This document shows, one piece after another, positions 1 to 64,000 of a stretch of 64,000 bases of DNA. The translations under genes were made by a program, and so were the position numbers. The notes beneath the pieces are model-generated. The model ran no database searches and was not told where the DNA came from. It worked only from the letters and a program-made list of their open reading frames with translations. Each line of letters opens with the position of its first letter. The first letter of the stretch is position 1. Source of the DNA: Acidobacteriota bacterium (lineage in GTDB: Bacteria > Acidobacteriota > Thermoanaerobaculia > Gp7-AA8); assembly GCA_019247495.1 (NCBI GenBank), contig JAFAOU010000132.1, positions 74,733 through 138,732 on the forward strand, read 5' to 3'.

Positions 1-306
1 CTGCGCGGTGGACGCGATCTCCGCGGTCACATGCGTCACGTGAGCCGTCGGTTGACCGACCACGACGACCCAGGTCGGCGTCGTGAGTTGCTCCGGTAAT
101 GGAACGAGATCGCCGAGCGCGAGTCCGACTGAAGTCGGCAGAGTTGCTACCGGGCCTGCGAAGCTGAGGCGAAAGCGCGGTGGCAGGCCGCGTAGTTCGC
201 GGTGCTGGTTGGCGAGGCGAAACGCTTCCGCCGGACCGGCGATGTCGAGCAGCAATGAATGCGGCACGATGACGAAGAGGACGTCGATCAGCTGGGCGCG
301 GATCAT
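1..306 (-). CDS. GlxA-like transcriptional regulator (DJ-1/PfpI-type N-terminal domain), 5' part only; gene runs off the window
   Basis: Minus-strand ATG at 306-304. Hand translation MIRAQLIDVLFVIVPHSLLLDIAGPAEAFRLANQHRELRGLPPRFRLSFAG... stays open to position 1. The LLD.AGP.E.F..AN pattern is typical of the N-domain of GlxA/AraC-type regulators. Not in the ORF track because no stop lies in the window. Confidence 0.45.
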   Translation of the reverse strand, partial: MIRAQLIDVLFVIVPHSLLLDIAGPAEAFRLANQHRELRGLPPRFRLSFAGPVATLPTSVGLALGDLVPLPEQLTTPTWVVVVGQPTAHVTHVTAEIASTAQ

Positions 307-366
307 GAGAGCGCCGCGAAATCATCGCATAGCAATACCCGCGCGGCGTCAGCTCAAGCCGGTCGA

Positions 367-437
367 TGTCCGAAAGTGAATGAAAGTTGTCGGCTTGGGT
401 CGGAAACGACATCGAGCCCGCCGGTATCTTCGCCGTT
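367..437 (+). repeat. Copy 1 of a ~70-bp intergenic element (core TGTCCGAAAGTGAATGAAAGTTGTCG)
   Basis: Near-identical 26-bp core (1 mismatch) plus a weaker tail (..CCGCCGGTAtCTTCGC..) shared with 1026-1096. Lies upstream of the 529 CDS. Confidence 0.6.
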
Positions 438-528
438 ATCCTTGGCCGGACGGGCTCTCCCGGATCTCTGTTCGGGAACCTAGGACGATCAGTTAGCCCC
501 GGATTGCATTGCGAAGGGAGTAACGCTG

Positions 529-966
529 ATGAAAAGCCGCCCAGCCTTCAGAGAGCGCACCCGTAAACCTGGTTGGAAACACCTCATCGCAATCATGTCG
601 ATTGCGCTGCTGATCGGTTCCTCGTTTCCTGCACTTGCGGGACCGATTCCTTCGAAAGCCATCAGTTCGGTCTCGTTGGACAGCATCAATTCGGACCGCC
701 TGACCGCTTCCCGTGCCATCGAATCAGAAAAGCTAAGCGCACGCCTCCTGGCCTTCGGCTGCAGCAGGGATCAGGTGCGTTCGATTCTTGACCGGGCTAC
801 GTCAGAGGACAAGCATCAACTCGCGACACATCTCGAACAGCTACAGGCCGCCGGAGGAGCTCGGAGAGTGTGGTTGATTGTTGCGATCGTCGTCATTGTC
901 GTCGCTATCCTCGTTCTCGCCGCCCACAGCGCTTTTAGCCACCAGCACTTCATCAAAGGGAACTAG
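529..966 (+). CDS. Small secreted/membrane-anchored hypothetical protein (PA2779-family-like layout)
   Basis: 145-aa ORF with lower GC than its neighbours. Signal-like IAIMSIALLIGSSFPALAG, a helical middle and a C-terminal TM VWLIVAIVVIVVAILVLAA. The family resemblance is recalled from memory and is weak. Confidence 0.5.
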   Translation: MKSRPAFRERTRKPGWKHLIAIMSIALLIGSSFPALAGPIPSKAISSVSLDSINSDRLTASRAIESEKLSARLLAFGCSRDQVRSILDRATSEDKHQLATHLEQLQAAGGARRVWLIVAIVVIVVAILVLAAHSAFSHQHFIKGN

Positions 967-1025
967 TAAGGCTCGTTGCCATACATGCCCGCTGGCCCTG
1001 ATCCACCAATCACCAATCTACGAAT

Positions 1026-1096
1026 TGTCCGAATGTGAATGAAAGTTGTCGCCCTGCGCCGCGAACGGAAATGCGTCCGCCGGTAACTTCGCGGTG
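1026..1096 (+). repeat. Copy 2 of the ~70-bp intergenic element (core TGTCCGAATGTGAATGAAAGTTGTCG)
   Basis: About 55 of 70 positions match copy 1 by hand alignment. Lies about 90 nt upstream of the M13 peptidase start. Confidence 0.6.
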
Positions 1097-1116
1097 TTCA
1101 AAGCGGAGGCTACCCA

Positions 1117-3204
1117 ATGCAAATCGACGCACGCGACAACGCCGTTCCTCGCAATCTGTTTCTCGCTGTCGCGCTGCCGGTGGTCATGTCTTCGGGGCTG
1201 GCGTGGTGGCAAGTGTCGTCGTCCGCCGCACAAACGGCGGGCAGAGCATCGCGAATGGAGAGCACCGTGGACGCGAGCATCGTCCCTGGCGACGATTTCT
1301 TCGCGTATGCGAACGGCGGTTGGCTCAAAGCGACGACGATCCCAGCCGGCAGGCAGCGATGGGGAGCGCGCGACGAGCTCGAGGAACAGGCGCGGCGCCG
1401 CGTCGCCGAGTTGATCGACGCCGCCAGTGCAGCGCCAGCCGGCTCGGCGGCGCACAAGGTTGCGTACTTTCGCGCCGCGTATCTGAACGAGACCGCGATC
1501 GAAACCGGGGGACTCGCGTCCATCAAGCCATCGCTTGATCTCGTTGAAAACGTTTCGGACAAAGCGGGCCTCGCACGCCTGCTCGGTCGTGGAATGCGAG
1601 CCGACGTCGACCCGCTCGGATTCGGCGTCTACCAGTCATCGAGCGTTCTTGGACTCTCCGTTGAGCAGAGCATTCACGGCGAGAAGAACAACGTCGCGTT
1701 CCTGTTGCAAGGCGGCCTCGGTCTGCCGGACCGCGACGACTATCTCAGCGCGGACGCCGCAAAGGGCGCGCTTCGCGAGCGCTATCGCGCGTACATCGCG
1801 AAGATGCTCACGCTCGCCGGCTTCGACCGCGCGGATGAGCGGGCAGGCGCTGTGCTGGCGCTGGAGACTGCGATCGCACAAAGCCACGGCACGGCGGAGG
1901 CGTCGGCGAATGATCGCAATGCCGACAACGTCTGGACGCGTACCGATCTCACTCTGCGGAGTCCGGGGATGGACTGGACCGCGTTTTTCGATGCTGCGGG
2001 GCTGGACAGGCCGGGAGAATTCGTCGTCTGGCAGCCCACCGCCATCACGGGGTTGGCGGCGCTCGTCGCGTCACAACCGCTGGAGACCTGGAAGGACTAC
2101 CTCCGCTTCCACGCCATCCACGACGTCGCGGACGTGCTTCCGCGAGCATTCGCGAGCGAGGCGCTTGCGCTTCGCGCCGCAATCGACGGCGTGCCGCAAG
2201 CGTCGCGTGCCGAGCGCGCGCTCGCCGCTACGCAATCGGCGATGAGTGACGCAGTGGGCCGGATGTACGCCAAGCGCTACTTCCCCGCGCAACAGAAAGC
2301 ACGTCTGGAGCGAATCTCCGACAACGTCCGCGCCGCGCTCATCAAGCGCGTCGAGAGCGCGACGTGGATGTCGCCGGCAACCAAAACGAGTGCGCTCACG
2401 AAGCTGAAGACGTTGTATGTCGGCCTCGGATATCCCGATCAATGGGAGGATTACTCCTCGCTCATCATCGACCCGAACGATCCGCTCGGCAACCAGCGGC
2501 GCATTTCCGACCGCGCCCACCGCAATGCCCTTGCCCGCCTCGGGCAGCCGGTCGACCTGAAGTACTGGGCCATGCCGCCGCAGAAAGTCGGCGCGATTCT
2601 CGTGTTCCAGCAGAACTCCTACGTCATGGCCGCCGCCCTGCTGGAGCCTCCCAAGTACGATCACGCATCATCCGACGCCGCCGCCTACGGTTCCGTTGGT
2701 GCGCTCATCGGACACGACCTCACGCACTACATCGACACGCTCGGCGCCGATTACGACACGGACCACCGGATGCGACATTGGTGGACCGCCGAGGACCTGC
2801 AGCACTTTCAGACGCTGGCGCAGCCGCTCGTCGATCAGTTCTCTGCATACCAGCCACTCCCCGGCCTCTCGATCAACGGCAAGCTGACGCTCACCGAGAA
2901 CATCGCCGACCTCGGCGGCCTGGCCGCGGCGTTCGACGCGTATCGCAAATCGCTCGGCAGCAGAGCGACGGACACGAATTACGTGCGGTCTCAGGATCGC
3001 GAGTTCTTCATCGCCTACGCGCAGACCCAGCGGCGCAAGATCAGCGAGAGCGCGATGCGGAAACAGATCGCTACGAACGACCACGCGCCGGAGGATTACC
3101 GCGCCGCCACCGTTCGCAACCTCGATGCGTGGTACGACGCATTCGACGTTCACCCCGGCCAGCGGCTGTACCTCGATCCCTCGGCGCGCGTGCGGATCTG
3201 GTAA
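1117..3204 (+). CDS. M13-family (neprilysin/PepO/ECE-like) metallopeptidase homologue with variant zinc motif
   Basis: 695-aa ORF with a hydrophobic N-terminus. M13-type ENIADLGGL motif and C-terminal ...RVRIW. GALIGHDLTHYID sits where the HExxH motif belongs. Confidence 0.85.
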   Translation: MQIDARDNAVPRNLFLAVALPVVMSSGLAWWQVSSSAAQTAGRASRMESTVDASIVPGDDFFAYANGGWLKATTIPAGRQRWGARDELEEQARRRVAELIDAASAAPAGSAAHKVAYFRAAYLNETAIETGGLASIKPSLDLVENVSDKAGLARLLGRGMRADVDPLGFGVYQSSSVLGLSVEQSIHGEKNNVAFLLQGGLGLPDRDDYLSADAAKGALRERYRAYIAKMLTLAGFDRADERAGAVLALETAIAQSHGTAEASANDRNADNVWTRTDLTLRSPGMDWTAFFDAAGLDRPGEFVVWQPTAITGLAALVASQPLETWKDYLRFHAIHDVADVLPRAFASEALALRAAIDGVPQASRAERALAATQSAMSDAVGRMYAKRYFPAQQKARLERISDNVRAALIKRVESATWMSPATKTSALTKLKTLYVGLGYPDQWEDYSSLIIDPNDPLGNQRRISDRAHRNALARLGQPVDLKYWAMPPQKVGAILVFQQNSYVMAAALLEPPKYDHASSDAAAYGSVGALIGHDLTHYIDTLGADYDTDHRMRHWWTAEDLQHFQTLAQPLVDQFSAYQPLPGLSINGKLTLTENIADLGGLAAAFDAYRKSLGSRATDTNYVRSQDREFFIAYAQTQRRKISESAMRKQIATNDHAPEDYRAATVRNLDAWYDAFDVHPGQRLYLDPSARVRIW

Positions 3205-3208
3205 CGGC

Positions 3209-4000
3209 ATGCGTGTCACCGTCTGTGAACTCCCCCACGAGCCGGACGCCCTGGCCCGAGCATGGGCCGCGCTGTGCGAGCACACGGCGCGCCACTCATC
3301 CGAGCTGGTGCTGCTCCCGGAATTCGCGATGGTCGATCCGCTGTGGCAGGACGAGCACTTCGACGCTGCTCGTTGGTCGAACGCGGAGGCGATCGCCGAA
3401 GTCTGGCGCCATCGCCTCGCCGAGTTGACCGTCGCGAATGTCGTCGGTACGCGTCCCGTCACCATCGACGGCCGCCGCTTCAATCAGGGATTTCTCTGGT
3501 CAACCTACGATGTAAACCCATTACGCCGCAAGTTCTATCTTCCGGACGAACCGGGCAATTGGGAAGCGCGCTGGTTCGAGCGCGGCGATCCCGACTTCGG
3601 CGAATACTCGGCCGGCACATGCAAGTTCGGCCTCAACATCTGCACCGAGTTGTGGGCACTGGAGACCTATGCCACCTATGCCGCGCGAGGCGTGCAGGTC
3701 ATCCTCTCGCCACGCGCGACGGCGGCGGCGACGACGACGAAGTGGCTGTCGGTGGGCATCGTGGCAGCGGTGCGCTCCGGTGCCTTCAGCCTGTCGTCGA
3801 ACCGCGTCGATCCAACCGGTGCGTGCGGTGGCGTCGGATGGATCATCGATCCGTACGGAACCATCCTGGCGCGGACGACCGCCGACGCACCCTTCGCGAC
3901 GGTCGATATTGACCTCTCCGCCGCGGCCGCTGCGCGTGACGGCTATCCCGGCTACATCTTCAGCAGGAAACCGCAGGCCTCGGGTGTAGGCGTCTGGTAG
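3209..4000 (+). CDS. Carbon-nitrogen hydrolase (nitrilase superfamily) amidohydrolase
   Basis: MRVTVCELPHE... with Glu-Lys-Cys triad contexts LLPEF, RRKFYLP and NICTELW. The ATG at 3209 was chosen because it follows the M13 stop; the ORF-track start 3125 would overlap the M13 gene. Confidence 0.8.
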   Translation: MRVTVCELPHEPDALARAWAALCEHTARHSSELVLLPEFAMVDPLWQDEHFDAARWSNAEAIAEVWRHRLAELTVANVVGTRPVTIDGRRFNQGFLWSTYDVNPLRRKFYLPDEPGNWEARWFERGDPDFGEYSAGTCKFGLNICTELWALETYATYAARGVQVILSPRATAAATTTKWLSVGIVAAVRSGAFSLSSNRVDPTGACGGVGWIIDPYGTILARTTADAPFATVDIDLSAAAAARDGYPGYIFSRKPQASGVGVW

Positions 4001-4042
4001 TGAATGCCCCGAGACTCCGCCGTCATCGATTCATTCCGGTGT

Positions 4043-7000
4043 TCATTGGGCCGGGATATACGTTGGGTCGCCGCTCTTCTTATCGACTAGCGACAGGTAC
4101 GCCGTGGCTCTTCCTTCACCGCTTTTGACGCTGACGCTGATGCGCGCGTTGCGGGTGTCGGTGAGGCCGAATTTGCTGAACAGCAGAGAGTCGATTTGCA
4201 AAAACTGGTTCGGCGCGAGCTTCACTTCTAAGGGCTTCAAGGCTGGCGCCTTGAGATCGGCCAGGAAGACCGACACCTCCAGCGTCACCTCTTTTCCGCT
4301 CACCTCGGCGAAGCCGATGTGGGAGTGGTAGGTTTCCGATTCCTCGACCTGCAGGATCTGCAGAGGGCGTGACCCGGCCGATACCGTCTCCTCCAGCGTG
4401 ACGGCCGGGATGAATTCTCCGTATGTCGCCTTCCCGGTGTTGTTGTAGGTGCGTGCGGTAACGACCAGCTGTGCTGGGGCTGCGCTCGAAACATGCAGTG
4501 CGCCGGTGTCCTGCGAAATCCCGAAGACTGACGGGAGCACGCTGTTGAGCTGCCGCACCTCGCCAGGGGCGAGCGTCGTGGTCCGGATCGTCTCCGTGCC
4601 GCCGTTCGCCGGGTAGAAGACGAGCGTAAGAGCGGCTTCGTCTTTGCCGGAATTGAAAATGCGCACGTCCGTGTGCCAGTTGTCTGAGCCGCCGGTGCGG
4701 TCGGTCACGCTGGGGACGACCCACTTGCTGTGACCGGCGCCGCCGATGGTCGCCGGCGGAACCAGCAGCGCATCGTTATTAATGTCGTTCCCGATGACCG
4801 AGGCGTAAGCGGTGATTTTGCCGTCGCCCTTGACGACCTTCACTTCGATCCGGCCGTCGTCGAGAGCGATGATGCCGTGCTTCTTGAGGACTTCGTTGAG
4901 CTGCGAATACTGCCCGCCGGTCAGATCTTCGTTGAAGCCGGCGAGCTTCGTACCAGCCTCGTCGAAGATGCTCACCTGGATCGTGACCTCTTCGCCGGAA
5001 CCTTCGACCAGGCCCAGGTTCGTGCGGAACTTATCCGACTGGGCGATCTGCTGGAGTGAAATGACTTTTCCGCTGGAAACGTAGTTCGCGTATGGCACAA
5101 CCGGAACGTACTGTCCGAACGTGCCTCCCGTGGTTGCCACACTGAAGGTGCGCGAGGAAGCGAAGGTGGTTCTGGGTGCCAATCCGGTGGCAGGTGCGCT
5201 CGGCGCCGGCGTGTCGATCTGCGTCAGGGGACGGATCTGCAGCGTGCCGCTCGAGGTCAGGCCGTCAAGCCAAGTCTTCACGATGCTGTTGAGCGCAAGC
5301 GTGGCGCCTGACGCGATCGTGGTATTGAAACTCAGGCCCTTGGTAATGCCAGACTCGCCGCTAGGGATGAAGCTGATCTCATACTCGATCTCCTGGGCCG
5401 AGGTGTTGGTAATGCAGACATCCGACTGAAACTTAACCAGGAAATTCTGGACGTTGGCCACAGCAGGAATGGTCAGCGCATCGGGCGGCGGTGTGCTGTT
5501 CGCTTGTGTGGTCGTGCCGTTAAGGTTGTTGAGGGTAATCGACGTGGAGGTGCTGGGGTCCCCGCGCGTCCCCACTTTACCGGCCGCCCCGGCCGTGGTG
5601 ACTACGACACGGCCGGTGCTTGCGCCGGGCGGCAGGCCGGCGGTATGCGCAAACGCGTGTAGCGTCAGGCCTCCCGGCGGCACGACGCCGCTCGCGGGCG
5701 TAACCGTTATCCAGGAGGTCGTGGGCACGGCGGTGAAGCTCAGTCCCGCCAGCTCTGCGCCGATGCTCAGCGTGTACGGCACATCCGTCGGATCGCTCAT
5801 CAGCGCCACGCCTTCGCTTCCGTTCGGCGGCAGAACACTGACCACCGAGACCGGTGAGAACGGCCCCTTTCCCGGCGGAATGCATTTCGTGTCGACCGCG
5901 TGCACGCGTATGTAGCGCGCGGCCGGCACGCTGCCGTCGTTGGTGAGGGTGAACGGCAGTTGCCGCGTCGTGACCGTCGAGGTGGTCGTGACCCCCGGCG
6001 AGAATTGCGCATCGCGGGAAATCTCGATGACATAGTCCGTTGCGCCGCCGACGAACGTCCACTGGATCCGCCCGGGGACTCCGGAGGAAATCTGCGCCGG
6101 CGCGGTAACGGCCGGCGGCTCGAGCGGCGTACAACTCGGCAGCGCAGGAATGACGACGACGCTGCTCTCCACGGAGTCGAGCGCACCGCAACCTTCTGCA
6201 AGGCGGGCGCGCACCCGCCAGCGGCGCTCGTCCAGCGGCAAGGCGATACCGCCGGCATGCGGAGACGTGGTCGTCACCTTCAGCACACCATCGACGTAAA
6301 GCTCGTACGACGTCGCTCCGGGCACGCTCCGCCATTCGAACGACAAGGGCGATGTGAGGCGCTCTCCCTCGGCCGGCGCGATCAGCAGCGGGCTCTGAGT
6401 CGTACACTCGGGCGGCGGCGTGTAGGTGAAGGTTCGATGCGCCGACTCGGTCGCCGCGCAGCCTCCAAAGATCGCGCGCACGTACCACTCCAAAGGCCCC
6501 GGCGGCACGGTCGCGGTGTACGACGTTTCCGGTGCGGCATGAATCAGCGTCGGCGTGCCGCCTGCCGGTACCAGCCACAACTCGTACCCGATTGCCTTCG
6601 CCACGGCCTCCCAACTGAAAGCGACGGATGCGCTCGTGGACGCTGTGGCATTCGCCGGCGCGCTCAACTGCGGTGCTTCATCGGTGGCACAGTCCGTCGC
6701 CGGCAGGATCGTGAGGGCCAGATGCTTCGACTCGTGCGACGCGCAGCCATCGAACAACGTCTCGACGTACCAGTGGTGCGGGCCGGGCGGGATGACTTTC
6801 GTGACCGACCCGTCGAGCGTCCTGCCGAGGCTTTGAGGCGGCGCATCGCCCTGCTGCAGCCATAGCCGGTAGCCGCTGGCACCGTCGACGGTGCTCCAAA
6901 TGAAGGTGACGACCGCGCCCGCGGTGGTGGTGCCATCTGGCGGCACGGACGGTTCAGCCGTGCCCTCGCAGGTCTGCCGCGGTGTGACTTTGATCGAGGA

Positions 7001-10000
7001 GATCGCGTTGAGAGTGCAGCCGCCGCTGGTGACATTTACCGCGAGCGTGGCCGGGCCTTCGTCGCCAGCGGTGAAGGTGATGATGTTCGTACCGTCGCCG
7101 CTGTCGATGGTGCCGTTGCTGATCGACCAGTGGTACACCGCTCCGCCAAACGCCGTCGCCGTGGCCTCGGCGCGGGCGCCGGTGCGCAGCTCGGAGGGCG
7201 CTTCGATGACGATGGCCGGGCAGGTGCCGATGAGCGTCGTGGCGGATGCGCTGTTGTTCGACGAATTCGGATCGGCCGTCGATGACGCAGCGTTGACGGA
7301 CAGTTGCACCGATCCAGTTGCGGTGGGGGAAATGTCCCAGGCGCTATTGATCGTCGCGCTTTGTCCGGAGCTCAGAGCGCTGATGGTGCAGGGGAAGCTT
7401 CCGGCACACGCGCCGCTGTTCGCGTTGAAGGTCAGACCCGACGATGGCGCGACACTGACCGCGACGTTGTTGGCAACGTCCGGTCCGCTGTTCGTGACGG
7501 TGATGGTGTAGATCGCCCGCGATCCCGGCACTGTGCCTGGCGGGCCGGTGACCGCGATGCGGAGATCGGACGAGACGGTGATCGACGGCGACACCGACGC
7601 GGAGTTGTTCGCGCTGTTCGGATCGAACTCGTGTCCGCCGGCGAAGACGGTGATGGGTGCGGCGCCCGCGCCATTGGCCGTGACATTCAGGACGACCACA
7701 GCGGACGACAGATTCGTCAGAGCGCCGAGCGTGCAGACGAGATTCGGCGCGCCGCTGCAGATGGCCGGGCTGGCGCTGTTGAACGTGACGTTCGGCGGCA
7801 GCGTCGCGTTGAAGCTGACCGCTGTGGCATCCGATCCACCCTGGTTGATCAGGTTCACCGTGTACGCGAACGCGCTGCCGTTCGCGACGGACGGCGGCGT
7901 GCTGACCGACACCGCGAGGTCCGCCTGCACGCTCGTGTCGATCAACTGCAGATCGGTCGCGCTGTACGTCGGAATGAGCATGGCGCCGGAGCCGAAGTCG
8001 ACTCCATCGATGAGGGCGAACGTCGTGGAGTTCGGTCTGTCGCCGAACGTGAGGATCTGGAACGTGTTTCCGGCCGCCGGGACGAAGCTGTTGATCGTAG
8101 TGACGTTGAGCGTGCCGCCGAGAGTGACGTTGCCGCTCACGAGGAGGCGGTCATACTGCGTGCCCGCCGTTGTGCCGCCCAGCTGGATGTTCAGCACTCC
8201 GTCCGACTCCTGCACGTAGTCGCCGCTGATCGTCAGCGTTCCCGGCGAGGCACCGGGAGCGACGGTAGCGTGGTTGTCGACGGTGCCGGCGATCGTGCCG
8301 TTGCCGGCGAGCGAGCCGCCGTTGAGCGACAGCGTCACGGTCTGCAGAGTCGCGCCTGGCAGGACCTCGGTCGTGCCTGCGCTCTGTGTGTACGTTCCGC
8401 CGAAGTTCAATGTGCCTGCGCTGACCTGCACCAGACTCGTGTTCGCCAGCGGCGCGGCGAACTGCATCACGCCCGCGCCGGCGCTCTTCCTCAGCGTGCC
8501 GTTGTTGATGAAGGGCGGCGTGCCGGGAGTGACCAGGATGTTCTGCGCCGACTGGATATCGAACGTTCCGCTGTTCGTAATCGCAACGCCGTCGATGAGC
8601 ATGGCGCTCGATGAGGCGGTGAAGTTGATGGTCCCCTGGTTCAGGAGCGGACGGGCGAGCGTGGCGGCGTTCGTCCCCGGCATCGTGACGGTGGCGCCGG
8701 CCCCGAAGGTGAGCGCGCCGCTGCCGGCAATCGTGCCGCCGCTCCATGTCGACGGACCGCTGACCGTGACGTTCCCGCTGCCGGTGAGCGTGCCGCCGCT
8801 CAGGCTCAGCGGCGCAAGCGTGCCGCTGGTATTGAGCGCCACGCTGCCGCCGGCAACGTCGATCAACTTTCCGCTCCAGGCGTTGTTGAGCGCCGCCGTC
8901 CCGCCGCTGAATCGGAATTTCCCCGCTCCCGCGAACGGGCCGGAGATCGTGTGACCTCCGCCGTTGAAGTCGATCACGCTTGCTGCATTGCTGGCGGTGA
9001 AGGTGCCGCTGTGCGTACCGCCGCCGCCGAGCGATAGAAGCGCGCTGGTGGTGACCTGGCCGCTGTTATTCATCGGCGCGCTGATGGTGGCGCCCACGGT
9101 GTCGTTGACCGCGCCGATGTTGTCGATCGTCCCCGATCCGGCGATGACCGCACCGCTCACGTTCAGTGTGCCGTTGTTCTGGAGCGTTCGGCCGGTGAGC
9201 GTGACTGATCCGGGAATGCTGAAGGTCATTGCCGCCGGGTTGGCGGTTATCCCACTACCGCTCATCGTGCCGCCGGACCAGGTGCCGCCGTTGGTCAGCG
9301 TCAGCGTGCCGCTGCCGCCGAGCGTGCCGCCATTCATCGTGAACGCGCCGGCGGACGAGCTGGCGTTGAGCGTAGCCGTTCCGCCGCTGACGCTCAGCGT
9401 TCCGACGTTGACCGGGACGCTGACCGTGGCCGTGGCGCCGCTAAACGTCAGCGTGCCCGTACCGCCGATCGAGCCGCCGCCAATCACCGAGTGCGTGCCG
9501 CCTGTAAAGGAAAGGTTCCCCGGCGATGTGACGGTGAACGAGCCGCTGTGCGTGCCGCCGCCGGAGAGTGCCAGCGCGTTGCTGGTGGCGACCTGACCGC
9601 CGTTGTTCACCGCTGGGCTGATGGTGACGTTCGCCCCGGTGTTCAGGGTGCCGTTGTTGGCGATCGTGCCGGAACCGGCCACGTTGCCATTTACGTTCAG
9701 CGTGCCGTCGTTCTGGAGGGTGCTGTTGAGCGTGACCGGCGCGGAGATGCCGAGGCTTTTGGTGGCGGGGTTGATCGTCGTCCCGCTTCCGCTCATCGTG
9801 CCGCCGGACCAGGTGCCGCCGTTGGTCAGGGTGAACGTGCCGCTGCCGCCGAGCGTGCCGCCGGTCATAGTGAAGGCACCAGCCGAGCCGTTGCCGTTGA
9901 GCATGGCCGTGCCGGCGTTCATGTTCAGCGTGCTGACATTGACCGGGATCCCGACCGTTGCCGCGGCGCCACCGAACGTCAGCGTGCCCGTACCGCTGAT

Positions 10001-13000
10001 CGAGCCGCCACCGCTCATCGTGTGCGTGCCGGACGGAAAGGAAAGATTGCCTGGCGCCGTGACGGTGAAGGACCCGCCGTTGCTCGTGCCCCCGCCGCTC
10101 AGCGTAAGCGTGTTGCTGGTCTCGACCAGTCCGCTGTTGTTCAGCATCGCGCCGATGGCGATGCTCGCGTTGGCGTTGAGGGTCCCCTGATTGTTGATGG
10201 TGCCCGATCCGGTGACGTCTCCGCTCACGTTGAGCGTTCCGCCGTTCTGCAGCGTGCGGCTGGTGAGCGTGACCGGCGCGGAAATGCCGAGGGTCTTCGT
10301 CGCGGGATTGATCGTCGTCCCGCTGCCGCTCATCGTGCCGCCCGACCACGTGCCTCCGTTGTTCAGGGTCAGCGTGCCGCTGCCGCCGAGCGTGCCGCCG
10401 CTCATCGTGAACGCATCGGCTGACCCTGTTGCGTCGAGCGTTGCCGTCCCGGACGTGATGCTCAGGGTTGCAACGTTGATCGGGATTCCGACCGTGGCCG
10501 TAGCACCGTTGAACGACAGCGCCCCCGTACCGCTGATCGAGCCGCCGCCGGTCATGGAGTGCGTGCCCGCCGAGAAGGCAAGGGTGCCCGGCGTCATGGC
10601 GCTGAACGAGCCGCCGCTGTGCGTGCCGCCGCCGGCCAGATCGAGCGTGCCGATCCCGGCGTTCACCGTCCCGCCGCTGTTGTTCTCGACCGTCGGGAAG
10701 AGCGTGGTTGTGCCCGTGCCGGCGTTCTTGGTGATCACGCCGAAGTTCTCGATGACGGCGGTGCCGGAGAGGTTGATATTGCCGTCGATGGAGAGAGCGA
10801 ACGCGTTGTTGTTCGTGATCCTGCTGCCGCCGGACATCGTCAGAGCGCCTGTCCCGGCATTGGTGTAGATCATCATTCCGTTGTTGAGCAACTGGCGTGT
10901 TTGGGTAAGCGACTTCGCGACCACCCCGCCGATGTACATGTTGTTGCCGGGGTCGATCCGCGTCACGCCGCCCGGCGCGCTTGCGCTTCCCATGGTGCCG
11001 CCGTTCCAGAAGGTTGTGCCGGACAGGATCAACGTGCCGCCGCCATCGATGACGGCGCCGCCCCCCTGGATCGTCACGTTGGGGATAGTCATGGTGATGC
11101 TCGTCGGAACACGGAGCGCTCCGCCACTGACTGTGAAGTTGCCGCTCCCCGGCATCGAGACCGAGCCGGAATTGATGAGGAACACGCCGCCCGTGACTTC
11201 GAGGGTCGTACTCGGGGCGATGTCGAGGGTCGCGCCGGCGGCGACGCTCGCGCCGCCGCCGAACTGCAGGGTTCCCGAATCCAGATCGATCGTTGAAGTC
11301 CCTGAGATCGTCACTGGCACGCCGATGGTGCTCGTACCGGAAGTCGTTTTCTTCCAGATTGTGCCGTTGCTGATGATGGAACTGGCGGCGCCGCCGCCAT
11401 CGGTGAAGTCGCCGTCATTGGTGACGCTCAGCGTTTTGCCAGGGTCGATGGTCAGGCTCGCGCCGTTGGAAAGCACGAGCGGATTGCTCGAGGCAGTGAA
11501 GTTTGACGTGGCCTGAAGCTGGAGCGCGGCACCATCGAGCAGGCAGTTGCCAGCGGAACAACTGATGGTGGACATCGAAGTGCTGGTCAGCACTCTTGCT
11601 CCGCTGCCGGCGATCGTGCCGGCGGACCAGAGGAAAGCGCCACTCACCCGAACGTCGCCGGCGCCGGTGATCGTCCCTCCCGATTGGAGAGCGACATTGG
11701 GGCAGATGAGGTTGACGCCGGAGCCTGCGTCGAGCGTCGCGCCGGAGATGTCGAGGGTGCCGGTGCCGGTGACGGTAGCGGTGCTGGCAACTGTGAACGT
11801 GCCTCCCGCGAGGCGAAGGATGGCGGGGAAGATGATCGAGAAGGCGCCCGCGGCGATGCCGCCTCCGGAGAGAGCGATCGTGCCCATCGGGGCGCTCAGC
11901 GTCGCGCCGCTGTGGTTGTCGAGCGGCGGAGAGATCGTGCTCGTTCCCGTGCCGCCGCTCTTGGTGATGGTGCCGTTGTTGTCGATGAGCGCGCCGGCGG
12001 ATAGATTGATGTTGCCGTCCGCGGTGAGATTGAAGGCGTTGTTGTTGGTGATCTTGGCGTTGGCAGACATCGTCAGCGCATTCGAGGTCGTGCCGGCGTA
12101 GTTCAACGTCCCGTTGTTGATCAATTCACGGGATTGGGTGAGCGTTTGCGCGCCGCCGGCGGCGATGTTCAGGATGTCGACGCCGGAATTGATCTGCGTG
12201 ACGCCGCCGGGAGCGGTGGCGCTGCCCATCGTGCCGCCCGACCAGGTAGTGGTGCCGAAGAGGATGAGTGTTCCGCCGCCGTCGATGATGCCGGGCGCCT
12301 GCAGCGTCACGTTCTTGAGGACGATGGAGACACTGGTCGGGACGCGCAGCGTTCCGCTGGCGACCAGGAAACCGCCGGTCCCCGGCGTCGAGACTGGGCC
12401 GGAGTTGAAGAGAAACGCGCCGCCGTTGACTTCGAGTGTGGTTCCGGCGCCGGCGTCGAGGGTCGTGCCGGCGGCGACGCTCGCGCCGCGGGTGAACATC
12501 ACGGTCCCGGTGTTGATGGTCAGCGTCGAGGTCCCGGACATCGTGACCGGCACGTCGAGGATGCTGATGCCGGTCGTCCCGTTCTTCCGGATCGTGCCGT
12601 TGTTGATGATGGAGCCGCCCCCGACGCCGCCGAAGTCGCCGTCGCCGGTGATGGTGAGCGTCTTGCCCGGGTCGATGGTGATGCTGGCGCCGTTGGTGAG
12701 GTCGAATGAATTGTTCCCGGCGTTGTACGTCGTCGAGGCCTGAAGCTGAAGCGCGGCGGTGTCGAGCGTGCAGATGCTGCTGCACGTGATCGTCGGCGTG
12801 GAACTGCTGTTCATCACCCTGGGGCCGCTGCCAGCGACCCTCCCGCCGGTCCAGTTGAAATTGCCGCTCACGCGCAGAGTACCGGCTCCATCAATCTTCG
12901 AACTGGCGGCCGTGAGGTTCACATTTGGCCAGGTAACGTCCACGAGGTTGTCGAGAAGGAGCGTTCCGGCGGCGTTGAGCGTGCCGCTGACCCCGGCGTT

Positions 13001-14530
13001 GCCGGTTAGCTCAAGGGTGCCGCTGAGCGTGGTCGTGCCGTTGATGAAATGCCCGTTGGGGAGTGCCACCGTGCCTGCGCCGCTGATCGTGATGCCGCTG
13101 AACGTGCCGCCCTTGCTGAACGTAAGAGTGCCGGTGTCAGCGTGAATGGTGGAACCGCTGTTCGAGTCAACCGGGATGCTGATGGTCGTGATGCCGCTTC
13201 CGGCGCTCTTCGTTATCGTGCCCGTCCCGTTGGTGATCTTGGAGGTGTCGCCGGGGGGGGCGAGGATCACCAGGTTTCGGTCGGTCCGGAGGTCGATCGT
13301 ACCGTTGTTGGTGACGGTGATGTTGTTGAAGAGACCGTACTGATTGGCGATGTTGATATCGTTGGTGTAGATGATCTGGCCGCCGCTGTTGACGGTGGTA
13401 TTGATAGCGATGTTGGAGTGGTTGTCGGTGCCGTGACACTGCACCACGCCGCCGCTGTTGATGGTCATTGTCCCACTGCCGACGAGCGAGCCGCCGTAAT
13501 GCTCCAGGGTCGCCGATACCGAAAAGGTCGACGAAGTCGACAGGTTGGCGTCCCTTAGGGCCACCGTTCCCGAGGTGAAGGTCATCGGCGTGCTGCTCGT
13601 CCAGGAATCGGGGGAGCTGCCACCCGGGCCGTCACCGATGTTGACCGTCGCGCCGGCGATAGAGAGCGTGCCGCCCCCATTGGCCGTCGGACTGCCGGCG
13701 ATGGTGAACGTACCGCCTGTGAGAGCGATGAACGCTCCGGAGGAGATCGAGTGCGTGCCGCTGATCGTGCCGCCGTTGTTGAGCGTCAGCGTGCCCGACT
13801 GCGACTGGATCGTGCCGCCGGCGGCGTTGTCGACGGTGAAATTGATGGCTGCGCTGCCGCTGCCGAAACTCTTCTTGATCACGCCGCCGCTGTTGTTGGT
13901 AAGAACGGGCGTTCCTCCGTCGGCGAGGACGTCGTGGTCGGTTTGAATGTCGATGACACCGCTGTTGACGATGACGGCGCCGCCGCAGCCAAAGTGCTGG
14001 CCCGCCATGATCGTGTTAAGGAAATTGATGGTGCCGGAGTTGTAGGCGTTGCGGAGCAGGCGGGAGGAGTTGACCGTACCCCAGAACTGCAACAGGCCGC
14101 CGATGGGGATGATAAGGGGTCCGGGGCCGTCGAGCGTGCCTCCGTAAATATCGACCGTGCCATAGATGAACAGGGTTCCGGCGCCCTGGAAGTTCGAGCT
14201 GTTGAGCAGCAGCGTGCCGCCAACATCGACCACGCTCGAAGAGGACACCGAAAGAAACCGGCCCGTCTCGATCAGTACGATCGCGGAACCGTGGACAAAG
14301 ATACTGTGGACGGTCGCATTCATGTCGATCCGGACCGTTCCGGTGCCGACACTGGGGATGTCGACGTCGTCGGAGATGCCGGGCACCGCGTTCCCGCTCC
14401 AGTTGAGCGGATTGCTCCAAAACTCAGTACCGCCGCCGGCGGTGTAAGTCACGGTCGCGCCGAAAGCGGCAGGGAAACAGGCAACCATCGCCAACACAAA
14501 GACGGCGCGCACAACGACGCGAATGTTCAT
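4043..14530 (-). CDS. Giant (3,495 aa) secreted repeat protein, adhesin-like beta-helix plus Ig-like modules
   Basis: Signal-like MNIRVVVRAVFVLAMVACFPAAFGA. About 2,000 aa of G/T/S/N-rich GTLTL.NGGT.SGG repeats, reminiscent of autotransporter-associated beta-strand repeats. These are followed by DUF11/CARDB-like modules (LAVSVSTPPSVANGSAFAYTVNLINQGGSDA), four Cys-framed ~90-aa modules and C-terminal beta-sandwich repeats. No C-terminal barrel or sorting tail recognised. Confidence 0.9.
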   Translation of the reverse strand: MNIRVVVRAVFVLAMVACFPAAFGATVTYTAGGGTEFWSNPLNWSGNAVPGISDDVDIPSVGTGTVRIDMNATVHSIFVHGSAIVLIETGRFLSVSSSSVVDVGGTLLLNSSNFQGAGTLFIYGTVDIYGGTLDGPGPLIIPIGGLLQFWGTVNSSRLLRNAYNSGTINFLNTIMAGQHFGCGGAVIVNSGVIDIQTDHDVLADGGTPVLTNNSGGVIKKSFGSGSAAINFTVDNAAGGTIQSQSGTLTLNNGGTISGTHSISSGAFIALTGGTFTIAGSPTANGGGTLSIAGATVNIGDGPGGSSPDSWTSSTPMTFTSGTVALRDANLSTSSTFSVSATLEHYGGSLVGSGTMTINSGGVVQCHGTDNHSNIAINTTVNSGGQIIYTNDINIANQYGLFNNITVTNNGTIDLRTDRNLVILAPPGDTSKITNGTGTITKSAGSGITTISIPVDSNSGSTIHADTGTLTFSKGGTFSGITISGAGTVALPNGHFINGTTTLSGTLELTGNAGVSGTLNAAGTLLLDNLVDVTWPNVNLTAASSKIDGAGTLRVSGNFNWTGGRVAGSGPRVMNSSSTPTITCSSICTLDTAALQLQASTTYNAGNNSFDLTNGASITIDPGKTLTITGDGDFGGVGGGSIINNGTIRKNGTTGISILDVPVTMSGTSTLTINTGTVMFTRGASVAAGTTLDAGAGTTLEVNGGAFLFNSGPVSTPGTGGFLVASGTLRVPTSVSIVLKNVTLQAPGIIDGGGTLILFGTTTWSGGTMGSATAPGGVTQINSGVDILNIAAGGAQTLTQSRELINNGTLNYAGTTSNALTMSANAKITNNNAFNLTADGNINLSAGALIDNNGTITKSGGTGTSTISPPLDNHSGATLSAPMGTIALSGGGIAAGAFSIIFPAILRLAGGTFTVASTATVTGTGTLDISGATLDAGSGVNLICPNVALQSGGTITGAGDVRVSGAFLWSAGTIAGSGARVLTSTSMSTISCSAGNCLLDGAALQLQATSNFTASSNPLVLSNGASLTIDPGKTLSVTNDGDFTDGGGAASSIISNGTIWKKTTSGTSTIGVPVTISGTSTIDLDSGTLQFGGGASVAAGATLDIAPSTTLEVTGGVFLINSGSVSMPGSGNFTVSGGALRVPTSITMTIPNVTIQGGGAVIDGGGTLILSGTTFWNGGTMGSASAPGGVTRIDPGNNMYIGGVVAKSLTQTRQLLNNGMMIYTNAGTGALTMSGGSRITNNNAFALSIDGNINLSGTAVIENFGVITKNAGTGTTTLFPTVENNSGGTVNAGIGTLDLAGGGTHSGGSFSAMTPGTLAFSAGTHSMTGGGSISGTGALSFNGATATVGIPINVATLSITSGTATLDATGSADAFTMSGGTLGGSGTLTLNNGGTWSGGTMSGSGTTINPATKTLGISAPVTLTSRTLQNGGTLNVSGDVTGSGTINNQGTLNANASIAIGAMLNNSGLVETSNTLTLSGGGTSNGGSFTVTAPGNLSFPSGTHTMSGGGSISGTGTLTFGGAAATVGIPVNVSTLNMNAGTAMLNGNGSAGAFTMTGGTLGGSGTFTLTNGGTWSGGTMSGSGTTINPATKSLGISAPVTLNSTLQNDGTLNVNGNVAGSGTIANNGTLNTGANVTISPAVNNGGQVATSNALALSGGGTHSGSFTVTSPGNLSFTGGTHSVIGGGSIGGTGTLTFSGATATVSVPVNVGTLSVSGGTATLNASSSAGAFTMNGGTLGGSGTLTLTNGGTWSGGTMSGSGITANPAAMTFSIPGSVTLTGRTLQNNGTLNVSGAVIAGSGTIDNIGAVNDTVGATISAPMNNSGQVTTSALLSLGGGGTHSGTFTASNAASVIDFNGGGHTISGPFAGAGKFRFSGGTAALNNAWSGKLIDVAGGSVALNTSGTLAPLSLSGGTLTGSGNVTVSGPSTWSGGTIAGSGALTFGAGATVTMPGTNAATLARPLLNQGTINFTASSSAMLIDGVAITNSGTFDIQSAQNILVTPGTPPFINNGTLRKSAGAGVMQFAAPLANTSLVQVSAGTLNFGGTYTQSAGTTEVLPGATLQTVTLSLNGGSLAGNGTIAGTVDNHATVAPGASPGTLTISGDYVQESDGVLNIQLGGTTAGTQYDRLLVSGNVTLGGTLNVTTINSFVPAAGNTFQILTFGDRPNSTTFALIDGVDFGSGAMLIPTYSATDLQLIDTSVQADLAVSVSTPPSVANGSAFAYTVNLINQGGSDATAVSFNATLPPNVTFNSASPAICSGAPNLVCTLGALTNLSSAVVVLNVTANGAGAAPITVFAGGHEFDPNSANNSASVSPSITVSSDLRIAVTGPPGTVPGSRAIYTITVTNSGPDVANNVAVSVAPSSGLTFNANSGACAGSFPCTISALSSGQSATINSAWDISPTATGSVQLSVNAASSTADPNSSNNSASATTLIGTCPAIVIEAPSELRTGARAEATATAFGGAVYHWSISNGTIDSGDGTNIITFTAGDEGPATLAVNVTSGGCTLNAISSIKVTPRQTCEGTAEPSVPPDGTTTAGAVVTFIWSTVDGASGYRLWLQQGDAPPQSLGRTLDGSVTKVIPPGPHHWYVETLFDGCASHESKHLALTILPATDCATDEAPQLSAPANATASTSASVAFSWEAVAKAIGYELWLVPAGGTPTLIHAAPETSYTATVPPGPLEWYVRAIFGGCAATESAHRTFTYTPPPECTTQSPLLIAPAEGERLTSPLSFEWRSVPGATSYELYVDGVLKVTTTSPHAGGIALPLDERRWRVRARLAEGCGALDSVESSVVVIPALPSCTPLEPPAVTAPAQISSGVPGRIQWTFVGGATDYVIEISRDAQFSPGVTTTSTVTTRQLPFTLTNDGSVPAARYIRVHAVDTKCIPPGKGPFSPVSVVSVLPPNGSEGVALMSDPTDVPYTLSIGAELAGLSFTAVPTTSWITVTPASGVVPPGGLTLHAFAHTAGLPPGASTGRVVVTTAGAAGKVGTRGDPSTSTSITLNNLNGTTTQANSTPPPDALTIPAVANVQNFLVKFQSDVCITNTSAQEIEYEISFIPSGESGITKGLSFNTTIASGATLALNSIVKTWLDGLTSSGTLQIRPLTQIDTPAPSAPATGLAPRTTFASSRTFSVATTGGTFGQYVPVVPYANYVSSGKVISLQQIAQSDKFRTNLGLVEGSGEEVTIQVSIFDEAGTKLAGFNEDLTGGQYSQLNEVLKKHGIIALDDGRIEVKVVKGDGKITAYASVIGNDINNDALLVPPATIGGAGHSKWVVPSVTDRTGGSDNWHTDVRIFNSGKDEAALTLVFYPANGGTETIRTTTLAPGEVRQLNSVLPSVFGISQDTGALHVSSAAPAQLVVTARTYNNTGKATYGEFIPAVTLEETVSAGSRPLQILQVEESETYHSHIGFAEVSGKEVTLEVSVFLADLKAPALKPLEVKLAPNQFLQIDSLLFSKFGLTDTRNARISVSVKSGEGRATAYLSLVDKKSGDPTYIPAQ
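8950..10550 (-). repeat. Three in-frame tandem repeats of ~531-537 nt (~177-179 aa) inside the giant gene
   Basis: Anchor GCTCATCGTGCCGCCGGACCAGGTGCC (WSGGTMSG) occurs at 9260 and 9791, with a slightly diverged copy at 10328. The GGGSISGTG unit starts fall near 9481, 10011 and 10548. Confidence 0.85.
10670..13135 (-). repeat. Two in-frame tandem copies of a ~1,233-nt (~411 aa) segment inside the giant gene
   Basis: Shadow ORFs starting at 10881 and 12114 are collinear paralogues (offset 1,233 nt). At protein level ...DGAALQLQA..NGAS.TIDPGKTL..T.DGDF... recurs. Confidence 0.8.
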
Positions 14531-14578
14531 AGAGGGACCCGATTAGGAATTGCTGAATTATTACAATAGCACCGTTTC

Positions 14579-17107
14579 TTACTTCAACCTGTAAATCATT
14601 CGGACGCTCACCGTTCTCCCGTTCTGCAACACGCTTGGCAGTGACTCCGAACCGACCACCCGGTACTGCTTGTCGAACACGTTGTCGGCCAGGAGCTGCA
14701 CCGACAGCTTCGGCAGGAGGTCGCGATACGTCAGGGAGACGGCGGTCGTCGCGTACGCGTCAGGGCCAGGGTTGTCGGGAAATGTGACGAAGGCAGTCCC
14801 GCGGCCGATCTTGCGAGGACCGGAGTAATGCATCCGGATTGCTGCCGTCAGTTGCCGCCACTCCTCATCGACGCCGGCGTTGATCTGGTCCGAGGCGATG
14901 TTCGGTACGCGCACGGCCTCGGTGGCAGCGTTCGGGTCGGCCGCATTCGGATCGATCGCAGAGGGGATGCGCTGCTCCGGCTGCACGTGCGTGTAATTCG
15001 CCCAGATCTGCGCGGCCGCGATCTTGTGACGCGCCGTCAACTCCAGACCGCGCACGAGGATCTCGTCGCGATTCTGGTTTACCACGCACGGATTGGGGCA
15101 GGTTTTCGAGGAGGGAAGCCGCCTGATGGCGATGACGCCCGTGTAGTGAGCCCGGTAGGCGGCGAGCTGTACGGACGTTCGCTCGTCAGCCTCCCATCCG
15201 GCGCTGACCTCGGTATTGCGCACTCGTTCCGGACGCAGGTTGACATTGACGGACGTCTGAAACGCGCCGAAGCGGGGGAAGACGACGCCGCCGAATTTTT
15301 CGGTGTCGGTCGGATCCTTGAACGCTTCCGAATAAACCGCTTTCAGGACCAGCTGGCGGCGGCCCGGCGAATAGATCACTCCAAGCCGCGGCGTGAAGAT
15401 CGAGCCGAAGCCGGACACTTCGGTCTTCGTACTGTCGTCGATCTTGTTGTAGCTGAGCCGTCCCGCCGCGACGAATCGAAGCGATGGCCGCGGCTTCCAC
15501 GCACCTTGTCCCCACAGTGCCGTATCGGTGTGGAAATTACGAGAGGACACCACGGCCTGGGAACCGCCGGAGAATTGGTCGTATTGGCTTTGGATCGTGC
15601 TTTTCGCGAATTCGACGCCAGTCACTCCGCTCAGCGTCTCCGAAGGCTGCCAGGCCATGCTGACCTCACTGCGAATCTGGGTCGAAAGAGCCCTGCCGTT
15701 GACGGGGAAAAGGATCCCGGCCGTGGGCGGGCAAACCGCCGCGCCGCAGGTGCGGGGAAGGAGATTGCTCGAATCGAGGATGCCGTTGGCATAGATGGCC
15801 ATCAAATCGAACTCCGACGAATTTGGATCGATGCTCGATTGCCTGTAGCGCGTGAAAATATTCAGCGTTCCCATCGACAGCCGGGACGAATAGCGGAGGT
15901 AGAGCGCGGTCTCCTCCGGCGTGTACGTCGTGTTGCCGCCATAGGTCTGCGCGCCGTATGCGGAAGCGACGCCTTCCTGGCTTCGCCACGACTGCAGGCC
16001 GAGCGTCACATTCGAGATCTGGACCTTGGCGTTGACGCCCCAGTTCTTCGCCCGGTCGTTGAATCCGAGGTGGTTCTGCTGGATGAAGGCTTGATCGGTC
16101 TGGCGAGCGAGTAGCAGTCCCGCGGCATTGACGCCCTTCAGCGTCGGGAGCTTCCCATAGTCCAGATTGCGATACGTGTAGTCCCAGTCGTCGAACTTCG
16201 AAAGATCGCGTTCCTTGCCGTCCTGAAAACGGCCCGCGATTGACCACGCCACGGTGCCGCCGCCGGTGATGCCGGCTGCGGTCATGTCAGCGGCTGTGCT
16301 GCCGTAGCCGCCGGTAGTCACGTGTCCGGCGAGACCGAACGGTTTGTTCTCGAGGAACGCCCCGGCGTCTCTGGTGATGATGCTGATCACGCCCGTGTAG
16401 GCGTTCGCGCCGTACATCGTCGAGGCCGGCCCGTAGACGACCTCGACACGGTCGATGTTCGTGAGCGGATATTGCCGCGACAGATATTGCGTGCCCTGAG
16501 TCAGGTCGTTCTGCTCGACGCCGTCGATCAGTAGCAGAAGCCGGCTGTTGAATGCGTCGTAGTAGCCGCGCTGATAGACATGTGAGTAGATGTCGCCGTT
16601 CGTGCGATTGACGTCGAAGCCGGGAAGATCGTGAAGAAGTTGCTCGAGATCGAGGTAGCCGCGCCGTTCGATCTCGTCGCCCGTGACGACGACGACGGTT
16701 GCCGGTGCTTCGCGCAAACTCTCCGCGCTTTTCGACACCGACGTGACCTGCGCCGACTGTTCCTCGCGCCGCACCTCGGCCAGGAGCGCGGCGAAACGCG
16801 GCGAGCCTGTGGCGTCGTCGAAGCCCGGTTCGAGCCGCAGAAGCTTCGAGACTTCTTTCTTTGCTTCGTCCGGCCGCTCGGCGTACATCAGCGCGCGGGC
16901 CAGCAGCGATTGCACTTGAATGGCGACGGTGCGCGAGAGCCTGGCGCGAGCGCAATCCTGGCGCAGCAGGCTCGCGGTCTGCGCGAACTCCCCGATGTCG
17001 TACGACTTCTGCGCCTCCGCGAATGCTGCCGTGCAGGCGTTCTGCGCCGATGAGACCTGCGCGGCGAGGAGCAGGACGACGGCGGCAAAAATCGAGACGC
17101 GTCTCAT
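14579..17107 (-). CDS. TonB-dependent-receptor-like outer-membrane barrel with helical/TPR-like N-terminal extension
   Basis: Signal peptide MRRVSIFAAVVLLLAAQVSSAQ. Plug motifs VVVVTGDEIERRGY, LLIDGVEQND and IDRVEVVYGPASTMYGANAYTGVISIITR, then a long beta-rich C-terminus. The ATG at 17107 overlaps the upstream stop as ATGA. Confidence 0.8.
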   Translation of the reverse strand: MRRVSIFAAVVLLLAAQVSSAQNACTAAFAEAQKSYDIGEFAQTASLLRQDCARARLSRTVAIQVQSLLARALMYAERPDEAKKEVSKLLRLEPGFDDATGSPRFAALLAEVRREEQSAQVTSVSKSAESLREAPATVVVVTGDEIERRGYLDLEQLLHDLPGFDVNRTNGDIYSHVYQRGYYDAFNSRLLLLIDGVEQNDLTQGTQYLSRQYPLTNIDRVEVVYGPASTMYGANAYTGVISIITRDAGAFLENKPFGLAGHVTTGGYGSTAADMTAAGITGGGTVAWSIAGRFQDGKERDLSKFDDWDYTYRNLDYGKLPTLKGVNAAGLLLARQTDQAFIQQNHLGFNDRAKNWGVNAKVQISNVTLGLQSWRSQEGVASAYGAQTYGGNTTYTPEETALYLRYSSRLSMGTLNIFTRYRQSSIDPNSSEFDLMAIYANGILDSSNLLPRTCGAAVCPPTAGILFPVNGRALSTQIRSEVSMAWQPSETLSGVTGVEFAKSTIQSQYDQFSGGSQAVVSSRNFHTDTALWGQGAWKPRPSLRFVAAGRLSYNKIDDSTKTEVSGFGSIFTPRLGVIYSPGRRQLVLKAVYSEAFKDPTDTEKFGGVVFPRFGAFQTSVNVNLRPERVRNTEVSAGWEADERTSVQLAAYRAHYTGVIAIRRLPSSKTCPNPCVVNQNRDEILVRGLELTARHKIAAAQIWANYTHVQPEQRIPSAIDPNAADPNAATEAVRVPNIASDQINAGVDEEWRQLTAAIRMHYSGPRKIGRGTAFVTFPDNPGPDAYATTAVSLTYRDLLPKLSVQLLADNVFDKQYRVVGSESLPSVLQNGRTVSVRMIYRLK

Positions 17108-20100
17108 TTCAACCCCAGTCCCGGATCGGCGCATGGCGTCATCTCGCGGTACGGCTCATCCGTGTAACGGCTCCAGATTTCTTCGGTCATCGGATCCACT
17201 TTCGTGCGGCATAGGTGTGCGGCGAGAACGTCGGTGCGGGCGTCGGAGATGCGGATGGCCGGCTCTTTGCCGCCCGAGATGACACCGCTGCCGTCGGCGT
17301 TGAACGCGACCGCCCAGATCCATCCCTCCTGCCGCGCGATGACCTCCGGCAGTGCTTCCGGCTTGTCGATGTGCCACAAACGGATCGTTCCGTCGGCGCT
17401 GCCGGACGCGAAGACGTCGCCGCGCGGATTGAAGCTGAGCGAGTTGACGCTGGCGGTGTGGCCGGAGAACGTAACCTCTCTCCCCTGCCCCAGCGGCGAG
17501 CCGACGATGCGGCCGTCCGCTCTGCCGCACAGCAGCGCCGTCCCATCGGGCTTGAAGGCGAGGCTGCGAATGTCCTTCGCGTCGTTGCAAACGCTGCGCG
17601 GCTGCGCCTCGGGCTGGGCAACATTCCACAGCAACGCGCCCGAAGGTTGGCTTGCAGCGAGGGCCTTGCCGTCGGGACTGAACGCCACCGCGCGGACGCC
17701 GGTTTTGTTGTCGCCGGTGCGCAGCCGCGCCGGCGCACCCGGATGCGCGGTGTCCCACAGCGTGACCGTGCCGTCGAGATTTCCGGCGGCGAGCAGAGAG
17801 CCCGAAGGCTGAAACGCCAGCGACATCACCGCGCCGGTGCCGGTGGTGACCTGCCGCGGCGCGCTGCCGTTGCGCACGTCCCAGACCGAAACGCTGCCGC
17901 CGCCGGTGCCCGCCGCGAGCAGGTTGCCGCGCAGCGCCAGTGCGCGCACAGGCCCGGGCAATTGCGCGACCACCTTCGGCGGCAGCCATTGATTGCGGTC
18001 GTAATCGTGGCGGGAAATCAGCCCGCTCTCGTCGCCCGCGAAGATGGTGCGGCCGTCGGGCGATGCGGCGATCGCGAGCGCGCCATTTTTCTGCGGCAGC
18101 TTCTGGACCGTTTGCGACGCGTGGCGGCCGCCGACGGCGTGCAGCGCGGCGAAAAGCTCCGGGTCGTCCGGATCGCCGCCGTTCTCCCGATTCAGGCGAT
18201 ACGCTTCGAGGACGAGAGGGATGTCGACGCCGTGTGCTTCGCGCGCGGTCAACGCCAGCGCGCGCGATGCGGAAAGATGGCGCAACGTCGTCGCTTTCTT
18301 GCGTTGCTCCTCGGCCGTTTCCTTTTGCGCGACCGCTTCGCCGCGGGCAATCTCCGTTTTCCTGGTCTGGTCGCGGGCCTCGCGCTCGTTGGCCAGTGCT
18401 TTCTGTTGCTCGCTTTCCGCGCGGAGGCGCTCGCGTTCCGCGAGCTCGCTCTGCCGCTGCGCGATCTCCGTCTGCGTTTCGGCGCGGCTGCGCTGTTGTC
18501 GGGCGACGTCGCGCTCACGGTCGGCCGCGAAGCGCGCCTCCTCCGCTCGCCCCTTCTCGGTCTCAGCGCGCCGTTTCTCGGTCTGCGCGCGTTTCTGCGC
18601 TGCATCAACGCGATCGAGCTCTTCCTCAGCCACGCGCTCCAGGCGCTGCGCCTCCGTCTTCTGGCGGAACGCGGTGTATCCGAGACCCATCGTCGCCAGG
18701 AAGGCGACCGACAACACGGCGATGACGACGCGCGCCTGGCGCAGCGCGCGCCGGCGCCGCTGTTCTCGCTGCTGGATCTTTTCGTCGCGCTCATTCCGGC
18801 TGGCGTCGAGAAAGGCCATGGCCCTCGCGAACGACGGGTCGTGGCGCTCCGCCCATTCCGGCGTCGGCTGTTCCTCTTCGCGCCACGAGAGTGCGAACTG
18901 CAGCTCCGGATCGCGCCACAGCGCCGCTTTCCCCTCCTCATGCCGCTGCGCCGCCTCGGAGAGTTTGAGATAGAGCTGGGCGGCCTGCGCCTCGTCGTCG
19001 GCCCACTGCGACAGCCGTTCCCAGTTGCGCATCAGGCTTTCGTGCGAGATGTCGAGGATGGAGTTGTCGTTGAGCGGGACGTCCGCCGGCGGCATCAGGA
19101 ACGAACGCCCCTGCCGCCGGAAGCTGGCCGTGACGCGGGTGATCTCTTCCAGGCTGGCCTGCGTGAGCGCGCGGATCTCGCTGACCGGCGCCGGGCGCCT
19201 AACGCCGCGGGGGTCCGAGGCCTTGTCGGTCAGCGCTTTGAACATCTTCTCGGCAATGAATCGCCCGCGCTCGTCGAGCTCCCCGAAGGCCTCCTCGGCG
19301 TGACGCGACAACGCGTCGCGCAACGTGCCGATCTCTTCGTACTGCGAAAGATCGAGCCCTTCGCCGCGGTAGTGGAAAGACCGCCAGCGCTCCCAGGTCC
19401 GCATCAGCGCGTGCTGGAGGATGGGAAGCTGATCGGGATCGTCGCCGACGTCATTCAACAACCGCGACACCAGACGCGGCGCGATCGTCGCTCCGCCCAC
19501 AGCGACCGGTCCGGTGATGGCGAACCGCAGCTCCTCGCGCGTCATCCGCGGGACGAGATAGATCCCTTCGTTGACCACTTCCGGCAGCGTGCCGAACTCC
19601 ATGCAGTCGCCGATGAAGTCGGAGCGCATGGTGATGGCGACGTAGATGGGGATTTCGGTTTCGCGCGCGGCCAGCAGAAGTTTGACGAAGGCCGCCGCTT
19701 CGTCCCCGCCATCGGGGCCGCGGCTGAATTTGTAGCGGAAGATCTCCTCGAATTGGTCGACCAGTAAGAGGACGTTGTCCGCGGCGCCGATCTGCGACTG
19801 GCGGACGCACTCGACCAGGCCGAGGCGGCTGGCGCGCAGCGTCGTTTCAAAAAGAGCGCGGGTCAGCTTCTCGTCGGCGCCGCCGCCGAGAGCGTCGGAA
19901 GCAGTGAGCGCTGCTGCGAGATTGCCGATCGGATTTTCGCCCGGCCTCATCGTCGCCACGCGCCACCGGGAGCCCGCGCGCGTCATCGCCCCGCCGTGAA
20001 GGCTGGGGATCAGACCTGAGCGCACCAGCGACGACTTGCCACTTCCGGAGCGGCCGAGAACGGAGAGGAATCGCGTGCTGCGCAGCCTTCGCAGGAGCTC

Positions 20101-20241
20101 GTCGGTCTGCCGCTCGCGTCCGAAGAAGAGATAGTCCTCGTCGGGTTCGAACGGGCGCAATCCAGGAAATGGATTGACCTCCGCCGTCGGATCGAGAGCG
20201 ATCACGATGCCGGAGCTGCTGCTTTTGCGATCGCTGCTCAT
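17104..20241 (-). CDS. STAND-class P-loop NTPase with single TM helix, long coiled coil and C-terminal WD40 propeller
   Basis: NPFPGLRPFEPDEDYLFFGRERQTDELLRRL, Walker A GRSGSGKSS and Walker B LLLVDQFEEIF. RRRRALRQAR precedes the TM VVIAVLSVAFLATMGLGYTAF. Then an E/R/Q/A-rich coiled coil and WD40 repeats (GHTASVNSLSFNPRGDVFASGSADGTIRLWHI). The start ATG at 20241 overlaps the TIR stop (ATGA). Confidence 0.85.
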   Translation of the reverse strand: MSSDRKSSSSGIVIALDPTAEVNPFPGLRPFEPDEDYLFFGRERQTDELLRRLRSTRFLSVLGRSGSGKSSLVRSGLIPSLHGGAMTRAGSRWRVATMRPGENPIGNLAAALTASDALGGGADEKLTRALFETTLRASRLGLVECVRQSQIGAADNVLLLVDQFEEIFRYKFSRGPDGGDEAAAFVKLLLAARETEIPIYVAITMRSDFIGDCMEFGTLPEVVNEGIYLVPRMTREELRFAITGPVAVGGATIAPRLVSRLLNDVGDDPDQLPILQHALMRTWERWRSFHYRGEGLDLSQYEEIGTLRDALSRHAEEAFGELDERGRFIAEKMFKALTDKASDPRGVRRPAPVSEIRALTQASLEEITRVTASFRRQGRSFLMPPADVPLNDNSILDISHESLMRNWERLSQWADDEAQAAQLYLKLSEAAQRHEEGKAALWRDPELQFALSWREEEQPTPEWAERHDPSFARAMAFLDASRNERDEKIQQREQRRRRALRQARVVIAVLSVAFLATMGLGYTAFRQKTEAQRLERVAEEELDRVDAAQKRAQTEKRRAETEKGRAEEARFAADRERDVARQQRSRAETQTEIAQRQSELAERERLRAESEQQKALANEREARDQTRKTEIARGEAVAQKETAEEQRKKATTLRHLSASRALALTAREAHGVDIPLVLEAYRLNRENGGDPDDPELFAALHAVGGRHASQTVQKLPQKNGALAIAASPDGRTIFAGDESGLISRHDYDRNQWLPPKVVAQLPGPVRALALRGNLLAAGTGGGSVSVWDVRNGSAPRQVTTGTGAVMSLAFQPSGSLLAAGNLDGTVTLWDTAHPGAPARLRTGDNKTGVRAVAFSPDGKALAASQPSGALLWNVAQPEAQPRSVCNDAKDIRSLAFKPDGTALLCGRADGRIVGSPLGQGREVTFSGHTASVNSLSFNPRGDVFASGSADGTIRLWHIDKPEALPEVIARQEGWIWAVAFNADGSGVISGGKEPAIRISDARTDVLAAHLCRTKVDPMTEEIWSRYTDEPYREMTPCADPGLGLK

Positions 20242-21737
20242 GATCCCGATTCCCGCCCCTTCGCGATCGCGTCCAGCAGCGGCGCGAGCACCGATGGATC
20301 GAACCCGCCGGCCGGCTCGCGGATCAGCATCGCCTCGTGTGTGCGAAAGCGATCTTTCTGCGCCGTGGCCGGTGCGCCGGCGTAAATGCCGCGCGCGTAC
20401 AACGGCCGCTCGCGCCCGAGCGCCGCGCTCTTTTGCAGCTCGCGCAACTTCCGCCGCAGCCACAGCTCATCGCCGGCGCCGTAGTAGAGAAGGATCACGT
20501 CCGCCGAGCGGAGGTTTTCCTCGTGCTCCAGCCGCGCCTGCGCTTCATCGTCGTCGAAGACCGGAAGGACGACTTCGAAGCCTTCGCTGAACAGGTAATC
20601 TTCGAGAGGCTGCGCCGCGGTGACGTCCTGCTGATCGCAGAGGAGGTACAGCCGCGGATGCTCCTGCTCCGCGGGCACAGCAGCCGCCTTCACAACGACG
20701 GCCGGCGGCGGCGTGAGCTTTCGGTAAATGAATGCCTTCAGCTCCTCGATCGGAACTTCCAGCAACTCCGCCGTGGCGTGTACCAACGGATTGGTCTGCA
20801 GACTGTGGACGAACGTGCGCTGCCGCTCGTCTTCGATCTGCACTCCCGGCCGAAGCCAGATGATGCTCGACAGCGCGCTGCCCGGCGCGGCCTCCGAGGC
20901 CAGCACCTGTTGCCGTTCCACGATGGAGACCCGCGCGCCCTCGGGCACGATGCCGTAGTTCAGTCCGACCAGATGGATCGAGACGTTGCTTCGCTCGAGC
21001 TGTTCGCGAACGATGGCATCCAGCTCCGGACCGACGAGCGGCAGCGCGCGATCCGGGAGGACTTCGTAGCCGTTGCGGACCAGGTCGCGCTTGATGGCCT
21101 CGCGCTCCTCGCGCAACTCGAAGCTCGTCTCCGCGAGAAAGAGCGTTCCCTTCGACGCGCCAGGCGCGGACGCGCCAGGCACGACGCTGGCCGTCTCGCT
21201 TTCAATCAGGTCGAGAAGCTGCGCGATGTCGAAGGCGAGGTCGTCGAGCTTCGTCAGGAAGGTGCGCTCCTTCCCGAAATCCTGCGACAGCTCCCGCGGC
21301 CGGCCGGCCTCGTCATAAACGAAGAATTCATAGCCGAGCATCGGCTGTACTTCCTCGGGAAGCCGCTCCTGGCTGACCGGCGTCTTCACCACTTTGAAGA
21401 TGCGGGCCTTATCGCCGATGCGCGTGCCGCCGGAGCGCTCTGCGAGGCGGGAGAACTCTTTCAACTCCCGGTTGCACCACTCCGACTGCACGTAACGCGG
21501 CGAGAGCACCGACACCAGCGCGGCAATCCGCGGAAGGCGCTCGAGGATGGTGTCGGCAAAGATGTCGTTGCCCTGCAACTTCTGATCGCGCCAGATCTTC
21601 GGCTTCTGTCCCCGCACCTGTCCGACACGGATCTCCAGGAGCCTATGCAGCTCCGAAATCCAGCCCTGCTCACCAGGGACTAACGCTTCGTTGTCCAGAT
21701 GAGCATAGCTAATCAGGAAGTCGTGCTCGAATTGCAT
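20238..21737 (-). CDS. TIR-domain protein with two further TIR-like/flavodoxin-like modules
   Basis: N-terminal HDFLISYAHLDNE...ALVSVLSPRYVQSEWCNRELKEF, the classic bacterial TIR pattern including the catalytic-Glu context. Downstream modules are LFLAETSFELREEREAIKRDLVRNGYEVL... and LYLLCDQQDVTAAQPLEDYLFSEGFEVVLPVFDDD... Confidence 0.85.
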   Translation of the reverse strand: MQFEHDFLISYAHLDNEALVPGEQGWISELHRLLEIRVGQVRGQKPKIWRDQKLQGNDIFADTILERLPRIAALVSVLSPRYVQSEWCNRELKEFSRLAERSGGTRIGDKARIFKVVKTPVSQERLPEEVQPMLGYEFFVYDEAGRPRELSQDFGKERTFLTKLDDLAFDIAQLLDLIESETASVVPGASAPGASKGTLFLAETSFELREEREAIKRDLVRNGYEVLPDRALPLVGPELDAIVREQLERSNVSIHLVGLNYGIVPEGARVSIVERQQVLASEAAPGSALSSIIWLRPGVQIEDERQRTFVHSLQTNPLVHATAELLEVPIEELKAFIYRKLTPPPAVVVKAAAVPAEQEHPRLYLLCDQQDVTAAQPLEDYLFSEGFEVVLPVFDDDEAQARLEHEENLRSADVILLYYGAGDELWLRRKLRELQKSAALGRERPLYARGIYAGAPATAQKDRFRTHEAMLIREPAGGFDPSVLAPLLDAIAKGRESGS

Positions 21738-21877
21738 GAATTATGGGGAGGGACATTAAGGGAGTGATGTGGCGAGGCATTTCCCTACCCCTGATCGAGG
21801 AGAAGCCGATAAAACAGCGGCTTGGCGCCTGAGCCCGCTTCTGGCCGTGTTAGCGGGCTGGCCGCTAAATGGCGGCA

Positions 21878-22690
21878 TCAAATCGGATCGCGATACCGGC
21901 GCAGGCGTACTGCGCCAGCGACGCATACCGCCGCGATGGCCAAGCCGATCCATAACCCGGGCATGGTCAGGAACTCTAGCGGGTGGGAGGGCCAAAGCAT
22001 CGTCATGCTCCCCTTTGCGGGGTCAGATCCCATTCCGCCACTGATGCGCGAGCCGAGCATGGTGGCGAAACGCGTGGTGTTTAAGGCGATCTTCTCGAGG
22101 ACGCCGATCGCGGCCAGCGGCAGGAACGCCCACAGAAACGGCAGGCGCTTGGCCCACGCTGAGACCAGCAGTAGCCAGCCGAAAATCGGCGCGTAGTAGA
22201 GGGAGTGGACGGTGATCAGGTGATAGAGCATCCCCGATGACATCCGCAGCCACGGCAGGCTCCATAACGCGGCGGCGCTCTGACCCTTCATCGCCAGAAA
22301 AGCGCTGGCCGCCAGCAGCATGATCAGCTGCGTCGCGATGGCGAGCACGAACGTGACCACCGGCAGGATGACCATCGGCACAGCCATCTTCGACAGCACC
22401 GCCGTCCAATCGGAGACCGGCATCGATTTCCAGAAGAGAACACTGCGGTCGCGGCGCTCGCCATAAAGAGCGTCGAGACAATAGAAGATGGCCACGATCA
22501 AGGTCGTACCCATCAGCACTCCGGCCACGAGCTCGTCATGCGCGGCCAGCTTGCCCGGCTGCAGGTTGTGCCTCACGGCACCGAACGAGGCGAGTGCGAT
22601 CACCCCCGCCACGGTCAGCGGCGCGAGGTAGATGGAACGGTTCTCCCACAACTCGCGACGCACTTGCCAGATCATCGATCGTGAATTCAT
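21878..22690 (-). CDS. ABC-2-type transporter permease
   Basis: 270-aa polytopic membrane ORF. Its start overlaps the ATPase stop by 4 nt (22687-22690). Confidence 0.7.
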   Translation of the reverse strand: MNSRSMIWQVRRELWENRSIYLAPLTVAGVIALASFGAVRHNLQPGKLAAHDELVAGVLMGTTLIVAIFYCLDALYGERRDRSVLFWKSMPVSDWTAVLSKMAVPMVILPVVTFVLAIATQLIMLLAASAFLAMKGQSAAALWSLPWLRMSSGMLYHLITVHSLYYAPIFGWLLLVSAWAKRLPFLWAFLPLAAIGVLEKIALNTTRFATMLGSRISGGMGSDPAKGSMTMLWPSHPLEFLTMPGLWIGLAIAAVCVAGAVRLRRYRDPI

Positions 22691-23559
22691 GGCGTCGCTC
22701 CCTCCCGCTCCATCACCGCCACGAACACATCGGCAATGCTCGGCGTGCGCACCTCGCCCAGCGCGGCGAGTTGCTCGCGATCGGCGCCCCCAGCCTGAAG
22801 ATCGACCAACAGGATGCTGCGCCCGAGCATTTGCCGCTCGGAGATCGGCCGCAGGGCTCGGGCGGCGGCAAGACTGTCCGGACGAACCACCACCTGGAGA
22901 TAGCGAGACTCGAACTGCTCCATGCTGGAACCGAAGACAATGCGGCCACGATTGATGAACACGACATCGGTGAGCACGTCCTGGATCTCTTCGACCTGGT
23001 GCGTGGTCACCAGAATGGTGCGGCTCTGATCGAAGTAATCGTTCAGCAGCGAGTCGTAGAATTGCTTGCGGTAGAGGATATCGAGTCCGAGCGTCGGTTC
23101 GTCCAGCACCAGCAGCCTGGCATCAACAGCCATGACCAGCGCCAAGTGAAGCTGGGTCACCATCCCTTTGGACAACTCCCGCACTCTGGCGTTTCGCTTG
23201 ATCGCCGTCCTGCCCAGGAACTCCTCGGCTTTAGCGCGATCGAATCGCGGATGCACGCCGCCGGCGTAGTCGAGCAGTTGAGAAACGCGGATCCAGCGCG
23301 GCAGCACGGCAACGTCGGCGATGTAGGCGACGTCGCGCATCAGTTGTGCGCGCGCGGTCCACGGGTCGCGCCCCAGCACAGCGAGCTGCCCTTCGTATTG
23401 CGTGAGACCGAGAATCGTATTGAGCGCCGTGGTTTTGCCGGCGCCGTTCGGACCGATCAGGCCGACGATGCGCCCTTCCTCGACGCGCAGATCGACGCCG
23501 TCGAGCGCCATCGTGGTCCCGAATGCTTTTCGAATGCCCCGCGCCTCGATGACCGCCAT
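22687..23559 (-). CDS. ABC transporter ATP-binding protein
   Basis: Walker A GPNGAGKTT, signature LSKGMVTQ and Walker B LLVLDEPTLGLD. The internal ATG at 23559 (MAVIEARGIRKAFG) shares 1 nt with the GntR stop (TGATG). Confidence 0.9.
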   Translation of the reverse strand: MAVIEARGIRKAFGTTMALDGVDLRVEEGRIVGLIGPNGAGKTTALNTILGLTQYEGQLAVLGRDPWTARAQLMRDVAYIADVAVLPRWIRVSQLLDYAGGVHPRFDRAKAEEFLGRTAIKRNARVRELSKGMVTQLHLALVMAVDARLLVLDEPTLGLDILYRKQFYDSLLNDYFDQSRTILVTTHQVEEIQDVLTDVVFINRGRIVFGSSMEQFESRYLQVVVRPDSLAAARALRPISERQMLGRSILLVDLQAGGADREQLAALGEVRTPSIADVFVAVMEREGATP

Positions 23560-23921
23560 CAGCGCTTCTCCCGGCGATGCTTGAGGAGCTCCTTGGCGGT
23601 CAGCCCCAGCCGCTGAATCCTCTCCTGAATCCTCGGCCACTCCTCTTCCAGAAACTTCTGCCGTTCGCTGCGCAAAAGAAGTTCGCGCGCGCCGGCGTTG
23701 ACGAACATTCCGCGGCCGCGCCGCATCTCGACCAGGTTCTCGTCGACGAGCTCCTGGTAGGCTCTCAGAACTGTGAGGTGATTGAGCCGGTAGTCAGTGG
23801 CCACGGTACGGACCGATGGGATGGCATCGCCTTCCTTGAGCAACCCTTCCAGGATCATGGCCACGATGCGGCCCCGAAGCTGGCGATAGATTGGTTGTGT
23901 GTCGTCCCACTCGCGGTCCAT
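23559..23921 (-). CDS. GntR-family (YtrA-like, short) transcriptional regulator
   Basis: 120 aa. Winged-helix signature PIYRQLRGRIVAMILEGLLKEGDAIPSVRTVATDYRLNHLTVLRAYQELVDENLVEMRRGRGMFV, with a short C-terminal tail as in YtrA-type members. Confidence 0.85.
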   Translation of the reverse strand: MDREWDDTQPIYRQLRGRIVAMILEGLLKEGDAIPSVRTVATDYRLNHLTVLRAYQELVDENLVEMRRGRGMFVNAGARELLLRSERQKFLEEEWPRIQERIQRLGLTAKELLKHRREKR

Positions 23922-23930
23922 TCGGTAGCG

Positions 23931-25040
23931 TCATTTCATTGTAAGCGGCAGGGGTCCATCGCCGTTGAAAAAAGGCGCGAGGTAAATCCCGTGCCGCGCG
24001 GCGATCATCTCGATTTCCTCGACGAGCTTCGGCGTGATTGCACCCCTTCCGCGGGAGAAGGACTCGAACCTTCCTTCCAGCGTCAGAGCGATGCCTTCCA
24101 GCAGACATCCGTGAGCGACATCGGGGAACGGATGATGGTTCAGGATTCCACGAAGATCGGGGTCGAACGTCAATCCGCCCGTGATCTGTCCAAGCCCTCC
24201 GAAAAAAACGGTGGCCCGGGAGGTCTCTGCATCGGGGGAGAGGTTCTTGGGGTAGCCGGCATCGCAAACGAGGGCGTCGGCCGCGATGTTGTCCAGCAAA
24301 AGGGATGGCGACGGGAGACTGGCCGCGCAGATCGCGAGATCGGCTTGCTCGGAGAATTGCGCGAGGTCCGTTCCGATCTCGATCTCGACGCCTTCGCCTT
24401 CGAGTTCTACCGCCAGCCGGCGAAGCCGCTCGACATTGCGCGCGACGAGTTGCACACGTCTCACCTTCCCTGCCAGGCAACGGACGCAGCCCGAACCGAC
24501 GTCTCCGGTTGCCCCGACCACGAGCAGCGTCGATTGCCAAAGGTTCCGCCCCTGCAGCGCGCACATCTTCTCGATGCCCTGAACGATGAACGCGACCGTC
24601 AGCGTATTGCCGGTGGTGAAGACCGTGGCGCGTCCGGGCGGGAGCTGATCGAACTTCCCCTCCAAGAGAATGGAGCTGAATCCGCCGAGGCTGACGATGC
24701 GGGCTCCTGCCTTGATTGCGTACGCCGCGGCAGCACGAACCCGCGTCAGGTTCTCCTGCACACAGCCGGCATCCAAGCGGTCAGGAGGAATGAACGAGTC
24801 GATGTAAAGGCCATGCGCCTCGGCAGCAGCAATCGACTTCACCGCCACGCGGCAGACGGCACGGGGCGGAATCCACGGAAGGATGTCCCTGATCTCATCG
24901 TCCGGCAGCGGCGTCTGCTCCGGTCCGCGCAGAGCCGAGAAGACGTCCGCCGCTGCGCTCCAACTCTCCGGATGTCCGACCAGGGCGAAATCGACTTGCG
25001 GCGCAGCCGATGGCGCTATACCGGCAACTGTGCAATCCAT
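23931..25040 (-). CDS. Acyl-ACP reductase (cyanobacterial AAR)-like NAD(P)H-dependent reductase
   Basis: Collinear with remembered cyanobacterial AAR: VGHPESW (cf. IGHLTS), SLGGFSSILLEG, FTTGNTLT, the VVGATGDVGS Rossmann loop, CDAGYPKN, HGCLLEGIALTLEGRF (catalytic Cys context) and ITPKLVEEIEMIAARHG. Start set at ATG 25040. Confidence 0.75.
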   Translation of the reverse strand: MDCTVAGIAPSAAPQVDFALVGHPESWSAAADVFSALRGPEQTPLPDDEIRDILPWIPPRAVCRVAVKSIAAAEAHGLYIDSFIPPDRLDAGCVQENLTRVRAAAAYAIKAGARIVSLGGFSSILLEGKFDQLPPGRATVFTTGNTLTVAFIVQGIEKMCALQGRNLWQSTLLVVGATGDVGSGCVRCLAGKVRRVQLVARNVERLRRLAVELEGEGVEIEIGTDLAQFSEQADLAICAASLPSPSLLLDNIAADALVCDAGYPKNLSPDAETSRATVFFGGLGQITGGLTFDPDLRGILNHHPFPDVAHGCLLEGIALTLEGRFESFSRGRGAITPKLVEEIEMIAARHGIYLAPFFNGDGPLPLTMK

Positions 25041-25807
25041 GCGAGTGTGACCTCTCCGGGCAAGCCCAACGCGTCGAGCGTCTTTATGTACTGCTGCAGC
25101 GATGCTCCGCGCAGCAGCGCGGCGCTGAGGTTGACTTCGAACAACGACGGCTTCACGCAACTGGACTGGCACACTTCGCAATGTCCGTCCTTGCACTCTT
25201 TCGCCAGCATCGCTGCCAGAGTGGTCATCACCTCGAGATGCAGCCGGTGCAACTTATCGTCGAAGCGCTCTGGGTCGGCGTCGCGCTCCGCTTTGAGGAT
25301 GGCCATGGCGTGATCGGCGTGTTCCTGCTCGTCCGCCGCAATGGCACCGAAGACCTTGCCCAGACTCCCCGGCGCGACGATCGCGACGCGCGCGTAGCTG
25401 GCCAGTGCAAACGATTCCAGCATGATTTCCTGGACGATGAGGCAGCCGATAATGTCGCGCTCTGCGACGCAGCGCAGGAACGCCTCGCGGAGACGCTTCC
25501 AATGTCTTCCGTCGACATTGCTGACGACGTCCACTCCGATGTTGCGTCCCGCGGCCGCGAAGGCCACGGCATGAGACCGCTCGATCGCCGAATGCTCCCA
25601 GGCCTGCCCGGCCTCTTCGGGATCGTCACAGATCCCGGCCAGCGCTTCGTAGTTCATCGCGGCGACGAGCTCCCCCGTCACCGCCTGGGCCAGCACATCC
25701 TGCCAAATCGGAGAGTCAGAGAAGTCGCTCTCCGTCAGTGGCTGCATCTCCATCAAGGCGTCCATCGATTCTCCGTCCATCACGTGTGATATAGGTATAT
25801 ATAGCAC
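25016..25807 (-). CDS. Ferritin-like di-iron protein homologous to aldehyde-deformylating oxygenase (ADO)
   Basis: All six di-iron ligand contexts are present in ADO order: TGELVA, AIERSH, IVQEIMLESFALASY, AADEQEHADH. The match is collinear to the C-terminus. The start is uncertain (several Met between 25807 and 25747). Confidence 0.75.
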   Translation of the reverse strand: MLYIPISHVMDGESMDALMEMQPLTESDFSDSPIWQDVLAQAVTGELVAAMNYEALAGICDDPEEAGQAWEHSAIERSHAVAFAAAGRNIGVDVVSNVDGRHWKRLREAFLRCVAERDIIGCLIVQEIMLESFALASYARVAIVAPGSLGKVFGAIAADEQEHADHAMAILKAERDADPERFDDKLHRLHLEVMTTLAAMLAKECKDGHCEVCQSSCVKPSLFEVNLSAALLRGASLQQYIKTLDALGLPGEVTLAWIAQLPV

Positions 25808-25854
25808 CGCAGCACGTGACTGTCAAGAGGGATCGGCGGAAACAGAACGTTTAT

Positions 25855-25925
25855 CCGCAGATGACGCAGGTGGAACGCAGATGAAGAGCCCTCCTCTATC
25901 TGCGTCCTGTCTGCGTCAGCTGCGG
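25855..25925. promoter_or_regulatory. Nested imperfect palindrome built from four GACGCAG/CTGCGTC heptamers upstream of the ADO-like gene
   Basis: CCGCAGATGACGCAG (25855-25869) pairs with CTGCGTCAGCTGCGG (25911-25925) with 1 mismatch. Inner arms are ACGCAGAT (25875-25882) and ATCTGCGT (25898-25905). Confidence 0.4.
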
Positions 25926-25970
25926 ACAAGGTTTTTCACAGCCGGACGCACCGCGAGCAGCTCGCGCACG

Positions 25971-26159
25971 CTGCGTTTCGCCTCGCGCACACTGTGTATC
26001 GGCCTGTACACGCTGTGTATCGGCCAGTGCGCGTTGCGTATCGGCCTGTGCACGCTGTGTATTGGCCTGTGCGCGTTGTGTATCGCCCCGTGCACGCTGT
26101 GTATCGGCCTGTGCGCGTTGTGCATTGCCCTGTGCGCGCTGTGTATCGGCCTGTGCGCG
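25971..26159. repeat. Tandem array of 21-bp direct repeats (8 clear units plus 1 degenerate), consensus CTGTGTATCGGCCTGTGCRCG
   Basis: Units start at 25992, 26013, 26034, 26055, 26076, 26097, 26118 and 26139, with a degenerate unit at 25971. There are no spacers. The array lies in the 700-bp divergent intergenic region. Confidence 0.9.
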
Positions 26160-26184
26160 AGCGTGATACGTCAAATTTTGAGAC

Positions 26185-26213
26185 TTGACTTCGCAAAAAC
26201 GCAGCCCTACCTT
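26185..26213 (+). promoter_or_regulatory. Possible sigma70-type promoter (TTGACT, 17-nt spacer, TACCTT)
   Basis: The -35-like TTGACT is at 26185-26190 and the -10-like TACCTT at 26208-26213. This sits 26 bp downstream of the tandem array and about 300 nt upstream of the 26511 start. Confidence 0.3.
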
Positions 26214-26510
26214 GTCGCCTCGTGAGCTGGCTAGCCGGCTGACGACTATGGGAGCTGGCGCTCGTGAGAGCCCCTCGCTCCCGGCGGCCAACGGGTGAGA
26301 AGGTGCGCTGGATAGTGCGGTTCTCATCCCTGCGGGAGTCGAGCGTTGCTCCTCCTGCCGTGGGCTCTCGAAGTGTGCGCACTTCGGGAAAACATCAACC
26401 GGAAGAGCGGCGCGTAGTCGTCTCCTCCAGCCGGTGGCCGCCTGCACTCGTGCACAGGGTGCTCGTTGGTTCCCTCCGGCCTGAACCGATGGTCTAAGGA
26501 GGACCAGACA

Positions 26511-27068
26511 ATGTCTACGAATCACGAAGTCACGAACACGGCCGCCGCCACGGATGTCCCGTCGACGGTGCCGCTACTCACCCCCGAGGCAGTCGTGGAG
26601 GGATTGCGCGCCATGCGTGCGCAGATCGGCGAGGTCACGCCGTTGACGAGCGCGCAACGCATAACGTTGCGCAGCCGTACGCGGACGTCCAATCCGGTTC
26701 TGCAAGCGTCGATCAACGTCATCGGAGCGCTCGACAACGTCTCGCAGGCGGTCGGGCAACCGGCCGACGACGTGCGTCAGATGATCGAGGATGCGAACCG
26801 CTGGACGGCAGTGGAGGACGAATTCCGGGCCATGTTGAGCGGCATCGCCGGAGCGAACCTCATCCGCCGCCAGCGCATCGCACTGATCGCTTCGCAAGCG
26901 TTTTCGATCGGCTCGCAGCTGGCGCGCGACCCGGCGCACGCCGTCCTCGTGCCGCACGTGCAGGAGATCCGTCGTCTGAAGAGCTTCAAGCGCCGCAAGA
27001 AAACGGCGCAGACTCCCGGCACGCCGGCGCCCCCGCCCGTGACGCCGCCGAAGGCAGTAGAACCCTAA
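26511..27068 (+). CDS. Hypothetical protein (185 aa)
   Basis: ATG at 26511 preceded by AAGGAGG (26496-26502). No family recognised. Basic, Pro-rich tail. Confidence 0.55.
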   Translation: MSTNHEVTNTAAATDVPSTVPLLTPEAVVEGLRAMRAQIGEVTPLTSAQRITLRSRTRTSNPVLQASINVIGALDNVSQAVGQPADDVRQMIEDANRWTAVEDEFRAMLSGIAGANLIRRQRIALIASQAFSIGSQLARDPAHAVLVPHVQEIRRLKSFKRRKKTAQTPGTPAPPPVTPPKAVEP

Positions 27069-27082
27069 TGTGATGGGAGGGA

Positions 27083-27110
27083 GACCGGGCGCGTTCAAGC
27101 GCGCCCGGTC
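27083..27110 (+). terminator. Possible intrinsic terminator or attenuator hairpin
   Basis: Perfect 11-bp stem GACCGGGCGCG / CGCGCCCGGTC with a 6-nt loop, followed by GTTTCC. The T-tract is poor. Confidence 0.4.
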
Positions 27111-27136
27111 GTTTCCTCCGTCAAAGGAAAACGAAG

Positions 27137-27448
27137 ATGAGAGAAAGACATCGCGAAATCATTGGATACGAAGCCAGCTGGCGCCTCGAGGCGCTGCTCC
27201 GCCGCCTCGCCAGCGTAACCGGTGCATACCCCTGGCTCGCCCCCGGCGTCACCCACACCCAAGTCCGCCGCACCATCAAGCGCCTCCGCAGCGGCGCGAT
27301 GCAGAGCCCCGAGCCCGACATCCCTTCCCCCGTCCTCGCTGATCTCCTCGAAGGCGCGATCGCACAGGACACACTGATCCGCGAAGCGCGGGCCGACATG
27401 ATCAGCCTGTGGGAACTGATTGCGACGTTGAAGAGGAGGGCGAGGTAG
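27137..27448 (+). CDS. Hypothetical small protein (103 aa)
   Basis: ORF with plausible composition. No family recognised. Confidence 0.4.
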   Translation: MRERHREIIGYEASWRLEALLRRLASVTGAYPWLAPGVTHTQVRRTIKRLRSGAMQSPEPDIPSPVLADLLEGAIAQDTLIREARADMISLWELIATLKRRAR

Positions 27449-27884
27449 GAGTGGACTCTTCGTCAGTCAACTTGTTGGTCAGAAACGTAGCTGAACGATG
27501 GCAGACCATACCGCAACGAGTTCGAACCTCTTTCTAGCTGCATTCGAGAGGCCGATGCGCTCCAGGAAAGGCGCCGCGTAAGCCGGCAGCGAGTCGTCGG
27601 CAATCGCATCCTGCCCGCGAATCGCCGTCATGGAAACAAGTTGTGCACATCCAGTTCTGCCAAAAACGGGTTATCGGTCTTGTGGTCTGGGGTCTTCCTC
27701 GGTTTAGATTTCTGTTTCTAGCGGCCGTGGCTGTTGTATGCAAGCATCCACTACTGCTGGTAGTGTCCTAATTTGGGTATCAATGTACTTGACGCACCCT
27801 CGCGAGAGGGGCGTACTCTCTCTGGGATGAGTCGGTCCTATCGAGGATTTCGTGCCGGGCGGGTGGCGGGAGTAGGGTAGGCGG

Positions 27885-28907
27885 ATGTCTGGAATCGCGA
27901 TCGCGTGGACGGTTGTCGGTATCGTTACCGCCGTATTTGTAGGGTGGGGCGTTGGTGTCATGGGCATCGCCTCTCCTGACTATGCGCAGGCGCGTATCGC
28001 GTTCACGCTTGCGGCGGTAACCCTAGGCTTTATGACCCTAGTCTGGGCTACGCGATCAGACGAACCCGAATGGTGGCGAATTCTAGCCTCGATTCTAGTA
28101 GCCATCGGCGTCTTTGTAGTCTATCCGGAAGGTTTACGATGGACGTTACGTCTTGAGAAGAAACCGAAGCCAGAGGTGATTCAGCGGGTGCCGACCGCTC
28201 AAGAAATCGCCTCTGAAGTGGCTCGGCACCTTCCGACACAAACAGTCGGCGCAACGGATGCTTCTGACGCGACAATTCACCGGGCTGAGGTTCATCGCGT
28301 GGCCGTAGTACACCCAAACAGCACGTGGACGGCGGAACGGGTTGCGAGTCGTCATTCTGCCACATCGCCTTACGCAATCGAGGCGACGTTGACAACGACG
28401 ACATCAATCAGCACCCCGCATATCGAGATTACTTGTGATGGTCCGATCGACAGCGCAACGCTTTCCGTCGAGCAGGTGGATACGACCATGGGCGGCCCAG
28501 CGCTGATGTCTAGTGATCGACACAACATCCCGAGCGTTTATCAGTTCGACGTATCTCAGCCCGTTTTTACGCCTGATTTGAGATTCAAGGTGCTGTTGGA
28601 ATCGCAACGGGAACTTCATATTAAAGATGTTCGCGTCAGCGAACCCGTTCCACGCACGTTGTCCCAAACTATGGTCAACTCGCCCGGCGGAATTCAGGCG
28701 TTCGGCAATGTATCCGTTAGCGGTGGAAAACCAGCGCGACATTTCAGCGACGTACAACGAGCAGCATTCTTAGCAATCATTGGCCGGGGGCCTGTTGCTC
28801 TGTCGAGATTCAATGCGATATTAGAGATCGCGAGCCGAGCGAATTCGCCGGTGAAATTGTTCGCATGCTGGAGTCTGCTGGTTGGCAGACATCGTCCCAG
28901 AACGTGA
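27885..28907 (+). CDS. Hypothetical membrane protein (340 aa) in a low-GC islet
   Basis: N-terminal TM helices (IAIAWTVVGIVTAVFVGWGVGVMGI, AFTLAAVTLGFMTLVWA, ILASILVAIGVFVVY). GC is clearly below the window average. No family recognised. Confidence 0.45.
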   Translation: MSGIAIAWTVVGIVTAVFVGWGVGVMGIASPDYAQARIAFTLAAVTLGFMTLVWATRSDEPEWWRILASILVAIGVFVVYPEGLRWTLRLEKKPKPEVIQRVPTAQEIASEVARHLPTQTVGATDASDATIHRAEVHRVAVVHPNSTWTAERVASRHSATSPYAIEATLTTTTSISTPHIEITCDGPIDSATLSVEQVDTTMGGPALMSSDRHNIPSVYQFDVSQPVFTPDLRFKVLLESQRELHIKDVRVSEPVPRTLSQTMVNSPGGIQAFGNVSVSGGKPARHFSDVQRAAFLAIIGRGPVALSRFNAILEIASRANSPVKLFACWSLLVGRHRPRT

Positions 28908-29316
28908 TGGTGATGCCAGCTAAGCCGGGCGACGATATTCCGGAGTTGGACATGATTGTAGCTGGCCCTAATTCGGCGCCACCGCACGCAGTGTATCTTC
29001 AACAGGCCTTTGCTGCGGCAGGCTTCAACTGTCCAGCCCATTCGCTTACGGATCAACCTAAAGTGCCAGACGGCTCTCTGACTTTGCGCGTGCTACTGCA
29101 AAAAAGCACAGGCAATACGGGCCGATGAGTATCCCTATCGTTGTCGTTCGACTGCGCCCGCGCGCTTCTTCGGCTCATGCTTCGGGCACGTCGCGCTTAT
29201 CGACGCGGAACAGTGCCCGCGTCATCTTCTGGAAGCGGTCGAATGCCCTCTGGGCGGGCTTTTGGGTCGCAAGGTCCTCGCTGGGTACATCCCTCCGGCG
29301 CACTCGATCGATCCGT

Positions 29317-30561
29317 TTACTTCGTCACCGACATGATCACGGCCCATTCGTTGCCGCGATAGCGGCCGTTCAGCTGATCGACGTTGGTGGTGATGGAGCG
29401 CTCGCTTTGTTGGGTCCAGGCGACGGCGAGGTCTAGCCAGTCGAGGCCGAAGCCGGCGGTGATTGTGTTGCGGTTCGCGGTGGAGAGGAAGGCGCCGACC
29501 GTCTCATTTGGCTGAGGGCTTTTCAGGATTGCGTAGCCGAGGCGGATGTGGGGGCCGGTGGGGAAAGCGAAGCGGAGGCCGGCGCGGAGGTCGGTCGCTT
29601 TCTTGAGGCGCAACGGAACGATGGAGCTGATGTTTGTCGTGTTTGGAAAGGTGAACGGGACGGCGGTTACGCCGCTCCAATCCGTTTGTGTGGCGTCGAT
29701 CTCGAGCAGCAGCGGCGCGCCGAGCGCGAATGCGACGCCGGCGGTGGCTTGCGCGGGGAACTCGAATGCGGACGTCAACGCCAGGTCCTTTCCAAACGGG
29801 AAGCTGGCGGCGACGAGCTGGTCGAACTGCGCGTTGCCGGTGGGGATCTGCGTCAGCTTGCCGGCGCCGTTGTAGTCCGCGCGGATCCGGCTGCGGTAGG
29901 TCAGGCCGAGAGAGAATGCAGGGCTCGAACGAATCAGCATGCCCGCGCTCCAGCCGTAGGCGCGCACATCGTCGGTTTTCATCTGCAGCGTGGCCACGTC
30001 GCGGATCGTACCGTCCAGAGTGGAACCTAGGCGGCGGTCCGAGGCGATGCTGGACGTGCGCATGATGGCGCCGGCGCCGATCCCGAAGTGTGTCGCCTTC
30101 ACGCCGAACATCGTGGCGATATCGCGCGCCTGGATGAGTGAGTTGGTGGCGAGGAAGCGGCCCGCATACGTTTCGGGCGTTGCCCATTTCGAATCGATTC
30201 GCAGCGGTGAATAGATCCCGATGCCGCTGACCAGATGTCCGCCGAGCGGGGCAGTGCCGAAGACGAATGGCAACGTCGTCGCGCCGCTCTTCTGTTTCGC
30301 GGCAGTGCCGGCGGCAATGCCCGGCGGCAGTCCCTGAAAAAGGCCCTCGGCATGCTTGGTATAGGAAGCGCCGGCCGTCGCGCCCTTCTTCTTTTTCAAC
30401 AGGCCGAGCGCGCCGGGGTTGTAGTAGATGGCCGAGGGATCGTCGACCTGCGCGACAAACGCGCCGCCCATGCCGGCTGCGCGGGCGCTTGGATCGCCAG
30501 CTGTTTGAGCAGACACAGGAATGGCGATAACCAGCAATAGCACAGACGCGAAGATCTTCAT
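29317..30561 (-). CDS. FadL/OmpP1/TodX-family outer-membrane hydrophobic-compound channel
   Basis: Signal peptide MKIFASVLLLVIAIPVSAQT followed by the family signature AAGMGGAFVAQVDDPSAIYYNPGALGLL. The rest is beta-rich. Start ATG at 30561. Confidence 0.8.
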   Translation of the reverse strand: MKIFASVLLLVIAIPVSAQTAGDPSARAAGMGGAFVAQVDDPSAIYYNPGALGLLKKKKGATAGASYTKHAEGLFQGLPPGIAAGTAAKQKSGATTLPFVFGTAPLGGHLVSGIGIYSPLRIDSKWATPETYAGRFLATNSLIQARDIATMFGVKATHFGIGAGAIMRTSSIASDRRLGSTLDGTIRDVATLQMKTDDVRAYGWSAGMLIRSSPAFSLGLTYRSRIRADYNGAGKLTQIPTGNAQFDQLVAASFPFGKDLALTSAFEFPAQATAGVAFALGAPLLLEIDATQTDWSGVTAVPFTFPNTTNISSIVPLRLKKATDLRAGLRFAFPTGPHIRLGYAILKSPQPNETVGAFLSTANRNTITAGFGLDWLDLAVAWTQQSERSITTNVDQLNGRYRGNEWAVIMSVTK

Positions 30562-30701
30562 GGCGGGCACTCTAAGTGTCACTCCTGAAGGCGTCAAGGG
30601 CGGGATAAAGGAGACGATACCGATGCGGCGAGAGGGATAAAAGAGACGTTGGCCGCCGGCAAGACGCACGATACAATTCATCGCCGTCCCTCGCTCAAAT
30701 C

Positions 30702-32519
30702 ATGCTCCCCTTCCGGATTACGCGACTTCTCGCGCTGGTGCTCCTTGCCTCGGCATGCAGCGGACACCATGAAAACCCGGTTCTTCCGACCGATCCCGGT
30801 GGGCCCCCCGGCGCCGCGCAATTCACGGTGACCATCAGCTCCGACGTGAACCAGATGATCGCCGGCACGAGCACGGGGACGCCGCTGCACATTACGGCGC
30901 GTCACGCGGACGGCACCGCGCCGGCTGACGGAACCGAGGTCGCGGTGAACACGAACATCGGAAGCTTCGGCATCGACGCGGCCGGAAAGCCGGTTCTCCT
31001 CGCGAAGACTGTATTCACCGGTGGCAAAGCAACCGTCGAATTTTTCGCCGGCAGCGATGCCGGCATCGCCAACATCCTGGCGCAGAGCGGCACGAACATC
31101 GGCCGGCTCAATCTGCCGATCGTCGCCGCTCCGGCGGTGCCCGTCGCAAACTTCACCTTCTCGGCGAATGCTCTGACCGTCCTGTTCACCGATGCCTCGA
31201 CCGGCTCGCCGTCGAGTTATCGATGGATGTTCGGCGACGCGACGGAGAGCACGGAGAAGAATCCGACTCATGTTTATCCGGTGGCCGGAACGTATCCCGT
31301 GACGCTGATCGTCTCCAACGCGGGCGGGCAATCGAGCAAGAGCCAGTTCGTCACCGTATCGCTCGGCACGGGGCCGCAGGCGGCGTTCGACTTCCAGGTA
31401 GTCGGAAAGAAGGTCAACTTCGTCGATAAGTCCGCCGGCAATCCGACGTCGTGGTCGTGGACGTTCGGCGACGGCGGCACGAGCACGGAGCAGAATCCGA
31501 TTCATACCTACGCAGAGGCCGGACCGTACACAGTCAGCCTGACGGCGAAAAACGGCGCGGGCGAGAACACGACCAGCAAGGTAGTAACGATCGGAGCGCC
31601 ACCCCAGGCCGACTTCGATTTCCAGGACGCCGGATTGAAAGTGAACTTCGTCGACCGCTCGACTGGAACTCCCACTTCGTGGTCGTGGGCATTCGGCGAC
31701 GGAGGAACGAGCACGGAGCAGAACCCCGTGCACACCTACGCGGCGGCGGGAACGTTCACCGTCAGCCTGAAGGCGGCGAACGCGGCCGGCGAGAGCAGCA
31801 CCAGCAAGCCGGTGACGGTTACGCCGGGAACACCGCCCGCCGCGAAATTCTCGGCGACGGTCAATGGCAATCAGGTCAACTTCGTCGATCAGTCGACCGG
31901 CAATCCCACCGCCTGGGCCTGGACGTTCGGCGACGGCGCCTCGGCCTCATCGCAGAACCCGGTGCACGTCTACGCCAGCGCCGGCTCCTACACGGTGACG
32001 TTGAAAGTTACGAATGCCGCCGGCTCGAACAGCAGCAGTCAGGTGGTCGTCATCGCCGCCGGTGTAAAGGCCGACTTCACCTATACCGCCAACGGATTCA
32101 ACGTCAGTTTCTCCGACCGCTCCACCGGAACTCCGACGACCTGGTCGTGGGATTTCGGCGACGGCACCGCCACCGATCCGAGACAGAATCCGACGCACAC
32201 CTACGCCGCGGCCGGGACGTATACGGTCACGCTGACCGCAGCGAATGCCTCGGGATCGAACAGCAAGAGCACCGCGGTGACCCTCACCGCACCCCCCACC
32301 GCGAATTTCACGTTCTCCAGCAGCGGTCTTGTCGTGACGTTCACGGATACGTCGACCGGCTCACCGACGAGCTGGTCATGGAACTTCGGCGATGGCGCCC
32401 GCAGCACGGCGCAGAATCCGTCATACGCCTACGCGGCCCCGGGAACCTACAACGTGACGCTCACGGCAACCAACGCGGGCGGCTCTTCGAGCGCGACGAA
32501 ACCGGTGACGGTGCCATAG
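30702..32519 (+). CDS. Lipoprotein with Big-like domain and six PKD domains
   Basis: Lipobox LLASAC. Six repeats of the form F.F...G..V.F.D.S.G.PTSW.W.FGDG..S..QNP.H.Y...G.Y.V.L...N..G. Confidence 0.85.
   Translation: MLPFRITRLLALVLLASACSGHHENPVLPTDPGGPPGAAQFTVTISSDVNQMIAGTSTGTPLHITARHADGTAPADGTEVAVNTNIGSFGIDAAGKPVLLAKTVFTGGKATVEFFAGSDAGIANILAQSGTNIGRLNLPIVAAPAVPVANFTFSANALTVLFTDASTGSPSSYRWMFGDATESTEKNPTHVYPVAGTYPVTLIVSNAGGQSSKSQFVTVSLGTGPQAAFDFQVVGKKVNFVDKSAGNPTSWSWTFGDGGTSTEQNPIHTYAEAGPYTVSLTAKNGAGENTTSKVVTIGAPPQADFDFQDAGLKVNFVDRSTGTPTSWSWAFGDGGTSTEQNPVHTYAAAGTFTVSLKAANAAGESSTSKPVTVTPGTPPAAKFSATVNGNQVNFVDQSTGNPTAWAWTFGDGASASSQNPVHVYASAGSYTVTLKVTNAAGSNSSSQVVVIAAGVKADFTYTANGFNVSFSDRSTGTPTTWSWDFGDGTATDPRQNPTHTYAAAGTYTVTLTAANASGSNSKSTAVTLTAPPTANFTFSSSGLVVTFTDTSTGSPTSWSWNFGDGARSTAQNPSYAYAAPGTYNVTLTATNAGGSSSATKPVTVP
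31143..32516 (+). repeat. Six tandem PKD-domain coding repeats (~250-260 nt each)
   Basis: The WxFGDGxxSxxQNPxHxY motif recurs six times in the translated ORF. Confidence 0.8.
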
Positions 32520-32606
32520 GGACCAGCGCTGCGGACTCCGCCCGGCGTGGCAAAGTAGTGATTGGTGATACGAGCGAGGAATTCGCGTAATGAAAGGAAA
32601 CGTGCA

Positions 32607-33122
32607 ATGACGATTGCTCAAATGCCGGCTTCTTCCTCAGCGACCGATTCCTATAGTGCTACGGAAACCTTCGTTCAAACATGGATAAAGGCCAGAATTG
32701 ACGAACCGCGCGAGATCATGGCTCGCTACGACGACGCGGCCAGGCAACTCATTGCAGTAAGTGCCCTTCTTCAGGGCGTCTACCTCGCCGTGTTTAGTTT
32801 TGGCAGCCTGAAGGGATCGATACCGACGTGGCTGTTGGTTCCGTCGTTCGTTCCGCTTCTCGCAGTCGTGTTTTGCGCGGCGACAGTCCTCTGTTCGGTA
32901 CCAAAGGATTTCAATGTGCATCGCATATTCAAGTTACTGCGGGGATGCGATTCATCAATCGCCCTCGCTGATTCGATATCGGAGTCCATCAAGGCGTGGT
33001 GTGAGAGTATCGACGCTATTGCAGGCAAGAAACGACACTGGCTGCATCGAGCAAATATCTCGTTTATCTTCGCCTCCGCAGTTACCGCAATCCTGGTTAC
33101 GACTCTGGCGATGTCGCGATAA
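32607..33122 (+). CDS. Hypothetical membrane protein (171 aa), low GC
   Basis: ATG at 32607. Contains TM segments. No family recognised. Confidence 0.4.
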   Translation: MTIAQMPASSSATDSYSATETFVQTWIKARIDEPREIMARYDDAARQLIAVSALLQGVYLAVFSFGSLKGSIPTWLLVPSFVPLLAVVFCAATVLCSVPKDFNVHRIFKLLRGCDSSIALADSISESIKAWCESIDAIAGKKRHWLHRANISFIFASAVTAILVTTLAMSR

Positions 33123-33127
33123 CGCGT

Positions 33128-33571
33128 TCACCTGCCCGACGGAACGACGGCTCCCTGCAGATGCTCGTCATCTGCGAGCGCTGACGCCGCAGCCGCGGCT
33201 GCCGCGCGCGTAAGGTATTGGCCGACCTCCACCGTGAAAAGCTTGACGCCGCCGGACGTCGTCAGCGGCACCACGACGGCGTCCAGCTTGCGTGCGGCCA
33301 GTTGTTGGGCGAGCGTCTTCGCGTCATCTTCAGAATCGAAGATGCCGACGCGAACGGCGAGCATTTCGACTTTCGGCGCAGGTTGCGCGGCGGCTACAGG
33401 GGGCGCGGGAGCGGACGCCGCAACCGCGGGAACCGCGGCAACAACCGGTCGGCGGCGCATTGCGAGGACGTACCCGGCGGCGAAGATCAGCAACGCGGCC
33501 AGAAGCGATCCGATGATGATGAAGATGACGGCCGTGCGATGGAGGCGGAACGTCACCATCGAATGCTTCAT
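33128..33571 (-). CDS. SPOR-domain (peptidoglycan-binding) membrane-anchored protein
   Basis: N-terminal TM AVIFIIIGSLLAALLIFAAGYVLA, an Ala/Pro linker, then a SPOR-like region LAVRVGIFDSEDDAKTLAQQLAARKLDAVVVP...KLFTVEVGQYLTRAAA. Confidence 0.6.
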   Translation of the reverse strand: MKHSMVTFRLHRTAVIFIIIGSLLAALLIFAAGYVLAMRRRPVVAAVPAVAASAPAPPVAAAQPAPKVEMLAVRVGIFDSEDDAKTLAQQLAARKLDAVVVPLTTSGGVKLFTVEVGQYLTRAAAAAAASALADDEHLQGAVVPSGR

Positions 33572-33574
33572 CGG

Positions 33575-43051: not shown

Positions 43052-43699
43052 TTGCCTTTCCACGACGTCAAGCAGGGCGAGACGCTCATCGCGCTGGCGG
43101 TGAAGAACGGACTGGAGGGCTGGGAGGACATCGTCAACGCGCCGGAAAATGCGGAGCTGAAAAAAAAGCGTCCCGATCCGGGCATCCTCATGGCCGGCGA
43201 CAAGGTGTTCATCCCCAATCGAGTCATGCGGCAGGAGGCGTCGGCCGTCGACGCGAAGCATCCGTTCAAGATCACGCGGCCCAAAGCGTGGCTGCGGCTC
43301 GCGGTCAAGGACGCAAACGGCCTCGCGTTGAAGGGAAAGAAGTACGAGCTGAGCGTCGACTCGGTCGTGACGAAAGGCGCCGTTCCCGACGACGGCGTCA
43401 TCGAGCGCGCCGTTCCGGTCGATGCAGACGAAGGCACGCTCACGGTCTGGCTCGATGATGGCACGGCCGAAGTGTGGAGTCTTCGCATCGGATACATGGA
43501 CCCACTCGACGAAACCACCGGCATCGAAGCGCGTCTGGCCAACCTCGGATTCGACTGCGGCGATCTCGAGTCGTCCATCCGCGCCTTTCAGGAACGCCTC
43601 GGTCTCGAGGTCACCGGCAAGGCCGACGACGCACTGAAGACGAAGCTGACGTCGTACTACGATCCCGCGCAGGACGAAGGATCGCAGGAGAAAAAGTGA
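43052..43699 (+). CDS. LysM plus peptidoglycan-binding-like domain protein (paralogue of 41812-42429)
   Basis: TTG start directly after the upstream stop, with GGAGGAAG upstream. HDVKQGETLIALAVKNGL...MAGDKVFIP (LysM). IEARLANLGFDCGD..IRAFQERLGLEVTGKADDALKTKL (PG-binding-like). Confidence 0.65.
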   Translation: MPFHDVKQGETLIALAVKNGLEGWEDIVNAPENAELKKKRPDPGILMAGDKVFIPNRVMRQEASAVDAKHPFKITRPKAWLRLAVKDANGLALKGKKYELSVDSVVTKGAVPDDGVIERAVPVDADEGTLTVWLDDGTAEVWSLRIGYMDPLDETTGIEARLANLGFDCGDLESSIRAFQERLGLEVTGKADDALKTKLTSYYDPAQDEGSQEKK

Positions 43700-43977
43700 C
43701 GGCGCAGGTCGCCCACGTGCAGCTCGTCCACGAGCAGGGAAAGGCGGGCGACAAGCTCCGCCTCCGCACGTGGATCGAGGTACAGCTCATCGGCGAAGAC
43801 GACAAACCGATTCCGTATCAGAAATACACGATCGCGCTGCCCGGCGGCGCGATCAGGAGCGGCACGCTCGACGAGAACGGAAGCGCGCGTATCGAAGGCA
43901 TTCCGGCCGGAACGTGCAAGGTGTCGTTCCCCGATCTCGATCAGGATGCATGGACTGCGGTGGAAACGAAGACATGA
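43696..43977 (+). CDS. Small protein (93 aa) consisting of the shared beta-sandwich module
   Basis: GTG start at 43696 overlaps the upstream stop (GTGA). WIEVQLIGEDDKPIPYQKYTIALPGGAIRSGTLDENGSARIEGIPAGTCKVSFPDLD. Confidence 0.5.
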   Translation: MTAQVAHVQLVHEQGKAGDKLRLRTWIEVQLIGEDDKPIPYQKYTIALPGGAIRSGTLDENGSARIEGIPAGTCKVSFPDLDQDAWTAVETKT

Positions 43978-45653
43978 CCGGCGATCTGGCGCGCATTCGC
44001 GATGAGGAGCGCGCCGTGCGCGATGCGTACGACAGCGTCCCTTACCCGAGCGCGTCGCAGCATCACACGCATCCCGATCACCTGGCGGCGCTGGCCATTC
44101 TCAACGGACTCGATCCCGCGCCGGCGCAACGCTGCCGCGTTCTGGAGCTGGGATGCGCCGACGGCGGCAATCTGATTCCGATGGCGGCCGAATTTCCGGA
44201 GAGCCGCTTCACCGGCATCGACCTCTCGCCGAAACAGATCGAGAGCGGGCGCGCGGCTGTAGCCGAGGCGGGGCTGGCGAACCTCGATCTGCGCGTGATG
44301 AGCATTCTGGATGTGGATACGACGCGGCGGTCGGCGGTCGGGGGTCGGGAGTCGGAGAACAATCGGGACGACGCTGCTCTCCGACCGCCGACACCCGACT
44401 CCCCACTCCCGAATCAATTCGACTACATCCTCTGCCACGGCGTTTTCTCGTGGGTCACTCCCGAGGTGCAGGAGGCGATTTTCGAGATCTGCCGCACGCA
44501 TCTCGCGCCGCACGGCGTCGCGTACATCAGCTACAACACCTATCCCGGCTGGCACCTCCGCGAAATGGTGCGCGACATGGTCGTCTTCCACACGCGGCAT
44601 TTCCCGGATGGCGACGAGCGCACCGCACGCGCGTTCGAGTTCGTGCAGTTCCTGTCCGAGACCTCGGCCGGCGGCGGCGATGCGCACGCGTTGATGTTGC
44701 GCACCGCACGCGAGCACTTCGAAGAATTCCGGCACCGGCCGGCGTATCTGGCCCACGAATATCTCGAGCGGACGAATGCGCCGATCTATTTTCACGAGTT
44801 TGCCGAGCGCGCCGCGGGACATGGATTGCAGTACGTATCCGAGGCCGAGCCGGCGGCGATGGAGGCGGACAATCTCGCGCCGAATATTGCCGCGCGTCTG
44901 CACCAGTTCACCTCGGACCGTATCGAATTGGAGCAGTACGTCGACTTCGCGGCGAACCGGATGTTCCGACGCACGTTGCTCTGTCACGCCAATGCGCGGC
45001 TCGACCGCGACGTGACACCGAAGAAGCTGCGGCGGTTGTACGTATCGTCGAGGGCGAAGCCGGTTTCCGACACGCTCCAGCCGCGCGGCACAGGCAGCGA
45101 GAGCTTCCGCACCGAGCGCGGCGCGGTGTTCTCGTCGGCCCATCCGCTGGCGAAGGCAGCGCTGTCCGCGCTCTTCGCGGCGTGGCCCGAGGCGATCGCA
45201 TTCGACACGTTGCGATCGAACATCGCCCGGCTTCTCGACGAAGCTCCTCCCGATGATGACGCTCTGACCGATCTGCTCGCGTCGCTGCACGCTGCCGGCG
45301 TCATCACGTTGCACGCGTCGCCGCCGAACTGTGCGCGCGGCGTCAGCGCGTTCCCGCGAGTTTCCGCGCTGGCCCGGCTCCAGGCGGCCGCGGGATTACT
45401 GGTGACCAATCAACATCACCGCGTCGTCAGGCTCGACGATCCGTTCGTGCGTTTCATGGTCCGGCACCTGAACGGCACGCGCAGTCACGCCGATCTGGTG
45501 CGCTTGCTCGATGCCGAGGTCACCGCCGGCCGGCTCGACGTCAGCAGCGACGGCCAGCCCATCCGCGAACCGCAACGCATCCCCGCGGTGCTGCAGGCGC
45601 TGGTCGCGCATCACCTCCGGCAGATGACGGAGTACGCGTTGCTGGTGGAGTGA
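43974..45653 (+). CDS. SAM-dependent methyltransferase with C-terminal methyltransferase-regulatory domain
   Basis: ATG at 43974 overlaps the upstream stop (ATGA). YDSVPYPSASQHHTHPDHLAALAILNGL, RVLELGCADGGNLIPMA, FDYILCHGVFSWV and GVAYISYNTYPGW match the remembered family pattern. Confidence 0.8.
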   Translation: MTGDLARIRDEERAVRDAYDSVPYPSASQHHTHPDHLAALAILNGLDPAPAQRCRVLELGCADGGNLIPMAAEFPESRFTGIDLSPKQIESGRAAVAEAGLANLDLRVMSILDVDTTRRSAVGGRESENNRDDAALRPPTPDSPLPNQFDYILCHGVFSWVTPEVQEAIFEICRTHLAPHGVAYISYNTYPGWHLREMVRDMVVFHTRHFPDGDERTARAFEFVQFLSETSAGGGDAHALMLRTAREHFEEFRHRPAYLAHEYLERTNAPIYFHEFAERAAGHGLQYVSEAEPAAMEADNLAPNIAARLHQFTSDRIELEQYVDFAANRMFRRTLLCHANARLDRDVTPKKLRRLYVSSRAKPVSDTLQPRGTGSESFRTERGAVFSSAHPLAKAALSALFAAWPEAIAFDTLRSNIARLLDEAPPDDDALTDLLASLHAAGVITLHASPPNCARGVSAFPRVSALARLQAAAGLLVTNQHHRVVRLDDPFVRFMVRHLNGTRSHADLVRLLDAEVTAGRLDVSSDGQPIREPQRIPAVLQALVAHHLRQMTEYALLVE

Positions 45654-45693
45654 AGCCACTGAAGTAGTGGTCCTGCGAGAATGACGACGACGA

Positions 45694-46335
45694 TTACGTC
45701 GAACCGGCGCGCACCCACACGGTCTTTTCTATTACAGGCTGCACAAGCACTCGCTTAATAGCGCGATAGGACACGATTTCGACCCACGCACATAGCAGCA
45801 TGAGGCACCACGCTGCCACCAATAAGACGACGCTCCAAGCCCTCGACGGTAAGCTGTATGCGGCGACTATCAGCAACGATGATGCGACGCATTTATGCAG
45901 AATGGACAAGAAGAAACTGGATACTGTTGTTGGTCGCCGAGCTTCACTGTGGCCCCATGCGAGGACTGCCGTCAAGGGCGGTTCACGCAGATCGAGAAGT
46001 TTTTGAAATGCCGGATTCAATATCTCGTTCTTCCACTGAACATAGCCGAGAGTCAGCGCGTAGGTTGACACGCCGTGCACGATGATTCCGCAACTGATCA
46101 CCGCAAATGCTACGGCGACAAAACCGGTGTTATCGGTCGCGCCGTGTTCGCCGAATAACCAGCCAAGCAGCGTGATTCCTACACCAAAGAATCCGAATAC
46201 CTTCACATGAAGACTGGCATAGCCAACGATCGCAGAATCAGCGTGTTGTTTCTCGCTGATCAGAAGCTCAAAGTACTTCTCGTCGCGATTCATTTGTGAG
46301 GGGTTCGCTTCTGGGTCGATCGTGCTCTCACTCAT
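45694..46335 (-). CDS. Hypothetical polytopic membrane protein (213 aa), low GC
   Basis: Start ATG at 46335 overlaps the SLT stop (ATGA). Four to five hydrophobic helices. No family recognised. Confidence 0.55.
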   Translation of the reverse strand: MSESTIDPEANPSQMNRDEKYFELLISEKQHADSAIVGYASLHVKVFGFFGVGITLLGWLFGEHGATDNTGFVAVAFAVISCGIIVHGVSTYALTLGYVQWKNEILNPAFQKLLDLREPPLTAVLAWGHSEARRPTTVSSFFLSILHKCVASSLLIVAAYSLPSRAWSVVLLVAAWCLMLLCAWVEIVSYRAIKRVLVQPVIEKTVWVRAGST

Positions 46336-47123
46336 GAGCGAATCCGCTTCACCTGCGCCTCCAATTGACGCACGGCTGCACGAACCCGCTTCACATACTG
46401 CTGGGTCTCGCGAAATGGCGGAATGCCGCCATGATGGTCGACGGCGCCTTCACCGGCGTTGTAGGCCGCCAGGATGAGATCGAGATCGCCGCGGTAGTGG
46501 TCGCGAAGCCAGGCAAGGTAGGCGGTACCGGCGGCGATGTTGTCCTTCGGATCGAAGAGCCGCTCTCGCGCCACGCCAAAGCGCGCGCCGGTTTCCGGCA
46601 TCACCTGCAGGAGGCCGAGGGCGCCTTTCTCGGAGACCTCGTAGGGATTGAAATCGGATTCGACGCGGGCGATCGCTTCGACGAGCTCCGGTGAAAGCGA
46701 GCGGGCCAGCGCTGCGTCGCGGATCATCGGACGGTACGACGACGCCAACGGTGCAGGATCCTTTGCCGCGAGTTGGATGGCATTCCAGTCGGGCATCGGC
46801 AGCGGCTGCACGGTCAACCACTCGTCGAGGGGGTTTACGTTCGTTGCGGCGACGACTTCGACGACTGCGGCGGATGCCATCGGCGCCAGCGTCTCGGCAA
46901 CGACCGGAGTTTCCGCCGCCGGCGTGAGGTCGGCGAACGGCGGCGGGACGAAGTGCGAGCGCGGGAGAAGCTGTACGGCCTCCGGCGCGTGCGGCGCGTG
47001 GGTACCCGCGTAGGCAATGCCGGCGGCGATCACCAGCAAAAGGCTCACGATGACGAGAGCGAGTGCGGCGACGATCCCCGTGAAGACGTCGATATTGATT
47101 CTGCGCCGTTGCCGTTGTTTCAT
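46332..47123 (-). CDS. Lytic transglycosylase (SLT domain), membrane anchored
   Basis: N-terminal TM IVAALALVIVSLLLVIAAGIAYA. SLT motifs AIARVESDFNPYEVSEKGALGLLQVMP and AAYNAGEGAV. ATG at 47123 shares 1 nt with the upstream stop (TGATG). Confidence 0.85.
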   Translation of the reverse strand: MKQRQRRRINIDVFTGIVAALALVIVSLLLVIAAGIAYAGTHAPHAPEAVQLLPRSHFVPPPFADLTPAAETPVVAETLAPMASAAVVEVVAATNVNPLDEWLTVQPLPMPDWNAIQLAAKDPAPLASSYRPMIRDAALARSLSPELVEAIARVESDFNPYEVSEKGALGLLQVMPETGARFGVARERLFDPKDNIAAGTAYLAWLRDHYRGDLDLILAAYNAGEGAVDHHGGIPPFRETQQYVKRVRAAVRQLEAQVKRIRS

Positions 47124-47911
47124 CAGACCCCCTGCTTGTAAAACGTGATCACCGTGTTCTGCGACGGGCCGTCGAGAACGAAGACCCACATCCCGCCGTG
47201 AATGATCTGGTAGGACTTTCTTGTCCCGCTGTTGTCACGGTCTTTGCGAAGGTTCGACGGTTTGGCCAGGGCCTTCAACGCACGAATGGTCGCCATCGGA
47301 TGGCCGTGACCTACATCGGGCGGAATCAACCAATCGAGAACAACTTCGACTCCGAGCGTGAGCCTGGACGAAGCTTTGGTAACGATCAAAGGCATGTCGA
47401 GGGGAAACCCGCTGAAGGTGATCCGCTGCCACGACTCGATGGTCTCGCCCATCATGTTCATGTTGACGCGCTCCAACATGGTGTCGGTGACAGCGCCGTG
47501 ATTCCAGAGACTGCTGCCGCTCCCCATCATCGTCAGGGTCCATGGGATGTTCCGGTACGACCTCTGCGCTTCGATCAGAAAGCCGTTGATCGTGATCTGG
47601 GTGGGATCGGGCTGACGGTTCACGCGCGTGCGAATGTCATCCGCCGTCGAGACAAACCAGACCACGTAACCGTCCACCCACCGTTTCGCGACTTCGACCG
47701 GCTGCAGCCGCGCCGGATAGTACGGGTTCACGATCTGATCTTCGGCCCACGTTGCGGCCCAGCCGATGATGTAGTCGATGACAGTGACGTCGAGGTTGCG
47801 GCCATCTCTCAGCAGCACCGTCGAGACATAGGTTCCGATCGCTTTCCGGATGAGGCCTTGGGCCTGCGTCTGCTGCGGCCGCGGCCCGAGGTCGACGTCC
47901 ATGATGCTCAT
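47123..47911 (-). CDS. Uncharacterised 262-aa protein translationally coupled to clpV
   Basis: ATG at 47911 overlaps the clpV stop (ATGA). No signal peptide, TM segment or family motif recognised. GC is somewhat below the T6SS core genes. Confidence 0.6.
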   Translation of the reverse strand: MSIMDVDLGPRPQQTQAQGLIRKAIGTYVSTVLLRDGRNLDVTVIDYIIGWAATWAEDQIVNPYYPARLQPVEVAKRWVDGYVVWFVSTADDIRTRVNRQPDPTQITINGFLIEAQRSYRNIPWTLTMMGSGSSLWNHGAVTDTMLERVNMNMMGETIESWQRITFSGFPLDMPLIVTKASSRLTLGVEVVLDWLIPPDVGHGHPMATIRALKALAKPSNLRKDRDNSGTRKSYQIIHGGMWVFVLDGPSQNTVITFYKQGV

Positions 47912-50496
47912 ACAAACCTCCCCATGTCATCGACCGAGATATGAATCTTGGAGAAGCTCACACCATTGGCCATCTTCTCCAGAATGCGTGTCGACAGTTC
48001 CGGCAGCAGGGTCTGTGTGAGGATGCGGTCGATCTCTCGCGCGCCGCTCTCGGGATCGCAACGGTCGGCCAGCGACTGCACCAGGTTCGGGTCGTAGGTC
48101 AGCTCGGCGTTGTGGTTCTCGCGCACGCGGCGCTTCACCGATTGCAGCTTCAGCTCGACGATGCGCAACACCTCGCGCTTGCGCAGTGAGTAGTACGGAA
48201 CGATCACCAGGCGCGCCAGCAGCGCCGGCCGGAAACGGCGCGTCAGTTCGGGCCGAAGCGCTTCGACGATCGAATCGACGTCGCGTTTTTCCGCCGGATT
48301 GTTGCGGCAAGCCTCGGCGATGATTTCCGAGCCCGCGTTCGACGTCAGCAGAATGACGGTGTGGCGGAAGTCGACCGGAACGCCCTCGCCGTCTTCGAGC
48401 ACACCTTTGTCGAAGACCTGGTAGAAAAGATCGACGACGTCCGGATGCGCTTTCTCGATCTCGTCGAGCAGCACCGCGCTCCACGGCCGCCGCCGCACGG
48501 CCTCGGTGAGCACCCCGCCCTTGCCGTAGCCGACGTATCCCGGCGGCGCGCCTTTCAGAGTGGCAACCGAGTGCGCCTCCTGGAACTCCGACATGTTGAA
48601 AGAGATGAGATTGCGCTCGCCGCCGTAGAGCACGTCCGCGAGCGTCAGCGCCGTTTCGGTCTTGCCCACTCCGGTCGGCCCGACGAGGAGGAAGACGCCC
48701 TTCGGTTTGGCGGGATCTTCGAGCGACGCGCGCGACGTCGAGATGCGGCGGCAGATGGCGTCGAGCGCCTGCGGCTGCCCGACGATGCGCTCGGCCAGCC
48801 GTTCCTTGAGCGTGAGGATGCTGCGGATCTCGTCGGCGAGCATGCGGCCGACCGGGATGCCGGTCCAGCCGGAAACGACGGACGCGATTGTGCGTGAATC
48901 GACGTGAAGCGGAACCATCGGCTCGGGGCCCTGCAACTCGTCGAGCGTTGCGATGAGATCCGCCAGTTGCTCCGGGTCCTTGCCGTCCGCTTCCACGGAG
49001 CGGATCTGGGTGACCAACTCCTTTTCCTTCGTCCAGCGCTCCGAGGCGCCGGTGCGCTCGTCGCGCAGGCGGGCGATCTCCGTCTCCAGCTCGGCCGCCG
49101 GCGTGCCGCGCCCCGGCTTGTCACCTTCGCGCTTTTTCACGTCGAGATCCGCTTCGGCGATGCGGATGCGGCGGTCGAAGTCTTCGATCGCGGCCGGCGT
49201 CCCCTCCTGCGCCAACGCCACGCGCGCCGAGGCGGTGTCGAGCACGCCGATGGCCTTGTCGGGAAGGCGGCGCTCGGGCAGGTAGCGATGCGAAAGCTGC
49301 ACGGCGCTGCGCACCGCTTCATCGAGGATGCGTACGCGATGATGCTTTTCGAGATGCGGCGCGAGGCCGCGCAGCATGTCGAGCGCCGCTTCTTCATCGG
49401 GCTCGTCGACTTTCACCACCTGGAAGCGGCGCGTGAGCGCGGGATCCTTCTCGAAATACTTTTTGTACTCCGACCAGGTCGTGGCGGCGATGGTGCGCAG
49501 CTCGCCGCGCGCGAGCGCCGGCTTGAGAAGATTCGCGGCGTCGCCCTGCCCGGCCGCGCCACCCGCGCCGATGAGCGTGTGCGCCTCGTCGATGAAAAGG
49601 ATGACCGGCTTCGTGGCCGCTTTCACTTCCGCGATGACGGACTTGAGCCGTTCCTCGAACTCCCCTTTCACGCCCGCGCCGGCCTGGAGCAAGCCGAGGT
49701 CGAGAACGCGGAGGGAAATGTTGCGAAGCGGCTCGGGCACCTCGCCCGCCGCGACGCGCAACGCGAACCCCTCCGCCACCGCGGTCTTGCCGACACCCGC
49801 GTCGCCGACGAGGATCGGATTGTTCTGCCGGCGGCGCGTGAGGATGTCGATGACCTGCCGGATCTCGCCGTCGCGTCCGCGGATCGGATCGATCTTTCCC
49901 GCTCTGGCCTCGGCGGTGAGATCGACCGTGTACTTGTCGAGCGCGGTTGTGGGCGCTTCCTTCGCTTCCCTCGCCTGCGAGGTGTACTCGCCCTGACCGG
50001 GCGCGCTCGGCCCCGCGGTTTCCTCGGCGGACTCGCGGATCAGATCGCGCAGGTTGTCGCGCAGCGACTCGCGCGGAATCTTCGCCAGCAGCGGACACGA
50101 CTCATGGATGACCGTTCGCAGCGTCTCGTTTTCGTAGAGCGCGAGCAGCAGCGCGCCGGAGCGGATGGCATCGGAGTCGAGGTGCAGAGTCGACAGCGAC
50201 CATGCCTCGCGCAGCAGCAGAAGCACGTGCGGCGACATCGCGGGCGTCCTGCTGTTGCCGCGATCGAACTTGTCGATCGCCTGCGTGAGCTGCCGGGTGA
50301 GATCGTTCACTTCGATGTCGAAGTAGCGGAAGACCGGACCGGCGTCCGTGGCCGGCAGCTCGAGGAGTTTGATCAGCAGATGCTCGACCTCGACGTTGTA
50401 GTGCGTCTGCGCGACGCAGAGCGCGGCCGCGGTCTCCAGCGCCCGCTTGCAGATCGGGTTCAGCTTGCCGATGAGAACTCTCAGTTCACTGCTCAT
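47908..50496 (-). CDS. clpV: ClpV (TssH) AAA+ ATPase
   Basis: 862 aa. Clp N-domain and two P-loops, GDAGVGKTAVAEG and GPTGVGKTETAL. Confidence 0.95.
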   Translation of the reverse strand: MSSELRVLIGKLNPICKRALETAAALCVAQTHYNVEVEHLLIKLLELPATDAGPVFRYFDIEVNDLTRQLTQAIDKFDRGNSRTPAMSPHVLLLLREAWSLSTLHLDSDAIRSGALLLALYENETLRTVIHESCPLLAKIPRESLRDNLRDLIRESAEETAGPSAPGQGEYTSQAREAKEAPTTALDKYTVDLTAEARAGKIDPIRGRDGEIRQVIDILTRRRQNNPILVGDAGVGKTAVAEGFALRVAAGEVPEPLRNISLRVLDLGLLQAGAGVKGEFEERLKSVIAEVKAATKPVILFIDEAHTLIGAGGAAGQGDAANLLKPALARGELRTIAATTWSEYKKYFEKDPALTRRFQVVKVDEPDEEAALDMLRGLAPHLEKHHRVRILDEAVRSAVQLSHRYLPERRLPDKAIGVLDTASARVALAQEGTPAAIEDFDRRIRIAEADLDVKKREGDKPGRGTPAAELETEIARLRDERTGASERWTKEKELVTQIRSVEADGKDPEQLADLIATLDELQGPEPMVPLHVDSRTIASVVSGWTGIPVGRMLADEIRSILTLKERLAERIVGQPQALDAICRRISTSRASLEDPAKPKGVFLLVGPTGVGKTETALTLADVLYGGERNLISFNMSEFQEAHSVATLKGAPPGYVGYGKGGVLTEAVRRRPWSAVLLDEIEKAHPDVVDLFYQVFDKGVLEDGEGVPVDFRHTVILLTSNAGSEIIAEACRNNPAEKRDVDSIVEALRPELTRRFRPALLARLVIVPYYSLRKREVLRIVELKLQSVKRRVRENHNAELTYDPNLVQSLADRCDPESGAREIDRILTQTLLPELSTRILEKMANGVSFSKIHISVDDMGRFV

Positions 50497-50511
50497 TTGT
50501 CTTTTCCGTTC

Positions 50512-51531
50512 TCATGGCCTTCCCATCAACTTCACTTGCGAGTCGTTGGCGACGGATGGTCTTCGCTTCAGCCACGACGTCCAGCCGAGGAAGATGCCCT
50601 GGCCGGCGCCGAGGCGCAGTACGGGAACTTCAGCGGCGGCGAGCGTGAGGCCGATGGTGAAGCCGAGTTCTTCGCGCACGTAGAACTGCACCGCCGCGAC
50701 GAGCGCGCGGAACGCGCTGCCGTTGGGCAGAAACGAGAGAAATTGCACGAACGTCAGCGCTCCGAGCTGAACGCGAAAGCTCGAGTCATCGCTCCACAGG
50801 CGGCGGCCGAGAACGGCTCCCCCGCCGAGGAGCTGGTTCTGGCCCGACTCGCCAATGCGCGTGACGTCATCGTCCTCGATTGCATCCCAACGCCCGGCGA
50901 ACTGCGCGATGTCGACCGGCACGCCGAAGTAATCCTCGAGCAGCCGCACCAGTCCGGCCGTAGAGCGGTAGCGATCGACGCACAGCCCGGCGTACGGAAG
51001 GAGCGCGCGGTCGCGCATCTCCATCCGCCCGAGAAGATGCGGCGTGGAAAGGCCGAGGAAGGAGTAGAGCACCGTTGCCACGCGGCCGCGGTCGGGCGCC
51101 CTCGTATCGATGGCGGGCCGGTACTTCTTGCGGGCGCGATAGAGCAGCGAAACGAGCCGGTGATTGAAGATGTCGAGGAAGTCGCGGAACGCTTTGTCTT
51201 TCCGAAACGTGCGCTCGACGATCAACTCCGAGACGGCCGGCGGCAGCGGACCGAGGGCGCCGGCCAGACCGAGGATGTTCACGACCATCTCGGCCGGTTC
51301 GCCTTTCGCGCCGGGATGCACCGACTCGACGTCGCCGGGAGGAAAATCCATCCGGACCGCGTGCCGGAAGCGGACGACTTCCCGCTGCGGATCGACGCCT
51401 TCGCCGGGCGGCGTACGTTCGTCGTAGAGCTCCTCGAGCAGCCGCACCGCCTGCAGGAAGGCAAAGCGATGCCCTTCCTCGAAGAGCCCTTCGGCTACAG
51501 AACGGCTTTCGCGCCAGCCATAGGACGCCAT
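50512..51531 (-). CDS. tssG: TssG baseplate protein
   Basis: MASYGWRESRSVAEGLFEEGHRFAFLQAVRLLEE..., the usual TssG N-terminal F.F.QAvRLLE motif. ATG at 51531 chosen over the longer ORF-track start. Confidence 0.85.
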   Translation of the reverse strand: MASYGWRESRSVAEGLFEEGHRFAFLQAVRLLEELYDERTPPGEGVDPQREVVRFRHAVRMDFPPGDVESVHPGAKGEPAEMVVNILGLAGALGPLPPAVSELIVERTFRKDKAFRDFLDIFNHRLVSLLYRARKKYRPAIDTRAPDRGRVATVLYSFLGLSTPHLLGRMEMRDRALLPYAGLCVDRYRSTAGLVRLLEDYFGVPVDIAQFAGRWDAIEDDDVTRIGESGQNQLLGGGAVLGRRLWSDDSSFRVQLGALTFVQFLSFLPNGSAFRALVAAVQFYVREELGFTIGLTLAAAEVPVLRLGAGQGIFLGWTSWLKRRPSVANDSQVKLMGRP

Positions 51532-51753
51532 CAGTCCAAACCTCCGTCGGCCGGACGCTGGCGTCTCGCCGGCTGGCTCGGCGGCGTCCCCGCCGCCGAA
51601 TGGGAGGCTTGCGCCGTCCGCCGTGTTACCAGCGAATGTTGAGGGTCTGGCGGTTCGGCGGTGAGGACGCGCGCCGAGCCAGCCGGCGAGGACGCCGGCG
51701 TTCCATCGCCTTCGGCTACAGAACGGCTTTCGCGCCAGCCATAGGACGCCATC
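51488..51753. repeat. 45-bp perfect direct repeat (51488-51532 and 51709-51753) flanking a 176-bp palindrome-rich insert at the tssF/tssG junction
   Basis: Both copies read CCTTCGGCTACAGAACGGCTTTCGCGCCAGCCATAGGACGCCATC. The insert contains 17-bp inverted arms CGCCGGCTGGCTCGGCG (51567-51583) and CGCCGAGCCAGCCGGCG (51672-51688). Confidence 0.85.
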
Positions 51754-53530
51754 GTTTCCAGACCTCACTTTCGCGGGCAGAGCGGCGGATGAGAAGCTGC
51801 GTAAAAGAATTGGTCGATGCGAAAAGACCGAGGAAGTGGTTGATCACCGACGCGAGAAGGAACGCGCTGCCGCCGACGAATGACGCGTCGTCGAACAGCA
51901 ACTCGACCTCGGTACCGCGGCAGAAGCCCTTCCACGCGTCGCCTTCCATGCGCCGGACGACCTTGCGGTGCGACATGCGGCGAATCCCCTGGATCTGTTG
52001 ACGAAGAGCCGGCGCATCGCTGGCGCAATAGAGGCCGAGGATTTCGCGCAGCGCTTTCAGACTGTCTTCGGTCTCGCCGAGCGACAGGTAGTTGAGCGAC
52101 AGGTGCGAAACGAGCCGCCAGAGCGCCTGCCCTCCCAGCGGCGGATCGATCGGGCGCGTCGGCTTCTTGAGACAGACGATGCGCGTGACCGGCGCGGCCA
52201 GGTCCGTCTGCAGCAGACTGCCCGCCGGGATCTCGGCTGCCAGCGCTCGATTGGTGCAGAGAAGATGCGCGTAAACGATCTCCTCGGGCGGACGAGCCGG
52301 ACTGAAGTCGAGGTCGCGGAAGGAAAGCAGAACGTCCGTGCCCGACATCTCCGGATGCTGCGCCGCAACGCGCCGCGCGTGCCAGAAGGCGCGCTGGCCG
52401 CGCCGCTCCATGTCGTGCGTGAACGAGTAGAACGGCGCGTAGTCGCGCGTCGGATCGGTGGGATCCGATGTGCCGGAGACGGCAACGATCGAATGGATCT
52501 CGGTGGTCTTCTCGCGGCGCAGGTCGGGGACCAGGCGGTATTCGAGCTGGCGGTGATCGACGCGAATCGGCTCGCTGGTCTTGCGGAACAGATTGACTGC
52601 CGGAGTGCAGCCCAGGCTGAAGGTCTCCGGCGTCAGCAAGAGTTTGGCGGGCGGGATTTTGTTGAGCAGGAAGAGCAGATCGACGCGCTGGCCGGTCATC
52701 AGGCCGCGCAACTTCCGCACGTCGAGGAAGTGAAATTTCTCCGGAAACGAGAAGTACTCCTGCAGCAGCCGGTAGGCGGGATGGGAGTACTTCGGATACG
52801 GGATGACGTCCTCGTCGCGGTCGAAGCCGGCAGGCACGACGGCGTCGCGCGCGATGTCGCGCGGCACCTTCGCCCCGGCCGGAAGGATGGCGACGCGAAC
52901 GAGATCATTCATCAACAGCTCGTACAAACGCCCGACCAGCACCGGCTCACCGTGCAGATAGAAACGAAGCTTGTCGATCTCGAGCGCGCCGAACGGATCG
53001 GCGCGCGATTCGAGCCGCACTCGCAGCACCGAGGCAACGTCGGAGGCGTTGTCGAGAAAATCGAATTCGTGAGGCGTCACAAGCTCCGCCGATTTCACCT
53101 CGATCGGCCAGAGCACGGCCGGATATGCCGTCCGCATCCGGCAGACTGCGGTGCCTCCTTCCACATGGGCGAAGACCTGCGTGTGGCGCGGAACTTCGTA
53201 ACCAGTGGTCAATTTTCCGCGCTGCGGATCGACGTCGAACCGGACCACGGTCATCGACGGCACCGGATTCAGGTAGTGCGGATAAAGAACGTTCAGCAGC
53301 TCCGCGGCGATCTCCGGAAAGTCGGAGTCGAGATCGCTCTGGATGCGCGCCGTCAGAAACGCGAACGACTCGATGAGCCTCTCGACATGCGGATCGGGGC
53401 ATTCATCGCGCTGCAGTTCGAGCCGTCCCGCCACTTTCGGATACGCGCGTGCGAAGCGCTCCCCCATGTGCCGCAGATACGACAGCTCTTCGAGGTAGTA
53501 GACGAGAAAATCTTCACTCGAGGCCCGCAT
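51716..53530 (-). CDS. tssF: TssF baseplate protein
   Basis: 604 aa. N-terminal YYLEELSYLRHMGERFARAYPKVAGRL is typical of TssF/VasA. Confidence 0.9.
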   Translation of the reverse strand: MRASSEDFLVYYLEELSYLRHMGERFARAYPKVAGRLELQRDECPDPHVERLIESFAFLTARIQSDLDSDFPEIAAELLNVLYPHYLNPVPSMTVVRFDVDPQRGKLTTGYEVPRHTQVFAHVEGGTAVCRMRTAYPAVLWPIEVKSAELVTPHEFDFLDNASDVASVLRVRLESRADPFGALEIDKLRFYLHGEPVLVGRLYELLMNDLVRVAILPAGAKVPRDIARDAVVPAGFDRDEDVIPYPKYSHPAYRLLQEYFSFPEKFHFLDVRKLRGLMTGQRVDLLFLLNKIPPAKLLLTPETFSLGCTPAVNLFRKTSEPIRVDHRQLEYRLVPDLRREKTTEIHSIVAVSGTSDPTDPTRDYAPFYSFTHDMERRGQRAFWHARRVAAQHPEMSGTDVLLSFRDLDFSPARPPEEIVYAHLLCTNRALAAEIPAGSLLQTDLAAPVTRIVCLKKPTRPIDPPLGGQALWRLVSHLSLNYLSLGETEDSLKALREILGLYCASDAPALRQQIQGIRRMSHRKVVRRMEGDAWKGFCRGTEVELLFDDASFVGGSAFLLASVINHFLGLFASTNSFTQLLIRRSARESEVWKRWRPMAGAKAVL

Positions 53531-53993
53531 GTACCTCCGCGCTGCCTTCCCTGGTCATGAGTTTGGTGGTGAAGGAAACCGGCTCGGGAACGTTTTCCGT
53601 GACCAGTACCGCTTCGATGTGGGCGACGAGCGTGAAGTCGTCGCCCGCCATCGGAGTGACCTCGACCTGCACTTCCGCCAGCCGCGGCTCGTAGATGCGG
53701 ATGGCCTCGCGCAGGATTTCAGCGAGACGCTGCCAGTCGTCGAAGTTGCGGGCGGAGAAGGTGGAGAAGTCCGGGATGCCGTAGTCGATGACCGATCGGA
53801 CGCGGCCGGCGAGGCGATGCGCCGGGATGGGGCAGCGCGTGTTGAAAAGCTGCTCCAGTTCCCGGCGCACCGATTCTTTGACTCCCCGGCGGTCGAGCGT
53901 GCGCATGGGGCGCAGCTCGCGCCGCAGAAAGCGGTCGCGATCGACCAGACGGTCGAACAACGGCATTCGGACCTCTACCTTTCGCTCGCTCAT
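53514..53993 (-). CDS. tssE: TssE (gp25-like baseplate wedge)
   Basis: 159 aa. MPLFDRL...SVRRELEQLFNTR...VIDYGIPDF pattern of the GPW/gp25 family. Confidence 0.85.
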   Translation of the reverse strand: MSERKVEVRMPLFDRLVDRDRFLRRELRPMRTLDRRGVKESVRRELEQLFNTRCPIPAHRLAGRVRSVIDYGIPDFSTFSARNFDDWQRLAEILREAIRIYEPRLAEVQVEVTPMAGDDFTLVAHIEAVLVTENVPEPVSFTTKLMTREGSAEVHAGLE

Positions 53994-54002
53994 CGCACTG
54001 GA

Positions 54003-54509
54003 TTAACTGATGGCCCGTTTCTCCAGGTCGTGTTTCGCGGGCAGATTCGAGTCGGCCTTCCCGTCCGCGTGCTTCTGATCGAGATACGTGTACTGCACGG
54101 TGCCGTAGTCGAGCGAAACGTTCTCCACCGGAATGTCGCCCGGGCCGCCCGAGACGCTGTAGTTCGAGATGACCACATGCTCCATAAGCACCTCGAGATA
54201 CTTGACCGGTTTGTTGTCGGACGCGCCGTCGGAGCGCCAGCAACTTACGGTTGCCTTGCCGATCTGCTTTCCGGACCAGCAGTGCTTGAGGATCGCGTTC
54301 GTCGCGGTGTCGAGGTACTTGGTGAAGGTGAGGTTCTGATGCGTAGCCTGCTCCACGGTACCCGCGCCCGCGGAACTGCGCGTGGGGCTGGTCGGCTGCA
54401 CGAAACCGTGACTCCACGAAAGGACTTCGATTTCCTTTTCGTGGCCTGTGGCCGTGCTGCTGGCATCGATGGCCGGCTCTTCGAACTTGATGTACATGTT
54501 ACTTGCCAT
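54003..54509 (-). CDS. hcp: Hcp (TssD) tube protein
   Basis: 168 aa. MASNMYIKFE...GHEKEIEVLSWSHG...NVSLDYGTVQYTY. Confidence 0.9.
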   Translation of the reverse strand: MASNMYIKFEEPAIDASSTATGHEKEIEVLSWSHGFVQPTSPTRSSAGAGTVEQATHQNLTFTKYLDTATNAILKHCWSGKQIGKATVSCWRSDGASDNKPVKYLEVLMEHVVISNYSVSGGPGDIPVENVSLDYGTVQYTYLDQKHADGKADSNLPAKHDLEKRAIS

Positions 54510-54531
54510 GGTTTTCCTCCGTTACTGCAGG

Positions 54532-56058
54532 TTACGCGGCCACCGGCGGCGGAAGCTCGGCCACCAGCCGGATGGATGCGGTCAACTCTTCGAGCTGGAA
54601 ATGCGGGCGCAGGAATGCGACCGCGCGGTAGGCGCCCGGTTTGCCGGGAACGTCGAAGACGTCGATGCGCGCCTCGCGCAACGGGTACTGCGCCTTCAAC
54701 TCCTGGCCGGCGTCGTCGGTGCCGAGGATGTAGGAGCTGATCCAGCGGTTCAGATGCGTCGACAGCGTGTCCTTGGTCTGGAAGCTGCCGACCTTGTCGC
54801 GGCAGATGACCTTGAGGTAATGCGCGAAACGCGATGCCGCGAGAACGTACGGCAGGCGCGCCGAAATGCGCGCGTTGGCGTTCGCGGCGTTGGTGTCGTA
54901 CACCTTCGGCTTCTGCGTGGTCTGGCCGCCGAAGAACGCCGCGTAATCGGTGCCCTTGCAGTGGCAGAGTGAAACGAAGCCGAGGCTGTCGAGCTCTTTC
55001 TCACGGCGATCGGTGATGGCCAGCTCCGTCGGGCACTTCAGAGCGATATCGCCTTCATCGGTCTTGAACGTGTGTGCGGGAAGGCCCGTGACCATGCCGC
55101 CGCCTTCGACGCCGCGGATCGCGGCGCACCAACCGTAGAGCGCAAAGGCGTTGGTGATGCGCTGTCCGAGCGCCCACGCCGCGTTGCCCCACAGGTAACG
55201 GCTGTGATCCGTTCCATCCGTGTCCTCGACCAGCTTGAAGTCCTCGGTGGGCACGGTGTTCGGTCCGTACGGCAGCCGCAGAAGGATGTGCGGCAGCACG
55301 AGCGTGACGTAGCGCGAGTCCTCCATGGCCTGGAACGAGCGCCACTTGATCAGCTCCGTGCTCTCGAACAGCTTGGCGAGATCGCGCGGATTGCCAAGCT
55401 CGGTGAATGCGTCCATGTCGAACAGGCGCGGCGACGCAGCAGCGATGAACGGCGCGTGCGCCGCCGCGGCCACGCCGGCGATCTTCTCCAGCAACGCCAT
55501 GTCCTGCGGGTGGCGTCCGAATTCGAAGTCGCCGATCAGCAGGCTGAATGGGAACCCGCCGAAGGTGCCGTACTCCTCTTCGTAGATCTTCTTGAACAGA
55601 ACGCTCTGATCGAACTCGATGGCCTGATCGAGGTCCTTGAAGATTTCCGCTTTCGTGGCGCAGAGCAGGCGCAGTTTCAGCCGCGTGCTGGTCTCGGTGT
55701 TCATGACGAAGTAGTGCAATCCGCGCCACGACGCTTCGAGCTTCTGAAAATCGGGATGATGCAGAACTTCATTGAGCTGCTTGCTCAGCAGTTCGTCGAT
55801 CCGTGCGATCTGCGCCTGGATCATGGCCAGCGTGTCGCGGCTGACCGTCATCCCTTCGTCGAGGATCTGATGCACGAACTCTCCGACGAGATCCTTGGCG
55901 CGGCCCTTCTGACTTTCGTCGCGGGCCATCTTGCCCTTCTCGACGATCTGGTCGAGCAGCGAGCCTTCGCCCGCAGCGGCTGGGGCCGCAGCGGCTTCGG
56001 AAGCTTCGGCCTCGGCTGCAGGCGCAGCCGCGGCTTCTTTTTCTTTTTTGTCAGCCAT
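54532..56058 (-). CDS. tssC: TssC (VipB) large sheath subunit
   Basis: 508 aa, located immediately after tssB. The body looks like conserved TssC (WRGLHYFV, FGGFPFSLLIGDFEF). Confidence 0.95.
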   Translation of the reverse strand: MADKKEKEAAAAPAAEAEASEAAAAPAAAGEGSLLDQIVEKGKMARDESQKGRAKDLVGEFVHQILDEGMTVSRDTLAMIQAQIARIDELLSKQLNEVLHHPDFQKLEASWRGLHYFVMNTETSTRLKLRLLCATKAEIFKDLDQAIEFDQSVLFKKIYEEEYGTFGGFPFSLLIGDFEFGRHPQDMALLEKIAGVAAAAHAPFIAAASPRLFDMDAFTELGNPRDLAKLFESTELIKWRSFQAMEDSRYVTLVLPHILLRLPYGPNTVPTEDFKLVEDTDGTDHSRYLWGNAAWALGQRITNAFALYGWCAAIRGVEGGGMVTGLPAHTFKTDEGDIALKCPTELAITDRREKELDSLGFVSLCHCKGTDYAAFFGGQTTQKPKVYDTNAANANARISARLPYVLAASRFAHYLKVICRDKVGSFQTKDTLSTHLNRWISSYILGTDDAGQELKAQYPLREARIDVFDVPGKPGAYRAVAFLRPHFQLEELTASIRLVAELPPPVAA

Positions 56059-56557
56059 TGGTCGGTCCTCCTACTGCTTCCTTGATTTTTTGCTGGCTGT
56101 CGGTGTTCTTGGCGATGTCCTGCAGGAGCACGTCGAGATCATCGTTGCCGTCGAGTTTCGCGAGCAGATCGTTGAGCCGCTGGCGGGCGTCGAACAGTTT
56201 CTTGAGCGGCTCGATCTGCTGCACGATCGCTTCGGGGCGAAGATCGTCGATCTTGCGGAAGCGCAGCTCGACGTTCATCTTGGTGTTGTCGTCCTTCAGC
56301 TGGTTGTTGACCTGAAATGCCAGGCGCGGCGCGATCGAAGCCATGACGTCGTTGAAGTTGTCCCGATCGATCTCGACGAACTTCCTGGTCTTGATGGGCG
56401 CCATCGGATTCTCCTGCTTGCCCGCCAGGTCCGACATGATTCCGACGATGAGCGGCAGTTCCTTCTTCTCGATGGCACCACCGGTCTCGACGTCATACGT
56501 GATCTGAACCCGGGGTGGCCGGATTCGCGTCAACTTCTTTTGAGTGCTTTCACTCAT
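56051..56557 (-). CDS. tssB: TssB (VipA) small sheath subunit
   Basis: 168 aa. RIRPPRVQITYDVETGGAIEKKELPLIVGIMSDL. AAGGAGGA lies upstream. Confidence 0.95.
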   Translation of the reverse strand: MSESTQKKLTRIRPPRVQITYDVETGGAIEKKELPLIVGIMSDLAGKQENPMAPIKTRKFVEIDRDNFNDVMASIAPRLAFQVNNQLKDDNTKMNVELRFRKIDDLRPEAIVQQIEPLKKLFDARQRLNDLLAKLDGNDDLDVLLQDIAKNTDSQQKIKEAVGGPTNG

Positions 56558-56631
56558 GACTCCTCCTTTTCAAGATGGGATGCGTGGAATGAATGGGCGT
56601 ACTTGAACCGAGGTCTCCTGTGTATTGGTGA

Positions 56632-57699
56632 TCACCGTCCTTTTGTCTTATCGGTTTCTTTGATTCCCAACAGCGCATAGATCGTCGCCAGATCGGCGTT
56701 CTTCGAAAGCAGTTGTTCGAGGACTTCCGCGAGAGTCATGTTTCCCCACGAGATGGCGCGGCGGACGAGAAACGGAACGGGGCTGTGCGGCTCGGTGCGC
56801 AGCAGAAAGTCGGATGCTTCGCGCAGCCGCTGGTAGGCATCGGCGCGGCTGCTGATCGGCGAGCCGGGCGCGGAAGCGATCACCGGCGTCGCAGGCGAAT
56901 CGGCGAGCGGCGGTTCGGAAACGGGATCCATCGCGGGCACCTCCTGTGAGCCGGGGCGGTCCTGCCGCGCTCGGGCGACGAATGCAGCGACGCCGGTGAG
57001 CGTGTTGCGGAGCGGCGCCAGCGACGGCGCGGCTTCATCGCCGAGGCGCGCGGACAACACCGCCTTCAACGCATCGACCGCTTCGACCGCGGCAGCGGTA
57101 TCGCGCGACAACGCCTCGAGCACGGACACGGGAGTCAGCGACACACCCGCAAGCACGCTGGCCTGCTCCGGCTCGTGACGCGCGACCTCCCAGTCTCTCC
57201 AGCAGAATGCCGCCGCGTTTTCACCGGCCGGCGCGGTGATCGGAATCGACTTCACGGTGAAGAGGAACTTTTCGGAGCCGAGCCACGCCACCGGCGCGAT
57301 GCGGGCGTCGACGCTCCCCTCATCGAACATCGGATTCACCGTGTCCCAGAACGCATCGCATAACGCGGCGATGAGCCGCAGACCGTGCGCGAGTCCGGCG
57401 AAGCCGTAGAGCTGCGCCCACGCCTCGGTCAGCCACGCGCCGAGTTGCAAATCCTTGCTGCGCGTGGCCAGCGTCTGCGAGGCCAGTGCGGCGATGCCGG
57501 GCCAGTCGGCGCGCTTCAGCTCGCGCTGCCAGACGCCCTGCGGCAGCGCGGCGTCGTCTTCTTCGCGCATCCGTTTGATGTCGTCATAAACGGCATCGAA
57601 GCGCAGCGACTCCCCGGACGGATTCTCCGCGGAAACCGGCGCGAGGAGTGCCTCGATCTCCGGCAGCGCAACCGGAAGCGTCGCCGTACGCGCGGTCAT
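56632..57699 (-). CDS. tssA: TssA (ImpA N-terminal domain protein)
   Basis: ImpA_N signature NPSGESLRFDAVYDDIKRMREEDD. The start overlaps the tssM stop (ATGA). Confidence 0.8.
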   Translation of the reverse strand: MTARTATLPVALPEIEALLAPVSAENPSGESLRFDAVYDDIKRMREEDDAALPQGVWQRELKRADWPGIAALASQTLATRSKDLQLGAWLTEAWAQLYGFAGLAHGLRLIAALCDAFWDTVNPMFDEGSVDARIAPVAWLGSEKFLFTVKSIPITAPAGENAAAFCWRDWEVARHEPEQASVLAGVSLTPVSVLEALSRDTAAAVEAVDALKAVLSARLGDEAAPSLAPLRNTLTGVAAFVARARQDRPGSQEVPAMDPVSEPPLADSPATPVIASAPGSPISSRADAYQRLREASDFLLRTEPHSPVPFLVRRAISWGNMTLAEVLEQLLSKNADLATIYALLGIKETDKTKGR

Positions 57700-60600
57700 T
57701 GCGCGCCCTCCGCGATCGCCGGCCGGCTCTCGAGCTTCGGCGCCGTGTGCGGGAAGTGCGGGACGTCGATCGGCTGCGTTGTTCCCGGCGCGAGAAGAGC
57801 CAGCCGCATGAACGCTTGCGTCGGTACATTGCCCGGTTCACCGCCGGCAACCGGCCTGGTGAAAACCTTGAAGCCGAGCGTCACCGGCTCTTCTTCGTCG
57901 TAACGCGGCAGCACCTCGGGCGGCGCGGCGTTCTCCGCCAGCGCCGTGAGCAACGCCCACTGATTGTCGTACTGGTAGGTGACCGTGCGATCGCGCACGC
58001 TCACGCCGCGCGCCGGTTGCGGCAGCACCGGCACGCGCGGGGCGTTGCTGGCCCAGCGCAGGGTGAGGCGCACGCCTTTGCCGACGCTCCAGCGAAGCAT
58101 CGGCTTCTTGTCGCGATTGGTCACCGTCTCGTTCCCGACGCCGAGCGACCAGGCGATGATCTGGTCCGCGTCGACCTCCTGCTGCCGCGCGGTGCGGAAC
58201 GACGCTTCGACGTCGTAGGCCGGCGCGACGTCGGGCTTCTGCGCGTCGAGAAACGGTGCGAAGAACGCGCGCACCGCGGTCATGTTCTCGATGAACTGCC
58301 GCGCCTGCGTGAAGCCCGGATCGGCCTCCGCGATCTTCGATACGAGCATCGGCCTGGCCGCATCGAACTTGCGGAAGAAGGCGCGCACGTCGGCCGGATC
58401 CGCCTCCAGCGCGCCGTTGTGCATCGCTCCCTCGGCAAATGGATAACGGCCGGCCAGCCGCTGATTGAAATAGTTCGCAAGCTCGGCGTAACGCGTCGAC
58501 AGATTCAGCGACGCCATGTCGTAGCAGCGGCGCGACAGATCGCGCGAAAGTCCCTGCAGCGTGCGCGCGAAGTAGCGCGTGCCGCCGCGAACGTCCGAGG
58601 GCGGCGCGGCGGCGGCGCAATCGTTCGGACCGACTTTCACCATCCGCGCGTTGATGTAGTCCTCGAGCGCGGCCACCGCATTGCCTGGCTTCTTCGCGTC
58701 GTAATCGCGAAGATCGTCGAGGATGCCCTGCCACTGCTGTGCGAGCGGCCGGACGTCGGGGCGATCGATCGTTCCCGCCTTCGTGAACCAGAGCAGAAGC
58801 GGTTGCGCGTAGCTGCGCGCCTGCGTGGCGAGGCGGGCGCGCGTGGTCTCGGTGTACGCGGTCAGTTCCGCGGCGTCTTTCGCGCCCCAGGCCGCGGGCG
58901 ACGGCGGCGCCGTTCCATCCCACCAGCCGAAGCTGCCGAGACGCGGGCGATAGGGCTGTTCGGCATCGAGCAGATCGTCGGTATTGCGCAGCAGACGAAG
59001 CGCCTCGATGGTCATGACATTCGCGACGGCGCGCCGCGAGTCGGTCGAGCCGAGACGCGAGAACGCTTCGAGCACACGATTCAGGATTTCGGTCTGTCCG
59101 CCGAACGCCGCGATGTCGCCGCGGATCTGCTCCTCGAGCATGGTCGGGCCGTTCGCCGGCGGCACCGGGGCGTAGTCCGCCGCGCCGGCCAGGAGGTCTT
59201 CCATGTCGGCGCGTGCACGGTCGCGCGCCACCTGATCGATCGAGACGCGCAGGTCGGGAGGAAACAGCTGGAGGCTCTTGTCGTGGAAGTGGTCATACGC
59301 GTCGGCCACGGCCATCACTTGATTGAGCTGCGCGTCGTTCCACACCAGCCGCACGGTGCGCGACGGATTCGCGCGGAGCTCGCGGCCCTGCGTCACATTC
59401 GAGGCCACGAAGCGCTGACCGACGAAACTGTCGATGGCGTGTTCGAGAACGAGCGACTCCTCCGACAACCGCATCTGCGGCTCCGCGTTGCGAACGGCGA
59501 GAAACGATCCAGTCAGCGGCGTCCCCGCTGCGGCGAGCGTGGAGCGGAATGCTTTCCAGCCGGAGAACCCTGCCGCCTGCACGCGTGACGAAACGGCGGG
59601 ACCGAAAAAGTTCGAATGCTCGATGGCCGGAAGGAGCGTCGAGAACGACGGTCCGAGATTGAAATCGGAGCCGGGACGAAACGCCCATTCGAGCTCCGGA
59701 CCGGAGAGCGCCGCATCGATGGCGTGCATCCGGCGCGCGATTTCTCCGACGCGCAGGGCGTCGCTGCCGCTTGGCTGACGCCAGGCGTTGGCGTCGAGCG
59801 CCGCGGCCAGTTGTTGCAGTCTTGCCTCGAATGGATTGCGCCGGTAGAGCGCGGCGTAGAAATTCGAGGCCAGCGTCTCCAGAACGGTGCGTGCCCGCGG
59901 CGCGTAGAGATCGCGGTCGAATTCTTTGTAGTGGTCAGCTCGCAGCGCGCGCTGATAGAGCTCGCCCTGCTTGTAGAAACTCGGCGGCACCGACTTGTCG
60001 ATTCCGTAGTGCACGACCTCGCCGAGATCCGGCAGCGTGCCCGATCCGGCCTTCGCCAGACGGTCGAACGTGGTCACATGTTCATCGAGCTGCCTGACGT
60101 CTTCGACGAAGCGTTGCAGCGCGACGAAATCCGGCATCCGGTCGACAGCCACGATCGGCGACGCTGCCAGGAGCTCTGTTTCGTTGGTGCCGTTGGCCTC
60201 GAACACCGCGGCGTTCTGCAGCGGCTCGATTCGATACGCGCTGTTGCTGACGAGCGCTTCCGCCTTCTTCTTCATGCCGAGGTCGACGGCCGCAAAAATG
60301 ACGTCGTTGAAGGCGACGCCGACGGCGCGATCGAGACGCTCGTCGAAGGAACTGAACCACGAGCTCGGAACCACGGCCATGCCGTAGCGGTGGAAATCGA
60401 TCGCGGCCATCTTGTCGAGCAGATCCATCGACGCCGCGGTCAGATCGGTCTCGACTTTCGCATCGCTCGCGGTCTGCCGGTGCATCCCCTGCGACGCCGT
60501 CATGAGGAACGGTTTGAGGACGGCGTTCTTGTGGTTGAGGCTTTCGAATGCCCAGACCAACGCGCTTCCACAGAGCACGAAGGCGAGAGCTGCCGCGATC

Positions 60601-61736
60601 TGCAACCGGCGCACGGTGCGGTTGCGCGCCGTCACGGTACGCGCCGTCGGCGCGGCCAGACCCGACTCTTCAAAGATTTTCATTTCGACGAGGTCTGCCA
60701 GGAAAGCCACCTTGCCCGTCGGTTTCGCTTCGGGCGACGAACCGAGCCCCTCGCGCCCGCAAAAGAAGAGGCCGCGGAAAATCAGCGAGCCGTGGTACGC
60801 GCTCGATTTGAGCAGGTTGTCGAGGCAAACGCGGACCGGTTTCGCCAGCGACGCAACGGCCAGCGGGAGGCGCAGCAGCCAGTCTGCTTCCGCGCTGCCG
60901 GCGGCAAAAACCTCCATCTGCACGTCTTCGAGGCGGCGCGTGATCGCGGTGAACGCTTCCTCGATCCAAACGCCGCGATACGCAGCGTCGACGCTGTTCG
61001 AACTCGACCAGCCGAGCATCTCGCGGCGCGCACTTTCCGGCAGACTGCTGCACAGACTTCCGAATCCCGTCAGCCGCTCGCTTCCCGTGACGATGGCGTA
61101 CACCGGCAGGCGGAAGCCGAGCTGCTGTTGCGTTTCCCACAGCCTTCGGAACAGCCGTCCCGCTCCCGCGGCCAGCTCGGCGCGCTTGATCTCGTTCGTG
61201 CTGGCTTCGATCAACTCCGCGCACGGAAACGCGACGATCACACCGTCCGCCGGACGTCTCGGCCGCAGCTCGCGCAGGTGCCGTATCGCGCTCTCCCACT
61301 CCTTGTCGTCGGAGCCGGCCAGGTCGAGCACGAGTCCTTTATTGAAGAACCAGAATCCGCGCCCCATGCCGATGTGCATCCCCGACTCGGAAGCATCGCC
61401 CCACGGCAGGTCGAGGCCAGCGCTCGAAAGAAGGTTCGCATCGCGCGACTGCGGGGCGCCAACCAGCAGATACAGCGGCACCTGATAGCGGTCGTTATCA
61501 ATGTGGTTGAACGTTTTCGCCGCGCGCCGGAACGCCTCGGGGAGGGAGACGACCATCTCCTCCTCGACCGGATCGTCGGACTCGGCAACAGGCTCTTCGT
61601 CGGGCTCGCCGGCGTCGGCAAACGTCGAGACCTTGGCTGACCGGCGCAGCACGACCACCAGCAGGATCACGATGATCAGCGCCAGCAGAAGAACCGCCGC
61701 GAGCGCGTACGGCCACATCGTGCCGAGGTCCATCAT
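57696..61736 (-). CDS. tssM: TssM (IcmF-like) membrane-complex protein
   Basis: 1,346 aa with an N-terminal TM. Size and position match tssM, and the start overlaps the tssL stop (ATGA). Confidence 0.9.
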   Translation of the reverse strand: MMDLGTMWPYALAAVLLLALIIVILLVVVLRRSAKVSTFADAGEPDEEPVAESDDPVEEEMVVSLPEAFRRAAKTFNHIDNDRYQVPLYLLVGAPQSRDANLLSSAGLDLPWGDASESGMHIGMGRGFWFFNKGLVLDLAGSDDKEWESAIRHLRELRPRRPADGVIVAFPCAELIEASTNEIKRAELAAGAGRLFRRLWETQQQLGFRLPVYAIVTGSERLTGFGSLCSSLPESARREMLGWSSSNSVDAAYRGVWIEEAFTAITRRLEDVQMEVFAAGSAEADWLLRLPLAVASLAKPVRVCLDNLLKSSAYHGSLIFRGLFFCGREGLGSSPEAKPTGKVAFLADLVEMKIFEESGLAAPTARTVTARNRTVRRLQIAAALAFVLCGSALVWAFESLNHKNAVLKPFLMTASQGMHRQTASDAKVETDLTAASMDLLDKMAAIDFHRYGMAVVPSSWFSSFDERLDRAVGVAFNDVIFAAVDLGMKKKAEALVSNSAYRIEPLQNAAVFEANGTNETELLAASPIVAVDRMPDFVALQRFVEDVRQLDEHVTTFDRLAKAGSGTLPDLGEVVHYGIDKSVPPSFYKQGELYQRALRADHYKEFDRDLYAPRARTVLETLASNFYAALYRRNPFEARLQQLAAALDANAWRQPSGSDALRVGEIARRMHAIDAALSGPELEWAFRPGSDFNLGPSFSTLLPAIEHSNFFGPAVSSRVQAAGFSGWKAFRSTLAAAGTPLTGSFLAVRNAEPQMRLSEESLVLEHAIDSFVGQRFVASNVTQGRELRANPSRTVRLVWNDAQLNQVMAVADAYDHFHDKSLQLFPPDLRVSIDQVARDRARADMEDLLAGAADYAPVPPANGPTMLEEQIRGDIAAFGGQTEILNRVLEAFSRLGSTDSRRAVANVMTIEALRLLRNTDDLLDAEQPYRPRLGSFGWWDGTAPPSPAAWGAKDAAELTAYTETTRARLATQARSYAQPLLLWFTKAGTIDRPDVRPLAQQWQGILDDLRDYDAKKPGNAVAALEDYINARMVKVGPNDCAAAAPPSDVRGGTRYFARTLQGLSRDLSRRCYDMASLNLSTRYAELANYFNQRLAGRYPFAEGAMHNGALEADPADVRAFFRKFDAARPMLVSKIAEADPGFTQARQFIENMTAVRAFFAPFLDAQKPDVAPAYDVEASFRTARQQEVDADQIIAWSLGVGNETVTNRDKKPMLRWSVGKGVRLTLRWASNAPRVPVLPQPARGVSVRDRTVTYQYDNQWALLTALAENAAPPEVLPRYDEEEPVTLGFKVFTRPVAGGEPGNVPTQAFMRLALLAPGTTQPIDVPHFPHTAPKLESRPAIAEGAQ

Positions 61737-62506
61737 GGCCCGACTCCGGCCGGCAAGGTGCCGATGATGTCGTTCATCAACGGCTCGATGTCAGCGATCG
61801 CGTTGCGCCACAGCAAATGCGAGCCGGCCAGCCAGAGGACGATGATCAGCGACAGCGTCCAGATCCACGGCTTGAGGTATGGCAGCTCGGTGATGTGGCC
61901 TTCGTTGAGCGTGGCCGCGTAAGCCTGCGGCATCACTCGCTCGGCGCCCTGCACCACCTGCGGATCGCGCGTGTAGATGAAACGGAAGAGCCGGCGGCGA
62001 TACGACTCGATCACTTCGTCGCCGTCCGGCCGCCCGCGATACTTGCCCTGGAAGCCGAGGGCGAGCACCGTCAGATAGATGCGGGCCAGTTCGCCGTACA
62101 GCGTGTCGCGGTCGCGAAGGAGAGCGTCGATGCGCTCGAACAACTGCTCGCCCGCGCCGTGCGTCCCGAACAGCTTTGCCTCGAGAAGATGCTCCCGCCA
62201 CGCTTCGCGTCCCGGCCAATCGAGGTTGATGAAGATCTCATCGGCCAGCGCCGCCTGCGCGTACTGTGCGCGGCGATAAATCTCGAGACCGAAGTCGCCG
62301 CCGTCGCGCGCCGCATCGAGCGATTGCCGCTCGAGCAATCCGACCAGCTTGCGCCACACACCGCTGGGAGATTCGCGCGGCTCTGCCGCCGGATTCGCAC
62401 CTCCCTCACCCTGAAACACCCACGACCCTTCTGCCACCCGGCCGCGGAGCTGAAGCACCTCTGCATAGAACTGCTGGAACTTGTCGATGAGGAACATGAG
62501 GATCAC
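61733..62506 (-). CDS. tssL: TssL (DotU-like) membrane-complex protein
   Basis: 257 aa. Cytoplasmic DotU-like domain and a C-terminal TM PWIWTLSLIIVLWLAGSHLLW. GTG at 62506 overlaps the tssK stop; an alternative ATG lies at 62497. Confidence 0.85.
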   Translation of the reverse strand: MILMFLIDKFQQFYAEVLQLRGRVAEGSWVFQGEGGANPAAEPRESPSGVWRKLVGLLERQSLDAARDGGDFGLEIYRRAQYAQAALADEIFINLDWPGREAWREHLLEAKLFGTHGAGEQLFERIDALLRDRDTLYGELARIYLTVLALGFQGKYRGRPDGDEVIESYRRRLFRFIYTRDPQVVQGAERVMPQAYAATLNEGHITELPYLKPWIWTLSLIIVLWLAGSHLLWRNAIADIEPLMNDIIGTLPAGVGP

Positions 62507-63858
62507 ATGGCGTTGCGGACAAACAGAACGATGGATTCGGGACGGAGCTGACCCTGGGTTGCGGGATTGATGACCACCAGGTCTTCACCCGGTACGAGGA
62601 ATTGCGGATCGACGGACAACGAGTAGAGCGACATCCCGCGCGGAGGCACGAGGTCCGTATCGGCATCGACGCGTTTCCGGCGTAGTCCCATCACCCGGTG
62701 ATCGCGCAGAGACGGAATGCTGGCCGCGCCGGCGATGACGCTGGCCGCCACCCACGCGCCCATGTCCTGATCCGAAACGCCCGACGGCGCTTGCACGCCG
62801 ACGATCAGTGAGCGCGCGGTCCAGTCGGGGTCGAACGCGATGCGGTACTCATCGCCCTCACGCCGGAACGTGTAGCGCGTGTACGCCTCATGGACGCCCT
62901 CCGAAACCGCGCGGTTGATGAACGCGTGCGCCTGCGCAAACGTCGCCTGCAGATCGTTGTGATCGTAAGGATCGAGCACGGGCGGGACGAGCGAGCGCCC
63001 CAGACCGGCCGCGTGTCCCACGAGCGAACAGAGCGCGACGTAAAGCGGAAAGGGATGCGCGACGCCTGTGCGGAGGACGGCCTCGAACGCGGGCAACTCG
63101 CCGGCGAGGCAGTGCACGAGGAGCTTCGTTTCGACGAGCTGCGCCGCGCTCGCCGCCATCGACGGAGTGCGCGCCTGATCGGCAAGAAAAGCCGCTTTCT
63201 CGCGCAACCGCGCCGCGACGGAGAGACAGACTTCGTACGTGGCCGATCCCGGCCCGACCCGCAGCCACGGCGGCTCGAACACCGTCCGCGCGAACACTTC
63301 ATTCCGATACGCGACCTCGGCCAGCGGAAAGCCGACGTACTTCGGCGGGAGGTCGTCGGCCACGACCAGCGCCAGCTTCGGCTTCAGCACCGGCATCGGC
63401 AGATCGCCTTCGCCGGTGTTCTCGTCGGCAACAGGACCAGCCTCGATCGATCCATAGCGTTCCGCGAACGCGAGGCCGCGTCCGCGCGCCGTCACCGCGA
63501 GATGCACCATCAACGGACGCTGTTTCATCTCGTCGGCGCGGGCCGTGAGATCGACGCTCAGCTCCGGGATTTCGCCGGCCGTGTGCGAGACCACCAGGCC
63601 GTCCGGCATCACCGCCTCCAGCTCGACGATGCGCAGGATGCCGTCGACGAGCAGGACGCGATCGATTTCCAGATGACGCACGCCCCAGTGGAAGGGCGAG
63701 ATCGCCGCGGCGTGATACTGGAGCAGACTCTCGTGCCGCAGCGACAGCCACTGGAAATGCTGCGGCGCCAGCAGCATCCCCTCGTGCCACTGGATTGCTC
63801 CCGGCAGCTCGCGCGCGGTCGTCTGCGCGCGGCCCTTGCGCCGCTCCCGCGCGCTCAC
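62503..63858 (-). CDS. tssK: TssK baseplate protein
   Basis: 451 aa. N-terminal IQWHEGMLLAPQHFQ is typical of TssK. The GTG start overlaps the upstream stop. Confidence 0.9.
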   Translation of the reverse strand: MSARERRKGRAQTTARELPGAIQWHEGMLLAPQHFQWLSLRHESLLQYHAAAISPFHWGVRHLEIDRVLLVDGILRIVELEAVMPDGLVVSHTAGEIPELSVDLTARADEMKQRPLMVHLAVTARGRGLAFAERYGSIEAGPVADENTGEGDLPMPVLKPKLALVVADDLPPKYVGFPLAEVAYRNEVFARTVFEPPWLRVGPGSATYEVCLSVAARLREKAAFLADQARTPSMAASAAQLVETKLLVHCLAGELPAFEAVLRTGVAHPFPLYVALCSLVGHAAGLGRSLVPPVLDPYDHNDLQATFAQAHAFINRAVSEGVHEAYTRYTFRREGDEYRIAFDPDWTARSLIVGVQAPSGVSDQDMGAWVAASVIAGAASIPSLRDHRVMGLRRKRVDADTDLVPPRGMSLYSLSVDPQFLVPGEDLVVINPATQGQLRPESIVLFVRNAM

Positions 63859-64000
63859 GGCTTGGCCTCCACGGTCAGATCGGTGTCGCCGAGCGTGATG
63901 GCGGACGGCTGCTGCGGCGGAACGACCGCACGATGCTCGCCCGCCGAATTGTAGTTGGCGAAGAGCACCACCTTCTTCGCGCCGATCTTGTACGGAATGC
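63855..64000 (-). CDS. tssJ: 3' end of upstream T6SS gene, probably tssJ (lipoprotein); truncated by the window edge
   Basis: Hand translation ...PYKIGAKKVVLFANYNSAGEHRAVVPPQQPSAITLGDTDLTVEAKP with stop at 63855-63857. The position before tssK-tssL-tssM and the C-terminal pattern fit TssJ, but only about 48 aa are visible. Confidence 0.4.
   Translation of the reverse strand, partial: IPYKIGAKKVVLFANYNSAGEHRAVVPPQQPSAITLGDTDLTVEAKP

Follow-up and report, generated by a model that had tools for sequence, protein, structure and literature searches.

The window, a 64,000-nucleotide stretch of contig JAFAOU010000132.1 from an Acidobacteriota bacterium, carries a cluster of genes for a TIR-family protein, a membrane-anchored STAND NTPase and an outer-membrane barrel protein that is conserved across several phyla and apparently undescribed; no earlier description of a TIR-STAND-barrel cluster was found in the literature. 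The reading we prefer, to which we give an even chance, is an outside-in, envelope-spanning STAND signaling module with a TIR-family output. A preliminary description had taken the unit to be the two genes at 17104-21737, which was not borne out: the stop codon of the STAND gene overlaps the start of gene 3, so the unit reaches beyond these coordinates. At least three genes make up the functional unit, with the barrel gene coupled by ATGA downstream of the STAND gene and, in this lineage, a giant surface protein encoded next.

20238..21737, minus strand: gene 1, a 499-aa cytoplasmic protein with three tandem TIR-like (beta-alpha)5 domains (ORF, Pfam, AlphaFold2 and Foldseek)
20238..20241, minus strand: ATGA overlap of the gene 1 stop and gene 2 start, GGGATCATGAGC
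17104..20241, minus strand: gene 2, a 1,045-aa inner-membrane-anchored nSTAND1 STAND NTPase with a predicted periplasmic stalk and WD40 propeller
17104..17107, minus strand: ATGA overlap of the gene 2 stop (17106-17104) and gene 3 start (17107), TTGAAATGAGACGC
14579..17107, minus strand: gene 3, an 842-aa TonB-dependent-receptor-like outer-membrane protein with signal peptide, N-terminal helical domain, Plug and barrel
4043..14530, minus strand: gene 4, a possible part of the unit, a 3,495-aa secreted/surface protein (ORF, Pfam DUF11)

The first overlap had already been claimed and could be read directly in the sequence; the offset between genes 2 and 3 is identical in related loci L001-L003. 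As originally described, gene 1 opens with a canonical TIR domain: residues 9-105 match Pfam TIR_2 at 41.5 bits (cut-off 28), and SPRYVQSEWCNRELKEF aligns with the alpha-C motif of the RUN1 and TLR (TLR1) TIRs, which puts E91 in the place of the catalytic Glu. Three (beta-alpha)5 domains are seen in the AlphaFold2 model (mean pLDDT 84.5), and Foldseek searches with it return the TIR structures of SARM1, RUN1, RPP1, SPARTA and MyD88.

21186..21725, minus strand: domain 1 (residues 5-184), a canonical TIR with S85, W87 and catalytic-position E91
20715..21146, minus strand: domain 2 (residues 198-341), DUF4062-type TIR-like, motif S271-x-V-E274-x-Q276
20244..20654, minus strand: domain 3 (residues 362-498), a third TIR/flavodoxin-like domain, from AlphaFold2 secondary structure and conservation

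S85, W87 and E91 are invariant across 71 Acidobacteriota homologues of gene 1. Over the cross-phylum set, 31 of 62 family sequences have the domain 1 Glu; Cytophagales and Bacteroidales have a degenerate motif and are the main lineages in which the catalytic Glu is missing or shifted; because this affects about half of the set, NAD+ cleavage is not a universal output. Two further modules had been noted in the protein, and their TIR-like folds hold in the model, but the second is of DUF4062 type with a probable Gln, and the third carries a Lys, where the Glu would be. Residues 200-276 score 22.3 bits against Pfam DUF4062, slightly below the cut-off of 24.7, and the same family matches 51 of the 68 proteins encoded upstream of STAND genes. 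Domain 2 is the best-conserved region of the protein (S271 94%, E/D274 81%, Q276 92%). In it, F200 and Q276 lie 76 residues apart, the distance reported between F11 and E87 in Eva01, so Q276 probably sits at the canonical DUF4062 position and Gln probably replaces the catalytic Glu; 57 of 62 family members have Gln there. Domain 3 has no match in Pfam; W426 is invariant, and K430 stands where a TIR would have Glu. Judged by these motifs, only domain 1 looks like a competent NADase. TIR and DUF4062 domains are NADases activated by oligomerization (10.64898/2026.05.01.722283).

Gene 2, whose length of 1,045 aa takes the ATG at 20241, is a P-loop switch that lacks an N-terminal effector domain.

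18931..20172, minus strand: nSTAND1 NTPase module (residues 24-437), Pfam PF20703, E 3e-98
18667..18729, minus strand: single transmembrane helix (residues ~505-525), predicted N-in/C-out, Kyte-Doolittle 2.0
18112..18666, minus strand: charged helical stalk (residues 526-710), AlphaFold2, moderate pLDDT
17227..18084, minus strand: WD40 beta-propeller (residues ~720-1005, about seven blades), Pfam, AlphaFold2 and Foldseek
17107..17226, minus strand: C-terminal tail with cysteine pair C1011 and C1037, motif C..R..T..EW..Y....C

The earlier call of a STAND P-loop NTPase is upheld by the nSTAND1 match and by the Walker A GRSGSGKSS, Walker B LLLVDQFEE and conserved LQHAL His, with G63, G66, G68, K69, S70, D162-E166 and H277 as invariant columns. 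The only hydrophobic segment lies after RRRRALRQAR and recurs in all 79 STAND homologues as an uncharged stretch of ~23 aa, fixed in position and variable in sequence. Its 15-aa flanks hold a mean of 6.8 K+R on the N side versus 3.5 on the C side, the N flank being richer in 75/79 and poorer in 0/79, in agreement with the N-in orientation first proposed. The helical stalk and WD40 propeller were likewise recovered. The AlphaFold2 model, of moderate confidence (pLDDT 68), shows a single unbroken helix over 471-668 and more helices up to 710; the ~143 helical residues past the membrane would make a stalk ~21 nm long, which is periplasm-scale. Pfam WD40 repeats and beta-propeller families match at ~708-1024, and the modeled propeller strands span 723-989, with the final blades at low confidence. 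The best Foldseek match of the propeller is the PkwA WD40 domain (31% identity), and the model aligns along full-length Apaf-1. The tail cysteines are kept in 44 of 58 WD40-size homologues, 20 of which have no other Cys after the transmembrane helix; we infer that they form a disulfide and hence that the compartment is oxidizing. Together with the K/R bias and the sensor/barrel co-variation described below, this pair supports the extracytoplasmic propeller that had been suggested, and the stalk and propeller are predicted to lie in the periplasm.

Residues 131-240 of the gene 3 protein match Pfam Plug (E 1e-21), and in an alignment of the large downstream proteins (the window plus 11 loci) the Plug is present in 12/12 and the TonB-dependent-receptor barrel in 7/12. 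The Plug is preceded by a further domain.

16733..17044, minus strand: gene 3 N-terminal domain (residues 22-125), helical/TPR-like, with C25 and C52 invariant

This domain, which matches no Pfam family, STN included, is probably periplasmic and disulfide-bonded. An HMM built from it matches 38 of 39 small barrel proteins adjoining WD40-type STANDs and 0/9 Terriglobia barrels, and the domain is also found on small barrels without a Plug. Among 1.84 billion representatives it finds 46 matches, nearly all N-terminal in proteins of ~840-900 aa or in fragments. Gene 4 begins 48 nt past gene 3 and encodes a signal peptide, G/T/S-rich repeats and DUF11/CLIPPER domains; a giant protein gene likewise lies downstream at the Thermoanaerobaculia orthologue loci L001 and L002. 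In 21-26 Bacteroidota loci a nonhomologous T9SS-tailed giant occupies an analogous position, three genes downstream of the STAND gene, and the giant gene is absent from Terriglobia, Blastocatellia and cyanobacterial loci.

To place the cluster in its family, we compared 79 related loci from Acidobacteriota, Bacteroidota, Cyanobacteria and Proteobacteria, with genes taken as simple ORF calls and many contigs derived from MAGs. In 64/79 loci the STAND gene is immediately preceded by a TIR/DUF4062 gene, at a median gap of 2.5 nt and with the exact 4-nt overlap in 17, and in about 59 it is directly followed by a barrel gene; in 14 there is no downstream barrel gene despite sequence room. The triad of TIR-family gene, STAND gene with helix and barrel gene spans at least three phyla, and look-ups anchored on the TIR gene lead to nSTAND1 and then a barrel gene in 5/5. 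The separate, translationally coupled TIR partner noted in the preliminary description is thus a recurring arrangement, and the pair is more than chance because pair, overlap and transmembrane segment recur in orthologues and across the 79 loci. TPR-type STANDs pair with a MetA-like barrel in 9/9 loci and WD40-type STANDs with an N-domain barrel in 45, with 0 crossed combinations, a co-variation confounded by phylogeny because every TPR-type locus is Acidobacteriota. SpoIIE/HAMP phosphatases precede the STAND and barrel pair in 10 loci, sometimes directly, in place of the TIR gene, and STAS and RsbW-like kinase genes do so on a Runella plasmid. Among the other neighbors are, in Bacteroidota, a HEAT protein whose cNMP-binding match is sub-threshold and, in Terriglobia, Guanylate_cyc proteins.

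We propose that an outer-membrane or cell-surface event would be relayed through the gene 3 N-terminal domain to the propeller, possibly with participation of the giant surface protein in the Thermoanaerobaculia lineage, and that a change in the propeller would reach the NTPase by way of the stalk and transmembrane helix. The NTPase would then exchange nucleotide, oligomerize on the cytoplasmic side of the inner membrane and cluster the TIR-family partner, whose TIR domain would cleave NAD+, leading to NAD+ depletion or to a signaling nucleotide; domains 2 and 3 of gene 1 may be noncatalytic modules for assembly or ligand binding. The trigger may be adsorption of a phage, cell-cell contact, damage to the envelope or a surface ligand.

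The conflict or defense label first attached to the locus is unestablished. PADLOC finds no named defense system, no defense genes were seen near the locus, no copies occurred in the viral contigs searched, and the TIR gene is replaced in some lineages. Judged by sequence identity in close orthologues, the propeller is conserved as much as the NTPase (88/85/74% versus 92/90/83%), and the sensor is not hypervariable. The PADLOC and viral-contig results, the replacement of the TIR gene and this high, even conservation lend some weight to a possible though less probable account, in which the barrel and STAND protein inform regulators in the cytoplasm about a nutrient, a polymer or the state of the envelope in non-immune surface signaling, and the TIR-family protein is an adaptor, ligand sensor or producer of a regulatory nucleotide and not a suicide NADase. 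The 42-60% identity of the NTPase between phyla, the SpoIIE/HAMP and STAS/RsbW-like genes before the STAND and barrel pair, the HEAT/cNMP-binding and Guanylate_cyc neighbors, the degenerate TIR Glu of many lineages and the order of N-terminal extension, Plug and barrel, which is a TonB-dependent transducer layout, point the same way. Against it, the catalytic motif is intact in the protein from the window and in each of the 71 Acidobacteriota homologues, every bacterial TIR/DUF4062 enzyme characterized so far serves immunity or virulence, and the window operon has no sigma/anti-sigma factor or DNA-binding output.

The giants encoded after the barrel gene in Thermoanaerobaculia, and the unrelated T9SS-tailed ones in Bacteroidota, would suit a machine for assembly, anchoring or quality control, in which the STAND ATPase and barrel help to export or tether the 3,495-aa protein; we regard this as improbable, since the Terriglobia, Blastocatellia and cyanobacterial loci have no giant gene, STAND NTPases are switches and not translocases, and the TIR-family partner is left with no role. 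Least probable of all, and very unlikely in our estimation, is an antiviral STAND of the conventional, cytoplasmic Avs-like kind, with the hydrophobic segment as a buried helix and a propeller that senses a phage protein in the cytoplasm. The STAND, WD40 and TIR content does recall Apaf-1, NLR and Avs logic; however, the universal, uncharged segment at a fixed position with its strong positive-inside bias, the cysteine pair conserved after the propeller, the coupling of the STAND gene to an outer-membrane protein gene, the lack of a PADLOC Avs model match and the absence of sensor hypervariability all argue against it.

Like eukaryotic Apaf-1, NWD1 and TEP1 and bacterial Avs and bNACHT, the envelope-spanning module places a sensor of WD40 or TPR repeats after a P-loop STAND switch and includes an effector domain of the death or immunity type (TIR or DUF4062); TEP1 and NWD1 join DUF4062, NACHT and WD40 (10.64898/2026.05.01.722283). 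The module differs from them in that its effector is encoded by a gene of its own, its NTPase is of the nSTAND1 clade and neither NACHT nor NB-ARC, a helix parts the switch from a sensor predicted to be extracytoplasmic and not hypervariable, an outer-membrane partner gene is present and no PADLOC model matches. The NTPase family PF20703 is shared with the nSTAND1-centered conflict systems of Kaur, Iyer, Burroughs and Aravind, and those papers list TIR among the effector domains (eLife 2021 PMC8195603; eLife 2020 PMC7159879). In the systems described there, however, an N-terminal effector/adaptor (EAD, Death-like) is fused or paired with the NTPase, and the portions of text searched mention no post-NTPase helix, periplasmic sensor or outer-membrane barrel partner. 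Domain 2 of gene 1 belongs to the family of the single-gene antiphage NADases Swarozyc and Evangelion, yet it has the Gln described above, is flanked by two other TIR-like domains, has no portal-binding auxiliary domain and is encoded outside a defense island.

PorE (PG1058), described as a multidomain component of the Porphyromonas type IX secretion system (T9SS), is a precedent for a WD40-type propeller that acts in the periplasm of a diderm bacterium (PMC5053529), the location predicted for the gene 2 propeller. To our knowledge, PorE has no NTPase or TIR link. Toll-like receptors offer a functional analogy only, with extracytoplasmic repeats, one helix and a cytoplasmic TIR output; their LRR ectodomain is not homologous to the WD40 propeller, and in the present module a STAND NTPase stands between the helix and a TIR that is on its own polypeptide. 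In TonB-dependent transducers of the FecA-FecR-FecI type, an outer-membrane Plug/barrel protein with an extra periplasmic N-terminal domain before the Plug works with a single-pass inner-membrane partner, encoded by a neighboring gene, whose C-terminal domain is periplasmic and N-terminal domain cytoplasmic. Gene 3, with its N-terminal extension, Plug and barrel, and gene 2, predicted to be single-pass and N-in/C-out, resemble this pair, but the extension, helical and with a Cys pair, does not match Pfam STN and also occurs on small barrels without a Plug, and the module has a STAND NTPase in place of the anti-sigma factor and a TIR-family output in place of the ECF sigma factor.

The whole account rests on genome comparison, plain ORF calling and predicted structures, which together place the TIR and STAND genes of the window in a cluster of four genes:

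21737..20238, minus strand: gene 1, TIR-family protein (ORF, 499 aa)
ATG at 20241, end at 17104, minus strand: gene 2, STAND protein (ORF, 1,045 aa)
Start at 17107, minus strand: gene 3, outer-membrane barrel protein (842 aa; signal peptide, 104-aa N-terminal domain, Plug and barrel)
4043-14530, minus strand: gene 4, giant secreted protein (3,495 aa), beginning 48 bases past gene 3

The junction of genes 1 and 2 reads GGGATCATGAGC, with the TGA of the former overlapping the ATG of the latter, and the STAND stop (17106-17104) shares a second ATGA overlap, TTGAAATGAGACGC, with the start of gene 3 (17107). The preliminary description had proposed a two-gene unit coupled by the first of these overlaps; the pair and its coupling are borne out, but the unit was drawn too short, since gene 3 is coupled downstream by ATGA. 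Gene 4 has a signal peptide, DUF11/CLIPPER domains, long internal repeats rich in G/T/S and a C-terminal region that is distinct. Two orthologous contigs from Thermoanaerobaculia (L001 and L002) carry the same four genes with order and overlaps identical to the window, encode TIR proteins 87% and 79% identical to gene 1, and differ from each other in upstream context. A promoter and terminator scan of window positions 3500-23000 returned nothing above shuffle expectation.

Immediately upstream of the TIR gene (21878-23921, minus strand) are genes for a GntR-family regulator, an ABC ATPase and a 270-aa membrane protein, probably an unrelated neighboring operon because this trio is present near the L001 cluster and absent near that of L002. 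Further upstream, a 263-aa protein (25807..25016, minus strand) matches the long-chain aldehyde decarbonylase family Ald_deCOase of Pfam above cut-off (E 8e-15) and adjoins a 421-aa Rossmann protein (Shikimate_DH-like); the pair spans 23931-25807 on the minus strand, recurs in L001, and resembles, in a Thermoanaerobaculia genome, the alkane-synthesis gene pair of cyanobacteria. Repetitive ORFs on the two strands stem from a 21-nt tandem repeat at 25966-26159, which has ~9 copies of the consensus CTGTGTATCGGCCTGTGCGCG with 76-83% matches.

Relatives were collected by scanning an NTPase alignment against one genome per species; at least 596 were confirmed and the best 80 of these were kept, and neighbor genes were defined in 79 loci by our own ORF analysis and BLAST clustering. 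Among the best 80 of at least 596, the Acidobacteriota side comprises Thermoanaerobaculia, Terriglobia, Blastocatellia and Vicinamibacterales; many others are Bacteroidota (Cytophagales, Chitinophagaceae, Bacteroidales and Flammeovirgaceae), alongside Cyanobacteria, one Methylocella bin and one bin labeled only Proteobacteria, and NTPase identity to the window is 42-60% across these phyla. In the 79 loci (from the same best 80 of at least 596), 64 have a same-strand gene 1 homolog directly upstream of the STAND gene, and 50 have a barrel gene directly downstream, to which a second barrel cluster adds 9; median intergenic distances are 2.5 nt (TIR-STAND) and 6 nt (STAND-barrel). Pfam searches within this best 80 of at least 596 returned DUF4062 in 51 (E <= 0.01, best 1e-9) and TIR_2 in 41 of 68 upstream proteins, OMP_b-brl_2 in 32 of 47 small downstream proteins, and Plug in all 12 and a TBDR barrel in 7 of the 12 large downstream proteins. 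Reverse look-up from five TIR-protein homologs led, in 5/5 contigs, to an nSTAND1 gene and then a barrel gene downstream. The pairing of TIR and STAND genes therefore holds whether approached from the STAND side or from the TIR side, and chance adjacency of unrelated genes is ruled out by the conserved order and the overlaps. On plasmids, the closest matches (38-40% identical) reside on Cytophagales megaplasmids, and matches at roughly 30% (Streptomyces, cyanobacteria) belong to other nSTAND1 clades.

Gene 1 is a member of the TIR family. Pfam assigns TIR_2 to residues 9-105 (41.5 bits, cut-off 28) and DUF4062, reportedly renamed NIR in one 2026 preprint, to residues 200-276 at 22.3 bits, slightly below its cut-off of 24.7. 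An AlphaFold2 model built from 71 homologs (mean pLDDT 84.5) contains three successive (beta-alpha)5 domains (residues 5-184, 198-341 and 362-498), with linkers modeled at low confidence between them. Foldseek of this model against the PDB, which was run on whole models and so leaves the matching domain unspecified, returned TIR domains of SARM1, RUN1, RPP1, SPARTA and MyD88 at probability 1.00; a PDB sequence search gave weak TIR matches only and no DUF4062 structure. Each residue of the domain 1 motif SPRYVQSEWCNRELKEF has its counterpart in the TLR1 and RUN1 alpha-C motif (S-x-W-C-x-x-E), so that E91 falls on the catalytic glutamate of RUN1, and S85, W87 and E91 are invariant among 71 Acidobacteriota homologs. 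The canonical TIR domain with its catalytic-Glu context and the two further TIR-like modules read earlier from the sequence are thus both present. Identification with FxsC, a TIR-like protein of the FxSxx-COOH system, was dropped: NCBIfam gave an FxsC_Nterm match below threshold only (NF040588, 49.8 bits; cut-off 130).

Across phyla, the domain 1 glutamate is kept in 31 of 62 gene 1 homologs, and the motif is degenerate in the Cytophagales and Bacteroidales relatives. The best-conserved part of the protein is domain 2, with the motif LSIHLxG..YG..PEG...S-[IV]-V-[ED]-x-Q-N (S271 94%, E/D274 81%, Q276 92%). DUF4062 enzymes share a conserved catalytic Glu (Eva01 E87, KpSwz E97, TEP1 E1008). The distance from F200 to Q276 in gene 1 is 76 residues, the same as that from F11 to the catalytic E87 in Eva01 (Evangelion preprint), so the canonical glutamate is probably replaced by glutamine in the gene 1 family; by motif spacing, this position is Gln in 57 and Glu in 4 of 62 homologs, and an acidic residue stands two positions before the putative site in 81%. 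In domain 3, W426 is invariant and K430 occupies the TIR Glu position. Given Q276 in domain 2 and K430 in domain 3, domain 1 is the only one of the three with the look of a competent NADase. In the assay of Osinski et al., no activity was seen for the DUF4062 domains of NWD1, NWD2 and NPHP3, a precedent for noncatalytic copies in a STAND context. The cluster thus offers natural cases of DUF4062- and TIR-like domains in which catalysis has probably been lost while strong selection persists, and these are relevant to the inactive domains of the three human proteins.

Gene 2 belongs to the nSTAND1 family (PF20703, residues 24-437, 330.3 bits, cut-off 27.1, E 3e-98), and its Walker A (GRSGSGKSS), Walker B (LLLVDQFEE) and winged-helix-His (LQHAL) motifs are invariant across 18 and 44 homologs. 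The NTPase begins after only ~22 residues, a separate gene encodes the effector, and WD40/beta-propeller families of Pfam cover ~708 to 1024. The only strongly hydrophobic stretch in genes 1 and 2 is at STAND residues ~505-525, directly after RRRRALRQAR, so that the NTPase, membrane helix and propeller match the preliminary description. A single hydrophobic segment just past the NTPase (~425-590) is found in 79/79 STAND proteins from the best 80 of at least 596 relatives, where the uncharged segment averages 23 residues and the 15 flanking residues contain on average 6.8 Lys+Arg before vs 3.5 after it; the N-side count exceeds the C-side count in 75/79 and is lower in none. Because the segment is universal in this set and carries this charge bias, the alternative that it is not a membrane helix was ruled out. 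The NTPase of gene 2 lacks a signal peptide and depends on cytoplasmic nucleotide; the C-terminal half of the protein should therefore lie outside. Beyond the propeller, a C..R..T..EW..Y....C motif (C1011 and C1037 in the window) recurs in 44/58 WD40-size homologs, in 20 of which the pair represents the sole cysteines across the ~500 residues C-terminal to the membrane helix; a conserved and isolated pair of this kind suggests a disulfide and hence an oxidizing compartment. An N-in helix with the sensor beyond the membrane is thus strongly supported, and the extracytoplasmic propeller proposed from the sequence stands.

In the AlphaFold2 model of the STAND protein (pLDDT 68), a single continuous helix (471-668) crosses the membrane segment, further helices extend to 710, and the propeller has about seven blades, the final ones at low confidence. 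The ~143 helical residues past the membrane would span roughly 21 nm in this model, a length on the scale of the periplasm. Foldseek ranks highest the WD40 domain of PkwA (31% identity) and Apaf-1 over its full length, the latter an exception in a list dominated by WD40 matches.

The outer-membrane partner, gene 3, has a Plug at residues 131-240 (Pfam, E 1e-21) preceded by a conserved 104-aa N-terminal domain (residues 22-125) with two invariant cysteines. A single-sequence search with this domain gave 46 matches and is too insensitive to indicate family size; an HMM built from the N-terminal domain of the large TBDR-type barrels matched 38 of 39 small barrels adjoining WD40-type STANDs, and none of nine Terriglobia barrels (Phenol_MetA_deg-like). 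Sensor and barrel classes co-vary without exception among the compared loci (best 80 of at least 596): TPR-type STANDs pair with MetA-like barrels in 9/9, WD40-type STANDs pair with barrels bearing the N-terminal domain in 45, and crossed combinations number zero. This is as physical contact would predict, and it is supportive of propeller-barrel contact rather than decisive, because sensor and barrel classes track taxonomy. The TonB box of TonB-dependent receptors sits just ahead of the Plug; in gene 3, an invariant V-T-S-V-S-K-x-x-E (APATVVVVTGDEI; window 16700-16740, minus strand; barrel residues ~118-135) directly precedes the Plug and is by analogy a candidate TonB box. In Bacteroidota versions of the operon, the third gene downstream of STAND encodes unrelated giant proteins with T9SS C-terminal sorting domains.

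We propose that an outer-membrane or surface event would be sensed by the barrel and handed on by its N-terminal domain to the propeller, from which the stalk and membrane helix would carry the signal to the NTPase. The NTPase would then oligomerize and cluster the TIR-family partner, which in the window's lineage may cleave NAD+. Gene order, overlaps, domain make-up and conservation are observed directly; the contacts of this relay, its direction, the enzyme activity and the trigger are all inferred. Two readings of the same anatomy have to be weighed. In one, the cluster would be a bacterial "outside-in" NLR, whose extracytoplasmic, barrel-plugged sensor detects a surface event before entry and sets off, on the far side of the inner membrane, a response in which the TIR-family protein cleaves NAD+; we advance it tentatively, at odds well short of even. 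In the other, the main rival, it is a regulatory cell-surface signaling system and not an immune one, a reading that we also regard as possible but somewhat doubtful. For an immune or cell-death role speak the strict conservation of the TIR catalytic motif in the window's lineage, the depletion of NAD+ by TIR and DUF4062 enzymes upon oligomerization (10.64898/2026.05.01.722283), and the definition of nSTAND1 in surveys of conflict systems (PMC8195603; PMC7159879). Against a typical defense system stand several observations. PADLOC-DB v2 found no named system and no Avs or NLR model for either protein, its matches being a WD40-driven HEAT-ARM_XIII and a marginal mad8 only; the window offers no defense-island or mobile-element context, the neighbors being instead the GntR regulator, the ABC transporter and the alkane-type genes; and the 2.9 million viral contigs of IMG/VR hold no relatives. 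In close orthologs, conservation of the propeller (88, 85 and 74% identity) is close to that of the NTPase (92, 90 and 83%), with nothing to suggest a sensor in an arms race. The candidate defense module of the preliminary description keeps its intact TIR motif, and lacks a PADLOC system, defense neighbors, viral relatives and a diversifying propeller.

The partner genes add to the evidence against a typical defense system, being swappable and accompanied by accessory genes. A SpoIIE/HAMP PP2C phosphatase occurs in ten Bacteroidales-type loci (best 80 of at least 596), in some of which the TIR gene is replaced. On the Runella rosea plasmid NZ_CP030852.1 (L083; 8015-14794), genes for a STAS anti-sigma antagonist and an RsbW-like ATP-binding kinase lie directly upstream of a STAND/TonB-dependent-receptor pair, listed in RefSeq under the names "hypothetical protein" and "TonB-dependent receptor". 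Partner-switching genes upstream, replacing or adding to the TIR gene, are found in this locus and in L006, L023, L027, L037, L047-L049, L058 and L076, which suggests, on gene content, that the cytoplasmic outputs of the STAND/barrel pair are interchangeable. Bacteroidota operons also carry a HEAT protein, a 416-aa protein of no known family and a giant T9SS-tailed protein. The HEAT-repeat protein (~1,050 aa, with a sub-threshold C-terminal cNMP-binding match) is encoded in a Bacteroidota locus (L015, 5250-8405) and about 40 others, mostly 2-3 genes upstream of STAND and, in Chitinophagaceae-type loci, downstream of the barrel; TPR plus Guanylate_cyc proteins adjoin Terriglobia operons (L084, 4519-6873; L085, 12885-15383). 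These accessory genes hint at a link to cyclic-nucleotide signaling. If the "outside-in" NLR is nevertheless real, the events detected would be phage adsorption, neighbor-cell contact or envelope breach, with the giant surface protein also engaged in some lineages, and the cluster, conserved across several hundred diderm species, would in function be the prokaryotic counterpart of a Toll-like receptor whose logic is merged with that of an NLR.

To our knowledge, every STAND/NLR-like immune sensor characterized in prokaryotes monitors the cytoplasm, as do eukaryotic NLRs; extracellular sensing is the task of other receptor classes. A widely conserved periplasmic-sensor STAND, genetically coupled to a barrel and a TIR protein, would show that a STAND switch can signal across a membrane, would offer a testable route from surface events of diderms to the cytoplasm, and would put on record a large gene cluster, so far without a name, in Acidobacteriota and Bacteroidota, two abundant phyla in which much of the gene content is unexplored. 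In the searched text of the Aravind-group surveys, of the 2026 Nature STAND survey and of two DUF4062 preprints, no STAND is described that is anchored in the membrane, senses in the periplasm and has a partner in the outer membrane; keyword literature searches likewise gave no account of this operon, an absence that is not proof of novelty. In Avs and bNACHT systems, the effector is fused to the NTPase and the sensor is cytoplasmic; the cluster falls outside them because its effector is separate, its sensor is placed past an N-in membrane helix and no model matched. Like TonB-dependent transducers, gene 3 has an N-terminal extension before the Plug and TBDR barrel, in which Pfam finds no STN-type domain. 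FecA/FecR signaling employs anti-sigma and ECF-sigma genes, whereas the barrel of the window adjoins STAND and TIR genes instead, and for want of both the STN domain and the sigma/anti-sigma pair the cluster lies outside that system too. In its workings it joins an NLR/Apaf-1-type switch to an arrangement across the envelope like that of TonB-dependent transducers.

Follow-up and report, generated by a model that had tools for sequence, protein, structure and literature searches.

A predicted AAR/ADO-type fatty-aldehyde/hydrocarbon pathway in Acidobacteriota within a putative repressor-controlled exporter operon

Genes and control sites of the locus

The window analysed here is the whole 64,000-nucleotide stretch of contig JAFAOU010000132.1. 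On its minus strand it carries five genes that overlap or abut one another, in the order ADO (aldehyde-deformylating oxygenase)-like, AAR (acyl-ACP reductase)-like, GntR (YtrA-type), ABC ATPase and permease. The genes and the sites associated with them, in the direction of transcription, are as follows.

25798..25826, minus strand: sigma-70-like promoter, TTGACA (25821-25826), 17-nt spacer and TATATA (25798-25803), read by eye
25786..25807, minus strand: 22-bp inverted repeat GTGCTATA-N6-TATATCAC over the -10 box, presumed GntR operator
25771-25774, minus strand: GGAG ribosome-binding site, read from the sequence
25016..25765, minus strand: gene for an ADO-like ferritin-fold di-iron oxygenase, 249 aa, start set by gene calls and the ribosome-binding site
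25151..25195, minus strand: codons of a Cys-rich loop, CKDGHCEVCQSSCVK, C-x4-C-x2-C-x3-C-x-K in translation
23931..25040, minus strand: gene for an AAR-like acyl-thioester reductase, 369 aa, matched by TIGR04058 and 6JZU_A
23559..23921, minus strand: gene for a short GntR-family, YtrA/PmtR-like putative repressor, 120 aa, from Pfam GntR
22687..23559, minus strand: ABC transporter ATPase gene, 290 aa, from Pfam ABC_tran and the gene call
21878..22690, minus strand: membrane protein gene, presumed ABC-2-type permease, 270 aa, from hydropathy and gene order

A first-pass annotation had described two overlapping minus-strand reading frames at 23931-25807 as homologues of the cyanobacterial enzymes, and both were found at those positions. 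The ADO-like gene is present, but its start is most likely ATG 25765 (249 aa) and not GTG 25807 as first proposed, since GGAG lies 5 nt upstream of this ATG, public gene calls use the same start, and the operator and -10 box occupy 25786-25807. The overlap between the two genes also stands, at 25 nt with the AAR-like start at ATG 25040 instead of the 181 nt reported earlier. All of the motifs listed for the ADO-like protein (TGELVA, AIERSH, LESFALASY, DEQEHADH) and for the AAR-like protein (VVGATGDVGS, FTTGNT, GYPKN, HGCLLEG) were located in the translations. Further downstream, the GntR and ATPase genes overlap by 1 nt and the ATPase and permease genes by 4 nt. The pair, the putative repressor and the putative export pump are a single predicted operon. 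No electron donor gene was found in it.

The promoter was not called in a strict sigma-70 consensus scan; the reading by eye is backed by conservation, with a -35 sequence of TTGACA or TTGCC and an AT-rich -10 region retained in seven sister loci. The 22-bp palindrome occurs once in the 64-kb window, where no occurrence is expected, and it recurs in 33 loci. Its position depends on the type of locus. In Thermoanaerobaculia-type loci it is conserved upstream of ADO, and in Terriglobia-type loci it precedes the GntR-ABC genes, and each such locus with an exact match has a single copy. A search for riboswitches and other known RNAs upstream of ADO gave no candidate in the window beyond one sub-threshold hairpin put down to chance, and five related loci yielded nothing of relevance.

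The 120-aa GntR protein matches Pfam GntR at 51.8 bits, with the domain at residues 12-74, and has no aminotransferase-like or large effector domain. Its NCBIfam match to PmtR (53.6 bits) is under the cut-off. The ATPase scores 77.7 bits against Pfam ABC_tran and is DrrA/PmtA-like in NCBIfam, again under the PmtA cut-off. The presumed permease shows about six hydrophobic segments in a hydropathy analysis and has no match in Pfam; in the related loci its gene always follows the ATPase gene. Omega values of 0.13-0.23 for the ADO-like/AAR-like pair, and of 0.07-0.28 across all five genes, indicate purifying selection.

The window also contains the type VI secretion cluster noted in the first-pass annotation, at 47.9-63.9 kb. 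A functional link of the pair to this cluster was rejected, as it is 22 kb away and missing from related loci. A link to the TIR and nSTAND1-WD40 genes just downstream was also rejected; only the closest relatives, L001 and L003, retain these genes, which are missing from L005 and later loci.

The ADO-like and AAR-like proteins

Profile searches bore out the proposed affinity of both proteins to the cyanobacterial families, with matches to Pfam Ald_deCOase and to TIGR04058, respectively. The ADO-like protein scores 55.7 bits against PF11266 (Ald_deCOase), for which the gathering cut-off is 28. Against the NCBIfam model TIGR04059 it scores 58 bits, far under the equivalog cut-off of 222.65; cyanobacterial-type ADO representatives score 150-199 bits. 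All 20 of its sequence matches in the PDB are cyanobacterial ADO, the best with an E value of 2e-14. An AF2 model of the protein (pLDDT 92) was compared with the PDB using Foldseek, and the top 26 matches were all cyanobacterial ADO (TM 0.78/0.87, rmsd 2.2-2.8 Å), while matches beyond this group were much weaker (E > 2e-3). The similarity of the ADO-like protein to cyanobacterial ADO is far beyond chance, as is that of the AAR-like protein to AAR described below. A weak match of its helical core to Pfam Rubrerythrin (20.7 bits) is under the cut-off.

Identity to cyanobacterial ADO is about 22%. All six di-iron ligands (E, ExxH, E, ExxH) are kept, as E32, E62/H65, E117 and E146/H149 in the 249-aa numbering; they are invariant or nearly so within the family and align with the ligands of cyanobacterial ADO. 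Equivalents of F87 and Y122 of the cyanobacterial enzyme are also kept, with W at the F87 position. The family has further invariant His and Cys residues of its own (H57, H151, H175 and C45).

The Cys-rich loop lies between helices 164-185 and 204-210 of the AF2 model. Its four Cys residues, C191, C196, C199 and C203 in the 249-aa numbering, show 100% conservation among the 80 acidobacterial proteins. Every non-cyanobacterial branch has the loop, whereas the cyanobacterial-type ADO representatives have a deletion in its place, and the loop is a new feature of these predicted non-cyanobacterial ADO-like branches. Speculatively, it could bind a further metal centre for electron relay.

The AAR-like protein matches TIGR04058 at 139.7 bits (E 1e-40) and misses the equivalog cut-off of 449.7 by far. 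Its residues 18-352 of 369 align with residues 2-334 of the Synechococcus elongatus AAR chain 6JZU_A (E 1.6e-30), a similarity that is full-length, collinear and extends over all three domains. In the S. elongatus enzyme C294 is the acyl-thioester Cys, and the GATGDIG loop together with R189, R193 and R314 binds the 2′-phosphate of NADPH (PMC7089970). Cys312 of the AAR-like protein (HGCLLE; codon 24105-24107) aligns with this catalytic C294 and is invariant across branches. The nucleotide loop GATGDVG aligns with GATGD(I/V)G, and the equivalents of the three Arg residues are kept, as the RN..R motif and GRG align. The AAR-like protein is a full-length AAR homologue with catalytic Cys, NADPH loop and Arg triad.

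Distribution, proposed pathway and alternatives

Relatives of the pair were found in at least 321 species genomes and in more than 2000 protein clusters at 90% identity, most of them metagenomic. The counts of loci given here refer to the 80 listed among the 321 genome matches. In all 80, nearly all of them from Acidobacteriota MAGs, the two genes are adjacent. None of the homologues with a name, including those in these 80 of the 321 genome matches, came from a cultured isolate. The pairing is also kept in branches that are only 27-47% identical, with DNA GC of 39-73%. The contig itself is not cyanobacterial, as its gene content and GC level had already suggested in the first-pass annotation; the closest relatives are MAGs of Thermoanaerobaculia and Terriglobia (Acidobacteriota).

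The earlier suggestion had been horizontal acquisition or an unrecognised non-cyanobacterial branch. The second part of it holds, and the first, taken as recent acquisition from cyanobacteria, does not. Scores far under the equivalog cut-offs, the low identity, adjacency in every locus compared, purifying selection on both genes and a base composition equal to that of the flanks support a predicted Acidobacteriota branch of ADO/AAR that is not the product of a recent transfer. Since hundreds of uncultured soil bacteria carry this predicted branch, the ADO/AAR pathway, as read from the genomes, is not confined to cyanobacteria. In the literature on ADO and fatty aldehyde decarbonylase in Acidobacteriota we found no study of this branch. 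The only related mention found was of 'fatty aldehyde decarbonylase' genes on Flavobacteriaceae contigs (PMC10176705).

We consider it somewhat probable, a little better than an even chance, that the window encodes a two-enzyme AAR/ADO pathway of Acidobacteriota to fatty aldehydes and hydrocarbons, within a repressor-controlled exporter operon. The chemistry would most likely run from acyl thioester to fatty aldehyde and then to a hydrocarbon or another oxidised product. Judging by its conserved catalytic residues, the AAR-like enzyme would transfer a long-chain acyl group from acyl-ACP or acyl-CoA to Cys312 and reduce the thioester with NADPH, giving the fatty aldehyde. The translationally coupled ADO-like oxygenase would then, most probably, use O2 and external electrons to cleave the C1-C2 bond, giving the Cn-1 alkane or alkene and formate; its fold, its ligands and the pairing point to this deformylation. 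One sigma-70-type promoter would transcribe all five genes, with the YtrA-type GntR repressor presumably bound to the 22-bp palindrome that encloses the -10 box. Because the -10 box is inside this presumed operator, lipid synthesis would be switched on jointly with the ABC-2 pump, which may export the lipid product or shield the envelope from it.

It is possible, though clearly short of an even chance, that the same two enzymes carry out a different second step. Hydroxylation, desaturation, formation of an n-1 alcohol, aldehyde or acid, or a BioE-like C-C cleavage would then give an exported amphiphilic lipid or signal, with the AAR-like enzyme still forming an aldehyde or handling an acyl thioester. 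BioE, the di-iron oxygenase of biotin synthesis, is reported to resemble ADO in fold, to act on a long-chain acyl substrate and to cleave acyl thioesters rather than deformylate aldehydes (PMC12704756), so the ADO fold does not fix the chemistry. The wide margin by which both equivalog cut-offs are missed, and the invariant residues and Cys4 loop that the family has and cyanobacterial ADO lacks, are consistent with such a change. An exporter would also suit an amphiphile better than an alkane that partitions into the membrane. More distant sister branches have the pair in operons with a GNAT-like acyltransferase, a DUF3419/BtaA-like SAM enzyme and a fatty-acid desaturase, which suggests that the lipid, at least there, may be more elaborate than a plain hydrocarbon. 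The GNAT-like and DUF3419 proteins had no match in NCBIfam. Against a different second step, neither the window nor any of the 80 acidobacterial loci has genes for the GNAT-like and BtaA-like partners. Conservation extends to the di-iron ligands and to the aromatic positions that correspond to F87 and Y122, and, as in cyanobacteria, the oxygenase is strictly paired with a reductase of the aldehyde-forming kind. The first-pass annotation had allowed for a different substrate or product; with the missed cut-offs, the Cys4 loop and the lipid genes of the sister branches, that caution was justified.

The part played by the transporter can also be read differently. YtrA-type GntR/ABC operons are common, and adjacency may therefore mean that the genes are regulated together while the pump does not carry the product. 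The GntR-ABC-permease genes would in that case be an independent YtrA-type stress module and a mere neighbour, and the pair would act on membrane lipids without export. We think this unlikely. Within 8 kb of the pair and on the same strand, the module is present in 57 of the 80 loci, with a further five partial at contig ends, and at least 12 loci with full flanks do not have it. In the Terriglobia-type loci, genes for DUF4386 and a secreted 190-aa protein lie between or beside the pair and the module, with gaps of up to 3 kb, and the 190-aa partner had no match in NCBIfam. The 51 'upstream-type' loci have no operator directly upstream of ADO. While these observations would fit an independent module, the linkage persists across Acidobacteriota classes in two arrangements of the module and the pair, and in loci of the window type the operator overlaps ADO's own promoter and the five genes overlap or abut. 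The two promoter types are, moreover, mutually exclusive. A GGAAC-N15-17-CGTA sequence, predicted to be an ECF-sigma-type promoter, precedes ADO in 10 of the 18 loci that have no module, compared with none of the 62 that have it. Its occurrence in relatives without the pump points to a possible role in envelope or membrane adaptation.

A PigE-like role in secondary metabolism appears very unlikely. The AAR-like protein would then free a non-fatty aldehyde (a beta-keto aldehyde, for example) from a carrier for transamination, and the ferritin-like protein would tailor the product. The AAR-like protein does match the PigE N-terminal domain (NF053554, 71.6 bits; PDB 4PPM, E 9.5e-8), and a class-III aminotransferase gene is directly upstream of ADO in the close relative L003/L004, but the match to AAR is far stronger (139.7 versus 71.6 bits) and the window has neither a fused nor a neighbouring aminotransferase. 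In a tblastn search with the L003 enzyme, the gene was directly adjacent only in L003/L004; a match in L015 was weak (29% identity), on the opposite strand and about 5 kb downstream. The neighbourhood has no conserved PKS, NRPS or carrier-protein genes.

Recent transfer from a cyanobacterium, or assembly contamination, has nothing but the family resemblance in its favour and is extremely improbable; it is ruled out by the identity of only about 22%, by the separate branch in which cyanobacterial-type representatives match the ADO-like query at only E ~1e-9, by a locus GC of 0.625 equal to that of the flanking DNA, and by the position of the pair on acidobacterial contigs of 200 kb to Mb scale in all 80 loci.

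Beyond the two-enzyme pathway proposed above, a wider picture can be drawn tentatively, and we regard it as doubtful when taken as a whole. Uncultured soil Acidobacteriota would make hydrocarbons or a lipid derived from a fatty aldehyde through ADO/AAR, with induction that is either shared with an exporter or driven by an ECF sigma factor, for envelope adaptation. The Cys4 loop would be a metal or electron-transfer site, and the loop-bearing, AAR-paired enzymes, which occur in several phyla, would be the general form of the family, with cyanobacterial ADO a derived form that has lost the loop.

Uncultured soil Acidobacteriota are among the most abundant soil bacteria. If the pair is active, alkanes or related lipids in soils and peat may have a further origin in these bacteria, which would affect the reading of n-alkane biomarkers and of cryptic hydrocarbon cycles. 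Slow cyanobacterial ADO is a bottleneck in biofuel engineering, and active enzymes of this branch would provide a divergent ADO set, perhaps with a built-in redox site. The operon would also give the first regulatory context for an ADO/AAR pathway, as a YtrA-type repressor with a pump or as an ECF promoter, and a hint of the purpose of hydrocarbons in non-photosynthetic cells. The significance for soils, biofuels and regulation rests on homology and gene context. ADO has been described as unique to cyanobacteria (PMC3903477), and models of biological hydrocarbon cycling rest on a cyanobacteria-only ADO (PMC10176705).

Comparison with known systems

Cyanobacterial ADO (EC 4.1.99.5; PDB 4RC5, 2OC5) converts a fatty aldehyde, O2 and four electrons into a Cn-1 alkane or alkene and formate. 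The ADO-like protein shares with it the ferritin-like fold and the six di-iron ligands, and both genes are immediately upstream of that for an AAR-type reductase. An 18-residue loop with the C-x4-C-x2-C-x3-C-x-K motif is found only in the ADO-like protein and has no counterpart in the cyanobacterial enzyme. The two also differ in phylum, in operon partners and, at about 22% identity, in sequence, and the activity of the ADO-like protein is a predicted one. Cyanobacterial AAR (EC 1.2.1.80; PDB 6JZQ/6JZU) and the AAR-like protein are collinear and have the same loop, Arg triad and Cys. The latter, whose activity is likewise predicted, exceeds AAR in length by about 28 residues, of which about 17 form an N-terminal extension.

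The N-terminal thioester-reductase domain of PigE, from the MAP pathway of prodigiosin synthesis, shares its reductase superfamily with the AAR-like protein. In PigE this domain is joined to a class-III aminotransferase and there is no pairing with a ferritin-like oxygenase, whereas the AAR-like protein is a stand-alone protein of 369 aa. BioE has no AAR partner, and its gene is located beside bioF/D/B/A and the gene for a MocR-type GntR regulator, BioL. Unlike this arrangement, the locus described here has a 120-aa YtrA-type regulator, and its conserved neighbour families include no bio genes. Rubrerythrin, by analogy only, combines a di-iron ferritin-like centre and a nearby Cys4 motif in one polypeptide; its Cys4 motif is in a C-terminal rubredoxin domain, whereas that of the ADO-like protein is an internal loop and a putative metal site.

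The Staphylococcus aureus PmtR-PmtABCD system and the Bacillus subtilis ytr operon combine, as here, a short GntR protein with an ABC ATPase and a membrane protein. Unlike these systems the window operon also carries two lipid-pathway enzymes, and its PmtR and PmtA scores are under the cut-offs. Common to the YtrA-subfamily systems and the window operon is a GT...AC-type palindromic operator at the operon's own promoter, which is predicted in the present case.

An ADO-AAR gene pair resident in Acidobacteriota

The first-pass annotation had described two minus-strand open reading frames resembling the aldehyde-deformylating oxygenase (ADO) and acyl-ACP reductase (AAR) of cyanobacteria. Both frames are present as described, and every motif that it quoted was found in their translations.

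25016-25765, minus strand: ADO-like protein
23931-25040, minus strand: AAR-like protein

The GTG start at 25807 listed for the ADO-like frame was not retained. A GGAG ribosome-binding site (25771-25774) is separated by a 5-nt spacer from an ATG at 25765, the gene is 249 aa in public gene calls, close homologues are all 249-252 aa and the ADO promoter and operator span 25786-25826; on these grounds ATG 25765 is the better start. The AAR-like gene begins with ATG at 25040 and encodes 369 aa; its first 25 nt overlap the end of the ADO gene, stop codon included. The two genes are intact, under selection and translationally coupled, and their products have AAR/ADO folds or full-length similarity together with full sets of catalytic residues.

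Assignment of the ADO-like protein by profile stood at the level of Pfam Ald_deCOase (55.7 bits, above the cut-off of 28) but not at that of the NCBIfam equivalog, where it reached only 58 bits against a cut-off of 222.65. In a PDB sequence search all 20 matches were cyanobacterial ADO, the best with E 2e-14. An AlphaFold2 model, based on an alignment of 29 diverse family members, had a mean pLDDT of 92, and the top 26 matches found with Foldseek were exclusively cyanobacterial ADO entries. The model superimposed on cyanobacterial ADO with TM 0.78/0.87 and rmsd 2.2-2.8 Å at ~22% identity. Later matches were far weaker, from E 2e-3, and included PaaA, Dps-like proteins and Kitasatospora 'protein 60' (6D9F). 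The six di-iron ligands align with those of ADO and are invariant or nearly so throughout the family, as are the positions matching F87 (here Trp) and Y122 of Synechococcus elongatus ADO.

The AAR-like protein aligns over its full length with S. elongatus AAR (6JZU_A, E 1.6e-30). It matches TIGR04058 with 139.7 bits but falls below the cut-off of 449.7. For AAR, PMC7089970 reports as functional the GATGDIG loop, residue C294 and a pocket formed by R189, R193 and R314 for the 2'-phosphate of NADPH; each has a counterpart here (GATGDVG, C312 in HGCLLE, RN..R and GRG). Taken together, this evidence identifies both proteins as true homologues with catalytic residues intact; by curated same-function thresholds, both are outside the cyanobacterial equivalog families. 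The N-terminal reductase domain of PigE gave a weaker match, which places the AAR-like protein in the same superfamily, and a PigE-like route is highly improbable.

Every close homologue (73-91% identity) was of metagenomic or MAG origin, with the label Thermoanaerobaculia, Terriglobales or Acidobacteria. A scan using one genome per GTDB species found relatives in 321 genomes, the best 80 of which are Acidobacteriota MAGs (Thermoanaerobaculia, Terriglobales, Bryobacterales, Acidoferrales) except for four oddly labelled bins. A Terriglobia-type query retrieved more than 2100 90%-identity clusters (E ≤ 1e-30). Some acidobacterial ADO-like clusters hold hundreds of member sequences. The listed matches, 80 genomes and 240 protein clusters, include no cultured isolate; all named carriers are MAGs or metagenome contigs. 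The locus and its flanks have the same GC content, and NG86 dN/dS against six relatives was 0.07-0.28 for all five operon genes. Distribution, GC and dN/dS thus mark a resident, selected acidobacterial trait rather than a recent import. Recent transfer from cyanobacteria is excluded, as is contamination. Of the two origins offered by the first-pass annotation, horizontal acquisition and an unrecognised non-cyanobacterial branch, the second gains support from the ~22% identity and the acidobacterial distribution.

Operon structure and regulation

The operon in the window comprises five overlapping or abutting genes. After ADO and AAR come a 120-aa YtrA/PmtR-like GntR regulator, an ABC ATPase and a membrane protein of 270 aa, in which about six segments are hydrophobic. 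ADO and AAR are adjacent in 80 of 80 genome loci. In 57 of the 80, the GntR-ABC-permease trio shares the strand of the pair and is no more than 8 kb away, downstream as in the window in 6 and upstream (Terriglobia) in 51; it is partial at contig ends in 5 further loci and missing in 12 loci with complete flanks. That the exporter trio is an independent stress module is unlikely, and this reading is compatible both with hydrocarbon formation and with a different second reaction.

Upstream of the window ADO gene are TTGACA and TATATA with a 17-nt spacer, and a 22-bp inverted repeat, GTGCTATA-N6-TATATCAC, overlies the -10 box. One copy is present in the 64-kb window versus 0 expected. The repeat is kept at the same site in sister Thermoanaerobaculia-type loci; its position in loci of the Terriglobia type is 5' of the GntR-ABC genes, before the gene for a secreted 190-aa protein where present. 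GntR-family operators are generally GT...AC palindromes, and given the fit to this pattern, the repeat is most naturally read as a putative binding site for the GntR repressor encoded in the operon itself. In trio-less loci, AAAAATATGGAAC-N16-CGTA, which resembles ECF-sigma promoters, precedes ADO; GGAAC-N15-17-CGTA was found in 10 of 18 trio-less versus 0 of 62 trio-bearing loci. In about 10-13 Terriglobia loci, the genes downstream of AAR encode an ECF sigma factor and a small membrane protein. Both regulatory arrangements point to an envelope-related role.

The secreted 190-aa protein, which has no Pfam match, is encoded directly upstream of GntR in 43 loci, and a DUF4386 membrane protein gene lies beside the module in 29. 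In one Terriglobales locus (L027), the operator heading the module is preceded, at a distance of about 240 nt, by an Acido-Lenti-1 sRNA motif (RF01687, 4658-4713, 37.5 bits versus a gathering threshold of 37). In the window, about nine copies of a 21-bp unit (consensus CTGTGTATCGGCCTGTGCGCG) form a tandem repeat at 25966-26159; it is 200-400 nt from the ADO start, on the upstream side, and separates the ADO promoter from a divergent gene (26466-27068).

Recurrent genes in Terriglobia-type loci (examples)
L037, 5045-5617
L016, 5576-6292

Other features of the window
17104-21737, minus strand: TIR_2 + DUF4062 protein (499 aa), overlapping the start of an nSTAND1 NTPase with WD40 repeats (1045 aa)
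47908-63858 and 36957-39014: complete T6SS cluster (ClpV-like ATPase, TssG, TssF, gp25-like, Hcp, TssC/VipB, TssB/VipA, ImpA, IcmF-like, VasE), with a VgrG gene nearby
4043-14530, minus strand: 3495-aa frame with Pfam matches to DUF11 repeats only

The TIR_2/DUF4062 and nSTAND1-WD40 genes resemble a signalling or defence pair of the STAND/TIR kind and adjoin the operon in the closest relatives only. The T6SS, already noted in the first pass, is unrelated to the ADO/AAR pair. The 3495-aa frame is probably a giant surface protein.

The wider family and its cysteine loop

When 1.84 billion 50%-identity representatives were searched exhaustively with HMMER, no more than 165 clusters reached E ≤ 1e-3. 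Representatives of the cyanobacterial type, which score 150-199 bits with TIGR04059, matched the query at E ~1e-9 only. A rough neighbour-joining tree separated cyanobacterial-type ADO and four other groups.

Group I: the acidobacterial clade and relatives at 36-57% identity
Group II: a group at 30% identity
Group III: C-terminal Cys-Cys, some members with a fused ArsM-like methyltransferase
Group IV: a small group

At a position that is deleted in cyanobacterial ADO, every non-cyanobacterial group has a Cys-rich loop. It reads C-x4-C-x2-C-x3-C-x-K in 80 of 80 acidobacterial sequences and sits between model helices 164-185 and 204-210. In the fused proteins P0171, P0204 and P0207 (561-605 aa), the ADO-like domain with the Cys-Cys end is joined to an ArsM-like domain (arsenite/SAM methyltransferase); P0171 scored 281.7 bits against NCBIfam PRK11873.

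In members of groups I and III (27-47% identity, DNA of 39-73% GC) an AAR-like gene lies directly downstream, so the AAR partnership extends beyond Acidobacteriota. Given this pairing in distant groups, ADO-AAR is an old unit of two genes, and studies so far have dealt with its cyanobacterial version alone. The distant branches have as conserved partners a GNAT-like protein of 350 aa and a protein with DUF3419, the domain of the betaine-lipid enzyme BtaA; L093 also has a fatty-acid desaturase. All three partners are absent from the window and from all 80 acidobacterial loci. The distant cassette may represent an undescribed lipid pathway.

Distant GNAT-like/ADO-like/AAR-like/DUF3419 (SAM-dependent) cassettes in other phyla
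L088, 1312-4184
L092, 7853-11993
L093, 9001-13500
L090, 3-1294

Proposed chemistry and relation to known systems

The pair very probably makes a fatty aldehyde and then processes it oxidatively. Cys312 of the AAR-like protein would be loaded with a long-chain acyl group carried by ACP or CoA, and the thioester would be reduced by NADPH to the aldehyde. The di-iron centre of the ADO-like protein would activate O2 and convert the aldehyde, most probably to a Cn-1 hydrocarbon and formate. Some signal would cause the repressor to leave its operator, and the ABC-2 pump would export the product or relieve its effect on the membrane. More speculatively, the Cys4 loop could bind metal and relay electrons, as an analogue of the rubredoxin site that relays electrons in rubrerythrin. 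We lean slightly towards this scheme with a hydrocarbon product. The main alternative, possible though less likely, is that the same enzymes carry out another second reaction, such as hydroxylation, formation of an n-1 alcohol or acid, or cleavage. BioE, an ADO-fold enzyme, is reported to cleave acyl thioesters (PMC12704756). The wide divergence from cyanobacterial ADO leaves room for such a reaction, and so do the additional conserved residues and the GNAT and BtaA-like proteins that accompany sister branches.

In the literature searched, ADO is treated as cyanobacterial (PMC3903477). 'Fatty aldehyde decarbonylase' genes on metagenomic Flavobacteriaceae contigs were taken as alkane potential (PMC10176705); given the T9SS-tail neighbours in L092, they probably correspond to the Bacteroidota-like sister branch seen here. 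A literature search found no publication in which ADO or AAR is connected with Acidobacteria. Public MAGs auto-annotate the genes as 'long-chain fatty aldehyde decarbonylase' or 'ferritin-like', so that their existence is on record, unstudied. PDB titles (5UX2, 5UXI, 5UWZ, 6D9F) show that ferritin-like proteins have been surveyed for ADO activity, reportedly by Mak et al. in Biochemistry in 2020; the non-cyanobacterial example of that survey is only a weak fold match to the ADO-like protein. The question of ADO-type hydrocarbons from non-photosynthetic soil bacteria is now directly testable. Compared with the known pathway, the phylum, the conserved Cys4 loop and the regulatory and exporter partners are new, and the two-enzyme logic is unchanged.
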